Shown here: positions 1 to 64,000 of the stretch, one piece after another | Layout of the letters: every line of letters starts with the position of its first letter | Position numbering within the stretch: the stretch's first letter is position 1 | Assembly (NCBI GenBank): GCA_047967505.1 | Contig: CM106538.1 | DNA from: Dipteris shenzhenensis | Lineage: Eukaryota | Length of the DNA stretch: 64,000 bases | Strand: one strand, 5' to 3' | Position numbers and translations under genes: made by a program | Notes under the pieces: model-generated | The model's input: the letters and a program-made list of their open reading frames with translations, nothing else | Database searches by the model: none | Told to the model about the DNA's origin: nothing

Positions 1-261
1 CATGATGAAGAGAGTGCTCATGACATGTACCTCAAGTCAATTAGGTTCCAAGATAGATTAGCTTGGACTCATAAAGAGAATCTTGAGATAGTGCAAAGTG
101 CTTGATTGATATTACTTCAAATGAACCTCCCTTTTATAGGTGAGTGTACTTACATCCATTTGCTTGCTCACATGTGGGATATCTCCTCCATGCCATGTGG
201 CAGCTTGTCCTTTGCTCATACCTTTACTCTACATGTGGTCATGGCACCACAATTCTCAACA
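1..261 (-). mobile_element. LTR of family A, cut by the window start
   Basis: Near-identical to the LTRs at 24632-24955 and 46866-47190; ends ...TCTCAACA (TGTTGAGA on minus); no PPT follows on the right. Confidence 0.9.
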
Positions 262-486
262 CGAGTACTAACTTTCCTTTACAATCTGAAAGATTAAAGA
301 TTTACATGATTAGAAAAGCTCTCTAAACAGTATAATTTTAACATATCCCATGCTTTCATGTTGTAAAACTCCACCATTGCAGCTTGGACCCTATGTACAT
401 CCAAAAAAACATTATTATGCTATGTGTACTCAAAGATTCTTAGTCCTTGCTTTGCCCCTTTGGTAGTTGGTCCTCCTTTTTTTTTG

Positions 487-1620
487 CTATGTTGGACATT
501 TTTCTTGTTTGTGCCTTCCAACGTCATGCTTTTTGAGATGTGTATAAATCCACACAACAAATCTTAAATAGCTTTCTTTCCTTGCATTTCTAATGTATAT
601 TGGTCTCGGGAATAGAGGGTTCTTAATGGCTTGACCTTGAAGTGCATTTACAAAGACATTATACATAGCTAAGTACCCTTGTCGACTAATGCCAGCAACA
701 TCACATGCATGGACAACTTCCGATGGATCTACAAGATTCTTTAAATCACTTGAAACCTCTTGTAATATTGCATGTCGCAATGCATGCCGACGAGGGTCCC
801 TAAGAATAGAAATGAATTCTTTCTTCTTAATTACACTCTTTATGGCACAAAGTTTGTCATAGGAATTTCTTCCAATAACCTCCTCCATAAAATTTCTATA
901 GAAATCATGATAACATTAGAAAAATAAATGACTCATTTGTAAGTAATGCTTCATAATTACAAAATAGTCCAAATATATGTACATACCTTGTAGCTTTCAC
1001 CTTGCATTTCCTTGCTCCACCACCATATGCCAAGCTCTCCATTGATTGCATGGGCTTGATCCTATGCTTGTAACCTAGAGGGGCTCTTTTTATCCTTTCT
1101 AATCTCCTAGTCAAAGTAGCAAGCTCTTGTTGGATACACCAAGCCTTTTCCAACAGTTTGTTCTTCTCATCTATTAATCTTGTGATTGTCTCTTGTGACC
1201 TCTCTTTTGTAATTTCTGAGTCATCAAGTTTTTTTAATCCTTAGGTTAGTTCTTCTTGGAGGTTATGCATGGTATCTCTAAGTATCTTTGTCTCTCCTTC
1301 CATTCTCAACAAGTGAACCTTTGCAAAGTGTGCTTCAGCATTGGAATGGCCGATGCGTTTACAATATTCTAGTAAGCCTTGAAGACCATCGCCTACGTAT
1401 TGAATCAAACTCGTCACATTTCAAACAAAGGTGGAGCACCTATCAAAGGATCCACTGGATAGAGTCCACCAACACTCCATAAGTCGACATGCTTTGTTCC
1501 TTGTTATCATAAATGATCTAGTGTATCTTTGCCGGCAACATTGTGGCCATAACATTGACGAGTTTTGGCATACTCTGGTGCAACTTCGATGTGCAAGGTG
1601 CTTTTTCGTGGCTTGTTGGT
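487..1620 (-). pseudogene. Fragmented ORFs of unknown, possibly DNA-transposon-derived, protein
   Basis: ORFs 487-888 and 905-1153 with an AT-rich intron-like break; segment ACDVAGISRQGYLAMY...LFPRP only loosely recalls transposase N-termini. Confidence 0.25.
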
Positions 1621-4600
1621 GCGATCTTCCAATGGAGCCATGGGAGAGGGATTTAGAAATAAGGCCTTAGATCAGTTCAAAGAATAGAATAGCATCAATG
1701 GAAACAAGTTTGGGACAATGGAAAGATATAATAGGATCAATGGAAGCAAGTTTGGGACAAAATGATGAGAAGAAATTGGATTTGGGTGTTGCAAAGTGCT
1801 TACGATAGAAGGAGTATAAATGTGGGATTGGAAGATGAATATACTGAGAAAGAGTAGGATTTAGATGTTGAAAAGTGATTTGAGTGCATAGGCATGGTTT
1901 GGGGGAAAGTTTTGAAGAGTTTTGGGCCATTTTGGGCACTTTTGAAAATTTTCAAATTTTTGGGCTAAAGTGTACCCACGAGATACTTTTTGGGAATGTG
2001 GACCGCCTAAAGGCTGTTAAGAGAGTTAACTTTTTGAGAGTGGGGGGGCCCTCCAAGTCAGATTGGGAGGTGCACTTTTGGGGACCACCAAGGACCTAGG
2101 GAGATGTACTTTTTGTAACAAAATAATACAACGTTTGTGCTCAACAGATAAGAGGATCTCGTACGCAAGAGAGAAAACAAGATAGTATGGAGAATCAAAA
2201 ATTTGATTACTGTAGAACTGATACAATAGATGGTGTAGCCTCCCAACTGTGCGCTCTTGTGAAAGAAGCTTCTGGATGCTAAGGAATCAGGGTTGTTGTA
2301 GCCAGTGATGAAATGGGCTTCACGGGCTTGCTCTTATATAGCCACCAGTCATAGTCAGTTAGGCTCAATTGGGTGACTGACCCAATCCACCCAAAATGGT
2401 CGACTGGGGGTCGGTCCCGAAATAGGCCACCGACCATACGATAGAACCGGTACGCAAAATAGAGCAACTAACCTGTAGTCTCCATTCAGCCCCGAGCCAT
2501 CCGGGTGTGAAGATAGTGGGAGAGAGGGAAGGAGTCTCACTTGCGGCTTTCTCACATACACAATGGGGGAATACACACAAAGGTGGAGGCTGAAAACAGT
2601 TTTCCTCTTCTTAGTTGTGAAAGCCAAAAAAACTCTAGTACAAAGAAATAGAAGAACCCTATATGTGGGTCTCAAACCAAACTCAGCTAACTAAGGTGGC
2701 ATACTAACTGAGATGAACTAGAGTAGATAAAGATAGCTGTCATCTAGCTATTATTCATGAGCGGTGTACCAACCGCATCTGTAGCTAACAAGTCGGTGAC
2801 ATAAATGCACAATGGTCACCCTGGCATATCATGAGTGGAGCTCGATATCTCAACACTCCCCCTCGAGCTCAATCCCAATTCTTGCACACCAAGCAGGTCT
2901 CTGAACTTGCACAGCTTCTCTACGCCCAATGCCTTCATGAATATGTCAGCTACCTAATTCTCTGTGCTAAATTAAACTAGATCAATAAGACCTAGTAAAA
3001 CTTTCTCCCACACATAGTGATAATGCACCTCAATGTGCTTTGTTCTAGCATGATAGACTGGGTTATTTGCCGAGTGTATACTGCTCATGTTGTCACAATA
3101 AATGACAAATGGCCCATTTGTAGACTGATGCATATCATAGAGTAGCTTATGCAACCAAGCTACCTCACATGCAGCCATCGCTGCACCCCTGTACTCAGCC
3201 TCTGTGCTCGACAAGGCAACTGTAGGCTGTTTCTTACTGCTCCAAGTGACTGCAACACTCCCCAAAGAGAACACATATCCACTAGTAGATCGTCTATAAG
3301 AAATACTACCAGCCCAATCAGCATTAGTGTATCCATGCAACTGTATCTGAACCCCAGCCTCATAAAATAGTCCATACTGCAATGTGGACTTCACATACCT
3401 AAGTATGCGTCTAGCTGCATCCAAATGCGGTTTCCTTAGAGCCTGCATAAACTGACTTACCAATCCAACAGCATAGCTCAAATCTGGCCTAGTAATAGTC
3501 ATATAAATCAAACTTCCTACTATGCTTCTGTGCATAGTAGGCTCTTCCAGAAGCTCACCTGCATCTGCACTCAGCTTCACATTCTACTCCAAAGGAACTT
3601 AAATAGGCTTACAGCCTATCATCCCATATTTGGACAGAATGTCCAATCCATACTACCTCTGCAAGAGCTGTATCTCACTTGGTGATCTAATCACCTCAAT
3701 GCCCAAGAAATAATGCAGCTCTCCCACATCCTTCATCTCAAACTTCTGCTTCAATAGCATTTTCACATGAAGGATACCTTCATCACTATCACCTGTGATG
3801 ATCAAATCATCAACATAAATGACAAGCAGCATAATACCTTTCTCTGTTTTTCTCACATAAAGTGAGAAATCTGCCTTGGAAATATGAAATCCAATAGTGA
3901 CAAGATACTATCCTATCTTGTCAAACCATGCTCTAGGTGCTTGCTTCAAGCCATACAAGGCTTTCTTCAACTTGCAAACAAACTCAGGATGAACAGCATG
4001 AACATAACCTGGTGGCTGCTCCATAAACACCTCTTCTTGCAAATCACCATGCAAGAAGGCATTCTTTACATCCATCTGATGTAAAGACCATCCCTTTGAT
4101 GTAGCCATTACAATGACTGCTCTTACGGTTGCCATCCTTGCAACCGGACGGAATGTTTTTTCATAATCAATGCCATATGTCTATGCATACCCCTTGAGAA
4201 CTAATCTTGCCTTGTATCTGTTCACAGAACCATTTGCATTGTGCTTGACCTTATAAACCCACTTACAGCCAATTGCATTCTTTTCTTTAGGCAAAGGCAC
4301 CAATTCCCATGTAGCATTTGCTTCCAAGGCATCCATTTCTTCATCCATGGCTTTCTCCCATTTTTCTTTTCCCATGGCTTGCTTAAAGGAAGTGGGTTCT
4401 GGTTCCTGTATCACTTTGACCATATAGGGATAGTGAATGGCTATAAATCCATCATATTTCAGCCTATCCACAGGATATCTAGCTCTGGTAGACCTGCGCA
4501 AAATAGGCTCACTTCTAGGTGCTCTCAAAACATCCCTGGTCTTCCTTACTCCAGGTGTAACAATAGAAGGAATACCCAACTCATCATCAATGCTTTGTTC

Positions 4601-5887
4601 TGAGCCACTGGATTCACCATCCACATAAGAGTGACCTGCATTCACATCAAACATGGGCTGATCTACCTTCTCTTTTCCTTTTCGTGATACCTGCGTACCA
4701 CTATCTGCATTGCTTTGAGGAGATTCTCCTGATCTCAATCTGCCTGTCCATGGTAAAGTATGTGAACCACTGGTAGAGGACACTGTAGGTCCACTAATAT
4801 TTTGTGATTGCTGCTGTGAATTCTGCACAGCATTACCATTTTCTGCATCTACATCATCAATCACATTTACTAGTTTATACCAGCTGCTCATCTCATAAAA
4901 AACAACATCTCTGATCACTGTAAACTTACGAGTAGAAGGGTTATAGCATTTATACCCTTTCTGCTGCAGAGAATAACCAATAAAGATGCACTTCTCAGCT
5001 TTTGGATCCAACTTGGACCTCAACTCATCTGGCACACGAACATAGGCAATGCAACCAAAAATTTTCAAATGAGAAATATCTAGTTTCCTACCAGTATACA
5101 TCTCCTCTAGCGTCATGCCATGTATTGCTACAGTGGGAGTCCTGTTCATTATGTAAACTACTATAGCAACTGCTTCAGCCCAATAATAATCTAGAAGGTC
5201 TTTTTCATTTAGCGTGGCTTGAGATACCTCTCTAGTATGCCTGTTTTTCCTTTCTGCAAGTCCATTTTGCTGTGGGGTATGACTGCATGAATATTGCTAC
5301 TTTATGCCATGCTCCTGCAGGAACTTTGCAAACTCATTTGAGAGGTACTCTCCCCCTCCATCTGACCTTAGGCATTTTATTTGTAGGCCCGTTTCTTTTT
5401 CAGCCATAGCTTTAAAAGCTTTGAAATTCCCAAACACTTCACTTTTCTTTTTCATAAAATGCACCCAAACTTTTCTGCTATAGTCATCAATAAAAGTGAT
5501 AAAATAATGACAGCCTTCAATAGATGCAGCTTTAGTAGTCCACACATCAGAGTGGATTAATTCCAATGGCTTCTTACTCTCTTGAACATGCCTAGGAAAT
5601 GGTTTCCTTGCCTGTTTTCCAAATTGACAGGCTTCACATACCTTATGAATTTCTGGAGGCAGTCAATAGAGCGAGCAAGAAAAAGTGAGCAAGCCCAAAA
5701 AAGCGAGCGACAATTAGTTGAAGTGATTGGAAAATCAAGCAAACAAAGAAAGAATCTAAGTTTTTTATAAAATAATTGCTTGAAGTATAAAGTATTCAAA
5801 TGAGTGGTTATGTGTCACATTTCTTGAAAATGAGTAGTCTAAAGTTAAGGACTATTCTAACATGACCCCATTTGGGTTTGGCAATTA

Positions 5888-6157
5888 TCCTGGGGGGTCA
5901 CTCATAAACATGTAACATACCACTTTTGTGCATTGAGGGGTATTTTTTAGCGGGGGGACTTACATGTTGTTTGTGTGCATGAGGGGATTTATAAAATAGC
6001 AACTTAATGTAATTTATATATGTAGATATTTTAAAATGTAAACACATACATGGGTTCAACCATTTACATGACAAAATGTAAATTGCAAGAATAAGGGTAA
6101 TTTTTAATACATGCTTGCTTGCACATGCTTTATGGTTTATGAAGAGTGACCCCAGAG
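5888..6157. mobile_element. MITE nested in the MULE-like element
   Basis: TIRs TCCTGGGGGGTCACTC / GAGTGACCCCAGAG; 8-bp TSD GGCAATTA / TGCAATTA; related to the MITE at 29586-29832. Confidence 0.65.
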
Positions 6158-6285
6158 TGCAATTAAAAGGTAGAGGATTTAAAATTTTGGCTTTTTTTTT
6201 GCCAAAATAGACAGTGTCTTCTCGCTCCCCATTATGGGAAACCTTGCTTTAAACTTTGTGGAAAAAATTGGACAGAATTTCACAA

Positions 6286-6697
6286 AATTCATATTCTGAT
6301 GCGCACAATTTTTTTAGATGGTACAAAAAGGCATGATATTGATCTAAATCATGCCTTGTCATTTGATTTAATATGTAACATTATGCCATTTATATTTGAC
6401 AATAGAAAGATATAGGGATGTTAAAAACTCATCTTTTGGGCCAAAAAAATCATATCTTGACATCTTGCAAAAATACAGGGATGTGAAAATGTCCTCTTTT
6501 GGGCCGAAATAGGGAGCACGTTAATGCGCTCCTTGTTTTGGCCCAAAAGAGGATATTTTCACATCCTTGTATCGTTTGATTTACAAGTCCAAATAGGGTC
6601 ATGTTAATATCAAATCAAATGGCAAGGCATACTTTAGATGATTAGCATGTCTTTGTGCACCATCTAGTAAAATTTAATGCACCAAAATATGAATTTG
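6286..6697. repeat. Long imperfect inverted repeat (foldback)
   Basis: Core palindrome GGATGTGAAAATGTCCTCTTTTGGGCC...TTAA(6521-6524)...GGCCCAAAAGAGGATATTTTCACATCC; arms extend outward with mismatches. Confidence 0.75.
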
Positions 6698-9600
6698 TGG
6701 TTAATTTGTTGCATTGGTTACATTAGGAGGTAAGAATAAATCATTAGGGAAGGATATTTTCCTAGTAACAAAGAAACATGGGTTTCATTCCAAGAGTGAA
6801 CAGAGTTAAAAAAGCTAAGCATTTACATATGCATGGAATCTAGACTAATCCATGTAAGGAGTCCTTGGAAACACCCCACCTATGTGGAAGGTTGCATTGA
6901 TGATCTCAATTACTCTAGTGGAAAGAGAGAGCTTGATTGCAGTTACTGTAGGGTTTGTCTTTAATACAAACAATGAATTATGAATTGAACACACAAACTA
7001 TCTCATGGATGATGTGAAATTAGTGTTCTCTTAGTGTTAGTGGCTCAGAAAGTTATATGCATATTTAACCTTCTAGCATTGAGGAAACATATGGACTTTT
7101 GAATAAGTTATTATTTTTTGCTACTGAAATGGGGGATTTATAAATCTTTTATTGTTTTTTATTGCTCGCTTTTTTTGGCTCGCTCGCTTTTTGTCGCTCG
7201 CTTTTTGGTAATCCTCGCATTTCTGCAACCTTGAATTTAGGCAATCCTGCAACAATATTTTGGGCCTGCATTGATTTAAGTCATTGTACATTAACATGAC
7301 CAATGCGTTTATGCCAGATATCAATATCTGTAACTACATCGGTCCCATGTGCAAACATTGCTACACTCAATTCAGGCATGTCCACATCTAATGTAAACAT
7401 CCTGCCCTCCTTCTTTCCTTTTGCTATCAAGCGACCATTATTTTTCATATCCTCAACAAAGCATCCATGATGATTAAATCTGACCTGCAAGCCCTGCTCA
7501 ACCATTTGACCAATAGAAACTAGGTTCTTGGTGATGTTCGGGACATGAAATACATCAAACAGGTATTTCTTTTTCCCATCCTACATAGACAAAGGAATTT
7601 TACCAATCTGCACAATAGGATGTGCAGTATCATCACCAGTCTCCACAAATCCTGGTCTTTCCATTTTCCTTGCATCCTGCATCCATTCTGCATGACCTGT
7701 CATGTGGTTTGATGCACCTGAGTCAACATACCGCACATCATTGCTTTCTTCTACACTTGTCATAGAATTGGTCATGTGTTGCAACATAAACAGATGCTCA
7801 TTTTTGTCATCACCCTGTCTACTAGAAGATGCATAATTGCCTTGCTGCAATTTTCCATTCATAATGTCATTCTGCTTTTTGTAGCAGTCTTTAGCCATAT
7901 GACCCATTTTACCACAATAGTAGCATTCAACATTGCTGTTTGCATTTTGGCCTCTCTGCCATCCGCCACGACCTCTTTGGCTCCCCCTGCCTCTAGAGTT
8001 ATCACGTCTTCCTCCAAAGGACTAATTTTCTTGAGTTTCCTGCATATTTTGATTTCTACCACGGCCTCCAGATCGGCCTCCTCTACGTCTGCCTCTACCT
8101 CTTCCAGCATTTGAGTAGAAGACAGTTTCTTTTGAAGTTCCTCCTGAAGAAGATGCACCACTATTTCTTTGCTCTTAAAAAATTAGAAGAGCAAACAACT
8201 CCTCAAAATCAGGAAATTTTTTGCGGACGGTAATGGATGTCCAGAACTGTGCATAATTCTTTCCTAGACCATTCAAGGTCACAAAAACTAGATCATCATC
8301 TTCTACTGGCGACCCAATGGAAGCGAGTGCATCTGCAATTTTCTTCACCTTCATGTGGTAGTCATTGATGTTCATATTTTCTCTCTGCACATTGTGCAAC
8401 TCCTATTTGAGCTTCATTTTCTTGGCTTGCATATTTGTGCTGTACATTTTTGCCAAAGCATCCCATGTCTCCTTTGGCATACTTGCATCCTAAATATGCA
8501 CAATCATAGAATCCAAAATACTGATAGAAAGCCAGTACATAACTTTTCTGGCTCTCTCATGCCATCCTTTAAATGCCTGCATTTCCTGTTGATTGGGAAC
8601 ATTAGGAAGAACTGGTTCTTCTTCATTTCCTGTAATGAACTCCCAATAGCCTTTTCCCATAAGGAAATTCGTCATTCTAAACTTCCATGCCTGGAAGTTG
8701 TTCTTGTCAAGTTTTTTAGTGACAATCTATGAAAGAGAATCAGACGCCATTATAGAACACTACAAAATATTCGGTCACTGCAAAAAACATAGCTTTTGCC
8801 TCACACGGGCAGATCTGCAAAACTGACGAAAGTGGTATTTGACCACACAGTCACTTCCTAGTGACGATTTTGCATCAACAGGCAACAAGGATGATTCCGC
8901 AACTCCCAATATCTCTGTGCACAGGCATATGATGCAATTTCTATGGCAACTTTTCACCGACCTGAAGAGCAGTGGTCGCACAGCAAAAACAGGGCCTTTT
9001 TTTGAGTGCCTGCAAAGAACTTCCGCCTTCAAAACAGGCCCCGAAATGGCCTCGAATCAGAAAAATAAAGTCACACAAGGCTTTGCCCTATCCCACAGCA
9101 TATATTGCCCTCTCGCCACATCACAAAGGGTGTCTCAATCTGAGATAGTGAACTCTTGCACTTCCGGCTATGCTACCAGCAGAGATTTGCTCCCAAACTC
9201 GAAAAAGGAAAGCAACACTTTTCCTGTTACAAGGACATTGCGAACTTGATTTGCTTTCTTGAGCTCCTTACCACAAACCAGGCTCTGATACCATGTGAAG
9301 ATAGTGGGAGAGAGGGAAGGAGTCTCACTTGCAGCTTTCTCACATACACAATGGGGCAATACACACAAAGGTGGAGGCTAAAAACAGTTTTCCTCTTCTT
9401 AGTTGTGAAAGCCAAAAGAACTCTAGTACAAAGAAATATAAGAACCCTATATGTGGGTCTCAAACCAAACTCAGCTAACTAAGTTGGCATACTAATTGAG
9501 CCACGAAGAAGAGTAGATAAGGATAGCTATCATTCAGCGATTATTCATGGGTGGTGTACCAACCGCATCTACAGCTAACAAGTCGATGACATAAATGCAC

Positions 9601-9987
9601 AACAGTCACCCTAGCATATCACGAGTGGAGCTCGGTATCTCAACACCGGGATCATCTGAGGCTCCAAATGGGCCCCGCAACCCAAGAGTGGGCTGCCCTA
9701 GGAAATGCTCCATCTACCCTCAGTGCAGTCAGTCAAGGGATGCCTTCCGGCACTTGCATGTAGCCTAGTTGGCGGTGTGCCAACTCTATCTGAAGCCATC
9801 TAGCCATCAGGCCACACATGGCCCCCATCTGGTGTCCAAACTAGGACCTACCAGATAACTGAGCTACTCAAACGCCTTCTCCTCATATGGGGGGCTTATA
9901 AGTAGAGTTAGCTGGTTCCTGCATAGTTACATGAGAGTGGGGCATTGATATCTAACACCCCCCCTCAATGTCCACCTGCAAGTGAAC

Positions 9988-12496
9988 TTACTTTTTCGGC
10001 CCAATGCCAAGTAGATGAAGATGCCTCTCCAGCAAGTCTCTTCCAAGAGCCTTCGTGAAGATGTCCGTAGCATTCTCTATAGTCGGACAGTACACCAAGT
10101 CGACCTCTTCATCCATGATGAGCTCACATACAAAGTGATATTGAATCTCAATGTGTTTTGTGTGAGCGTGGAGCACCGAGTTCTTTGCAATCGCCATGCA
10201 ACTTTGATTGTCACATGATACCTGTGTAGGCTTGTTCTGCACTGCACCCATGTCCCCCAAAATCCTCCTCAACCACACTGCCTCGCAAGAAGCAAAGCAT
10301 GCAAATTTGTACTTGGCCTCAGTAGAAGAAAGAGCAACTGTGGGTTGCTTCTTGCTGACCCATGACACAACTCCAGATCCAAGTGAGAAACAGTACCCTG
10401 TCACTGATCTCCTACTGTCCACATCTCCTACCCAATCTGAGTCATAGAATCCGGTCAAGATGTTGCCCTTGGTATAGGTGATCCCATAATCAAGTGTGCC
10501 TTTGATGTATTTCAGCACCCGCATCCCTGCCCTCCAATGGTTCTCTCGAGGATTATTGGAAAACCTGCTTAGTACACCAGTTGCAAAACTGATGTCCGGC
10601 TGTGTGTGGCATAGGTAAATCAAGCTGCCCACCAGTCTTTTGTACTTCACTTCATCCACCAGTGGTGATGAATCCTTGTTTGAGAGCTTCGCGTCAACCT
10701 CCATAGGGGTACCAACTGTCTTGCACTCAGCCATGCCAAATGCCTTCAGTATCTCTCCAGCATACTTCAGCTGTGAAATGAAGATCTGTTTTGGCTCTTG
10801 CAAACAGAAATGCATCAGTCCGAGGTCTGTCATTTCAAACTCTCTTCCTAGCAAATGCTTCATCTGCGAGATCTTCTCTTCATGGTTCCCTATTATGACA
10901 AGATCATCCACATGAAGGACCATGATCATACACCTGCCTCCTCTGAAGATATACAAATTTACATCAGATGGGCTCCTCTTGAACCTGTTTTGCAGAAAGT
11001 AGGCATCAATTCACTGGTACCATGCTCATGGGGCCTGTTTCAACCCATAAAGTGCCTTCTTTAGTTTGCAGACTTTACCTTTTGAACTGAGGATCTCAAA
11101 ACCTGGTGGTTGTTCCATGTATACCTCCTCCTTGAGATCTCCAATCAGAAAGGCGGATTTCACATCCATCTGAAACACGGGCCAACTTCCCTAGGCAGCT
11201 AAAACCAAAACACTGCCAATTGTGGTTAGTCGAGCTGTGGGAGCAAAAGTATCTTGATAATCAAAACCATGTACCTATGCAAATCCTTTTGCCATGAGCC
11301 AAGCCTTGTACTTATCCAACGTGCCGTCGGACATGTACTTGGTCTTGTACACCCACTTGGTTCTGATTACCTTATGTTTTGGTGGTCGATCCATAAGGTC
11401 CCAAGTGTTGTTCTTCATTATGGAGGAATACTCCGATTGCATAGCCTCCATCCACCTATCATCACCTTGTGCCTCTTCAAGACACTTGGGTTCATGAGCA
11501 CGGATCACTTCTATCATCAAAGCATAGTTGACCAAGTGTTCCTATGCCCTTCTTTGCTCCTCTAATCTCTTGGACCGGCAGTGTTTGGATGGTTCCTCCT
11601 CAATGGTTGGAGGTTCTTTGCTATCCATATGCTACTTTACCCACTTCGGGAATGGCCGTTGCCATAATTGTGGTTCTGCAAGCTCTTCTTCATCTTCTTT
11701 GTCTTGAATCCTCCCAAGCACCGTTGGGGGAGTTCGGTCTGCTATTGGTGGTGGTACTAGATGGATATCCTGGTCCTGGTTGTCTGGGAAGGAAGCATCC
11801 TCCTCCAATTGATGCGGCTGTTCTGAGAAGACCACATCGCGACTTACAATTACCTTCTTAGTAACAGGGTTATAGAGATAGTAACCCTTTGCCTCTTCAT
11901 TGTAGCCCAAGAAAATACACTTTCGGCTCTTCGGTTCCCATTTGGTCCTGGTAGCATCAGGGACATGCACAAAACAGTCACATCCAAAAACTCTAAAATA
12001 TGCAGTTGAAGGTTTCTTACCAGAAAAGGCTTGCAATGGAGTCATCCCATTCACAGCCTTCGTGTAGCTATGATTCAGGATGTAAATTGCAGTGTTATTT
12101 GGCAAATCTTTCCCTTTCATCATACTCCGGCCCATTTCGCAGATGATGCGCATCTTGCATTCTGCTACTCCATTTTGTTGTGATGTATGTGGCGGGGGTT
12201 TCCGCCTCTTGATTCTGTGACTTTTGTAGTAACTTTCGAATTTATTTGATGTGAACTCTCCACCTCTTTCTGATCTCAACTTCTTCACCTTCCTTCCCGT
12301 TTCTTTCTGGACCATTACATGCCATTCCTTGAACCTACTAAAAGCCTCGTCTTTAGTCTTCAGGAAGTATATCCATATCCTTCTCCTGTAGTCGTCGATC
12401 AGCATCATGAAGTAGTTGGAACCACCCAAAGCTTCTATCTCCACCTTTCTGCAGAGGTCCGTGTGAATGAGCTCTAGAGGAGCCTTTGCCCTGCTA
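9988..12496 (-). pseudogene. pol: Copia B pol: integrase core, RT and RNase H, frameshifted
   Basis: ORFs 11632-12444 (IDDY...LRSERGGEF...QQNGVAE), 11275-11535 and 9988-10956 (HVDD, SSTEAKY, TKHIEI). Confidence 0.92.
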
Positions 12497-15280
12497 GCCT
12501 CTGTTGAGAGTTCACGCTCAACATCATGTGATCATGTGTGCATAGCACCATCACGTGATCATATGTGCATAGCACTAACCTTATAGAGTGCTATAAAGGA
12601 AAGGGTTAGATCCCCTAACCCTAACCCTAAAAGGGTTTGTATATATTCTATTTTTTCAACTAAATCTAGTGTAAAGTTAGTCATTTGTGGTGTGCTCTCT
12701 AGTTGTGCCCTCTCTCCTCATCTCCACTCTTCTCCTCTCCCCTCTTCATATTTTGTCATGGTATCAGAGCTCCCTTGCCGTCCGCTGAGGCACTGTGATT
12801 CTTGAGGAGTGAGGGTGATTGAGAGATTGAGAGATCGAGTGTTCTCGTCCATTGAGAGAACTTCTTCTTTCACTTCCATTGAGTGATAAAGAAATTTCTG
12901 CCCATTGAGAGGAAATTTCCGTCTATTATTCTCTCTTTGAGTTCTTAAGAGATTTCATTTCTTGAGAAAGAGAGTATTTCTTGTTTATGAGAGAGAGAGA
13001 GATCTAGATCTTAGTCTTTGAGAGAGAGGTTTTGAGAGATCTGTGAGAAAGAGAAAGAAAGGTCTTAGTCTCATTCTGAGAGAAAGAGATCAGGGTATTC
13101 TCTTATGACAAATCGAAGTGTATGAAGTTTACGAGGTACAAGGCACACCATAGTGCCCAGTGCAGCTCAGGACAGCAAGCCCATAAGTACGCCTTCTACA
13201 ACAAAGGCTCTGATTAACGGGCATCAATGCTCTCCACAGCCAAACTGGCTTCGCAATGACCTATGGACTTCAATGGCCACATCAAATGGCCTGCATGCAA
13301 TGGGCCTCCAAGAGCCATCGACTTCAGTGCTAGTGCACCCCGCCTTGTCCCCCGCTTGAATCTGACATAGCACGGTAGCTCGCTCTACAAGCGAGTCCTA
13401 AGCCTCTTTCACAACTAAGGTGACCCTGCAACAGAGCTCTCCAGCGCCACCCTTCCACAATGTGCTACCGGCTGACCTCTCCATCAACACCCTCGTAGCC
13501 TCCTCCAATGACAACGCTCCTCCAAATAGTGGCCACCGTCTCCAACCCATATGCACTAGGCCTCTGTGCACCACCATCCAACACAACGGCCACAGCTACC
13601 TCTTATGCCTCCTAGGCTCCAACTCCTAGCTGCCGCCAACAAGAAGCTGCACCCAAGCATCTCCAGCCTCCGAAGGCTCCTCGACGACCAAAGCGTCCCT
13701 GACCCTGTAGTCTCCATAGGCTGCGCCATCGACAAGGGACTCTAGCCCTTCAGTACTCGAAGCTATTGTCTTGCAGCACGACAAAAGCTCACGAGCACCG
13801 CCATTCAAGCCTCTCTAGCATAGCCTAGGCTCTTCTCTCTACTGTGCATCCTTTCTCTGGCTTTGCCGCCCCCATCCACAGCACTACGACTCGCACGGCA
13901 TCCTGCCTCGCAGTAGTCATACTGTATCGCCATTTTCCTTCAAAGGTTGAAAGTCGCACAGAAATCAACACGTGGCAGATCAAATATAACTACGGTTAGA
14001 TTAAAGTAACCTTGCTAGGTTGATACAGTAAAGTTTACTTGGGTTAGGTTTGGTTGGCCAAATTTGTGCCACGTGGCAACCTTATCCTACCCACGTGCCA
14101 CATCACCACATTATCCTAACACGTGGCAGTCAACTACCACATCATCACCTTGTCATCCTATCTGCCACATCAGCAACAGCCACGTCACCTGTGCCACATC
14201 ATCAAAGACATGTCATCAGCCACATCATCAGTGCCATGTCATCAATGCCACATCATCAACCACATCATCAATGACACATCATCACCGACTACCACGTCAG
14301 CATTGCCACATCACCTCTGCCACCTCAGCAGTGCCACCTCAGCTGTCCAGTCAGCATTGACCCCTGCCAGGCACACACAGTGCTCCACAGGCACTTCATG
14401 TGAACACTCCTGCCACCTTAGCACAGAGCTTCACTGGCACACCTCTTGCTAAGCAAAGTGCCACATCATCATTGCATGTGACTCACAGTGACACATCATC
14501 ATTGAGCACATTTGCACTCCTTTTACCCCTCCACCTAGATCAAGTCATATCTCTTGATCCAGGAAGAATTTGAGGGTGCTCCAAAAAGAAAAGTCACTCG
14601 TTTTTTCGTGCTCTACGTGCTCGTCACATCATGCACACATTTTGGTGCAAGTTACACTCACATTTGAGCCTCACCAACAAAACCACTTCCTTCATGCACA
14701 TTTGCCTCTACATCGACGCATCTGACCCAGCACTTAAAAAGAACAAAAGAAAAGGAATTATTTGTTGTTCTTTCATCGATCGACGGTTGGTTTAGATCTA
14801 GATCAGAGTAGACTAGATCGCCATAGAGGGGATGCGTTGAATTCCCCAAGTTGCCAATCTAAGCCATGCCCGAAATTCCCGACTAGTACCTACTCAGAGT
14901 CAGTCCATATGCTCACATCCGATTTCACATCATTACATTACGTGAAACCTTATGTTCATCAATTCAGTGAGCAGACTTCATAGTCCAAAGGCATTGCAGA
15001 TTGATTCAGTGGGCAGATAGCATTTGATTTCACACACACATGCCACCATTGTAAAGCCTATTTGACTATTTCACGGCATCGTGCACATCACTTTCAGCCT
15101 TGTAAAGCCTCTTGGCTATTCCTGACATCATTGCCACAAGCCTTGTAACATAGATAAGATTTTATATACTACAGTTCTATCTTCACCGACGGTACAGAGA
15201 TTTCACTTAGCATCTTCAGTGTATTTGCAGTTGATTCATACAGAGATTTTCACGACACTTTTGAGTACATTTCTTGCACC

Positions 15281-18200
15281 ATGTCGACTAGCAACCTCAA
15301 TCTAGAGGCATCTGCTAAGTTAGACAACTCCAATTACGGTACATGGAAATACCAAATGGAGACCATTCTTGTGCTTCAGGACAAATGGGAGTATGTCGAT
15401 GGATCTACACCTAGACCGTTGGCCGATCCACCCACCAGTAGCTCTACTCCATCTGTTGTCACAGCACCAGCAACGAGATCTACATTGGGATCTACATCTA
15501 CACAAATAGTTTCTGCACCAGTAGCAGATCCTACCATTGTCCGAGCTCAAGCAGAATGGGATAAGAAAGACAAGTATGCCTATCACCTGATCAAGCGGAA
15601 TGTGCAAGATGTCATGCTAGGACAGCTCAACACAGTCAAGACATCAAAAGAAGCATGGGATATGTTCGCAGCTCTCTACGAGTCCAAGAACACATCCAGG
15701 ATTCTCACCCTGAGAAACCAGATCAACCAGAGTTTCCGCAACAGTAGTGAAATCAGTCATGCTTATGTACTCTGCATCAAAGACTATAACAATCAACTTG
15801 TAGAAGCAGGAGAGACTATGAACCCGCAGAAATGGTTCAAGTAATCCTGAATGGACTAGGAGAAGGATATGAGAATCTAGTCCAGAGTATTGCCATCCAA
15901 CTGCAAATTCCAACACTGGAAGAACTTCAGTTAGTTCTACTTGGTGAAGAACTCAGGACTCAGGCCATTCAAGCACGTAAAGGTCATTCTAATGATCAGG
16001 CATTTAGAGCTTCAGATAGAAGCAGAGGTAAAGGCAGAAACAGAGGTAGATCATACCAGAAAAGTGGTCATCATCAACAAAATCAAAGTCAAAATCAGCA
16101 TCAGCATCAGCATCATCCTCAGCAACATCAGAATCAGCAAAGAGGAAATCATTCCAATCGAGGAAGATTTCAAGGACGAGGGAATGCATCCACCAATGTG
16201 TCAAAAATTCAGTGCAACTACTGTCACAAGTTTGGACACTATGAAAGAGATTGCCACAAGAAGCAGTATGACCAAGGCGATCAATCCAGCAGTAATCGAG
16301 GGAATTCCCAAGGAAGAGGAAATCATTGTGGTGGACATTCTAGTCACAGTCATTTTGCAAATGAACATGGAAATATGTTTCTTGCAAGTGAGGAATTGCA
16401 TTAGACTGATACAATGCACCTAGACACTGATTTCAATCCCAAAGAGGATTTTAGCTATCAAGTCGACCAAGTGGAATAGGATCCTTGGTACATCGACAGC
16501 GGTGCATCATCTCATATGACAAATCATCAGGAATGGTTCACAGAGATGAAACCATTAGAAGGTCAGAAGCATGTCATCTACACAGCAGACAATACACCGA
16601 ATCCAATTCAAGGGACATGCGTTATCCCTATGAACAATTTCATTAGTATAAAAGGATTAGTCAAAGATGTGTTCTATGTTCCAAAGCTCAGCAAGAACCT
16701 TTTGTTAGTAGGTCAAATGACGGAACACAACTACAAAGTCATCTTCAACGGTGATGAATGCACTATCAGAGACAAATCCAAAAGATGTCAGCTAGTAGCA
16801 AAAGGTGTCAAGGAAGGACGCTTATACAGAATGCTAACTACAGTACTAGATAAGCATGCGATGTCAGCTCAAATGCAAGAGATGCCACTATCTGCAAAAT
16901 GGCACAAGAGATATGGTCATGTCAACTTCAAGTACTTGTTAGATCTCAGGAATCGAAAATATGGCAATTGGGATTCCGAAGCTATAGTTTCTTGGAGAAG
17001 TTTGTGAAGCATGCTGCTTTGGCAAACAAAAGCGAACCAAATTTGTCAGAAGTACCTCTCGTGCATGAGGTATTCTTGATTTGATACATACAGATGTATG
17101 GGGTTATGCCCAGACCCACAGCATCAATGGTTCACTTTACTACTTGACCTTCATTGACGACTACAGCAGATATTGTTGGGTCTACTTTCTGAAAGAGAAA
17201 TCTAAAGTGTTTTCCAAATTTCAAGAATTCAAAGCCATGGTAGAAAACTAGACAGGCAGAAAGATCAAGGTCATGAGATCAGATAGAGGAGGTGAATACA
17301 TGTCTTCAGCATTCATGAATTTTTGCAAAAATCATGGCATACGAAGACAATTCACATGTGCAGATACTCCTCAGCAGAATGCAAGGGCTGAAAGGAAGAA
17401 TGGGACTTTAGCAGACAGTGCTAGAGTAATGCTTAGTGAAAAGCATCTTCCGAATCAGTATTGGGCAGAAGCAATAGCTATAGCTAACTATTTGCTTAAT
17501 CGGCTTCCTACCGAACCAATACAAGTTATGACTCCTTATGAAGCATTCACTGGACATAAGCCACGCATTGGACATCTCGGCATATTTGGTTGCATAGCAT
17601 ATGCCCACATACATGATGATCATCACAGGAAATTGGATGCGAAGTCATGAAAATGCATCATGGTTGGCTACAGTGAAGAAAGCAAAGCATACAAATTGTA
17701 TGATCCCATCAACCGCAAAGTCATTATCTCCAGAGATGTAATCTTTGATGAGGAATTAGAATGGAAAACCTCACCTACACATGAGATAGAAGCATCGACT
17801 TCACAGTCATCTATAGAATAGGTTGATGAAGAAGAGCAAGAATTGCCAACAACACCCCAAGCAGCACCACATCAGCTCAAACGGTCTACTAGGGAAAGCA
17901 GACCACCAGCTAGATTGACATATGCTCAAAAAGGCAAAGCAATTCAGGTGGAAACCACCAACTATGCTCTTATGACTACCATCATGGCTACAGAAGAGCC
18001 AGTGTACTTCGAAGATGCAGTAGACAAGCCAGAATGGCAAACTGCTATGAATGAAGAAATGGATGCTTTGTATAAAAATAACACTTGGGAATTATGCGAC
18101 CTCCACCAGGAAAGAAGGCCATAGCAACAAATGGGTATACAAAGTGAAGTACAATCTAGATGGCAGTATTCAGAGATACAAAATCAGATTAGTTGCAAAA

Positions 18201-18546
18201 GGATTTGCACAACAATATGGTCAAGATTATGATGAGACTTATGCTCCAGTAGCAAAGATGGATTCCATACCGTTCTTGATATCACTAGCAACACTCAGCA
18301 AATGGAATGTGTATCAGCTCGATGTCAAGAATGCATTTCTCAATGGTTATCTAGACGAGGAAGTCTACATGCAACAACCAGCAAGTTATGTTGAACCAAG
18401 AAAGGAGAACAAGGTTTGCCATCTCAAGAAAAGTCTCTACGGCTTAAAGCAAGCACCCAGAAGCTGGTACAGTAGAATTGGCAAGTATTTTGCTGATCTG
18501 GGATACATGAAGTCCAATGCAGATCATACTCTCTACTACGAAGTTT
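15281..18546 (+). pseudogene. gag-pol: Copia D gag (CNYCHKFGHYERDC zinc knuckle), protease, integrase and RT N-terminus
   Basis: ORFs 15281-15844, 15832-16404, 16516-17007, 17273-17650 and 18051-18548. Confidence 0.92.
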
Positions 18547-20203
18547 AAGGCTTCTCTGCCATCCACCACGGCCTCTTTGGCTCCCCCTGCCTCTAGAGTT
18601 ACCACGTCCTCCTGCATAGGACTGGTTTTCTTGCGTTTGCTGCATATTCTGATTTCTACCACGGCCTGCAGATCGGCCTCCTCTACCTCTGCCTCTACCT
18701 CTGCCAGCATTTGAGTAGAAGACAGTTTCTTTTGAAGTTCCTGCTGAAGAAGATGCACCCCCATTTCTCTGCTCTTCAGAAATTAGAAGAGCAATCAACT
18801 CCTCAAAATCAGGAAAGTTTTCACGGATGGCAATGGATGTCCGGAACTGTGCATAATCCTTTCCTAGACCATTCAAGGTCACAGAAACCAAATCATCATC
18901 ATCCACTGGCGACCCAATGGAAGCAAGTGCATCTGCAATTTTCTTCACTTTCATGTGGTAGTCATTTATGCTCAAATTTTCTCTCTGCACATTGTGCAAC
19001 TCCTGTTTGAGTTGCATTTTCCTGGCTTGCGTATTTGTGCTATACATTTTTGCCAAAGTATCCCATGCCTCCTTTGGCGTATTTGCATCCTGAATATGCA
19101 CAATCATGGAGTCCGAAATACTGATAGACAGCCAGTACATAACTTTCCTGGCTCTCTCATGCCATCCTTTGAATGCCTGCATTTCCTGTTGACTAGGAAC
19201 ATTAGGAAGAACAGGTTCTTCTTCATTTCCTGTAATGAATTCCCAATAGCCTTTTCCCATCAAGAAATTCGTCATTCTAAACTTCCATGCCTGGAAGTTG
19301 TTCTTGTCAAGCTTTTCAGTGACAATCTATGAAAGAGAATCAGATGCCATTATAGAACACTGCAAAATATTCTGTCACTGCAAAAAACACAGCTTTTTGC
19401 CTCACACGGGCAGATCTGCAAAACTGACGAAAGTGGTATTTCACCACACAGTCACTTCCTAGTGACGATTTTGCATCAACAGGCAACAAGCATGAATCTG
19501 TAACTCCCAATATCTCTGCACACAGGCATACGATGCAATTTCTGTGGCACCTTTCCACCAACTAGCCGTGCAGTGGTCGCACAGCCAAAAACAGGGCCTT
19601 TTTCTGAGTGCCTGCGAAGAACTTCCGCCTTCAAAATGGGCCCCCGAAACGGCCCGCAGCATATACTACGCTCTCGCCACACCGCGAAGGGCATCTCAAT
19701 CTGAAACAGTGCACTCCTGCACTTCTGGCTGTGCTACCTGCAGAGATTTGCTCCCAAACTCGAAATAGGAAAGCAACACTGGTCCTCTTACCAGGACACC
19801 ACGAACTTGGCTTGCTTTCTTGAGATCCTTACCACGAACAAGGCTCTGATACCATGTGAAGATTGTGGGAGAGAGGAAAGGAGTCTCACTTGAGGCTTTC
19901 TCACATGCACAATGGGGGAATACACACGAAGGTGGAGGCTGAAAAACAGTTTTCCTCTTCTTAGTTGTGAAAGCCAAAAGAACTCTAGTACAAAGAAATA
20001 GAAGAACCCTATATGTGGGTCTCAAACCAAACTCAACTAAGGTGGCATACTAACTGAGCCACAAACTATATTAGATAAGGATAGCTGTCATCCAGCTATT
20101 ATTCGTGGGCGGTGTACCAACCGCATCTCCAGCTAACAGGTCGGTGACATAAATGCACAACAGTCACCCTGGCATATCGCGAGTGGAGCTCGATATCTCA
20201 ACA
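18547..20203 (-). mobile_element. Truncated Copia C copy 2: 5' LTR, PBS, leader and gag
   Basis: LTR 19855-20203; PBS at 19843-19854; gag ORF from 19275 nearly identical to C1 gag; breaks off before the zinc knuckle. Confidence 0.9.
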
Positions 20204-23200
20204 ACCATTGCCCCACACCTTCTAACACTCTCATTGGTACACCTCAAATCACTTTTTTATCCCTTTAAATTAGGAAAAACTAATTGGAGGCCCTTTTGAG
20301 ACCCCAATTCTAATGCAATGTAGTTGGTGGAACCGACTAGTCAACCTAGTCAGTGGAGCCGACTAGTCGTCCATGGAATATTCCCTATATTGTCCATGGA
20401 ATATTCAAGGAATATTTCCTATACCATCGCCTCGAGGGCTCTCACCCCTGAACCCCCACTAGGGGTACTGTTGACCCCCTTGGGCCCCCCCAGCTGGGGG
20501 CCACAACTAGTCCCCAGGCCCCAGCAAGAATAAGGGCTCCCACATAATCACCTTTCTACCATCAACGGTCTCATTGATAGACCTCATCTGACATGCAAGT
20601 TAGGATCCATCCACTGTCTCGAGCTCACACATGGCTTCTCCTCATATGGGGGCCTTACAACTTGAGCACCTTGGACCACTAGTGGTTACCAAGAGGGTGG
20701 GGCATTGAGCATATCTAACAATCTTTGACATGCTAAACACTCCTTTGCATATCAATGGGCATCTTTGAATACTATTGGCCACCTTTAGGCCTGATTGCAT
20801 AATCTTTCCTCCTGTGACCTCTCCTGAGAAATGTCCTCTAGCATTTCCATCATGTGCCTTGTCAACACCGCCCAAACTCGCGCACACCGTCTAATCACTT
20901 GATCAATGCCTCTCTTATCAAGTACACCAACAATAACCAAATAATGCTTACATTGTAGCAACATTTTCTTTTTTTCATTCCTTGACAAATGATCTAGAAT
21001 CAGTCCATCAGTAAGAAAAAACAACATCCGATCATACCAATCTTTTGGATCATCCATTCGGATCATGAACAAGTCTGCATTTGGTAGTTGATCTAGCACT
21101 CCAATAGGCAGCAATTGCATGTTGTCTTCTTGGTGTATGAATTATCTGATAATCAAATTCTTGCAACAATAGCATCCACCTTGCAAGTCTTCTAGTTAGT
21201 TATTGTTTAGTTACTAAAATGGATCAAAGCATGGTGGTCAACATGGAATTCAACCTTATTGCCAAGTAGGTAATTTTTGAACTTATGTAAAGCATATACC
21301 ATTCCCAAAGCTTCTCTTTCAGTGTGACTACATAATTCTTTTCAGCCTTTGTCAACACTTTGCTGGCATAGTACACAGGTCAAAACCACTTTTTATGCTT
21401 GTTTTGCATTGAGACTTCTCCAACTACTACATCTGAAGCATATACAAACACATAAAAGGGTAATTCCCAATATGGAGGTTCTAGGATAGGAGCTACTACC
21501 AACAAACACATAAAAGGGTAATTATCAATCTGGAGGCTCTAGGATAGGAGCTACTACCAACATCTTCCTTAAAAATCAAATGCTTGCTCTGCTGCTCCAA
21601 TCCCGATACATATTTTACTCCCTCTCTTGTCAATTTAGTGAGGGGCATACACACATGTGAGAGATACCTAAAAAATATGCTATGCCATTGATCTGGCCAA
21701 TAAACCTAGACAATACGTTTACATTCTTGGGAAACAAAGCTTTCTACATGACAAATACCTTTCTTGGATCAATATCCATTCCATCTTCACATATAATGTA
21801 GTGCCCCAATAATACACCTCTTTCCAAAGGAAAAGCACATTTGCTTGGATTTAATCTCAATCAAGCCATCTGACATTTCTCAAAACATAATCTAAGATTA
21901 TATAAATGGTATGATCTCTTACCAAAGACTATGAAGTCATCCAAGAATACTCTCTTGGAGGAGGTAAGGTAATCTACAAACACCTCTTGTATCCACTTCT
22001 GAAAAGTTGGTGGAGCATTTTTTAAACCAAAATTCATTACATTGCTTGAAAATACTCCCCATTTAGTGACAAATGTAGTTTTTTCTTTGTCCTCCTGAGT
22101 CCTCATTGGATTGTAACCACTAAATCCATCCAAAAAGCTATAAAACTCAAATCCTACCACAAGATCCAACATGGTATCACAAAAAGGTAAAGGGAAGGGA
22201 TCAGTAATAGTTGCTTCATTCAGCTTCCTATAATCCACACATATTCCTAGCTTGCCATTCTTTTTTGAAAATATGACAATAGGTGACAACCAAGTGACTC
22301 TATCCAAAGGATATATGAACCCAACTTTCAAAAGCTTATCCAAATCCTCTTTACCTTACTTAGCATATTAGGATTCACTCTTCTATCTTCACTGAACAGT
22401 TGGAACTGCATCTTTTTAAGATTTATCTTATGTTGGCAAAAAGAAGGATCAACTCCCTTCATATTTGTATAATGCCATGCAAAAATGTCCGCGAACACTA
22501 GCAATAGCTCCCTCAATTTCCCTTTGAAAGGTTCCTTCAATTCCATGCTAACACAAACCATCTTTGGATCATCCTTGTCATAAAGATTCATGCCTTCGAG
22601 CTCATCTTCTTTCACCCTAACACTCTTGCTCATATGTTATTCAAGGATTTCTCTGCTTGGATTACTCTCGAATTTGAGTTTTCAGACTCCCCTCTATTAT
22701 TTCTTCATCAGCATCTTCATCAGAGTCATTTGACTTCTTTTGAGCCACATCCACTTTCTGGTCAGAACTATCTGGCTTGTTGGACTGCATAGTCAGAACT
22801 CTATTGGAATGAGTCTTCTTATCATTTGTGTACTTTTGTAGAATTCCTACCACATCTACTTCAAACAATGGTACTAATGAAGGATTTCTTTTAAGGAAAT
22901 AACCCTCTTTATCCTCTTCCAACTCTTCCACCACCATATTAACTCCCTCCACCTCTATGGGTTGCATATACCTAGGAAGAGTTTTATTATCCTAATGGTT
23001 GTATTATCCTCTGATCCATCAATTTTGACCTAAAAAGTTGTTCGAATCAATTCATTATCACAAAAGCGCTTATACAACTCTTCTGAAAGTATGTTAACAC
23101 CAGATCCCCCATCAATAATAAGTACTTATAGAATAATTTGTCTTTTGTACTTCACATCTACTACAGGCACTTTATATCAACATAGTCCACCACAGAGGTA

Positions 23201-24060
23201 TAGGTTTCCATGTCTTCTTCATCTTCCATTCTTACTCCCACTTTAGCTATAGATTTGGTTGCTCCTTAATATGAAAAATTTGGCACAACTCTTCTTTAAA
23301 AGTAGGTACTAGGTTTAGCAATTGGTCAAGTGTTATGTGTATCTTTGAGTGCAATAACTCCCCTTTTCCTCCTTTTCTTTAGTCTTCAATTCATGTTCTT
23401 GCTCTTCATCATTGATTGACAAACTCTTCTCCCTTTTAGGTGCTTTATTTTCTTCTACCTTACCTTTAGATTTCTCTTTATTGCTTTTGACTGTTTTCAA
23501 GTTCCTGTCTGGTCCAATCCTGCTATATGTCAAAGTCTCCTTTTTTATTCACTTTGGGCAAAATCTCTTCTGAGACTGTACTTGTTGTTGCTTTGTTCAT
23601 TTGATCTCTTCTATTTTGGCATGACTCTTAGCAACATCATTATCCTCCGTCATCCGACCTGCATCTAACTGTTGTTGGGATGTACTCTAACTGTTCTCCA
23701 TTAATGGTCGAAAGTGAGTTGAATTACTATTTCCTTTACTCAAATCCTCTTTTCCATCTCTCTTCACTTCATTTTCTTTGTATATAGCCTTCAGGACTGC
23801 ATCCCTGACTTCTTGCTGTTTCTCCCAATCTATCAATTGTTTAGGATTAAAAGCCAATGGGGCTTTTTGTTTGAACTTGAGCCTTAGATCCAACTCTTGT
23901 GATCACTAAAGAATCAATATTTGGGTGAACCATGGACACCTCAGCTTCCTTTCGACACTCTGAACAATCACACTCAACTTCAAGATACTGAATGTCATGT
24001 TTGCTATGAATCTTTGTAACTTTCCTTATATACTCCTCTTAGAAGATCTCTTTGGAATCT
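20204..24060 (-). mobile_element. Degenerate Ty3/Gypsy internal fragment (gag remnant, protease, RT, RNase H, integrase Zn finger)
   Basis: ORF 21861-22343 (CVDYRKLN, LDGFSGY, FGLKNAP, FLDD); DGGSGVN protease-like motif near 23100; AH...GHF at 20780-20890; no LTRs recognised. Confidence 0.85.
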
Positions 24061-24066
24061 TCCACA

Positions 24067-27000
24067 ATTGTCTTGGAATTGAGTTCTAGAGAGATTCAAA
24101 TAGCACATTTATGAGTCAGCTCAAGTATGTTGACAGTCTCCTGAAGAAGTTTCATATGGCAGATTGCAAGATTGCAGCCACTCCTATGGAACATAGTTTA
24201 AAAATTACTAAAGATTCAAAAAAGCCTACAGTCAATGACAGATACTACAGGCAACTCATCGAATCACTTATATATTTGACAATCACACGGCCAGATATTT
24301 GTTATGTAGTAAGCTCACTAGCACAAATTATGGCAAATCCAAAATAGTCTCACTGGAATGTAGCCAAAAGAGTCTTGAGATACATCAGAGGTACAAGACA
24401 GTTTGGGATAGAATATAGAGGAAGTCATCCACCGTTGCATGGATACTGTGACAGTGACTATGTCGGAGATCATGAGACTAGGAGATCGACATAGGGATAT
24501 GCATTTTTACTTGGTCAAGGTGCTATATAATGGTTGTCAAACAAACAGCCAACTATTTCTTTGTCTTCGATTGAAGCAGAATATAGAGCACTCACTATAG
24601 GTGCATGTGAGGCTATATGGCTCAGAAGACTTGACAAAACATGTGTGCCTCAGGATCTATGGAGCGCTCTAAGGTGGATGAAACCTGTGTGGAAACATGA
24701 TGAAGAGAGTGCTCATGACATGTATCTCAAGTCAATTAGGTTCCAAGATAGATTAACTTGGACTCATAAAGAGAATCTTGAGATAGTGCAAAGTGCTTGA
24801 TTGATATTACTTCAAATGAACCTCCCTTTTATATGTGAGGGTACTTACATCCATTTTGCTTGCTCACATGTGGGATATCTCCTCCATGCCATGTGGCAGC
24901 TTACCCTTTGCTCATACCTTTGCTCTACATGTGCTCATGGCACCATATCTCAACACCTCCCCTTGGTGCCATGATCCTTTGGCTACTGCAAGGTGGTCAG
25001 ATGTGAGTTACAAATCCATCACCTCCCCTTAGTGCATGCATGCTACTTAAGGTGGTCAAGTGTGGTTTTTACATTTCAATACCTCCCCTGGGTGCTTTCA
25101 TAGCTACTCTCAGGTGGTCAGGTTTAATTTACAAAATATAGGCAAGGTTGGCAAGGTTTTTTCTTTTCAATACATTCCATTGATGTCACCATTTGGCTCA
25201 TGGCTTGATGATGACTCCACGTAGTTGACTTGTTGGTTCTTCAATCTGCAATCTTCTTCCTTGTGTAGCTTCATGCATGATGCTTCCATGTGCCTTAATG
25301 CTTTATGTGTGGATGCCATGCTTCGTGCTATGGTCATCTCATGCACTTGTGCTTTTGGCATGCTTATGACAATGATGTGTGCATTCATGCTTTGCTTTTT
25401 CATTTGTTGCAAAGGTCTTACCAATTGATTTCTTTCAATATTGGCAGTGTCTAATTGCATATAATGATTCTAACTTAACAGCGCGTAGAGCTCAAAAAGA
25501 CGATCACTTTTCCTTTTTGGAGCATGGCCAAATTCCTCTTGGATTGCAAGTTACGGCTTGTTGAAGATTCTATGGAGGAGAGGGCCTTTGATGATGTGGC
25601 ACAGGGATTCACATGCTGAATTCCATACTGTACTTAGCAAGGGACTCTGTGCTTAGGTGGCACTTGGTGATGTGGCACTTTTAACTAACCCCAGTTTAGT
25701 TAACCCACAGTTACTCAAACTGTACCAAGGTTCAACTGACCCAAACAGTTAACTTAACCACAGTTAAATCCTATCTTGACAGGTGTCAAACTCCTAACCA
25801 TAGATTAACTTAAGGTCATCCAGGCTTAGCTGAGTGGCTTATCTTCCAAGTGGTCTAAGGTTAGAACCTTAGCAAAGGAGAAAGAAAGATTTTGCTTCTC
25901 TGCACAGGGACGACGAACGCAAAGGTTTGCGAATTCGGGCTCGTAGAGTAGGAATTGAAGTCTTGTGGGATTTCGTAGTTGGAGTAGTCGCTGCTCTTCG
26001 TTGGAGACATCGGCTCATTGGAGTCTTCCGTGTGGTCGTTGTTGTAGAGGGTTGGAGCTGGTAGTCGCAGGCAATGTTGGAGGGCTTGCTGTAAGGTCGT
26101 ATAAGAGCTACGGCCTTTGAAACCGGTGCTGGATGGCACTGAGCGTAGGCTGCTGGAGTCTCTATTGGGCATAGGCTGCTGGTCGACGCTGGGCGTAGGT
26201 TGCTGGTCAGAATTCATGGTCGTCGGCACTGGAGTCTCTGAGTAGCTGCAGCCCGTTGTGAGCTCGGAGTTGTCCAGAGGTGTTGGCGCTCAAGTTGGCT
26301 GGTGGGAGGCTGCTGAACCATGCATGCAGTTTGTTGGAGAAGGTCGTAGATGGCGCGCTGGTCGGCGTGCATGAAGGTTAAAGCTACCTGGGCTTAGAGC
26401 CTTAGAGCTTGGAAGATGCAGGGAGCTCACGGTAAAGATCGCCAAGTCGATGTGTAGGGAGCTCACAGTGAAGATCGCCAAGTCGATGTGCTGCTACGAG
26501 CTAGGAGGCGTTTCTATGCTATTGATGGAGCTTGCTTGTGAGCCGAGACTTCGTTGCAGAGTTGTTGCTTGTTGGACATTGGACAGTCGGCTCTTGGCAT
26601 AGTAGAGACCTATGTCTCTCACTTTATTTCTCACGGAGTAGACTCTCTCTCAGCACAAAGAGTGGACTCACAAGAGCTCTCTCTTTTTCACAATGGAACT
26701 CTCACAAAAGAATTGAACGGAAATCTTCAACTCTCATGGATGGAATTCTTTTAACGGGAGAATGAAAGAATGAACACTAAAAGAGAACACTCAACCTCAA
26801 TCTAAAACTAATCTAGGAATGGGAGCAATCCTAGTGAACTACTAATGAGCTAAACTAGGAGAGCTAAACCTATGCTCTGATACCATGACAAAACATGTGT
26901 GCCTCAGGATCTATGGAGCGCTCTAAGGTGGATGAAACCTGTGTGGAAACATGATGAAGAGAGTGCTCATGACATGTATCTCAAGTCAATTAGGTTCCAA

Positions 27001-27512
27001 GATAGATTAGCTTGGACTCATAAAGAGAATCTTGAGATAGTGCAAAGTGCTTGATTGATATTACTTCAAATGAACCTCCCTTTTATAGGTGAGGGTACTT
27101 ACATCCATTTTGCTTGCTCACATGTGGGATATCTCCTCCATGCCATGTGGCAGCTTACCCTTTGCTCATACCTTTGCTCTACATGTGCTCATGGCACCAT
27201 ATCTCAACAAGACTATTGTCAGAAATAGATTACTTTGATGAGTCAAAGCCAAGAACGATATACTGTGATAATCAATCGGCTCAAGCATTGGCCAAAAATC
27301 CAGTATATCACTCCAGGACAAAGCACATTGATGTCAGAGAGCAGTTCATCAGAGAAAGAGTGTTACTTGGTGACATCACACTACAGCATTGTGATAGAAA
27401 AGAGAATGTTGCAGACATCTTTACCAAACCACTCGGTAAAGAGCTAATCGAGAAACACCAACTAGCTCTTGGTTTGACGCAGAGGAAGGACATTCCCATT
27501 AAAGGGGTGTGA
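24067..27512 (+). pseudogene. pol: Copia D RT C-terminus and RNase H, split by element A1
   Basis: LGIEF...TITRPDI at 24070-24347; SSIEAEY...WLRRL|LSEID...YCDNQSA...RTKHID rejoined across the AGACT TSD. Confidence 0.9.
24632..27209 (-). mobile_element. Non-autonomous LTR retroelement family A copy 1 (2.58 kb, no gag/pol)
   Basis: 324-bp LTRs 24632-24955 and 26886-27209 (about 2 mismatches); TSD AGACT; PBS at 26874-26885; PPT CCTCCCCTT after 24955; no retroviral motifs inside. Confidence 0.95.
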
Positions 27513-27862
27513 TGGAATGTAATGCTCAATCCTTCGATGATTCCCTAGAATCATCATCTTGAGGGAAGGCCTACTTCATGATGTTGATCTTGAGGGAAGG
27601 TGTTGAGAGTTCATGCTCAACATCATGTGATCATGTGTGCATAGCACCATCACATGATCATATGTGCATAGCACTAACCTTATAGAGTGCTATAAAGGTA
27701 AGGGTTAGATCCCCTAACCCTAACCCTAAAAGGGTTAGTATATATTCTATTTTTTCAACTAAATCTAGTGTACAGTTAGTCATTTGTGGTGTGCTCTCTA
27801 GCTGTGCCCTCTCTCCTCATCTCCACTCTTCTCCTCTCCCCTCTTCATATTTTGTCAGCCTC

Positions 27863-29300
27863 TTTAGGAAAGGGATGCTGATGCTGCTTGCCCATCATGC
27901 AAGCTTCACATACATCGGGCAAATATGAAATTTCTGGTAGGTCTGCAATCATTCCACTTTTATGCATCTCCTTCAAAGAACTAATGTTTAGATGACCAAA
28001 CCTCTCATGCCACAGCTTAGTGTTCTTCACATCCACTCGAGCATTGAAAGCTGAGAGTTCGTAAATGTTGTTGCGCCATGTACCTTTACCAACGACCTTT
28101 CCTTGAAGATCCAGAATCTATGCACTATTCTTATTAAATTGAACTTTGAGGTCCCGATCCGTGATCGCAGAAATGGACAACAAGTTCCTCTTGATATCTG
28201 GCACATAAAGAACATCGAACAACTGTTTTACAACTCCATCTGACTTGAGAGCAATCGTACCTTTTCCTTTTGCTGGACATTTTGCATCATTGCCGACTAC
28301 TACCAGGATGTCATTCCCTACCAGCTGTAGAGAGGTATACCAATCCTTCCGACTGGTCATGTGGCGTGATGCACCATTGTCAATGATCCAAGGTTCATCC
28401 ATAGGTACATGAACTGCCTCCATGCAAATCTCCTCAATTGCTATGAACAGCTCTATTGGTGCTACCTACGTGCTGTTGCTGGACTCTTTCTTTACTCCAT
28501 TCTTCTCATCTGTAATCTTCTTTCGGCACTCATTCTGCTTGTGCCCTGCCTTGTTACAATAGAAGCACTTGATCTTCTTCTTTCTCTTTTTATCATAAGA
28601 AGAAGATGGGTTACCAGAGTCCTTACCCTTACCTTTCTTTGATCCGGTCTAGAAAGCTGAATCTTCTCCAGTCCTCATCTTTCGACGCATCTCCTCCTCC
28701 AAAAGCATCGCACTAAAATCCTCAAAGTTGAGGGGCGAATTTCTGTTCTGTGTATTCAGTGCCATAATAAGACCATCATACTTTGGTGGGAGAATCCGTA
28801 TGCACCTTCGTGCTAGATTCTCACTGGTGATGGTGATGCCAATTGCAGTCATCTGATCGCATAGATTCTTCACCCTGGTGATGAACTTCTCTGCCGCTTC
28901 AGACTAAGACAACTTCTCGTTCATGAGTTGAGTCTCCAGATTCTAAATCCGCATCTGATTCGTGGTCTCGTACTAATTTTTCAAGACCGTCCATGCCTCC
29001 TCCGTTGTGGTGACATGTTGAATTAATGCCATGACGGAATCACTAACATTGCAGACAATAGAACATAGCACATCTACATTTCTTCTTGTCCACGCGAGAA
29101 TCTCATCTGCAGTTGGTACTATCCGTTGTCCTACATTGGCTGGATCCGGGCCTCACGTCCACCCCAGTAGTAGTGTCCCAAAGATCGTATGTGCTTAGGA
29201 TGGTCTTCATCTTGAACTTCTAGAGTGGATAGTTAGAGCCGTCCAACTTTTCGCTTTCGCCGAACGGTGGGATTCGCAGTCTTGCGGGCTGGGCCATCTC
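27863..29300 (-). pseudogene. gag-pol: Copia B gag, zinc knuckle, protease (WIIDNGASRHMT) and GAG-pre-integrase (LWHERFGH...CEAC)
   Basis: ORFs 28649-28873, 28118-28423 and 27845-28036. Confidence 0.9.
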
Positions 29301-29585
29301 TCACAATCTGCTCGCAAACAGAAACACACTACCAAATCTTCTTGCTAGAGTCCAGGCTCTGATACCATGTAAGAAAATAATAATACGTCTATGCTCAATA
29401 GATAAGAGGATCTCGTACGCAAGAGAGAAAATAAGATAGTATGGAGAATCAAAAATTTGATTACTATAGAACTGATACAATAGATGGCGCTGCCTCCCAA
29501 CCGTGCGCTCCTGTGAAAGAAGCTTCGATGGCATGCTAGAAATAGTAGAAGATGGAGGCTGGATGCTAAGGAATCAGGGCTGCTA

Positions 29586-29832
29586 CTCAGGGGGGTCACT
29601 ATGTATAAACCCTCTATATCACGTGCGTTCAAGGCCTATATTTAAAATCCCTTATCTGTAAATTTTTTCATTAATAAAATGTACCCCTTTTCTATACAAA
29701 TCTGTAAATTTTTTCCAAAACTATTTTAAATAGTCCCTTATGTATTTTTATTTCTGTAAATTGTAGGAATAAAAAATATCCTTCTTTTGAACTCACGTGA
29801 TAGGGTTACATATGATGAGTGACCCCCTCGAG
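29586..29832. mobile_element. MITE (247 bp) in the 5' LTR of B
   Basis: Absent from the other B LTR; TSD GGCTGCTA at 29578-29585 and 29833-29840; ~50-bp imperfect TIRs CTCAGGGGGGTCACT / AGTGACCCCCTCGAG; internal TCTGTAAATT repeats. Confidence 0.85.
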
Positions 29833-30883
29833 GGCTGCTATAGCCAGTGATGAAATGGGCTTCACGGGCTTGCTCTTATATAGCCCCACTAGTCGTAGTC
29901 GGTTAGGCTCAATTGGGTGACCGACCCAGTCTGCCCAAAATGGTCGATTGGTGGTCAGTCCTGAAATAGGCCACCGACCATACGATAGAACCGGTGCGCA
30001 AAACAGAGCAACTAACCTATGGTTACCGTTCAGCCCAGAGCCACCATCCGGGATCATCTGAGGCTCCAAGCGGCGGGCCCCGCACCCCAAGAGTGGGCTA
30101 CCCTAGGAAATGCTCCGTCTACCCTCAGTGAGGTCAGTCAAGGGATGCCTTCCTGCACTTGCATGTAGCCTAGTTGGTGGTGTGCCTACTCTATTTAAAA
30201 CTATCCAGCCATCAGGCCACACATGGCCCCCATCTGGTGTCCAAACCAGGACCTACCGGATAACCGAGCTACTCAAATGCCTTCTCCTCATATGGGGGGC
30301 TTACAAGTAGAGTTAGTTGGTTCCCGCGTAGTTACACGAGAGTGGAGCATTGATATCTAACACTTTTTTGTCTCCATATGGGGTGATGGGACCCTTTGTA
30401 GGCCTTATTAGTTCTTAATCCATTTTGCTAATCCACTCCTTATGAGGCCCTTTTTTAGTCCAAAATTCCCCTAATGTGTTCTAGATGTGTTGAGGAAGAG
30501 AATGAGTAGGGATGCATCATGGGTTTGTGGGGATTTCGGTAGCCGAATCTATAAATGAACCATGGATTGTGTAGGTGCTGTGCTCGGTAGTCTGTTCTGT
30601 ATAGTGTATCAGGTTGACCAACTTCTTTGTTTGTTTTAGAAACCCTAGGAATGAAGGGGGAGCTACAGACTACAGCATTGCTTTTGATCCCTCCACTAGA
30701 CTCAAAAGGATAGAACCATTTGCTATTGTTCAAGAAATCTATCCCCAGGGAACCACCTGTCAGTACAAGGAAAGGTGTAGGAATTTAGTTAATAAGGGTG
30801 AGGGAAACCAGCTTCCTTTTGCAACACTTGCTGTGATCGTCATAAAAGTGGGGGCTTCATACAAACAGCATGATGAGTTGATT

Positions 30884-32167
30884 CAACATTGCTGTTTGCA
30901 TTTTGGCCTCTCTGCCATCCACCACGACCTCTTTGGCATTCGCTACCTCTAAAGTTACCATGTCCTCCTCCATAGGACTGGTTTTCTTGAATTTGCTACA
31001 TATTTTGATTTCTGCCACGGCCTCCAAATCGGCCTACTTTACCTCTGCCTCTACCTCTTCTAGCATTTGAGTAGAAAACAATTTCTTTTGAAGTTCCTCC
31101 TGAAGAAGATGCACCACCATTTCTCTACTCTTCAAAAATTAGAAGAGCAATCAACTCCCCAAAATCAAGAAAATTCTCACAGACAGCAATGGATGTTTGG
31201 AATTGCGCTTTATCCTTTCCTAGACCATTCAAGGTTACAGAAACTAAATCATCTTCGACTGGTGACCCAATGGAAGCAAGTGCATCTGATCTTCTTCACC
31301 TTCATGTGGTAGTCATTGATGCTCATATTTTCTCTCTGCACATTATGCAACTCCTGCTTGAGTTGCATTTTCGTGGCTTGCGTATTTGTGCTATACATTT
31401 TTGTCAAAGTATCCCATGCCTCCCTCAGCATGCTTGCATCGTGAATATGCACAATCATAGAATCTGAAATACTGACAGACAACCAGTACATAACTTCTTT
31501 GTCTCTCTCATGCTAGGCTTTCAATGCCTGCAATTCCTATTGATTGCTCCAGTAATGAACTCCCAATAGCCTTTTCCCTTAAGAAAATTCTTCATTCTAA
31601 ACTTCCATGCTTGGAAGTTGTTCTTGTCAAGCTTTTCAGTGACTTCTGTGAAAGAGCATTAGATGCCATTACAAAACATTGCAAAAATATTAGTCATTGC
31701 AAAAAACACAACTTCTGCCTCACAAGCACAAATCTGCAAAAGTGACGAAAGTGGTATTTGACCACATAGTCACTTCCTAGTGACCATTTTGCATCAACAG
31801 GCAATAAGAATGATTATGTCACTCCCAATATCTCTACGCACAGGCATACGATGCAACAACTTTTCACAGACCTGCACAATAGTGGTCGCACAACAAAAAC
31901 AAGGTACTTTTTTGAGTGCCTGTGGAAAACTTCTGCCACCAAAATGAGCCTCGAAATGGCCTCGAATTAGAGAAATAATGTCTTCAGTTAGTATGCCACC
32001 AAAACAGGCCCCGAAATGGCTGCAACATATACTGCCCTCTCGTCGCACCGCGAAGGGCATCCCAATCTGAGACAGTGCACTCTTACACTTTTCGGTTGTG
32101 CTACCTGTAGAGATTTGCTCCCAAACTCGAAAAAGCAAAGCAACACTAATCCTCTTACCAAGACACT
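30884..32167 (-). mobile_element. Copia C leader and gag fragment, inverted relative to the adjoining pol
   Basis: Homologous to 7925-9240; ORF 31249-31491 MYWLSVSISDSMIVHI. Confidence 0.85.
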
Positions 32168-32169
32168 GC

Positions 32170-34234
32170 TCTGTTGTTACACCTGGAGTAAGGAAGACCA
32201 GGGATGTTTTGAGAGCACCTGGAAGTGAGCCTATTTTGCGCAGGTCTACCAGGGTTAGGTATCCAGTGGATAGGCTGAAATATGATGGATTTATAGCCAT
32301 TCACTATGCCTATATGGTCAAAGTGATACAGGAACCAGAACCCACTTCTTTTGAGCAAGCCATGGGAAATGAAAAATGGGAGAAAGCCATGGATGAAGAA
32401 ATGGATGCCTTGGATGCTAATGCTACATGGGAATTGGTGCCTTTGCCTAAAGGCAAGAATGCAATTGGCTGTAAGTGGGTTTATAAGATCAGGCACAATG
32501 CAGATGGTTCTGTGAATAGATACAAGGCAAGATTAGTTGTCAAGGGGTATGCACAGACATATGGCATTGATTATGAAGAAACTTTCAGCCCGGTTGCAAG
32601 GATGGCAACCGTAAGAGCAGTCATTGCTATGGCTCCATCAAAGGGATGGTCTTTACATCAAATGGATGTAAAGAATGCCTTCTTGCATGGTGATTTGCAA
32701 GAAGAGGTCTTTATGGAGCAGTCAGTAGGTTATGTTCATGCTATTCATCCTGAGTCTGTTTGCAGGTTGAAGAAAGCCTTGTATGGCTTGAAGCAAGCAC
32801 CTAGAGCATGGTCTGACAAGATAGGATAGTATCTTGTCACTATTGGCTTTCAGATTTCCAAGGCAGATTTCTCACTCTATGTGAGAAAAACAGAGAAAGG
32901 GATTATGCTGCTTGTCATTTATGTTGATGATTTGATCATCACAGGTGATAGTGATGAAGATATCCTTCACGTGAAAATGCTATTGAAGCAGAAGTTTGAG
33001 ATGAAGGATTTGGGAGAGCTGCGTTATTTCTTGGGCATTGAGGTGATTAGATCACCAAGTGGGATACAGCTCTTGCAGAGGCAGTATGGATTGGACATGC
33101 TGTCCAAATATGGGATGACAGGCTGTAAGCCTATTTCAGTTCCTTTGGAGCAGAATGTGAAGGTGAGCGCAGATGCAGGTGAGCTTCTGAAAGACCCTAC
33201 TATGTACAGACGCATAGTAGGAAGTTTGATTTACATGACTATTACCAGGCCAGATTTGAGCTATGCTGTTGGGTTGGTAAGTCAGTTTATGCAGGCTCCA
33301 AGGAAACCGCATTTGGATGCGGCTAGATGCATACTCAGGTATGTAAAGTCCACATTGCAGTATGGACTATTTTATGAGGCTGGGGTTCAGATACAGTTGC
33401 ATGGATACACTGATGCTGATTGGGCTGGTAGTATTTCTGATAGACGATCTACCAGTGGATATGTGTTCTCTTTTGGGAGTGCTGCAGTCACTTGGAGCAG
33501 CAAGAAACAGCCTACAGTTGCCTTATCGAGCACAGAGGCTGAGTACAGGGGTGCAACAATGGCTGCATGTGAGGTAGCTTGGTTGCATAAGCTACTCTAT
33601 GATATGCATCAGTCTACAGATGGGCCAGTTGTCATTTATTGTGACAACATGAGCAGCATACACTTGGCAAAGAACCCAGTCTTTCATGCTAGAACAAAGC
33701 ACATTGAGGTGCATTATCACTATGTGCAGGAGAAGGTTTTACTAGGTCTTATTGATCTAGTTTATGTCAGCACAGAGGATCAGGTAGCTGACATATTCAC
33801 GAAAGCATTGGGTGTAGAGAAGCTACGCAAGTTCAGAGACCTGCTTGGTGTGCAGGAATTGGGATTGAGCTCGAGGGGGAGTGTTGAGATATCGAGCTCC
33901 ACTTGCGATATGCTAGGGTGACCGTTGTGTATTTATGTCACCGACTTGTTAGCTGGAGATGCGGTTGGTACACCACCCACGAATAATAGCTGGATGACAG
34001 CTATCCTTATCTACTCTAGTTTGTGGCTCAGTTAGTATGCCACCTTAGTTAGTTGAGTTTGGTTTGAGACCCACATATAGGGTTCTTCTACTTTCTTTGT
34101 ACTAGAGTTCTTTTGGCTTTCACAACTAAGAAGAGGAAAACTGTTTTCAGCCTCCACCTTTGTGTGTATTCCCCCATTGTGATTGTGAGAAAGCCTCAAG
34201 TGAGACTCCTTCCCTCTCTCCCACTATCTTCACA
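32170..34234 (+). mobile_element. pol: Copia C copy 3: RT-RNase H and 3' LTR
   Basis: ORFs 32098-32829 and 32881-33921 separated by one in-frame TAG; PPT GAGGGGGAG then LTR 33882-34234. Confidence 0.92.
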
Positions 34235-35198
34235 GCATCTACCACCTAACAGTTCTTATGGGCACCTAATTGTGCCTCTAGCACACACACATAGAAACCA
34301 AGGTGTGCCTGGGACACACACCTTGAGATATCCCAACAAACCCCCCCTCAAGGGAATGCCTCAGGCTATGTCAAGGATTCATCTAGTCTCATAGTTTCTC
34401 ATGCCATCTCATGGTGGTCAAGGATTAATCTATGGCTAGGATCTCATGCTAGCAAGGGGTTCCCAAGGGTGTGAGGTAAAAAAAAGGGATACATAAGACC
34501 TTCCAATGGTTATCTCCCCTGCATGTACGTGCACACAATATCTGCAGGAGGTACCATGGAGCAAAACACATACACATGGCCTACATCATATGGTGACTAG
34601 TTTACAAAGAACACAATAGTTTATTTCATTCATTTTGGAGAACTATCCAGGCTGAGTACCATGACTCAACATAAAAAGAGAGATATGGAGCATATATGAA
34701 GAGGGTTCAAAAAGCATAATCTTCATCATGTGGAGACTCATCAAATGAAAGTAGATTGGCAGTTTCTAACTTTGTAGTTGCTTCCTTTTTGGCTCTACAA
34801 TACTTTTCATGGTGATTGTTTTTGCCATAGTGTTTGCATGGATTGATCTTGAAGCAATCTTTTGAGAGGTGATTAGTCTTCCCACAATGTTTGCAAGGTG
34901 AAAACTTGCCCTTTTGAAATTTTATGGCATAGGCTGTGTCATTGCCTCTCTGGTATCTGTGCCATTGCCTCTCCAGAGTTCCATGTGCCTTTCTTCTTCT
35001 TGAAGAGCAGAATTAAGACCTTCAAGATTAGGATTAGGAAGATTTTTCAAAGTGGTAACAACATGATCATAATCTTCAGGCATACTTTTGAGCAATACTG
35101 CCATTGCATCATCTGTAGTGATTGGAGAGTTGATAGAAGCAAGTTGAGTCATGAGACTCTGCATAAGATTGACATGGGCAACCAGAGGAGTGCCACTA
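34235..35198 (-). mobile_element. Family E LTR element: gag with two zinc knuckles, short spacer, PPT and partial 3' LTR; no pol
   Basis: ORF 34922-35164 (AVLLKSMPEDYD...LQEEER); CKHCGKTNHLSKDC plus a second knuckle at 34795-34900; C-run PPT at 34339-34354; LTR part 34235-34338 is an inverted match to 35199-35275. Confidence 0.75.
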
Positions 35199-36022
35199 TG
35201 TTGGGATATCTCAAGGTGTATGCCTCAGGCACACCTTGGTTTCTATGTGTGTGTGCTAGAGGCACAGTTAGGTGGTGATAGAAGCCACATAGGATGATTG
35301 AGAGAATCTAAGAGCAGATTGTGGAGCTCTAAAGTCATCAGTGATGTCAGTGATCATGTAAGAGGTGCCTACTTAAGGACCTCATCTTTCTTCATTCCAT
35401 AATCAAGATTTCTGAGTCTGTGTTCACTCCTTGCTTTCTTTTCATTTTACCAACATGGTATCAGAGCCCTTTAATCCCCCTTGAGCCCATTTCTGCCACA
35501 TCATTATCTTCTTCTTCATCATCTTCACCATTTCTCCTCCTTCTTCCCAAATCTTGCTAAAGCCTCTTCTCCCTTAGTTCTCTGCCTTTCTCCAAGACCT
35601 TCTTGCTAGAGATACCTCTCAAAGGGGTGAACCTTTGGTTGCAAGGAATTGAAGCATCTCCATCTCTGTTGGTCGCCATTTCACGCAGATCATCGAATTT
35701 CTGTTCTACATTTTCTCTGTGCCTGCTCCTTCTTTCTCTAATTTCTTTCAGGGGAAGCTTCTCCATACCTTGGGCTATCTTGTGCTAAAATCTGAGCAGC
35801 AATGAATGCATATTCAAGGAGAAAATAGAGAAAAACCAGTCGACTTTGAAGAAGTGAGCTATGGCGACCTGAAGCGGATTTGCGCCTCTCATCCTCAGTG
35901 GATCTCCTATGTTATAAGAGCTTTCTTTTGCCTTAGAAAGCCCCTTTTTGTTTGATTTGGAGAGTGAGATACAAGCCCTCCAAGTTCAAGCCTCTGTTTT
36001 TGACAGTTTTGACAAGGTTGTG
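35199..36022 (+). mobile_element. Family E 5' LTR, PBS and leader, truncated
   Basis: LTR TGTTGGG...CAACA at 35199-35455; PBS TGGTATCAGAGC at 35456-35467. Confidence 0.8.
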
Positions 36023-36749
36023 AATCTCCAGTCCTTGTCTTTTGATGCATCTCCTCCTCCAGAAGCATTGCGTTGAAATCCTCAAAGTTGAGAGGCGGAT
36101 TTTTGTTCTACGTATTTAGTGCCATAACAAGACCATCGTACTTTGGTGGGAGAATCTGTATGCACCTTCGTGCTAGATTCTCGTTGATGATGGTGATGCT
36201 AATCACAGTCATCTGATCCCGCAGATTCTTCACCCTGGTGATGAACTTCTTTTCCATTTCAAACTCAAACAGTTTCTCGTTCGCGAGTTGAGTCTCCAGA
36301 TTCTGAATCCGCGTCTGATTCATGGCCTTGTACTGATTTTTCAAGACTGTCCATGCCTCCTCTGCTGCAGTGACATGTTGAATTAATGCCATGACAGAAT
36401 CACTTACATTGCAGACAATAGAAAACAGTGCATCTGCATTTCTTCTCATCCACACAAGAATCTCATCTGCAGTTGGTACTATCTGTTGTCCAGCATTCGC
36501 TGGATTTGGTCTCACAACCGGCTTCATGTCCACCCCAGTAGCAGTGTCCCAAAGCTCGTATGTGCTTAGGATGGTCTTCATCTTGAACTTCCAGAGTGGA
36601 TAGTTAGTGCCATCCAACTTTTTGCTTTCGCAGAATAGTGGGATTCGCAGTCTTGCGGGCTGGGGCCATCTCTCACAATCTGCTTGCAAATAGAAACACA
36701 CTACCAAATTTTCTTGCTAGAGCCTAAGCTATAAAACCATGTAAGAAAA
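36023..36749 (-). mobile_element. gag: Copia B gag fragment with degenerate PBS and 10 bp of LTR
   Basis: ORF 36108-36707 (KLDGTNYPLWKFKMK) homologous to 28660-29377; TGTAAGAAAA at 36740-36749. Confidence 0.88.
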
Positions 36750-38779
36750 TGTTGAGATATCGAGCTCCACTCGTGATATGCCAGGGTGACCATTGTGCAT
36801 TTATGTCACCGACTTGTTAGCTGCAGATGCGGTTGGTACACCGCCCATGAATAATAGCTGGATGACAACTATCTTTATGTACTCTAGTTCGTGGCTCAGT
36901 TAGTATGCCACCTTAGTTAGCTGAGTTTGGTTTGAGACCCACATATAGGGTTCTTCTATTTCTTTGTACTAGAGTTCTTTTGACTTACACAACTAAGAAG
37001 AGGAAAACTATTTTCAGCCTCCACATTTGTTTGTATTCCCCCATTCTATATGTGAGAAAGTCACAAGTGAGCTTCCTTCCTTCTCTCCCACTATCTTCAC
37101 ATGGTATCAGAGCCTTGTTCATGGTAAGGAGCTCAAGAAAGCAAACCAAGTTCACGGTGTCTTGGTAAGAGGACCAGTGTTGCTTTCCTTTTTCGAGTTT
37201 GGGAGCAAATCTCTACAGGTAGCACAGCAGGAAGTGCAAGAGTGCACTGTCTCAGATTGAGATGCCCTTCGCGATGTGGCGAGAGGCCGTTTCGGGGCTC
37301 GTTTTGAAGGCGGAAGTTCTTCATAGGCACTCATAAAAAGGCCCTATTTTTGCTGGGTGACCACTACTCTGCAAGTCGGTGAAAAGTTGTTGCAGAAATT
37401 GCATCATATGCCTGTGCGCAGAGACATTGGGAGTTATAAAATCATCCTTATTGCTTGTTCATGCAAAATCGTCACTAGGAAGTGACTGTGTGGTCAAGGG
37501 AAGTAGCAAGCTAAGGGTGTCCACTTTTTGTTCACTCCCCAATCCTAAGGAGGTGGAAAAACAAGCTTTTTAGCACACAAAAATGCAAATCTCACCTACT
37601 TCCCTATGGATCTAGTCTTTGAAGTCTTCTGACACAACATCACAGTTGCTATTGTGCACACAATCGTATAGTCTGATCGAAAATTCGATGCACACACAAA
37701 AAATTTCTTTGTGTCACACGGCATGGTTCCAGGGTGGTCACACGTTTGTCACGAACAAAGAGTGTCATATAAAATTCTAAATTTCTCACTCATTTTAGAT
37801 TAAATGTTATTGAAACTTTGTAAGTGGTCTCTTTACATTATGTAGAGCTTAACTTGATTTATTGGTATTTTTTTGAATGATTTATCTAATTATAAATAAT
37901 TATTTATAATAAATAAAGTCATAAAATACATGCATTTTAGTAGCACACCACATTTTTTTAGTATTTTGAATAATTAAGCAAATCCAATTCGGTGGAAGGT
38001 TAGTAGGCACATAAGGGTGTGTGGTTGAATCATCAAATCCCAAATCCAACGGTTAGATTTAGGAAGATTGAAGTTTAATTTTTACTTTTACTCCTTAGAG
38101 GATCAACAAAGAATATTAAAAATAAATCTAGTAATTCTCAAACATAACCAAACATTTCAAAAATGTCAATATTTTTAGTCCTCTGCATGATGAATAAGAG
38201 GAAAAAATTTTGGTTAAATTTGAGCAAGGGAAACGTACGATATGGCCTCCAAGAGTGAAATCTCCCTTTTGTGGGTGAAAAAGGGCCACCCAAGCCTAAT
38301 ACCAAGACAAGGTAGGCTTGGTATTAGGCTTGGTGAGGTAGGCTAGGAGCATCACCGATCCTAGTGGCAAGCCTTTGGAGTCTGCATGCTGCCCATGTGG
38401 AAGGCTGAGTCATCAAAACCATGCCACGTTGTTAGACCACGTGGTGCCATCTCATCAAGCAGATGTGACATCACTCCTTGCCATGTCACCTTACATTGCC
38501 ACACGTGCTGCCACACGTGCTGCCACATGTGCCACCTCATCATTCCACATCATCAGCCATGTGATCACACAATGCCACCTTGGCATACCTCCTCTCCTGG
38601 CCACGTCACCAATCCCTCCACCTCAATTTGCCATGTCATCTACCACCTCATGAATGCCAACTCGTCATGCCCAGTACCACATCATGACCATGCAGGAAGA
38701 GACTATATCACCACATCATGACCATGCATGGTGCCACATCAGCCAGATGCATACACATGACGATGTGCGATGCATACAA

Positions 38780-38918
38780 TACCTCGATCGAGGTACATAT
38801 GATGGGTGAGGCATACATTACCTCGTTCGAGGTATGTGACCGAGGAGACATACAGATACCTCGATCGAGGTTCATACATACATGCATGCGCAATGCACTA
38901 AATACCTCGATCGAGGTA
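38780..38918. repeat. Left array of the palindrome TACCTCGATCGAGGTA (4 copies, one degenerate)
   Basis: Copies near 38780, 38819, 38857 and 38903. Confidence 0.92.
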
Positions 38919-39054
38919 TAAGCTCTGATCGCGGCTCTGGGCATAGCAGACCTCTCCACCAAAACTAAGCCAATTAGTATCAATCTTAGCACCTCTCCAC
39001 CAATAATAATGAAGAGCAATCTAAGAGCAATCTAGTGGATGAGTTGAGGCTCTC

Positions 39055-39059
39055 TATAA
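39055..39059 (+). promoter_or_regulatory. Candidate TATA box of the transposase gene
   Basis: CTCTATAAG about 90 bp upstream of ATG 39149, downstream of the palindrome array. Confidence 0.4.
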
Positions 39060-39148
39060 GACACCACGTTTTGGTTCATTTCACCCATTCTTAGCCATTC
39101 TTGCCTCCTCATCACTTTGTCACACCTTCCATCCTACTTTCATTGAGA

Positions 39149-42061
39149 ATGGGTTCTCAAAGCCGTAGAGCTAGTAGACGTGAAAGATGTAGGAACCCCC
39201 CCCCAAATCTCATTGACGAGGAGCGCAAGCGAAAGGCTCGTGAGCGCAAGAGAGCCTCTAGAGCTCGAGCTCGCGCTGCCACCACTGATCCACCTCCAGC
39301 TCTACCTCTACATCCCACCTCCACCCCCACCCCCACCTCCATTGTCCCCCCATGCTCATCCGCTCCCCTACCTCTAGCCTCCGCCCTTCCCCTAGCCACC
39401 TACATTTTGGCCTCCACCTCTACCTCTTCCCCCTCCACCCTCCCCCCTCCCCCTCCCCCCGCTCTGCTTGGCGCCTCCCTTCCCCCGTCCACCCTACCAT
39501 CTCCCATTGATCCCATTGCCCCACCTTACAGTAGCAGTGTTGCTTCACGACGTGACTTGCCGAAGTCCACTATCCGTCGTCGTGCTAGCAAGATTGTGCA
39601 GTCTTTTTTTTGTGACCTCACGCCAGCTTCGCCGTCTTCTCTTCTTACGTCCCTGATTGATCACCCTGACTTGGTAGAGTGTAGGAGGCTTGCTGGTCTT
39701 GGTGCACGTAGAGATAGGGTTGTATCTAGCGAGGTCCTTAGCAGTGTTCGACGTTCCTATGCTTCTATTAAGCATAGGAACTCCAGTGATGCCTTGGCAG
39801 CACGTCGTGCTATTGTGGCTGCCATTAGTAGACCTCATATGATAGGCCATGTGCGTACCGCTTCACGTCTTCTTCAGATTGCACCGTGCACATTGCGAGC
39901 AGGCATCATTAGGAGGCAGAGTCTAGAGGATAGTGAGACTGATGCTCTTTGGGCTTCGAGTGGTCGTGCACCTCGCTGCGATCGATTGTTGGATGATTCC
40001 ACTAGGTCCTTCATACAACAGTTTTGGGAGGAGCATTGCAGAGCATCCCCGGTGTTCAAGAAGGCATTGCGGAAGAGGGTGTCACGCGGTGTGTACATTG
40101 AGCATGGTGCATGTTTTTTGGAGTGTACCCAGACTGAGTTGTACACTCAGTTTGTAGAGGTGCACCCGGAGTTCAAGATTGGGCAGAGGTCATTTGAGCG
40201 ATGCAGGCCATGGTTTGTGCGATGCTCTCAGGAGCGTGACACATGCTGTTATCGCTACCATGTGGATTTTGGATTGATGTATGACATATTCCGTTCCCTT
40301 GATGGTCATAGGGGAGTGGTTCCTACTAGCCCTCGCGACTTCATTCATTCCATATTGTGTACACGAGATGGTGATGCTTTATTCCACTCCCTTGATTGTG
40401 TGGAAGGCACGTGTACTTTGTGTGGTGACTTTGCCAGAGTGCCACGAGTTGCACTAGATACTTGTGATGTGCAGATGGTTTGTTGGCAGCAGTATGAGTA
40501 CTGTACCTTGACATTAGATGGTGGTGCACAGTCGAGGAGGTTGCAGCTTGTGGGGAAGGAGACACCACGTGTTGTATTCATTGACTATTTTCGAGGGAAG
40601 CTGTACCGCTACATACACCACTCGCACACTGCGAAATGGGAGGATCGTCAGTTTCGTGCATGTTTGAGGACATTTCCTATAGGGGTGGTTGTCTCAGTGG
40701 TGGACTTTGCGGAGAATTACACCTTTGCACCACAGCATGAGATCCAATCGGAGTATTATTTCTCCGAACAGGTGACGTGTGATTGAGTATTGATTTTTTC
40801 CCCGCCTCATTATATTGAATTATTTCAATAGTCATATTTTTTTTTCAATGCCATATTGCAGGTTGCTATATTTGTGCACATTAGCTATCGTCATGCACAG
40901 GCTCATGTGGATGGCATTGATAGCACCATGGACTCACGCATCATTGTGCGAGAGTATCACTTCTACATTAGTGATGATCGATCGCATGATGCCCATTTTG
41001 TGCAGCATTGCTTCACTTTGCATGATAGTTTCTTGAGGGATCATGGTGTCACATGGCAGCGGCGCTGGATTTGGTCAGACGGTTGCGGCGGTCAGTTCAA
41101 ATCCGCTAGACAGTTTTATTGGTTCTGCAGATGGCACCGTGAGACAGGCATTCCGATCACATGGAGCTACTTCGAGACAGGGCACGGTAAGGGAGAGCAC
41201 GATGGTGCAGGTGCTTGCGTGAAGCGTGCTTTGCGTCGATACCAGTTGCGTCACAGTGCCGATCGCTTCAAGGATGCACATGATGTGGTGCGGTGGTGCA
41301 GCCAGCACTTATCCACTAGTGCTACGTCCTCGTTTCAGTCGCGTGACGATAGGGTGGTGAGCCGGTATTTTTGGTGCGTGGACATTGGGAGTCTTGATCG
41401 GTCGAGGCCTTTCGATTGTCGTTCTGTGCCTGGCACTCTTGATTTCCATTCCATCAGGAGTGTAGGTGAGTCTCACCCTGCGATCTTTTCTCGACGGTTT
41501 GCATGTTTTTGCTCTGCATGCATTGATGATGATTGGGGAGGGTGCTCCATGATACCATGGGCCGATCCATGGATACGGCGAGTGCTTTCTCCCTTCCAGC
41601 CTTGGGAGGAGATACATGATGATCAGGATGCGGGATTCAGTTCCTCTAGAGATTATGACCAGCTTACAGATATTTTGCGTATTGGTGATATCTTCGCGGT
41701 TATTGCTTCGGAGGGCAATGAGGAGGGTGTGGATTATTACTTGTTGCGATGCTCTATGCTGAAGAGTGTGCTGAATGAGGATACAGTGGATGGGCATGGG
41801 ATGCACTTCAATGCTCATAGCATGATTGTCGGTGGCCACTATTTTCAGCAGATACAGAGGCGTGGTCGCTATATTGAGTTCCAGGAGTACATGGCGGATC
41901 GGGAGGCATACATGTATTCTCATCTTGTTGTTGGGATCAAGATTACTTTGAGTCGTGTTCGCACTCGCAAGGCGACGTCCACTCCACGATGGCGCCTTGC
42001 AGTGGCGGATCACGAGAGCATACTTGCAACTATTGGCATGAGAGCTGATCCTGAGGAGTAG
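39149..42061 (+). CDS. DDD transposase, Sola2-like, ~940 aa; exons 39149-40771 and 40862-42061
   Basis: Phase-0 GT-AG intron 40772-40861 joins ...QHEIQSEYYFSEQ|VAIFVH...; catalytic-type motifs VVDFAENY, WSDGCGGQFKS and GHGKGEHDG; upstream FERCRPWFV...TCCYRYH; C-terminal CFCSAC...C; no internal stops. Confidence 0.85.
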
Positions 42062-42394
42062 CACATTACATATCTTATTTTTTGGGATCATCAGTTGATC
42101 AGATTGATTTTTATTGGGTATCACTAGTTGATTACACTTTTTTGTATTCGATATGTATTGGCTCACTGTGTGACCGTACCATTGTAATTTTCATGGACTC
42201 ATATTTTGTATTTCACTATGATGGCTGTATACACGTTCATACACATCATTGTATTAGATTCTATTTTTAACATGATGTCCGATGTCTTCTCAATGGGATT
42301 TGTTGTGTTTGTAATACAAAAAATTGTTTATTAGTAGTAATGTTGTAATTTGTTTTGTGCATTAGGACATTTTAAAAACGTGACTAAGAAAATA

Positions 42395-44463
42395 GCGCAC
42401 GTACTAACGAAATACGCGTGTGGACTTGCTTGTTGGGGATGAAACTTTGCACGACTCTTAGGCCACCCTAGCCAATAGTCCACGCGAGATTTGGTCTGAA
42501 TTGATTTGGTGTGCGCCACGTGGAAGGTACAATGCGTACATTTTTACAATCCCTACTAGCACTCGTGACTACGTATGAGCTATGGCGCATGTACTAACGA
42601 AATGCGCGTGTGGACTTATCTGTTGGGAATGAAACTTCGCACAACTCTTAGGCCACCCTAGACATACATCCACGCAAGATTTGTTCTCCAACTTATTTGG
42701 TATGCGCCACGTGGAAGGTATAATGCGTTCATTTTTACAATCCCTACTAGCACGACTACGTGTGAGAAATGGCGCACGTACTAACCAAATATGCATGTGG
42801 ACTTATCTGTTGGAGATTAAACTTTGCACGGCTCTTAGGTTACCGTAGACGTACATCCACGCAAGATTTGGTGCCCAACTGATTTGGTATGCGCCACGTG
42901 GAAGGTACAATGCGTACATTTTTGCAATCCCTACTAGCACGACTACGTATGAGCTATGGCGCATGTAATGAGGAAATACGCGTGTGGACTTATCTGTTGG
43001 AAATGAAACTTCGCACGACTCTTAGGCTACCGTAGGCGTACATCCACGCAAGATTTGGTGCCCAACTGATTTGGTATGCGCCACATGGAAGGACAGTTGC
43101 GTACATTTTTACAATCCCTACTAGCACTCGTGACTACGTATGAAAAATGGCGCACGTACTAATGAAATACACACGTGGACTTATCTGTTGGGGACGAAAC
43201 TTCACACGCCTCTTAAGCTACCCTAGATGTACATCCATGCAAGATTTGGTCTCCAACTGATTTGGTATGCGCCACGTGGAAGGACAAATGCATACATTTT
43301 TACAATTTCTACTAGCACGACTAAACCCTAAACCCTAAACCCTGGACCCTAAATCCTAAACCCTGTTGGGCATGAAACTTCACACGCCTCTTAGGCTACC
43401 CTAGACGTACATCCACGCAAGATTTGGTCTCCAACTGATTTTGTTTGTGCCATGTAGAAGCAATCCCTACTAGCACGGCTAAACCCTAAACCCTAAACCC
43501 TAAACCCTGGACCCTAAATCCTAAACCCTGTTGGGGACGAAACTTCACACGCCTCTTAGGCTACCCTAGACGTACATCCACGCAAGATTTGGTCTCCAAC
43601 TGATTTGGTTTGCGCCATGTAGAAGCAATCCCTACTAGCACGGCTAAACCCTAAACCCTAAACCCTAAACCCTGGACCCTAAATCCTAAACCCTGTTGGG
43701 GACGAAACTTCACACGCCTCTTAGGCTACCCTAGACGTACATCCACGCAAGATTTGGTCTCCAACTGATTTAGTTTGCGCCATGTAGAAGCAATCCCTAC
43801 TAGCACGGCTAAACCCTAAACCCTAAACCCTAAACCCTGGACCCTAAATCCTAAACCCTGTTGGGGACGAAACTTCACACACCTCTTAGGCTACCCTAGA
43901 CGTACATCCACGCAAGATTTGGTCTCCAACTGATTTTGTTTGCGCCATGTAGAAGCAATCCCTACTAGCACGGCTAAGCCCTAAACCCTAAACCCTAAAC
44001 CCTGGACCCTAAATCCTAAACCCTGTTGGGGACGAAACTTCACACGCCTCTTAGGCTACCCTAGACGTACATCCACGCAAGATTTGGTCTCCAACTGATT
44101 TAGTTTGCGCCACGTAGAAGCAATCCCTACTAGCACGGCTAAACCCTAAACCCTAAACCCTGGACCCTAAATCCTAAACCCTGTTGGGGATGAAACTTCA
44201 CACGCCTCTTAGGCTACCCTAGACGTACATCCACGCAAGATTTGGTCTCCAACTGATTTGGTTTGCGCCACGTAGAAGCAATCCCTACTAGCACGGCTAA
44301 ACCCCAAACCCTAAACCCTAAACCCTGGACCCTAAATCCTAAACCCTGTTGGGGACGAAACTTCACACGCCTCTTAGGCTACCCTAGACGTACATCGACG
44401 CAAGATTTGGTCTCCAACTGATTTGGTTTGCGCGACGTAGAAGCAATCCCTACTTGCACGACT
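42395..44463. repeat. Tandem satellite: about five ~188-bp monomers, then seven ~165-bp monomers containing (CCCTAAA)n
   Basis: GTACTAAC-like anchors near 42401, 42591, 42778, 42964 and 43156; CCCTGTTGGG anchors at 43361, 43526, 43691, 43856, 44021, 44179 and 44344. Confidence 0.93.
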
Positions 44464-45992
44464 ACACGTTAGCGTACCACCAAAGTCAAAAGAAAATAGT
44501 AAAATTAAATTGTGGCCTAACATGTCACACCTTCCTTGTACTCCCATACATGAGTGGAGTTTAAAAGGGAGAAGTGGGATTGTTAATATGTGTATATTTT
44601 TTTGGTGCATAGCCTGTGCAACAACCCTTTCTTTTTACATAAACCAAATACCAACACTTTTCCTTATACCAACCGCCAATCCTTTCTCTTGTACATAAAC
44701 CACTAAATGCAAAAGAAAATAGTGAAATAAAATGGTGGGCTAGCATGCTACACCTTCCTTGTATTCCCGTATACATGCATTAATTGCCAATTGTGTTGAT
44801 TTCTCTTCTTTATGTTCATTATCTTTTATACATGCATAATAATTAGATTGGTGCATTGGCAAATGTCATATTAAGGAAATTGAAATAGTCCTTAGAAACT
44901 TGGAAGGCATATGCGATTGTGATTTGGAAGGCACATGTGATTGTGGTTCGAATATGACAAATAATTAGGTCTTGTTTTCTTTGATCACCAATTAGCACAA
45001 GTATTGTTAACAATAACAGACAAATTAAACACTGAGTCATAATAAATAACAGCAAAATCATGCAGAGGACAAGTCTAACTCCATTTTTGAAAAAAATCCC
45101 CTAAAAATTTATATTTTTTAAAAATTGTAGGGACAAAATATACGCTTCATGTCAATAATATTAAAAAACTAGAATTGTGAAAAAAGAATGCATAAAATAT
45201 TACTTATATTTTATTGCAGAACCTAAAAATGTCTAGTATTACCATTTGCAAAAAGTATTCTCTCCTTTAATTTAAAAAACATGACAAATTGCAAAGGAGA
45301 AGAAACTGCTTCATTCAACTAAGAGAGTTGCTAGAGCTTTTTCTTTGAAATACCAATCGTTTTCTATGCAAGTGCCCATATCAAATTGAAAGTTGGTAAA
45401 ATTGATGTTACTTTAATATCTAATTTCATTTGATGAAACAATTTTACATTGGGCTATGGCATTGTCTAAAAAAAGTAATTTTCTTTTTATACAAATTAGT
45501 TTATCAAATGGTTGAATTTCAACATATTTTGATATTAAGATCGGAAGGCTAGATTTGGAAGCATGAATATGACAATAGTTGTCTTTTTGAAAAATTGATG
45601 AAAATTTGGATTTTGAAACACACTTTATTGACAAACATGAATAGAATAAAATTTTTGTTTAAGAAATGAAAAACTTTTATCCGCAAAATAAAATTTTCAT
45701 CCAAAATAAGATGAATTTTGATATGTTTAATGTTTAATGTTTGCAATTAATGTTTAATGTTTACAATTACTTCACATGGCATTCTTTTTTGAATACCTTA
45801 TGTATTAAACAAACTATAAACTGAGATAAACTGAGATAAACAAAGTGTGAAGAACATCATGAAAGTACGAAAATGCTCATACATCATAAAAGTGGGAACA
45901 ATATCATGAAAGTACCAAAATGAATCTGTACATCATCATCATCATGCTACAAAAGTGCATCCCTATACAAGAAACGTGTGAAGCCTAAACAA

Positions 45993-48900
45993 TCAATCTG
46001 AATCTGAATCTGATAACTCTACATATGATCCTCTAGTGGAACGATGACGTGGCTCCTGTATGACTCGCTGCCCAACCGTCCGCTGTGTGCCCTCAGGCAA
46101 TGCCGGCTCAGATGGGCCAGCCTCATCACCTGCATGAGATGGGCCAGCCTCATCCTGATGAGGAGGAGGGCATGCTGCACGCGCCACTGCTGCCATCTCT
46201 GCATCCCTCGCCTCCTCTATGTACGCGCGTCTCAGCTCCCATAGCCGTGCATCTGCGAATACTCGTGCCTCAAATCCAGCGCGAGTAATCGTCTCTACAT
46301 GTGCAATACGCTGGTCTCGGCCCCGCCCTAGCTGCTGCTCCACCCACTGCTGCAATGATGTCTGCAGCTCTGCCTCTCGCTCAATCCGGCGTGCCTCCTC
46401 CGCTCGTGCCTCGTCACCTGGCATGAAGTCATCGTACGAAAAGCGGCGTGGAACGCATGATGCAACCACTGATGTATCCGCACCCTCCTGCATCAGCAAT
46501 GCTCTCTGTGCCTCCTCCCTGTAGTGCTCTGTTAGGACTACACGGGCGAATGGATCAACAGCCTGACGATGACCAGGATATAGATCATCCATGCCCAGTC
46601 CTCTGTATGTCGCCACATCAATGTCGGCAAAGCATACCAGGCACACTGAACGTGCCACCATGTGGCGGGTCATGCAGTGGAGATGTGCGATGTGGCCGCA
46701 CCCTAGACCAAACCACTCTACGGTGTCAAAGTCCTCGTGGCAGAGGACACAAGTGGAGGTAGGAAGCCTCGCTACGACTGCTGCGTCTATCGGTGTCCTA
46801 GTCGGCACATCTACAGGAGGAGCAGGGTATAGGGCCACACTGGGGTCGATCCTATGGCGTGACGGTGACAAAACATGTGTGCCTCAGGATCTATGGAGCA
46901 CTCTAAGGTGGATGAAACCTGTGTGGAAACATGATGAAGAGAGTGCTCATGACATGTATCTCAAGTCAATTAGGTTCCAAGATAGATTAGCTTGGACTCA
47001 TAAAGAGAATCTTGAGATAGTGCAAAGTGCTTGATTGAATTACTTCAAATGAACCTCCCTTTTATAGGTGAGGGTACTTACATCCATTTTGCTTGCTCAC
47101 ATGTGGGATATCTCCTCCATGCCATGTGGCAGCTTACCCTTTGCTCATACCTTTGCTCTACATGTGCTCATGGCACCACAACTCTCAACACCTCCCCTTG
47201 GTGCCATGATCCTTTGGCTACTACAAGGTGGTCAGATGTGAGTTACAAATCCATCACCTCCCCTTAGTGCATGCATGCTACTTAAGGTGGTCAAGTGTGG
47301 CTTCTACATGTCAATACCTCCCCTGGGTGCTTTCATAGCTACTCTCAGGTGGTCAGGTTTGATTACAAAACATAGGCAAGGTTGGCAAGGTTTTTGCTTT
47401 TCAATACATTCCATTGATGTCACCTTTTGGCTCATGGCTTGATGACGAATCGTTTGCTTCTTTGCTTGGAGTAGCTACCTGCATGATGCTTTGTTCTTCC
47501 ATGTGCCTTGATGCTTTATGTGTGGATGCCATGCTTTCTGCTATGGTCATCTCATGCACTTGTGCTTTTGGCATTCTTTTTACATCAATGTTTGCATTCA
47601 TGCTTTGCTTTTTCCAATGGTTGCAAAGGTCTTACCAATTGAATTCTTTCAATATTAGCAGTGTCTAATTGCATACAATGATTCTGATCTGACAAACGCG
47701 TAGAGCTCGAAAAGACGATCACTTTTCCTTTTTGGAGCGTGTGCAAATTCTTCTTGGATTGCAAGTTATGGCTTGTTGATGCTTTTGTGAAGAAGAAGGG
47801 CCTTTGATGATGTGGCACAGGGATTCACATGTTGAATTCTATACTGTGCTTAACAAAGGGCTCTGTGCTTAGGTGGCACTTAACTAATCCTACCCCTAAC
47901 CATGTGCCTTAACCATGGTTTAATTTAACCACACTAAACCTTATCTGCCACGTGGCATAGACTAGAGCACTGACCAGACTTGGTTCACTTAACCATGGTT
48001 TCTTTTGATCTACCACATGGCAAAAAACTGACAAAGCCCATACCTAACCGTACCTAGGGGGGGTTTACTTGACTAACCCTGTCTAAATCTGATCTGCCAC
48101 ATGTCAGGTAGTGAGAACCTTGGCTTGAACCTTTGGAGTTTCTGCTCATGGCGCGTCGTCGTCGTTGTTGCTCAGGCGGGTGAAGCCGCAGTTGTTGAAC
48201 ATGTCTCTAGATCCGGAGTTGTGAGCGCTTTCTTCCGTGGGCATTTGCAGTGGAGTCGAGGCGCTGTGACTTGGTGAAGCTTTGCGAGAAGGAGGCTGTG
48301 GAGCCTAGGCGCTGTTGCTGTGTGGAGGCGGAGCTGCAAGGGCTGGTCTGTTGGAGCGCTGCTGTGCGTCACGAGCTTACAAACTGCCTCCCCTGTCTCC
48401 AGCCCAATGGTTGGTGGTGATTGAGAGCGACGCCTGCCAGGGAAATGCTCTAGCTTCTCTCCATCACTTGCTTTGAAGTCTCCAACATGAGAGTCTCCTT
48501 CTAAATTCCGTAACAAATTACCACAGCAACTGTGTAGGGCTGCATTGCCTTTGTTGAGGTCGTCAGGCTACCGGTAGGGCTGGCGAGGTTGCAGACAGGT
48601 AGGCAGAAGCTTAAGCTGCTTCGTAAATGCTCATGACTCTAGGTCGTAGCCTTCCGAGTATCTCCCTCTCTTTCTCTTGGAGAAGAAGAATAGAGATGTT
48701 TCTCTCTCAATGAGCAAAAAAAAAGACCACTCAGGAAGAATGAACCTCACAAGAACTCTCATAGACACCCAAGAGAAAGAATGGAAATGTCTCACAAATG
48801 AACAAAGAGGAACTCTCCATGAGCAGACAACTAAAGAAATATGGACGGAATTTTCTCATCATGGGAATGAGAGAATGAACTCACTTGATCAAGAACACTC

Positions 48901-50450
48901 ACATTCTCTCAACCTAAACTAAAACTAATCTAGGAGAACTCTTGAGATCCTAAAGCATGCATACTACTAATCTAGACTTAGCTAAACCTATGCTCTGATA
49001 CCATGACAAAACATGTGTGCCTCAGGATCTATGGAGCACTCTAAGGTGGATGAAACCTGTGTGGAAACATGATGAAGAGAGTGCTCATGACATGTATCTC
49101 AAGTCAATTAGGTTCCAAGATAGATTAGCTTGGACTCATAAAGAGAATCTTGAGATAGTGCAAAGTGCTTGATTGAATTACTTCAAATGAACCTCCCTTT
49201 TATAGGTGAGGGTACTTACATCCATTTTGCTTGCTCACATGTGGGATATCTCCTCCATGCCATGTGGCAGCTTACCCTTTGCTCATACCTTTGCTCTACA
49301 TGTGCTCATGGCACCACAACTCTCAACAGACGGATCACGACTGATATGCCTCAACTGCAAGATATAGTGCTCTGCGCGATGGTATGCTATGCATGTCCGA
49401 ATCCTCTGCTCCTCCAAATCTGTCTGCAAGAGTCGTACGCGAGACTCCATCTCCTGACGCAAGAGTCGTACGCGAGACTCCATCTCCTGACGCAATAGAT
49501 GTGCCTGCAATGCAAACATGTCGCGTACATGGTGAGAATTAACCAAAAAACTTCAGTTCAAAACACGCTACAAAAAAATAAACTAACATAATCAAAATAA
49601 CTAACCTCATCCCTAGACTCGGCCAACACAGCCTCCAACTCTGCAATCCGTCTGTCTCGAGCCTCCAACTCGTGCTGAGGCGCCGTAGATGTGGGAGGTG
49701 GTGTAGATGTGGGACGCTCCATCGATGACCGAGGTGGGGGAGGTGGAATCGCAATAGATCTCGATAGGGCCGAGACCATGTGCTGCAAGGATGATGCCAC
49801 TGAATGAACATCTCCCCTAATCTGTCCTCCCACCGCTCGCAGTGCCGGTGCAGGGATGGTGTGCAACTCTGGTCCCTCGCGTCAACGCCGAACACCTACA
49901 ATCTGCCGCTCCTGGCGCCCCATCCTACCACGTCCCGCTCCTGATCCTGGACGGGTACTGAGGTAGTCCACCCGATGACCAAGGACAAACTCAACATAAA
50001 GCTGCATGGCAAACGACCTCGCTATCTGGCGGTTGTGAGGCAACCGACCACCATTCGCAGCAAGATATCTCGGATAAATGTGTGCTGCTATGATGGGGTG
50101 CCTACACCGTAAAATATGCAAGGGGAGCCCTGATCGTGGTCGCTGGCCCTCGGTGTGACCATCCCAAAACATGTCGTCCAAGGCCTCCCTGTGATGTGAC
50201 TCCCGCTCAAACAACTGTCGAATCGCTCTCCAATCCAAGCCACCACCAGTGATCTCCGCCTCGGCCTGTGCCTGAAAGCTATCCACAACATCCTCAACTG
50301 TCTCCAATCGACTCAGAGCCTCAATAACTGAATCCAGGCTCGCAACCAAGTGAGGGGGTGCCCTAGCATCCTGCAGTGCCCTCATCTCAGCTCTCAGCAT
50401 CTCTATCTGCATACGAATAGTGGTGCTAGAACCTATGCGCTGGCTGGCGC
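45993..50450 (-). pseudogene. Transposon cargo gene: coiled-coil plus RING-H2 zinc-finger protein, disrupted
   Basis: RING-H2 CVLC-x13-CGH-x2-H-x2-C-x10-CLVC in ORF 45993-46871; frame restored across the GACGG TSD (RDPS|RHRIDP); phase-0 GT-AG intron 49605-49505 (SRDE|AHLLRQE); in-frame TGA at 49882-49884. Confidence 0.8.
46866..49328 (-). mobile_element. Non-autonomous LTR retroelement family A copy 2 (2.46 kb)
   Basis: 325-bp LTRs 46866-47190 and 49004-49328, identical by eye; TSD GACGG; PBS at 48992-49003; PPT after 47190. Confidence 0.95.
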
Positions 50451-52499
50451 ATGCACAAAAAAAACACATGGAAATTAATATTCTATTTGGGTAATGAAAA
50501 TAATATTCTATTCAATATGACTTATAATCTATTTACGCAATGAAAACTATTTGTACGTACTCCTTGATGAGGTAGATCCTATGCACCTACCGACCGGTAG
50601 ATGGGCCAAATGTGTGGCTCAATATTAATCAATATTATTAATAATTCTTAATTTTGATTAGAATTTTTTCACTCTAGTCGTTGCATTTTAAAACTTACAT
50701 CTCTCAAGTATTTTCTCCTTATATGTTTCCCTTTTTTCACTTTCTAAGGTTTGGTTAATAAGACCTTCTTTGAATGCTTTACTGCCTTGGGTTTGCAATA
50801 GATATGGAGGAGATAGAAGGATACCTAATACATTACTTTGAACGATACACAAGCAAGGCGCATCTAGTATTTCTCGGACTACACATTAAAAATGAGAGCG
50901 GGTTCACACTACAGACCTTTTAAAGCGAGAACTTTGAGAAAATAATTAAGCCTTCTCAATATTATCTATTTTGGTTGGGCAATCCACCTCAACTACTGGC
51001 CATTCCTATAGATCATCACTTGGTTCAAGACATTTTGTATAAGACTCACTCGACTTCTAGTTGTAAAAATAGTTTTGGAATGAGATCATCCACATACGTA
51101 GCAACAACAAAGGGCACAAGATCCCTAGAAGAGGATTCAAAAACTTTGAAAATTAAATCCTTGGATGTCCCTATGCAATGGGAAGGGTTGCATACGATAA
51201 CTAATGTTAATTTTGGTTGAGCTCAAGTAATAAGCGTCACCGTTGCCTATGGTTGGACTAGCAAGAAAGAGACCACCCTTGCTTACAATGAAACTAGCAT
51301 ATAATTCCTTGAGCATGTGGTTGACATTCCATGTGTGACATAGTTTCAACGAGGGAAAGGAGATATGTAGCATCCGCACTATTTTGGTTATGAGGTGGTT
51401 CACGTGATTATTGATACAAAGTCTTTTTGGGAAAACATCTTAGTCGTTTGTAAAAGACAAGATAAATGTTGTTAACATTAGTCATAGGTTTCCCTACGGT
51501 GCAAAAAGGGATGTATGTGTGCCACATGGCGAGCTGCCATGTAGCAAACAACATGGAATGGGATGCTTCAAATGTCGACTCTTGAAGGTTATGGAGTTCT
51601 CTCTCTCTTAAGTCTCTTATCTATGATCATTAAGGGATGATTAGGAGAGATTCAGTCATTAACAGGCTCTATTTGAACTTAGGTCTATAGTTGATCAAAA
51701 CACTTGCATATATTAGCATGAATGTGGAATGAATATAGATCCACTAGAGTCCCATGTGCAATGAATGTTAGGTATTCTAGTTAAACTTTCAGTTTCTCTA
51801 TGGCGTATTTCTTTCTTCTTATACATATAAGAGAAGTAGATGAATTATGGAACTAGACAACAAACATGATCAAAGTGCTAGATCTAAAGCATGCCATAGT
51901 GATAGCATAAGAATCTCAAACAGTTTATAGGCACAGACCGTAATATTCAAGTTCTTGAAGACCCATCCAAATATTCTCAATCTTGTAATATTCTTTTTTC
52001 AGTTATGCTAGAGTCTATGCATAACTTAGAAGAATTAGACATTTGCAACTCCATGTCTTCTTAAGGTCTAAGCCACTATTTCATGTCTTCTTAAGGGATA
52101 TTGAAGATTTGGACTAAGCCACTATCTAGGCATTTCCAAGCTATAGCCTTATCATGCATGCTTAGTCTAATCAATCTATTGACTAATAGGGGACATATGC
52201 CTTCAACTTATTTCCTAGTAGAATCGATCCTTACTAATTGCCAAATAGTTAAAGGATGATTTATCATTAGTAATTTCCCAATATATTAGGGATGATTACC
52301 CAAGCTTAAACCTAGTTTCCTTCTAAAGAACTTGCTTGTCCCAAAGTGTCTAGTCAACTTCAAGCTTTGGTCACCAACCATGTCACTAGTCAATCTTTAA
52401 TGTCCAACTCCAATAGTTGACTAGTAGGTTTATGTTTGTGTATTAATTCGATAAGTCGAGCGAGTCTTATACAAAATGTCTTATTAATTTGATAAGTCG

Positions 52500-54060
52500 A
52501 GCAAGTCTTGTGCCTCATTAAACGTTTTTTAAATTTAAAATTTTCACATTTTAAATTTTAAATGTCGTAATTCAAAAAAAATTAATAATTTACAAATGCA
52601 TTTCAAATTTATAAATACTTAAAAATTATTCCTATGAACGTTTTTTATTTAATAGAAAGAGCTCTATTTAACAAAAAAAAATCTCATTTCACATTTTAAA
52701 TAAAAAATGTCATAATTTACAAATTTCAAAAAAACATTAAAATGCATTATAAATTTTGAAAATTTTTATAATTTTCCTTATAAACTAAAATTTAATTAAA
52801 TTCTACCAAAAAGAAAATGCTACATTAAAAAAACAGAAATATAGAACTCCTAATTCAAAAATTTTAAAAAAATTTACAAATGCATTTCAAAATTATAATA
52901 TTTTATAATTATTAATATGAACGTTTTTTTAAAATACAATTTCATATAAAAAAGCTCTATTTTGAAAATACAATTTCATTTTCACATTTTAAATAAAAAA
53001 TGTCATAATTCATAAATTTCAAAAAAACATTATATTGCATTTCAAATTTAGAAAATTTTTATTATTTCTCTTTTAACCTAAAATTTTTTATTATTTCTCT
53101 TTTAAATTCTACCTCATAAAAAAAACAGAAATATTTAACATTTTCACATTTTTAATAAAAAAAGCCTCATTAAACGATTTTTAAATTTAAAAATTTCACA
53201 TTTTAAATTATAAATGTCGTAATTTAAAAATTAAAAAATAAAATTTACAAATGCATTTGAAATTTATAAATATTTTATAATTATTAATATGAACTTTTTT
53301 TATTTACTAAAAAAGGCTCTATTTAAAAAAAATAATTAATTTTCACATTTTAAATAAAAAATCTCGTAATTTATAAATTTAAGAAAAACTAAATTTATAA
53401 TGCATTTTATAATTTTTCTTATAAACTAAAATTTTAAATTACGTTTTTTAAAATTAAAATTTTCACATTTTAAATTATAAATGTCGTAATTTAATAATTA
53501 AAAAAAAAATTTTACAACTACATTTCAAATTTATAAATATTTTATAATTAACTGCAATCAACGTTTTTTTATTTACTAAAAAAAGCTCTATTTAAAAAAA
53601 AAAAAAATAATTTTCACATTTTAAATAAAAAATCTCGTAATTTATAAATTTAAGAAAAACTAAATTTATAATGCATTTTATAATTTTTCTTATAAACTAA
53701 AATTTTAAATTACGTTTTTTAAAATTAAAATTTTCACATTTTAAATTATAAATGTCGTTATTTAAAAATTAAAAAAAAAAATTTCAACTACATTTCAAAT
53801 TTATAAATATTTTATAATTAATAATATCAACGTTTTTTTATTTACTAAAAAAAGCTCTATTTAAAAAAAAAAAATAATTTTCACATTTTAAATAAAAAAT
53901 CCCGTAATTCATAAATTTCAGAAAAACATTAAAATTTCAGAAAAACATTAAAATGCATTTTATAATTTTTCTTTTAAACTAAAATTAAATCAAATTCTAC
54001 ATAAAAGAAAATGCTACATAAAAGAAAATGCTACATAAAAGAAAATGCTACACAAAAGAA
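52500..54060. repeat. Very AT-rich degenerate tandem repeat
   Basis: Recurrent TTTTCACATTTTAAA, AAAGCTCTATTT and ATGCATTT blocks; ends in (AAAAGAAAATGCTACAT) repeats. Confidence 0.85.
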
Positions 54061-54184
54061 AATGCCAACCTGGACTCTCCCGCTCCTGCTCCGTCCATCT
54101 CCGTCGAACTCCGTTCGTCGCTCTCCGTCGCTCGCGCTCTTCCGTCGAAGTCCGGCAAATCCGAAATCGGTGAATGAGGCAGAG

Positions 54185-54872
54185 CTCGATCGAGGTATGC
54201 GGAATGAGGGGGGTCGCTCTCCTTTTATAATAAAAATTAGGGTTTACCTACCTCGATCGAGGTATTCTTTGCATGCGCATACATCACGGTACATATACCT
54301 CGATCGAGGTATTGGCATGCCACGATACCTCGATCGAGGTATTCTTGACATAACCATGCATCTCGTTGGCATGCCACAATACCTCGATCGAGGTATTCTT
54401 TCCATGCGCATACATCCCGGCACATATACCTCGATCGAGGTATGGCCATGCCACGATACCTCGATCGAGGTATTGTGACATGCCCATACATCTCGGTACA
54501 TCCACGTCGATGGAGGTTTTGACATGCCACGATACCTCGATCGTGGTGTGTTGGCGGAAATGGGATGCCAAGTCATGTGTCCACGATACCTCGATCGAGG
54601 TATGTCATCCGCCCTGTTGGCCGCCCTTTCGGATGGCACATACCTCGATCGAGGTATGCTGGACATGCCACGTGACCTCGATCGAGGTTGAGCTGGATGG
54701 CCACAATACCTCGACGAGGTAGATGTGGCATGTGTAGCTGGCCTGCCAGCAAACCTCGATCGAGGTACAGGCTCGGTTCGGCAAAAAAGCTACGTACCTC
54801 GATCGAGGTATGGGCTAGGCTCGGTTGTGCTCGTGTGTGATTTTCATTGGAGCTTATACCTCGATCGAGGTA
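54185..54872. repeat. Right subterminal array of the palindrome TACCTCGATCGAGGTA (about 16 copies including degenerate ones)
   Basis: Copies spaced about 30-65 bp apart, often preceded by CATGCCACGA. Confidence 0.93.
54222..54229 (-). promoter_or_regulatory. Candidate TATA box for the RING cargo gene
   Basis: TATAAAAG on minus, next to a telo-box-like AAACCCTAA; followed by a GC-rich leader and ATG at 54098 with a GT donor at 54069. Confidence 0.35.
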
Positions 54873-56866
54873 TAGGAGACCGAAGCAAAACCTTTGTATT
54901 TTCACTCGAGCGGGTGTCACACTCACCCGAAAGTGGTCCGGAAGTGGACACCCTTAGCTTGCTACCTCCCTCAATACCACTTTCATTAGTTCTGCAAATT
55001 TGCCTGTGTGAGGCAAAAGCTGTATTTTTTATAGTGACAAAATTTTTTGCAGTGTTCTATAATGGCATCTGATTCTCTTTCACAGATTGTTACTGAAAAG
55101 TTTGACAAGAACAACTTCCAAGCATGGAAGTTTAGAATGACGAATTTCCTTATGGGAAAAGGCTATTGGGAGTTCATTATAGGAAATGAAGAAAAACCAG
55201 TTCTTCCTAATGTTCCCAATCAATAGGAAATGCAGGCATTTAAAGGATGGCATGAGAGAGCCAGAAAAGTTATGTATTGGCTGTCTATCAGTATTTCAGA
55301 TTCTATGATTGTGCATATTCAGGATGCAAGTATGCCAAAGGAGGCATGGGATACTTTAGCAAAAATGTACAGCACAAATATGCAAGCCAGGAAAATGCAA
55401 CTCAAGCAAGAGTTGCACAATATGCAGAGAGAAAATATAAGCTACCAAATGAAGGTGAAGAAAATTGCAAATGCACTTGCTTCCATCGGGTTGCCAGTGG
55501 AAGATGATGATTTGGTTTCTGTGACCTTGAATGGTCTAGGAAAGGATTATTCATAGTTTCAGACATCCATTGCCATCCGTGAAAAATTTCCTGATTTTGA
55601 GGAGTTGTTGCTCTTCTAATTTCTGAAGAGCAGAGAAATGGTGGTGCATCTTCTTCAGGAGGAACTTCAAAAGAAACTATCTTCTACTCAAATGCTGGAA
55701 GAGGTAGAGGCAGAGGTAGAGGTAGAGAAGGCTGATCTGGAGCCGTGGTAGAAATCAAAATATGCAGCAAACTCAAGAAAACTAGTCCTATGGAGGAGGA
55801 CATGGTAACTCTAGAGGCAGGGGGAGCCAAAGAGGCCGTGGTGGATGGCAGAGAGGTCAAAATGCAAACAGCAATGTTGAATGCTACTATTGTGGTAAAA
55901 TGGGTCATATGGCTAAAGACTGCTACAAAAAGCAGAATGACATCATGAATGGAAAATTGCAGCAAGGGAATTATGCATCTTCTAGTAGACAGGGTGATGA
56001 CAGAAATGAGCATCTGTTTATGGTGCAGCACATGACCAATTCTGTGACAAGTGCAAAAGAAAGAAATGATGTGTGGTATGTTGACTCAGGTGCATCAAAC
56101 CACATGACAGGTCATGCACAATGGATGCAGGATGCAAGGAAATTGGAAAGACCATGATTTGTGGAGACTGGTGATGATACTACACATCCTATTGTGCAGA
56201 TTGTTAAAATTCCTTTGTCTATGCAGGATGGGAAAAAGAAATACCTGTCTGATGTATTTCATGTCCCGAACATCACCAAGAACTTGGTTTCTGTTGGTCA
56301 AATGGTTGAGCAGGGGTTGCAGGTCAAATTTAATCCTCATGGATGCTTTGTTGAGGATATGAAAAATAACGGTCGCTTGATAGCAAAAGGAAAGAAGGGC
56401 AGGATGTTTACATTGGATGCGTACATGCCTGAATTGAGTGCAACAATGTTTGCACATGGGACCAGTGTAGTTGCAGATATTGATATCTGGCATAAACGCA
56501 TTGATCATGTTAATGTATAGCGACTTAAATCAATGCAAGCCCAAAATATTGTTGCAACATTGCCTGAATTCAAGGTTGCAGAAATGCATAAGGTATGTGA
56601 AGCCTGTCAATTTGGAAAACAGCCAAGCAAACCATTTTGTAGGCATGTTCAAGAGAGTAAGAAGTCATTGGAATTAATCCACTCTGATGTGTGGACTACT
56701 AAAGCTGCATCTATTGGAGGCTGTCATTATTTTGTCACTTTTATTGATGACTACAGCAAAAAAGTTTGGGTGCATTTTATGAAAAAGAAAAGTGAAGTGT
56801 TTGGGCACTTCAAAGATTTTAAAGCTATGGTTGAAAAAGAAATAGGCTTGCAAATAAAATGCCTAA

Positions 56867-59000
56867 CCTTCGAAATATAGCTGGTGCATTGGTCAACCCA
56901 AAAGGCATCACTCTGTAAGCAAAAACTCCCCAAGGTGTGACAAATGATGTTTTCTTTTGATCTTCCTCCTGAATACGATTTTGATAGTACCCAGAATACC
57001 CATCACATATAGAATACATCTCATGCCCTGCTACTTGGTCTAGTATTTCATCTTGGAATGGCAAAGGAAAATGATCCCTCTTAGTGCATGCATTCAAACG
57101 ACAAAAGTCCACACAAACCTGCCACTTATTTCCTTTCTTTGGTGTGACAACTACAGGAGATATCCATTTTGAATCATCAGTTTGAAAGATGAATCCCACC
57201 TCAAGTAGTTGAGTTTCCTCTTTCTTTAGTTCCTTAGCTTGGATCACCCCCATGTGCCTTAAGCGTTGCACAACTGGCTTTCTTTCTGGCTTCAACTCAA
57301 TCTTGTGCTCCACACGAGAGACTGGTCGAACCTGTGAGTAGTTTGTTGGCAAAGAGACATGGAGAATCATCCAACATATCCAAGTATTAGAGCTTCTCAC
57401 TACCTGATAGCGAATCACCAAGAAGCTCTTCATTGCATTGGCATCATTTAGTGTGCTCCACATCCTCCACATGAAGTGTCTCTACAGGATCTTCTTGTAC
57501 CATCACCTTGCTCCCTCCTAACTCATCCCGCCAATCAGCACCAAGACAAAGACCAAAGGCCACTCCTTCCACCTCACCCTCTAAGCTGGACTCCTCGGAG
57601 CTACACCCTGTCTCTTTTTTTATCGGTTAAGTCAGAGCTCGAACTCTTTGATGTTGAAGACTCCTCCTTGACAACTTCCCTTTTGCAAATTCTGATGTGG
57701 CAGCACACCTTCTTATCATTTCCCTACAAAATCAATCCTCCAGTATCCAACTTTTGAATAGCCTTCACCTTGTGTAGCCAAGGCCTTCCCAAAATCAATG
57801 GATAGGCACGTACATTTGGCTTGGTAGGGATGACTTGAAAAATTCCACATACATCCACTTCTAGATTCTTCACAACTCCTAAGGTCTTTACCCTAGTATT
57901 GCCAGCCAATTTGATGCGATAAGGAGAGGTAGTACTAGAGTATTTTAAATCAGCATCTATCATGGTCGTCTCACTTATGACATTAATTGATGCACCTCCA
58001 TCAATGTAAACATTAGAAATCACTTGACGACCATCAATGATCACATCAACCATAGATACATCATCACCAACATCTATATCTACCTTTTGAACAACAAGAA
58101 TGGCACTTTTCTTATTTTTCTTCTTTGACACTCTTGTGCTTGCTAGCTTTCCCCATTCTTTCTAGAGTTTTGGAGACAAAGTAAGTAATTGTCCAAAGGT
58201 GATATGAGCTTCCTTTTCTTTACGGTTAGACAACAAGTCATAATTTTGAATGTCTTGTCCTAAAGGAATGTCTGACTGGCTAATTCTCCTTCTAGATTCC
58301 CTCTTTTTCTTAATACGGTGTTCCTCTTCCTGATGTTCCTCATCCACTTCTTCCTTGCTTTCTTCTTCTTCTTTTGCTTTACCACACCCCCGTTTAGCCA
58401 TTACCTCTCTTTCCTCATCCCCTGAAGAAGCTTCTAACAAGGATACTTGTTTTTCTTCTTTCTTTCTCAATCTAGGACACTCGAGGTGAGAGTGACCTTT
58501 TTCATTACATTCATAGCAAGTGACCCCACTCTTATCTCGAGGCCTATCTTCACTCTTTAGTGCTCTAGGATGTCATGCATTAACCAAATGCAATTTCAAA
58601 TCAGCAAACTCTACTATCAATTAGGAGATATTATGATCTAACTCAGAGGACTTTGGTACCTGAGGAGTGCCCATTACCTCCACCTTAGAAGTTGAAGCTA
58701 TTGAAGACACAAAAGAGGATTCGATCTTTAGAGAAGCTTCTTTCTTGGTCGCAATGCCTCCACGTATGTTGTTGGATCTTTACTCATTACTTTTGAGCGA
58801 AGACGAGGCTCCAAAGCCATAACAAATTGGCTCATATTTAAGTGCTCCATCCCTACAAGACTTTGAGGGGCCGATGATGGAGATGCCATAGCTCACAAAG
58901 CTGCTTTTTCATACTTTGTCCATAAAGTTTGATATCGAATTGCCAACACAGAGACCATCTCACCCTCTCCTTGATAGAACCGGTCCAACTGCAACATCAA
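56867..59000 (-). mobile_element. Ty3/Gypsy gag knuckle, protease and RT N-terminal half, degenerate
   Basis: ORF 57724-58131 (YIDGGASINV...LILGRPWL); ORF 56825-57472 (VCVDFCRLN, DGYSGYYQ, MPFGLTNAP). Confidence 0.88.
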
Positions 59001-59299
59001 AGCATTTGGCAACTCCACTGCCCCAAATCTTTGCTTCATTACAACCACCACTTGGTCTCAGTCCTCCTTGGTAGAGTCCGGCAAGGCCTCATGCCAACTC
59101 AAGGTTACACCTTCAAGAAAATAAAAAAAAATCTCCACCCGATCCTTCATGGACAATCCAAAAAGCCAGCATCCTCGAAGAAAATCCCAAAGATAAGACT
59201 CGAGGTCTTCCCCTTGGGTCCCTCAAAACACTGAAATCTTCACCATGATGAAACACAAAAAGGAAACACCAAGATCTAAATAATATCCCAAACAAGATC

Positions 59300-61366
59300 C
59301 CACAGAGCCTTAGTATACCAAGACCAACTTATTATGTATAACCACTTGTTGAAAACCCTCCACAGTGTGATGCTCAACAAAATCTTCAAAAATAAGTGAC
59401 CAACTAGCACCATGAAAACATTGTATATACATGCATTCAAGAATTACCCTTGTCCACAATTGGAAGTGCACATAAAAGCTTCAAGATATTGTACTCTTCA
59501 TCATTTGCATAGCAAAAGCAGTCGAAAGCATTGAGAATCACCACTCCATTGTTATAGTCAAAACTACCCAAAGACTCAACTCTTCTTCACACCAAGCTGC
59601 CAGTGCATGAAACAATCATTGTGTCTATTGATGGCGTGGTCGATTCACCCACATATTCAAGAGTGCAAACATAAAGGATATGATCATGATGATCGTGCAA
59701 ATAGCTTGAGTATCACCTTCACAATCTTCTAGTTCTCTTAAACGGGATCTAATCTCTTCTAACGGAGTTCTTCGAGGCATCTTCTTTATCACATCAAAAA
59801 ACACATGCGTATACTAGGCATAACATGCAATCAAGTACACCTGAGACTGTTTAGTAAGGTGGGAGGAATCCAATCCCAAACGTACCCGATGTCTCCTCCA
59901 AAAAGATGTGACATGAAGTTGGGGTAATAAACTTCACGCACCTCTTCACTTCCTATTGCTTTCGAACTGAGTGTGATAGAGATATTCATCACTAGGAAAG
60001 GGACATTAAAAGAAGCTTTTACATCAAGAGACCACACCATACTATCCTCCCTTAGATGAGAATGAAGATGGCAACATACCAAGTGATGTTGTACTTAAGC
60101 ATAGGGAGAAGGAAAGGATCAGTGGAGGCCATAATCTCATCAAGCTGGTCTGCACCAAAGAAAAGAGCCATACGTTATTGAAAGAAGATCTTGTGGCTCA
60201 ACGTGACATGAATTGATATATATCAAGGAGTCTGAAGGGGCTGATTGGGTCAGATGGGTAGATTCCGGGGAAACATTGCACCTCCTTCATAGATACCGTT
60301 ACAATTAGCTCAAAATACTCTGCAAACTGTCATTAGATACAAAAGCCCATAACTTTCAGCAAAGACATGATATCAAATATTTAAACACTTATTGAGATGC
60401 TCCTTAAAATGTGCTTCACTTTGATATAAGTTTCGTAAGAAATAGAGAAGTGGTCAGAAAGATATGGCCAATTTATTGGACAAGAGTAAAAACTATCTGA
60501 AAAAGAAATAGTCACACATAGAGATTCATAGATTTTTGGTTTGACATTTAATATAATAAATTAAAACACATCATGATGCTCCTTGAAGAGAGCTTCACAT
60601 TGACATAAGTTTGATTCAAATTGGACCATCGAGCAGATAGTTATGAGCAAAATACTGACAGGGGGGCAAACTATCATGAAAAACACCTACTCCTTCTATT
60701 GGTGCTGACTTGAGAGAATACTACCTCCATGCTTAGACTTCATCAACGATCGAAGTCCCATGCAGGTCACCTAGGAGGGAAGAAAGACCCCCTTTATGGC
60801 TTGGGAAATAGATAAAGCATATATGCACAATGAGCATCCGAATAGACAACACTTCTGAGCACTTTGGAAGAGAAAGCAATGGAAAAAAAGGGAAGAGACA
60901 CTCAAGAGAGAGAACCTGAAGTGACCTTCATTACGAATAGAGTGAGACTCCACTCTAATGCAACTGAAAATACTATATGTCCACATCCTCCTTATTCCAC
61001 ATGGGAATTCTAGAAGGATTCCTCTTGACTCCACACTCCTTCACATGCCTTCCACATGCTTGGCATGTGGCCTCTCTTATATTATTGGAATGCATGGACA
61101 TGAGCCCACCTCTTTATATGACTCACTCTTCTTATTTTCTAAATATCCCATACACAAATAACTCTCACCCCATACCAAGGTATTTATCATTCATACACAT
61201 GGTATTTACAATGATCCATTCCAGTCATCCTCTCAATCCCATACAATATCTTAGAAAATAGAAATAAGTGAGAGTTGCTAGGCTATCACTTGATGCTCAA
61301 ACTCCTATCAAACATAGAAGAAAACAATACCACTGCCAAATAAAAATATCAATTTTTTGCGTCACA
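59300..61366 (-). mobile_element. Probable Gypsy LTR; left boundary uncertain
   Basis: Starts TGTGACGC at 61366 on minus directly after the PPT TAGGGGGGGAAAGA; non-coding; lies between the INT of one copy and the gag of another. Confidence 0.5.
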
Positions 61367-64000
61367 TCTTTCCCCCCCTAGCAAATCCTTTGTAGTGATA
61401 GAGAGGGTCTATTAGCCCTCAAGGTGGTCGAGCATAGAAGAATTTAAGGCGATACTCATTGGTGCATCCGGGTATCACCATGTGATCAACATCCTCAAGC
61501 TGATAGGTTCCATTGGTGAACTTCTTTTTGACTCAATATGGTCCCTCCCATTGGCTGATAAACTTTTTGTCTAGCCGCTTGTCCAAACGGCTATCAAATC
61601 TCTTGACCAAATCTCCTTCTGCAATACCTTTCTTCATGTGTAATTTGGTGTCAAAATGGGCCTTGTGCCTTTTTTGAGAAGCTTCCAAGTTTTATAAGAC
61701 CTATAATCTACATTCATCCAAGGCTTCTATCTGTACCAAAAGCATTGAGCATAGGCATCCTCCTATCCTTCTTTTCTTGCAACAGCGATGCGAAGATTCT
61801 CCAATTCAATGGGCAAAATGGCTTCTATTCCATACACTAGTTGGAATGGTGTAAACCCAATAGCTAGCTTGTGTGTGGTTCTTTAATCCCATAAAACGTG
61901 TGCCAAGTGCCTATCCCAATGCCTTTTCTTGGTGTCTACAAGCTTTCCCATTGAATTGCACAACAATCCATTTGTTTTCTCAACCAAGGCATTACATTAG
62001 GGATAGTATGGAATGGACATGCTATGATTTATCTTTAGCTCATGCACCACATCTTCAATTAATTCAATTCTAAAAGAGGTTCCTCCATCAGTGAGAATTT
62101 CCAAAGGACAACTAAAGCATGAATAAATTTGATCAAAGAGAAATTTTGCAACTGTGCTTGCCTTGCTATTGACTATGGCCTTGGCCTCTGCCCACTGAGT
62201 CATGTAATCTATGGCCACCAATAAATAATGCTTGGGAGTGGTCCCACAAAGTCCCACCCCCACCTCTCAAATGGTCCATATGCTAGAATATGCTTCAAGG
62301 GCCCAGGAATCAATTGTCACCTTCCAAACTTTTGGCATACTTTACAACTTCGACACCATTCATATACATCCTTATGGAGGTATGGCTAAAAGTAACTTGC
62401 ATTAAGAATTCTCCTAGCTATGCTTGCTGAAGCAATATGACCAGAGCATTCATGACACATTTCTAGGATTCTCCTAGTCTCCATGGGTTGGACCACCCCA
62501 TGGAGCACCTTGTCTTTTCCCAATTTATAAAGAATGTCACACACATTTTAGGGACAAGCCTTCCTTACCAATCTCTGCTTCTATTGTGGAGTTAACCCTC
62601 GAGGAAACATGCCTTCTTCCACATATTGATGAACATCTTGCAGTTCTGGCCATCCAGTGTCTACCAAAGAAACCACCCCCTGGTCTTGTACTACAATGTC
62701 TTGAGTAGCTAACTCATTTGTCCTTTGATTTTCCTTTCTGTTTATATGAACAAACTTGCAAAAATCAAATTGACTACATAGTGCCATAGCCTTTTGATTA
62801 AGCTCCTTCAAATGGGGACTTCTTATCTTGTAATGCCCTTGCATTTGCTTTATAATAAGTTGAGAATCTCCTCTTATTTCCAATTCTTTAACTTGACTTT
62901 GAAGACAACCCTCCAAACCAAGAATCAAAGCATTATACTTAGCTGCATTGTTAGTTGTGATACTTGGAAGCTCTTGTCCTCTTGCCCACACCTCTTGACC
63001 TTCAAAATCCATCAAGACTATCCCCCCGGATCCTTGTTGGCCTGAAGGACTAAAAGCCCCATCAAAATACAAGACAAAAGCTGTTGGTGGTGTCTCCATT
63101 TCATCATTAATGTCCTCCTTATATTTATTTTCTTCTCTTAGATCCTGCCATCCTATGAGCAAATCTGCCATAGTGGACCTAGTGGTATTTTCAGTGATAA
63201 AAGAGAAAGAGAACTCTTGAAGCTCTAACAACCATTTTGCAAATCTACCCCCAGGATTCGGCTTGCGAACTAGATATGGTAATACATACTGAGAGGTAAG
63301 GAAGAGGAATGGTCGAGCTAATAAATAGGAGCGAAACTTTCTGACTAAAAACACCAAAGAGAGGGCTTATTGCTCCATTTCTTCATACCTTGTTTTCACC
63401 TCTGTAAGCTGTTAGTTGGCATAATAGATGGGTTTGCATTCTACCTGGCTCTCCTTTTTATAGTAATATAGCACCAACTGAATGCAAAGATACACTTGGA
63501 TTTACATAAAAGTCTTGAGACCAATCATAAGGCTTCAATATTGGGCCTTACTCATGGCCTCCTTAAGTTGCTAAAAAGACTCTTGTTGCTCCACATCCCA
63601 TTGGAAAGAAACTCCTTTTCTTGTCAACAAGTTCATGGGATGCAATATCTCTATGAAATTATCACAAAAGCATTGATAATACTTGCTTTTTCCTAGAATT
63701 CTGTGAACACCAGTGACACTCTCAAGACTTGGCAACGCCATGATAGCTTGAACCTTGTCAGGATCCATTTATAGCCCTTCTTTAGACCCAATATGCCCCA
63801 AAAAGACTACTTTTGTTTGAGCCAAATGGCACTTGCTAGGATTTAGACATGCTTTTGCTTCATCAAAGGACATCTTTAACTTCTCCATGTGATCTATGCA
63901 TCGAGAATAAATGCAAAAATCATCCAAAAACACCCTTATGAACTTTCCCAAGTAAGGCTCAAGCACTTGACTCATGAACCTTTGAAATGTAGCTGGTGCA
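61367..64000 (-). mobile_element. pol: Tat-type Ty3/Gypsy pol: RT, RNase H, additional RNase H (aRH), integrase, PPT; degenerate
   Basis: FLDD at 63769-63975; ORF 62581-63357 with KWLLELQEF then YFDGAF...NNAAKYNAL...RGDSQL; integrase AIDYMTQWAEA...ILTDGG at 61997-62263. Confidence 0.88.

Follow-up and report, generated by a model that had tools for sequence, protein, structure and literature searches.

The 64,000-nucleotide stretch of Dipteris shenzhenensis DNA analysed here (GenBank assembly GCA_047967505.1, contig CM106538.1; hereafter the window) holds a terminal-inverted-repeat (TIR) transposon with two genes, a transposase (ORF1) and a RING-H2 gene (ORF2). We hold with moderate confidence that ORF2 is the second gene of this element and that it encodes a coiled-coil RING-H2 E3 ubiquitin ligase acting for the element. 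The structure of the gene, its place within the element, the conserved RING-H2 ligands and fold, purifying selection and a repeated linkage to this transposase family are all observed here; ligase activity, dimerisation in vivo, the target and any effect on transposition or silencing are inferred.

The transposon and its two genes

The transposon lies in a copia retrotransposon that is divided here at 37497/54973 and unbroken in paralogous copies at 8839 and 19440, and because these two copies show the empty site, we conclude that the TIR element was inserted in the copia (Table 1). Its ends form a 30-bp inverted match (37497-37526 / 54942-54971, 96.7%); the TCAA flanks give symmetric GGG...CCC ends, a 2- or 3-bp duplication fits too, and the rebuilt empty site has one A different from both copia paralogues. 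The 12-mer core of the subterminal palindrome occurs 15 times in the 64-kb window, every time in one of the two subterminal regions. The interior also contains a satellite array (42392-44600) and an AT-rich array (52500-54050).

Table 1. Features of the TIR transposon and of the RING gene within it (window coordinates)
Feature	Position	Strand	Remarks
TIR transposon, 17,473 bp	37498..54970		Sits within copia retrotransposon
Left terminal inverted repeat, 29 bp	37498..37526	plus	Begins GGGAAGTAGC
Right terminal inverted repeat	54942..54970	minus	
Probable target-site duplication TCAA	left 37494..37497; right 54971-54974		2-4 bp possible
Left subterminal palindrome TACCTCGATCGAGGTA, 3 copies	38782..38920		Inverted counterpart of 54249-54416
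Right subterminal palindrome TACCTCGATCGAGGTA, 12 copies	54251..54874		
Transposase gene (ORF1)	39149..42061	plus	Exons 39149-40771, 40862-42061; 90-nt GT..AG intron
RING gene (ORF2)	50511..45993	minus	Inside TIR element; interrupted by intron and LTR insertion
RING gene N-terminal exon	49606..50511	minus	Frame opens at 50511; Met candidates 50469, 50412; bears motif FAMQLYVEFVLGHRVDY
RING gene intron	49505..49605	minus	GT..AG, 101 nt, phase 0; splice ...AESRDE -> AHLLRQEMESRVR...
Coiled-coil exon part upstream of LTR insertion	49329..49504	minus	LLRQEMESRVR twice in tandem, a 33-nt duplication (49433-49498); IAYHRAEHY (49364-49390)
RING gene C-terminal part	45993..46860	minus	Stop codon 45993-45995
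RING-H2 (C3H2C3) domain	46632..46751	minus	Complete ligand set
DEAGPS units, 2	46110..46154	minus	
Conserved C-terminal motif QRTVGQRVIQEPRHRSTRGSYVELSDSDSD	45996..46085	minus	Aligns with C-termini of P0002, P0005, P0025
Nested non-autonomous LTR element, 2,463 bp	46866..49328	minus	Inserted in RING gene
Nested 1.46-kb element with 30-bp inverted ends	51027..52482		Upstream of RING gene
Putative first exon of the original prediction (MDGAGAGES..), speculative	54070..54098	minus	In phase with acceptor near 50450

ORF1 encodes 940 aa free of internal stops. Among its 71 relatives, those with names are hypothetical proteins of Taxus, Cryptomeria and Adiantum only. The conserved motifs are VVDFAENY, WSDGCxxQFK and GHGKGxHDGAG, with the Asp residues in DFAENY, WSDGC and GKGxHDG conserved in at least 90% of 26 sequences, and the model of one relative, P0036 (pLDDT 82.4), has an RNase-H-like fold, with structural matches (E 6e-4 to 2e-2) to NurA, retroviral integrases, IstA and the transposase domain of Metnase. 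ORF1 thus has the three conserved acidic residues and the RNase-H-like core by which DDE/DDD transposases are recognised. A Pfam search of the transposase, made with a copy of Pfam lacking DUF7869, gave no match, and a PDB search gave nothing at E<=1. Its N-terminal region, which is conserved with that of the transposase on L039, an independent metagenome contig, contains a helix-turn-helix-like stretch (weak MerR match, E 0.05) and Cys/His clusters. Transposases of the Sola superfamily of DNA transposons are described as 'DDD', and the third acidic residue of the window transposase is likewise Asp. Compared by description only, and with Sola2 the nearest in kind, PMC3627910 offers further likenesses: the transposase is large (888 aa in a Sola2 element), the TIRs are short and the target duplications have 4 bp, a length that the probable TCAA duplication may share. 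Sola transposases are also without a Pfam model (PMC5751038); for the window transposase the protein atlas points to DUF7869-carrying clusters instead (score 0.95).

ORF2 had been predicted from the letters of the window as a minus-strand gene that can be rebuilt across an intron and an LTR insertion, with a coiled-coil repeat, a C3H2C3 RING, a DEAGPS tail and one TGA; each of these features is present, at slightly corrected coordinates. Read from stop to stop, the minus strand has the frames 50511-49882 (209 aa), 49881-49558 (107 aa), 49552-49283 (89 aa) and 46883-45993 (296 aa), of which the first two are one frame parted solely by the TGA at 49884-49882 (context CGT TGA CGC). With the LTR insertion and one copy of its target duplication removed, the reconstructed gene runs for 1,950 nt in frame, its sole internal stop at codon 210. 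Homologue P0025 aligns by residues 11-52 on 49465-49325 and by residues 50-371 on 46865-45996, so the two gene halves are contiguous in a relative. The LTR element itself has two 325-bp LTRs, 100% identical and with TG..CA ends, a 5-bp CCGTC target duplication (46861-46865 and 49329-49333), a TGGTATCAGAGC primer-binding site and a purine tract, and the three of its ORFs that were scanned hold no Pfam domain. Because of the one TGA and this very recent insertion we regard the present copy as dead for ORF2, with the transposase frame intact. Exons upstream of ~50450 are speculative, among them the putative first exon, which neither RNA reads nor any homologue backs.

Selection, relatives and linkage to transposases

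DNA-run contigs of a second organism, organism B, carry a ~95%-identical, high-depth relative of the RING gene that is without the nested LTR insertion (joint 46859>49328, contigs X5 and X2) and holds a single 33-nt unit (joint 49425>49459). Comparison of the C-terminal frame with the organism B contig gives a dN/dS of ~0.23 (binomial p = 3e-5), a value based on 37 classified differences (21 synonymous, 16 non-synonymous) in that frame only, the contig piece having 48 in all; the indels (+GCT at 46330, -33 nt at 49426-49458) are in frame. The collapsed contig of organism B has 2 nt inserted at 49617 and, at 50143/50147, a +1/-1 pair, so its N-terminal half may not be an intact frame. The word depth of 340-420 over this relative, with several bins inside the nested LTR element near 0, fits a multi-copy element, word depth not being copy number. 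RNA of organism B (two runs, sampled 19 and 24 in 100) has zero depth in every exon bin, and the 22 and 17 RNA reads that were placed all fall within bins of the nested LTR element (46776-49184).

Could the RING gene be a captured host gene or fragment, a Pack-type passive passenger? Plant TIR elements often pick up host fragments, and the fusion of the family member P0003 to a KIX_2 domain (E 1.6e-24), a domain typical of host Mediator-15-like proteins, indicates that the family can recombine with host genes. We nevertheless consider capture very unlikely. The original prediction had named a near-identical host parent, presence in this copy only and a dN/dS of about 1 as its signs, and the results point the other way on all of them: among 1.84 billion representative proteins there is no near-identical parent, the best full-length relative, P0002, being 38% identical over residues 6-296; the gene occurs also in the organism B contigs and beside the L039 transposase; and the dN/dS, at the value given above, is not about 1, with the indels in frame. 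The same search returned 24 representatives of what is a small, unnamed protein family at E<=1e-3, 8 at E<=1e-10 and 1 at E<=1e-30, and a decayed fragment is 66% identical to the RING gene product. None of the ten relative clusters looked up came from a named reference proteome, all of them being Logan, ENA or MGnify contigs. Furthermore, the gene is present over its full length and has an intron of its own, a stop codon and termini that are conserved, and the same architecture stands beside diverged transposases, in L039 and in a weaker form in L036 and at other loci. These findings support the view that the RING gene is the element's own and not random captured DNA, a part of the original interpretation that therefore stands.

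The clearest case of linkage is L039, where the transposase is 39% identical to that of the window and is followed after ~170 nt by an open frame of 420 aa (3658-4917) that continues beyond the contig end, with the same order of parts as in the window (N-terminal motif, coiled coil, RING-H2) and with matches to the RING family at 1e-13 by tblastn and 4e-19 by HMM. In L036, L073=L075 and L079=L080, more distant transposases have a weaker RING-H2 frame (HMM E 0.003-0.009) at a distance of 2-8 kb; the L036 frame converges with its transposase, an arrangement also seen in the window, and a coiled-coil ORF precedes it, but RINGs of its type have only a weak tie to the family (hhalign probability 44%, E 2.3e-4). 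Of the 80 loci, 28 extend at least 1.4 kb beyond the transposase match, and among these L039 alone has a strong family match. In a transposase tree of 74 rows, the window and L039 lie one on each side of the deepest split within one major clade, and the loci with weak RINGs are all in the other major clade, in three subclades. These arrangements also bear on the idea that the RING gene is a host gene, or a gene of another nested element, that came to lie between the TIRs through rearrangement in this copy. The interior is indeed a mosaic of satellite array, AT-rich array and two nested elements, and the subterminal palindromes are asymmetric (3 left vs 12 right), but on L039 the RING gene follows the transposase closely on one contig, and the organism B contigs are unbroken across 45900-51026, free of any element boundary, with homology ending at 51026, where the nested 1.46-kb element begins. 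We judge such a rearrangement extremely unlikely.

The predicted RING-H2 ligase

The window domain, C45-X2-C48-X13-C62-X-H64-X2-H67-X2-C70-X10-C81-X2-C84 (frame 46883-45996), has the ligand spacing of a RING-H2 (C-X2-C-X(9-39)-C-X(1-3)-H-X(2-3)-H-X2-C-X(4-48)-C-X2-C) and its cross-brace fold. All eight zinc ligands are invariant in an 8-sequence alignment, as are P20, D53, L68, Y93 and D100; in a wider set of 13 sequences five ligands never vary and the remaining three reach at least 90% conservation, with the deviations lying in the decayed fragment P0001. A PDB search with the family profile gave 51 sequences at E<=0.01, best among them RNF8 (7e-9), Arkadia, AMFR, RNF165, RLIM and RNF38. Mean pLDDT in the AlphaFold model is 75-87 for the blocks that span residues 41-100, and the modelled RING superposes on those of RNF12, RNF38, RMR1 and RNF165 at 1.0-1.3 A over 46-49 columns, with a probability of 1.00 but an E of only 0.018-0.07. 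By profile and modelled fold the domain resembles those of active E3 ligases, and the original interpretation is supported on this point.

A different role is conceivable, in which ORF2 is a transposition cofactor that binds the palindromes or the transposase, its RING being merely a zinc-stabilised module for interaction or dimerisation. Two-gene DNA transposons usually couple a transposase with a DNA-binding or recruiting partner, precedents being TnpA in CACTA elements and the Myb-like ORF1 in PIF/Harbinger; the 15 copies of the 16-bp palindrome, subterminal only, need a binder; and the conserved N-terminal module of ORF2, whose motif FAMQLYVEFVLGHRVDY is common to the L039 ORF (E 1e-4) and P0013 (E 6e-5), matches no known family. 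In addition, the window RING scores 22.8 bits against a Pfam cut-off of 27.3 (E 1.1e-4); P0002 (26.2) and L039 (24.0) also fall below the cut-off, and P0003 (35.6), P0005 (31.9) and P0013 (28.4) exceed that of zf-RING_2. The residue after the last Cys of the window RING, a position that we take to be the 'linchpin' of RNF38/RNF4-type RINGs, is F, with R in 5 of 7 relatives. Against this role stand the invariance of the eight ligands in the 8-sequence alignment and the nature of the nearest profile and fold matches, which are catalytically active RING-H2 ligases solved with E2s. Moreover, Pfam scans detected no DNA-binding family in ORF2; across the four gene frames they returned RING families and four weak non-RING matches (including CHIP_TPR_N, PKcGMP_CC and DinB_2), all below cut-off. 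A separate DNA binder is also not required, because the transposase has its own helix-turn-helix-like stretch and Cys/His clusters. We therefore regard the cofactor role as rather improbable.

For the ligase reading that we prefer, a dimer was modelled on the homologue P0002 rather than on the window protein. Two copies of residues 1-185 scored 0.54, the best control 0.00, on a scale where 20 of 30 same-chain pairs reach the mark vs 1 of 23 proteins solved as single chains; contact agreement between runs was at least 72% and partner pLDDT at least 65, and the contacts, spaced in heptads, extend over residues 2-72. The ORF2 coiled coil thus probably makes a parallel homodimer, although the pass may reflect likeness, because coiled-coil RING dimers such as RNF8 have already been solved. 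The modelled dimer resembles that of RNF8, which like COP1 (4e-6) is among the best PDB profile matches and has a coiled coil directly upstream of the RING. RNF8 and COP1 are, however, host genes with an FHA domain and WD40 repeats, respectively, and outside the RING no similarity of ORF2 to them is detectable.

Known systems and biological meaning

How might such a protein serve a transposon? The ORF2 product, of ~620 aa, would consist of an N-terminal module, the coiled coil, the RING-H2, a long helix and a conserved hydrophobic-acidic C-terminal tail. Its RING-H2, a finger like those of active E3 ubiquitin ligases, would most likely recruit a host E2, and the protein would ubiquitinate a host factor, or the transposase itself, to the benefit of the element.

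VANC, a DUF1985-type protein, was the analogy offered in the original prediction. It too is an accessory gene beside a transposase in a TIR transposon and serves its element; the VANC proteins of VANDAL (Mutator-like, Arabidopsis) are sequence-specific anti-silencing proteins, according to the excerpts of PMC5735166 and PMC10398659. VANC, however, binds DNA motifs and causes methylation loss, ORF2 is a RING-H2 protein without known DNA-binding domain, and the VANDAL transposase is of another superfamily. The Pfam scans found no VANC-like family and the two are unrelated in sequence; the VANC analogy is not supported here, and an anti-silencing role for ORF2 is speculative. RAG1 and Transib-type transposases, which have an N-terminal RING, likewise tie a RING finger to a DDE-type transposon lineage (PMC1131882, PMC4411706), but in those the recombinase polypeptide itself includes the RING. 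In the window the RING has a gene of its own, and the transposase has no sequence relation to theirs.

ICP0 of herpesvirus is a functional analogy only, a RING-finger ligase from a genomic parasite. Its family comprises viral RING E3s, SUMO-targeted-ligase-like, that counteract intrinsic silencing, and our family profile weakly matches the equine herpesvirus-1 RING (1chc, E 0.0013); ICP0 differs in its C3HC4 RING and several SIM-like sequences. The ORF2 tail reads S-Y-V-E-L-S-D-S-D-S-D (YVEL, YYEL or YYEV in relatives), and its hydrophobic core with Ser/Asp repeats recalls the SIM plus phospho-serine pattern in the excerpts of PMC3174244. The acidic/serine run fits, but Tyr at the first core position does not strictly agree with the SIM consensus given there, and for this reason ORF2 is not classed as a SUMO-targeted ligase (STUbL).

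We put forward only tentatively, as a doubtful extension of the ligase reading, that ORF2 is the lineage's own counter-defence ligase, coevolved with the transposase across land-plant lineages. The dimer would mark a host silencing, chromatin or repair factor, possibly SUMO-modified, for degradation, the target being recognised by the N-terminal module or by the hydrophobic-acidic tail. If true, it would be the transposon equivalent of herpesvirus ICP0 or of ubiquitin-hijacking viral suppressors.

To our knowledge, plant DNA transposons have few accessory genes, most of which encode DNA binders (TnpA, PIF ORF1, MURB of unknown role, VANC). Subscription journals and Repbase Reports lay outside the scope of our literature search, which found no DNA transposon described as having a RING-H2 protein for its second gene. 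A stand-alone RING-H2 gene that is conserved and under selection and accompanies a DDD transposase would be different, in that a cut-and-paste element would bring ubiquitin-ligase activity into the host cell, and it raises a wider question; do transposons, like viruses, use the host ubiquitin system for protection or regulation? The finding also provides a handle on an unannotated group of transposons with a poorly characterised transposase.

The RING-H2 gene and its transposon

The minus-strand gene that the original prediction had rebuilt across an intron and an LTR insertion (here the RING gene, or ORF2) can indeed be read as one unit. Without the LTR element and one copy of its target duplication, it runs in frame for 1,950 nt, and P0025, a database relative of the RING protein, is colinear over the insertion, its residues 11-52 matching 49465-49325 and its residues 50-371 matching 46865-45996. 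The tandem LLRQEMESRVR, the DEAGPS repeats and the C3H2C3 RING are all present as first described, and so is the premature stop; this single TGA (49884-49882, codon 210) is the sole internal stop of the rebuilt frame and splits what is otherwise one reading frame into frames 1 and 2. With this stop and the LTR insertion, the window copy of the transposon is dead for ORF2. Where did the protein originally begin? The speculative exon at 54098-54070 would keep the frame when joined to an acceptor close to 50450; homology to organism B, a coded organism with ∼95%-identical DNA contigs (X5 and X2), stops short of that exon, at 51026, exactly at the left edge of a nested element. Translation might just as well begin at a Met codon at 50469 or 50412.

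Features of the TIR transposon and its RING gene (window positions)
Feature	Position	Strand or orientation	Description
TIRs	37498-37526 and 54942-54970	inverted	29 bp, one mismatch; begin GGGAAGTAGCAAGC...
Transposase gene (ORF1)	exons 39149-40771 and 40862-42061	plus	940 aa, no internal stop
Two adjoining tandem arrays	42392-44600		units of ∼187 and ∼165 bp; between convergent ORF1 and ORF2
RING gene frame 1	50511-49882	minus	stop-to-stop, 209 aa
RING gene frame 2	49881-49558	minus	stop-to-stop, 107 aa
RING gene intron	49605-49505	minus	GT..AG, 101 nt, phase 0; joins ...ELEAVLAESRDE to AHLLRQEMESRVR...
RING gene frame 3	49552-49283	minus	stop-to-stop, 89 aa
LLRQEMESRVR tandem	49433-49498	minus	in RING gene
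LTR element	49328-46866	within minus-strand RING gene	2,463 bp, TG..CA ends
RING gene frame 4	46883-45993	minus	stop-to-stop, 296 aa
C3H2C3 RING	46632-46751	minus	in RING gene
DEAGPS units	46110-46154	minus	two units, in RING gene
Nested 1.46-kb element	51027-52482		30-bp inverted ends, one mismatch
AT-rich tandem array	52500-54050		19% GC; several interleaved repeat families, between nested element and right palindromes

The LTR element within the gene has two identical 325-bp LTRs, a 5-bp duplication (CCGTC) on either side and a primer-binding site, TGGTATCAGAGC; no Pfam domain was found among the three ORFs scanned. In the organism B relative, X5 and X2 alike read straight across the exact insertion site (joint 46859>49328), and the insertion is therefore particular to the copy in the window or to its lineage. 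The element is one of a small, recently active, non-coding LTR family (about 2.5 kb), of which a second full copy lies at 24632-27209 (LTRs 24632-24955 and 26886-27209, 99.4% alike) and a partial LTR at the window start (1-262); over the LTR bins of this family, organism B contig depths are in the thousands.

Several copies of one copia family lie in the window, two of them uninterrupted through GTGTGGTCAAATACCAC, and a homologous copia is broken at 37497/54973, with 17.5 kb in between. This family has at least four copies, 82-94% alike (7217-9645, 18549-20203, 30881-34234 and 36750-37497 plus 54973-56587), the last being the insertion target of the transposon. TCAA flanks both ends; a 4-bp duplication would give symmetric GGG...CCC ends, a duplication of 2-3 bp also fits, and the rebuilt empty copia site is one A shorter than its paralogues. 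A 16-bp palindrome, TACCTCGATCGAGGTA, marks the subterminal regions, where all 15 window copies of its 12-mer core are found (3 left, 12 right), and the inner part of one region is the inverted counterpart of the other's. The right copies extend to ∼70 bp from the right TIR; on the left, ∼1.2 kb without palindrome (37527-38745) separates the TIR from the three copies, an asymmetry that could be an old insertion or rearrangement. No Pfam domain was found among three ORFs scanned in the nested element, and for the adjacent AT-rich array, organism B contigs have zero depth up to 52450.

A conserved RING family and selection on the gene

Searched exhaustively with HMMER, 1.84 billion protein representatives yielded 24 matches to the RING frame at E<=1e-3. 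One of these relatives, P0002 (388 aa), is 38% identical over nearly all of the 296-aa frame; in an alignment of eight sequences, the eight zinc ligands are invariant along with P20, D53, L68, Y93 and D100, and the last 30 residues, QRTxxxRVxQxPRxRxxxGSYxE-acidic, are common to P0002, P0005 and P0025. All ten family clusters looked up derive from Logan, ENA or MGnify contigs and are without a protein name; the relatives P0006 and P0013 were located on long ENA contigs. A word-indexed protein search with the same frame returned P0001 only, a decayed 192-aa fragment, and a metagenome scan with a four-sequence RING alignment matched 52 stretches, none of which was confirmed. P0001, from Logan, is the nearest relative, with 66% identity across 95 residues, and four of its eight zinc ligands are changed from Cys to Tyr, as expected from the G-to-A/C-to-T decay of a silenced copy. 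P0003, also from Logan, carries a KIX_2 domain (E 1.6e-24), as in plant Mediator-15-like proteins, fused ahead of the family coiled coil and RING-H2, and may be a chimeric or domesticated derivative. In the protein atlas the RING frame matched only generic RING clusters, from giant viruses and green algae (0.87-0.90), with recognition at 2249, below the 2300 mark; we treat these matches as domain-level likeness only.

Organism B DNA runs hold a ∼95%-identical relative of the RING gene in high-depth contigs (word depth 340-420). Of the 48 differences, 37 were classified over the C-terminal frame, 21 as synonymous and 16 as non-synonymous, giving for this part of one pairwise comparison a dN/dS of 0.23 (binomial p = 3e-5 against site proportions). 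The indels in that part keep the frame, one a gain of GCT and the other a loss of 33 nt that corresponds to one LLRQEMESRVR unit. On this comparison, the RING gene has been under purifying selection. Further upstream, 2 nt are inserted at 49617 in the collapsed organism B contig and a +1/-1 pair lies near 50145, and therefore the N-terminal half of that relative may not be intact. No RNA reads fell on the RING-gene exons in two organism B RNA runs, and a search of sequencing runs listed no RNA run with the gene.

The transposase and its linkage to the RING gene

The 940-aa product of ORF1 has 71 relatives at E<=1e-3, the named ones being only hypothetical proteins of Taxus, Cryptomeria and Adiantum. 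Among 26 sequences, at least 90% conserve three acidic positions, within VVDFAENY, WSDGCxxQFK and GHGKGxHDGAG. Pfam assigned no family to the two window frames and eight relatives at a threshold of 0.01, apart from one stray sub-cutoff match (P0057 to LRRC37AB_C, E 0.0073), and a rescan of the two window frames up to E 10 gave chance-level matches alone (E 0.16 and 0.47). The transposase profile found nothing in the PDB by sequence at E<=1, and a search among longer proteins found none. A model of the relative P0036 (mean pLDDT 82.4) matches RNase-H-like nucleases at E 6e-4 to 2e-2, among them NurA, retroviral integrases, IstA and the Metnase transposase domain. We take ORF1 to encode a DDD-type transposase whose superfamily is unassigned. 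In its size, in its short TIRs and in a possible 4-bp duplication, the transposon bears a likeness to Sola2 as characterized in PMC3627910. The protein atlas offered DUF7869 as a lead for the transposase, and no mention of this domain was found in the literature searched.

Does the RING gene accompany this transposase elsewhere? Metagenome contigs scanned with the transposase alignment gave 80 loci. At one of these, L039, the transposase is 39% identical to that of the window, and ∼170 nt after it a 420-aa open frame begins in the same orientation. This frame, truncated by the contig end, matches the RING gene (tblastn 1e-13, HMM 4e-19) with the same order of parts: an N-terminal motif, F..Q.YV..VLG.RVD[FY], then the coiled coil, RING-H2 and DIDxxLYR. 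The N-terminal motif also stands ahead of the RING in P0013, and a regular-expression search of the 80 loci for it found L039 alone. At least 1.4 kb lies downstream of the transposase match at 28 of the 80 loci, with a strong RING-family match in L039 only. The family HMM also weakly matches (E 0.003-0.009) RING-H2 frames at L036, L073=L075 and L079=L080, which lie 2-8 kb away from more distant transposases. The L036 RING-H2 gene and transposase run towards each other, the arrangement also found in the window, with a 349-aa coiled-coil frame ahead of the RING-H2 gene; the RING-H2 frame at L073 is decayed. The L036-type RING is tied modestly to the family (hhalign probability 44%, E 2.3e-4). 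In the 74-row transposase tree, the basal split of one major clade separates the window from L039, and the other major clade contains every weak-RING locus, in three subclades. This pattern fits a long co-inheritance of ORF2 and transposase, in small numbers and with relatives that share labels.

The proposal that the gene belongs to the element is thus borne out by the L039 linkage, the dN/dS, the 24-member family and the tree. In other words, because the family is conserved, the gene is under purifying selection, the linkage recurs elsewhere and the tree agrees, we regard the RING gene as the transposon's own, and these sequence comparisons support well the view that it is element-borne and selected.

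A predicted E3 ligase and its known counterparts

What might the protein do? At E<=0.01 the family profile picks up 51 sequences in the PDB, every one a RING ligase, with RNF8 the best (7e-9), followed by Arkadia, AMFR, RNF165, RLIM and RNF38, and then COP1 and RNF4. The AlphaFold model of the RING frame has a mean pLDDT of 65.5, with block means of 75-87 across residues 41-100. Its RING can be overlaid on RING-H2 structures determined together with their E2s at 1.0-1.3 Å (46-49 columns), with E-values that are weak because the domain is small. Beyond the RING, the model continues with a short stretch that is conserved, YRGLGMDDLYPG, then a long helix at 157-237, where pLDDT reaches 93, and finally a tail without order. 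Modelling two copies of P0002 residues 1-185 gave a parallel dimer whose coiled coil follows residues 2-72, with a score of 0.54 against 0.00 for the best control; contacts agreed at 72% or more between runs, and partner pLDDT was at least 65. The dimer mark is reached by 20 of 30 solved one-chain pairs and 1 of 23 solved single chains, and the pass may reflect likeness, since coiled-coil RING dimers are already solved. The window RING scores 22.8 bits against the Pfam cut-off of 27.3, and its last Cys is followed by Phe; in five of seven relatives, Arg takes that place. From the profile matches, the fold and the dimer model, we read ORF2 as plausibly a transposon-encoded dimeric RING-H2 E3 ligase, with a predicted ligase function and, as first proposed, a possible anti-silencing role.

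The tail, SYVELSDSDSD, resembles the hydrophobic-core and acidic/phospho-serine pattern of SUMO-interaction motifs. It departs from the strict consensus quoted in PMC3174244 in having Tyr at the first core position; we therefore set aside a SIM/STUbL identity and keep the resemblance as a lead only.

Among known systems, VANC of VANDAL is closest by logic, as the accessory gene of a plant TIR element; it has no sequence relation to ORF2. In biochemical terms the nearest counterparts are RNF8 and COP1, both coiled-coil RING ligases, and in biological terms the parasite-encoded RING ligases of the herpesvirus ICP0 family. RAG1 is a known case of a RING inside a transposase polypeptide. The same arrangement is described for a Phytophthora MULE in PMC6446971. 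In the literature searched, outside subscription journals and Repbase Reports, no description of a separate RING-H2 gene in a DNA transposon was found. As a separate gene of its transposon, the RING-H2 gene differs from the known RINGs of RAG1 and the Phytophthora MULE, which reside within transposase polypeptides.
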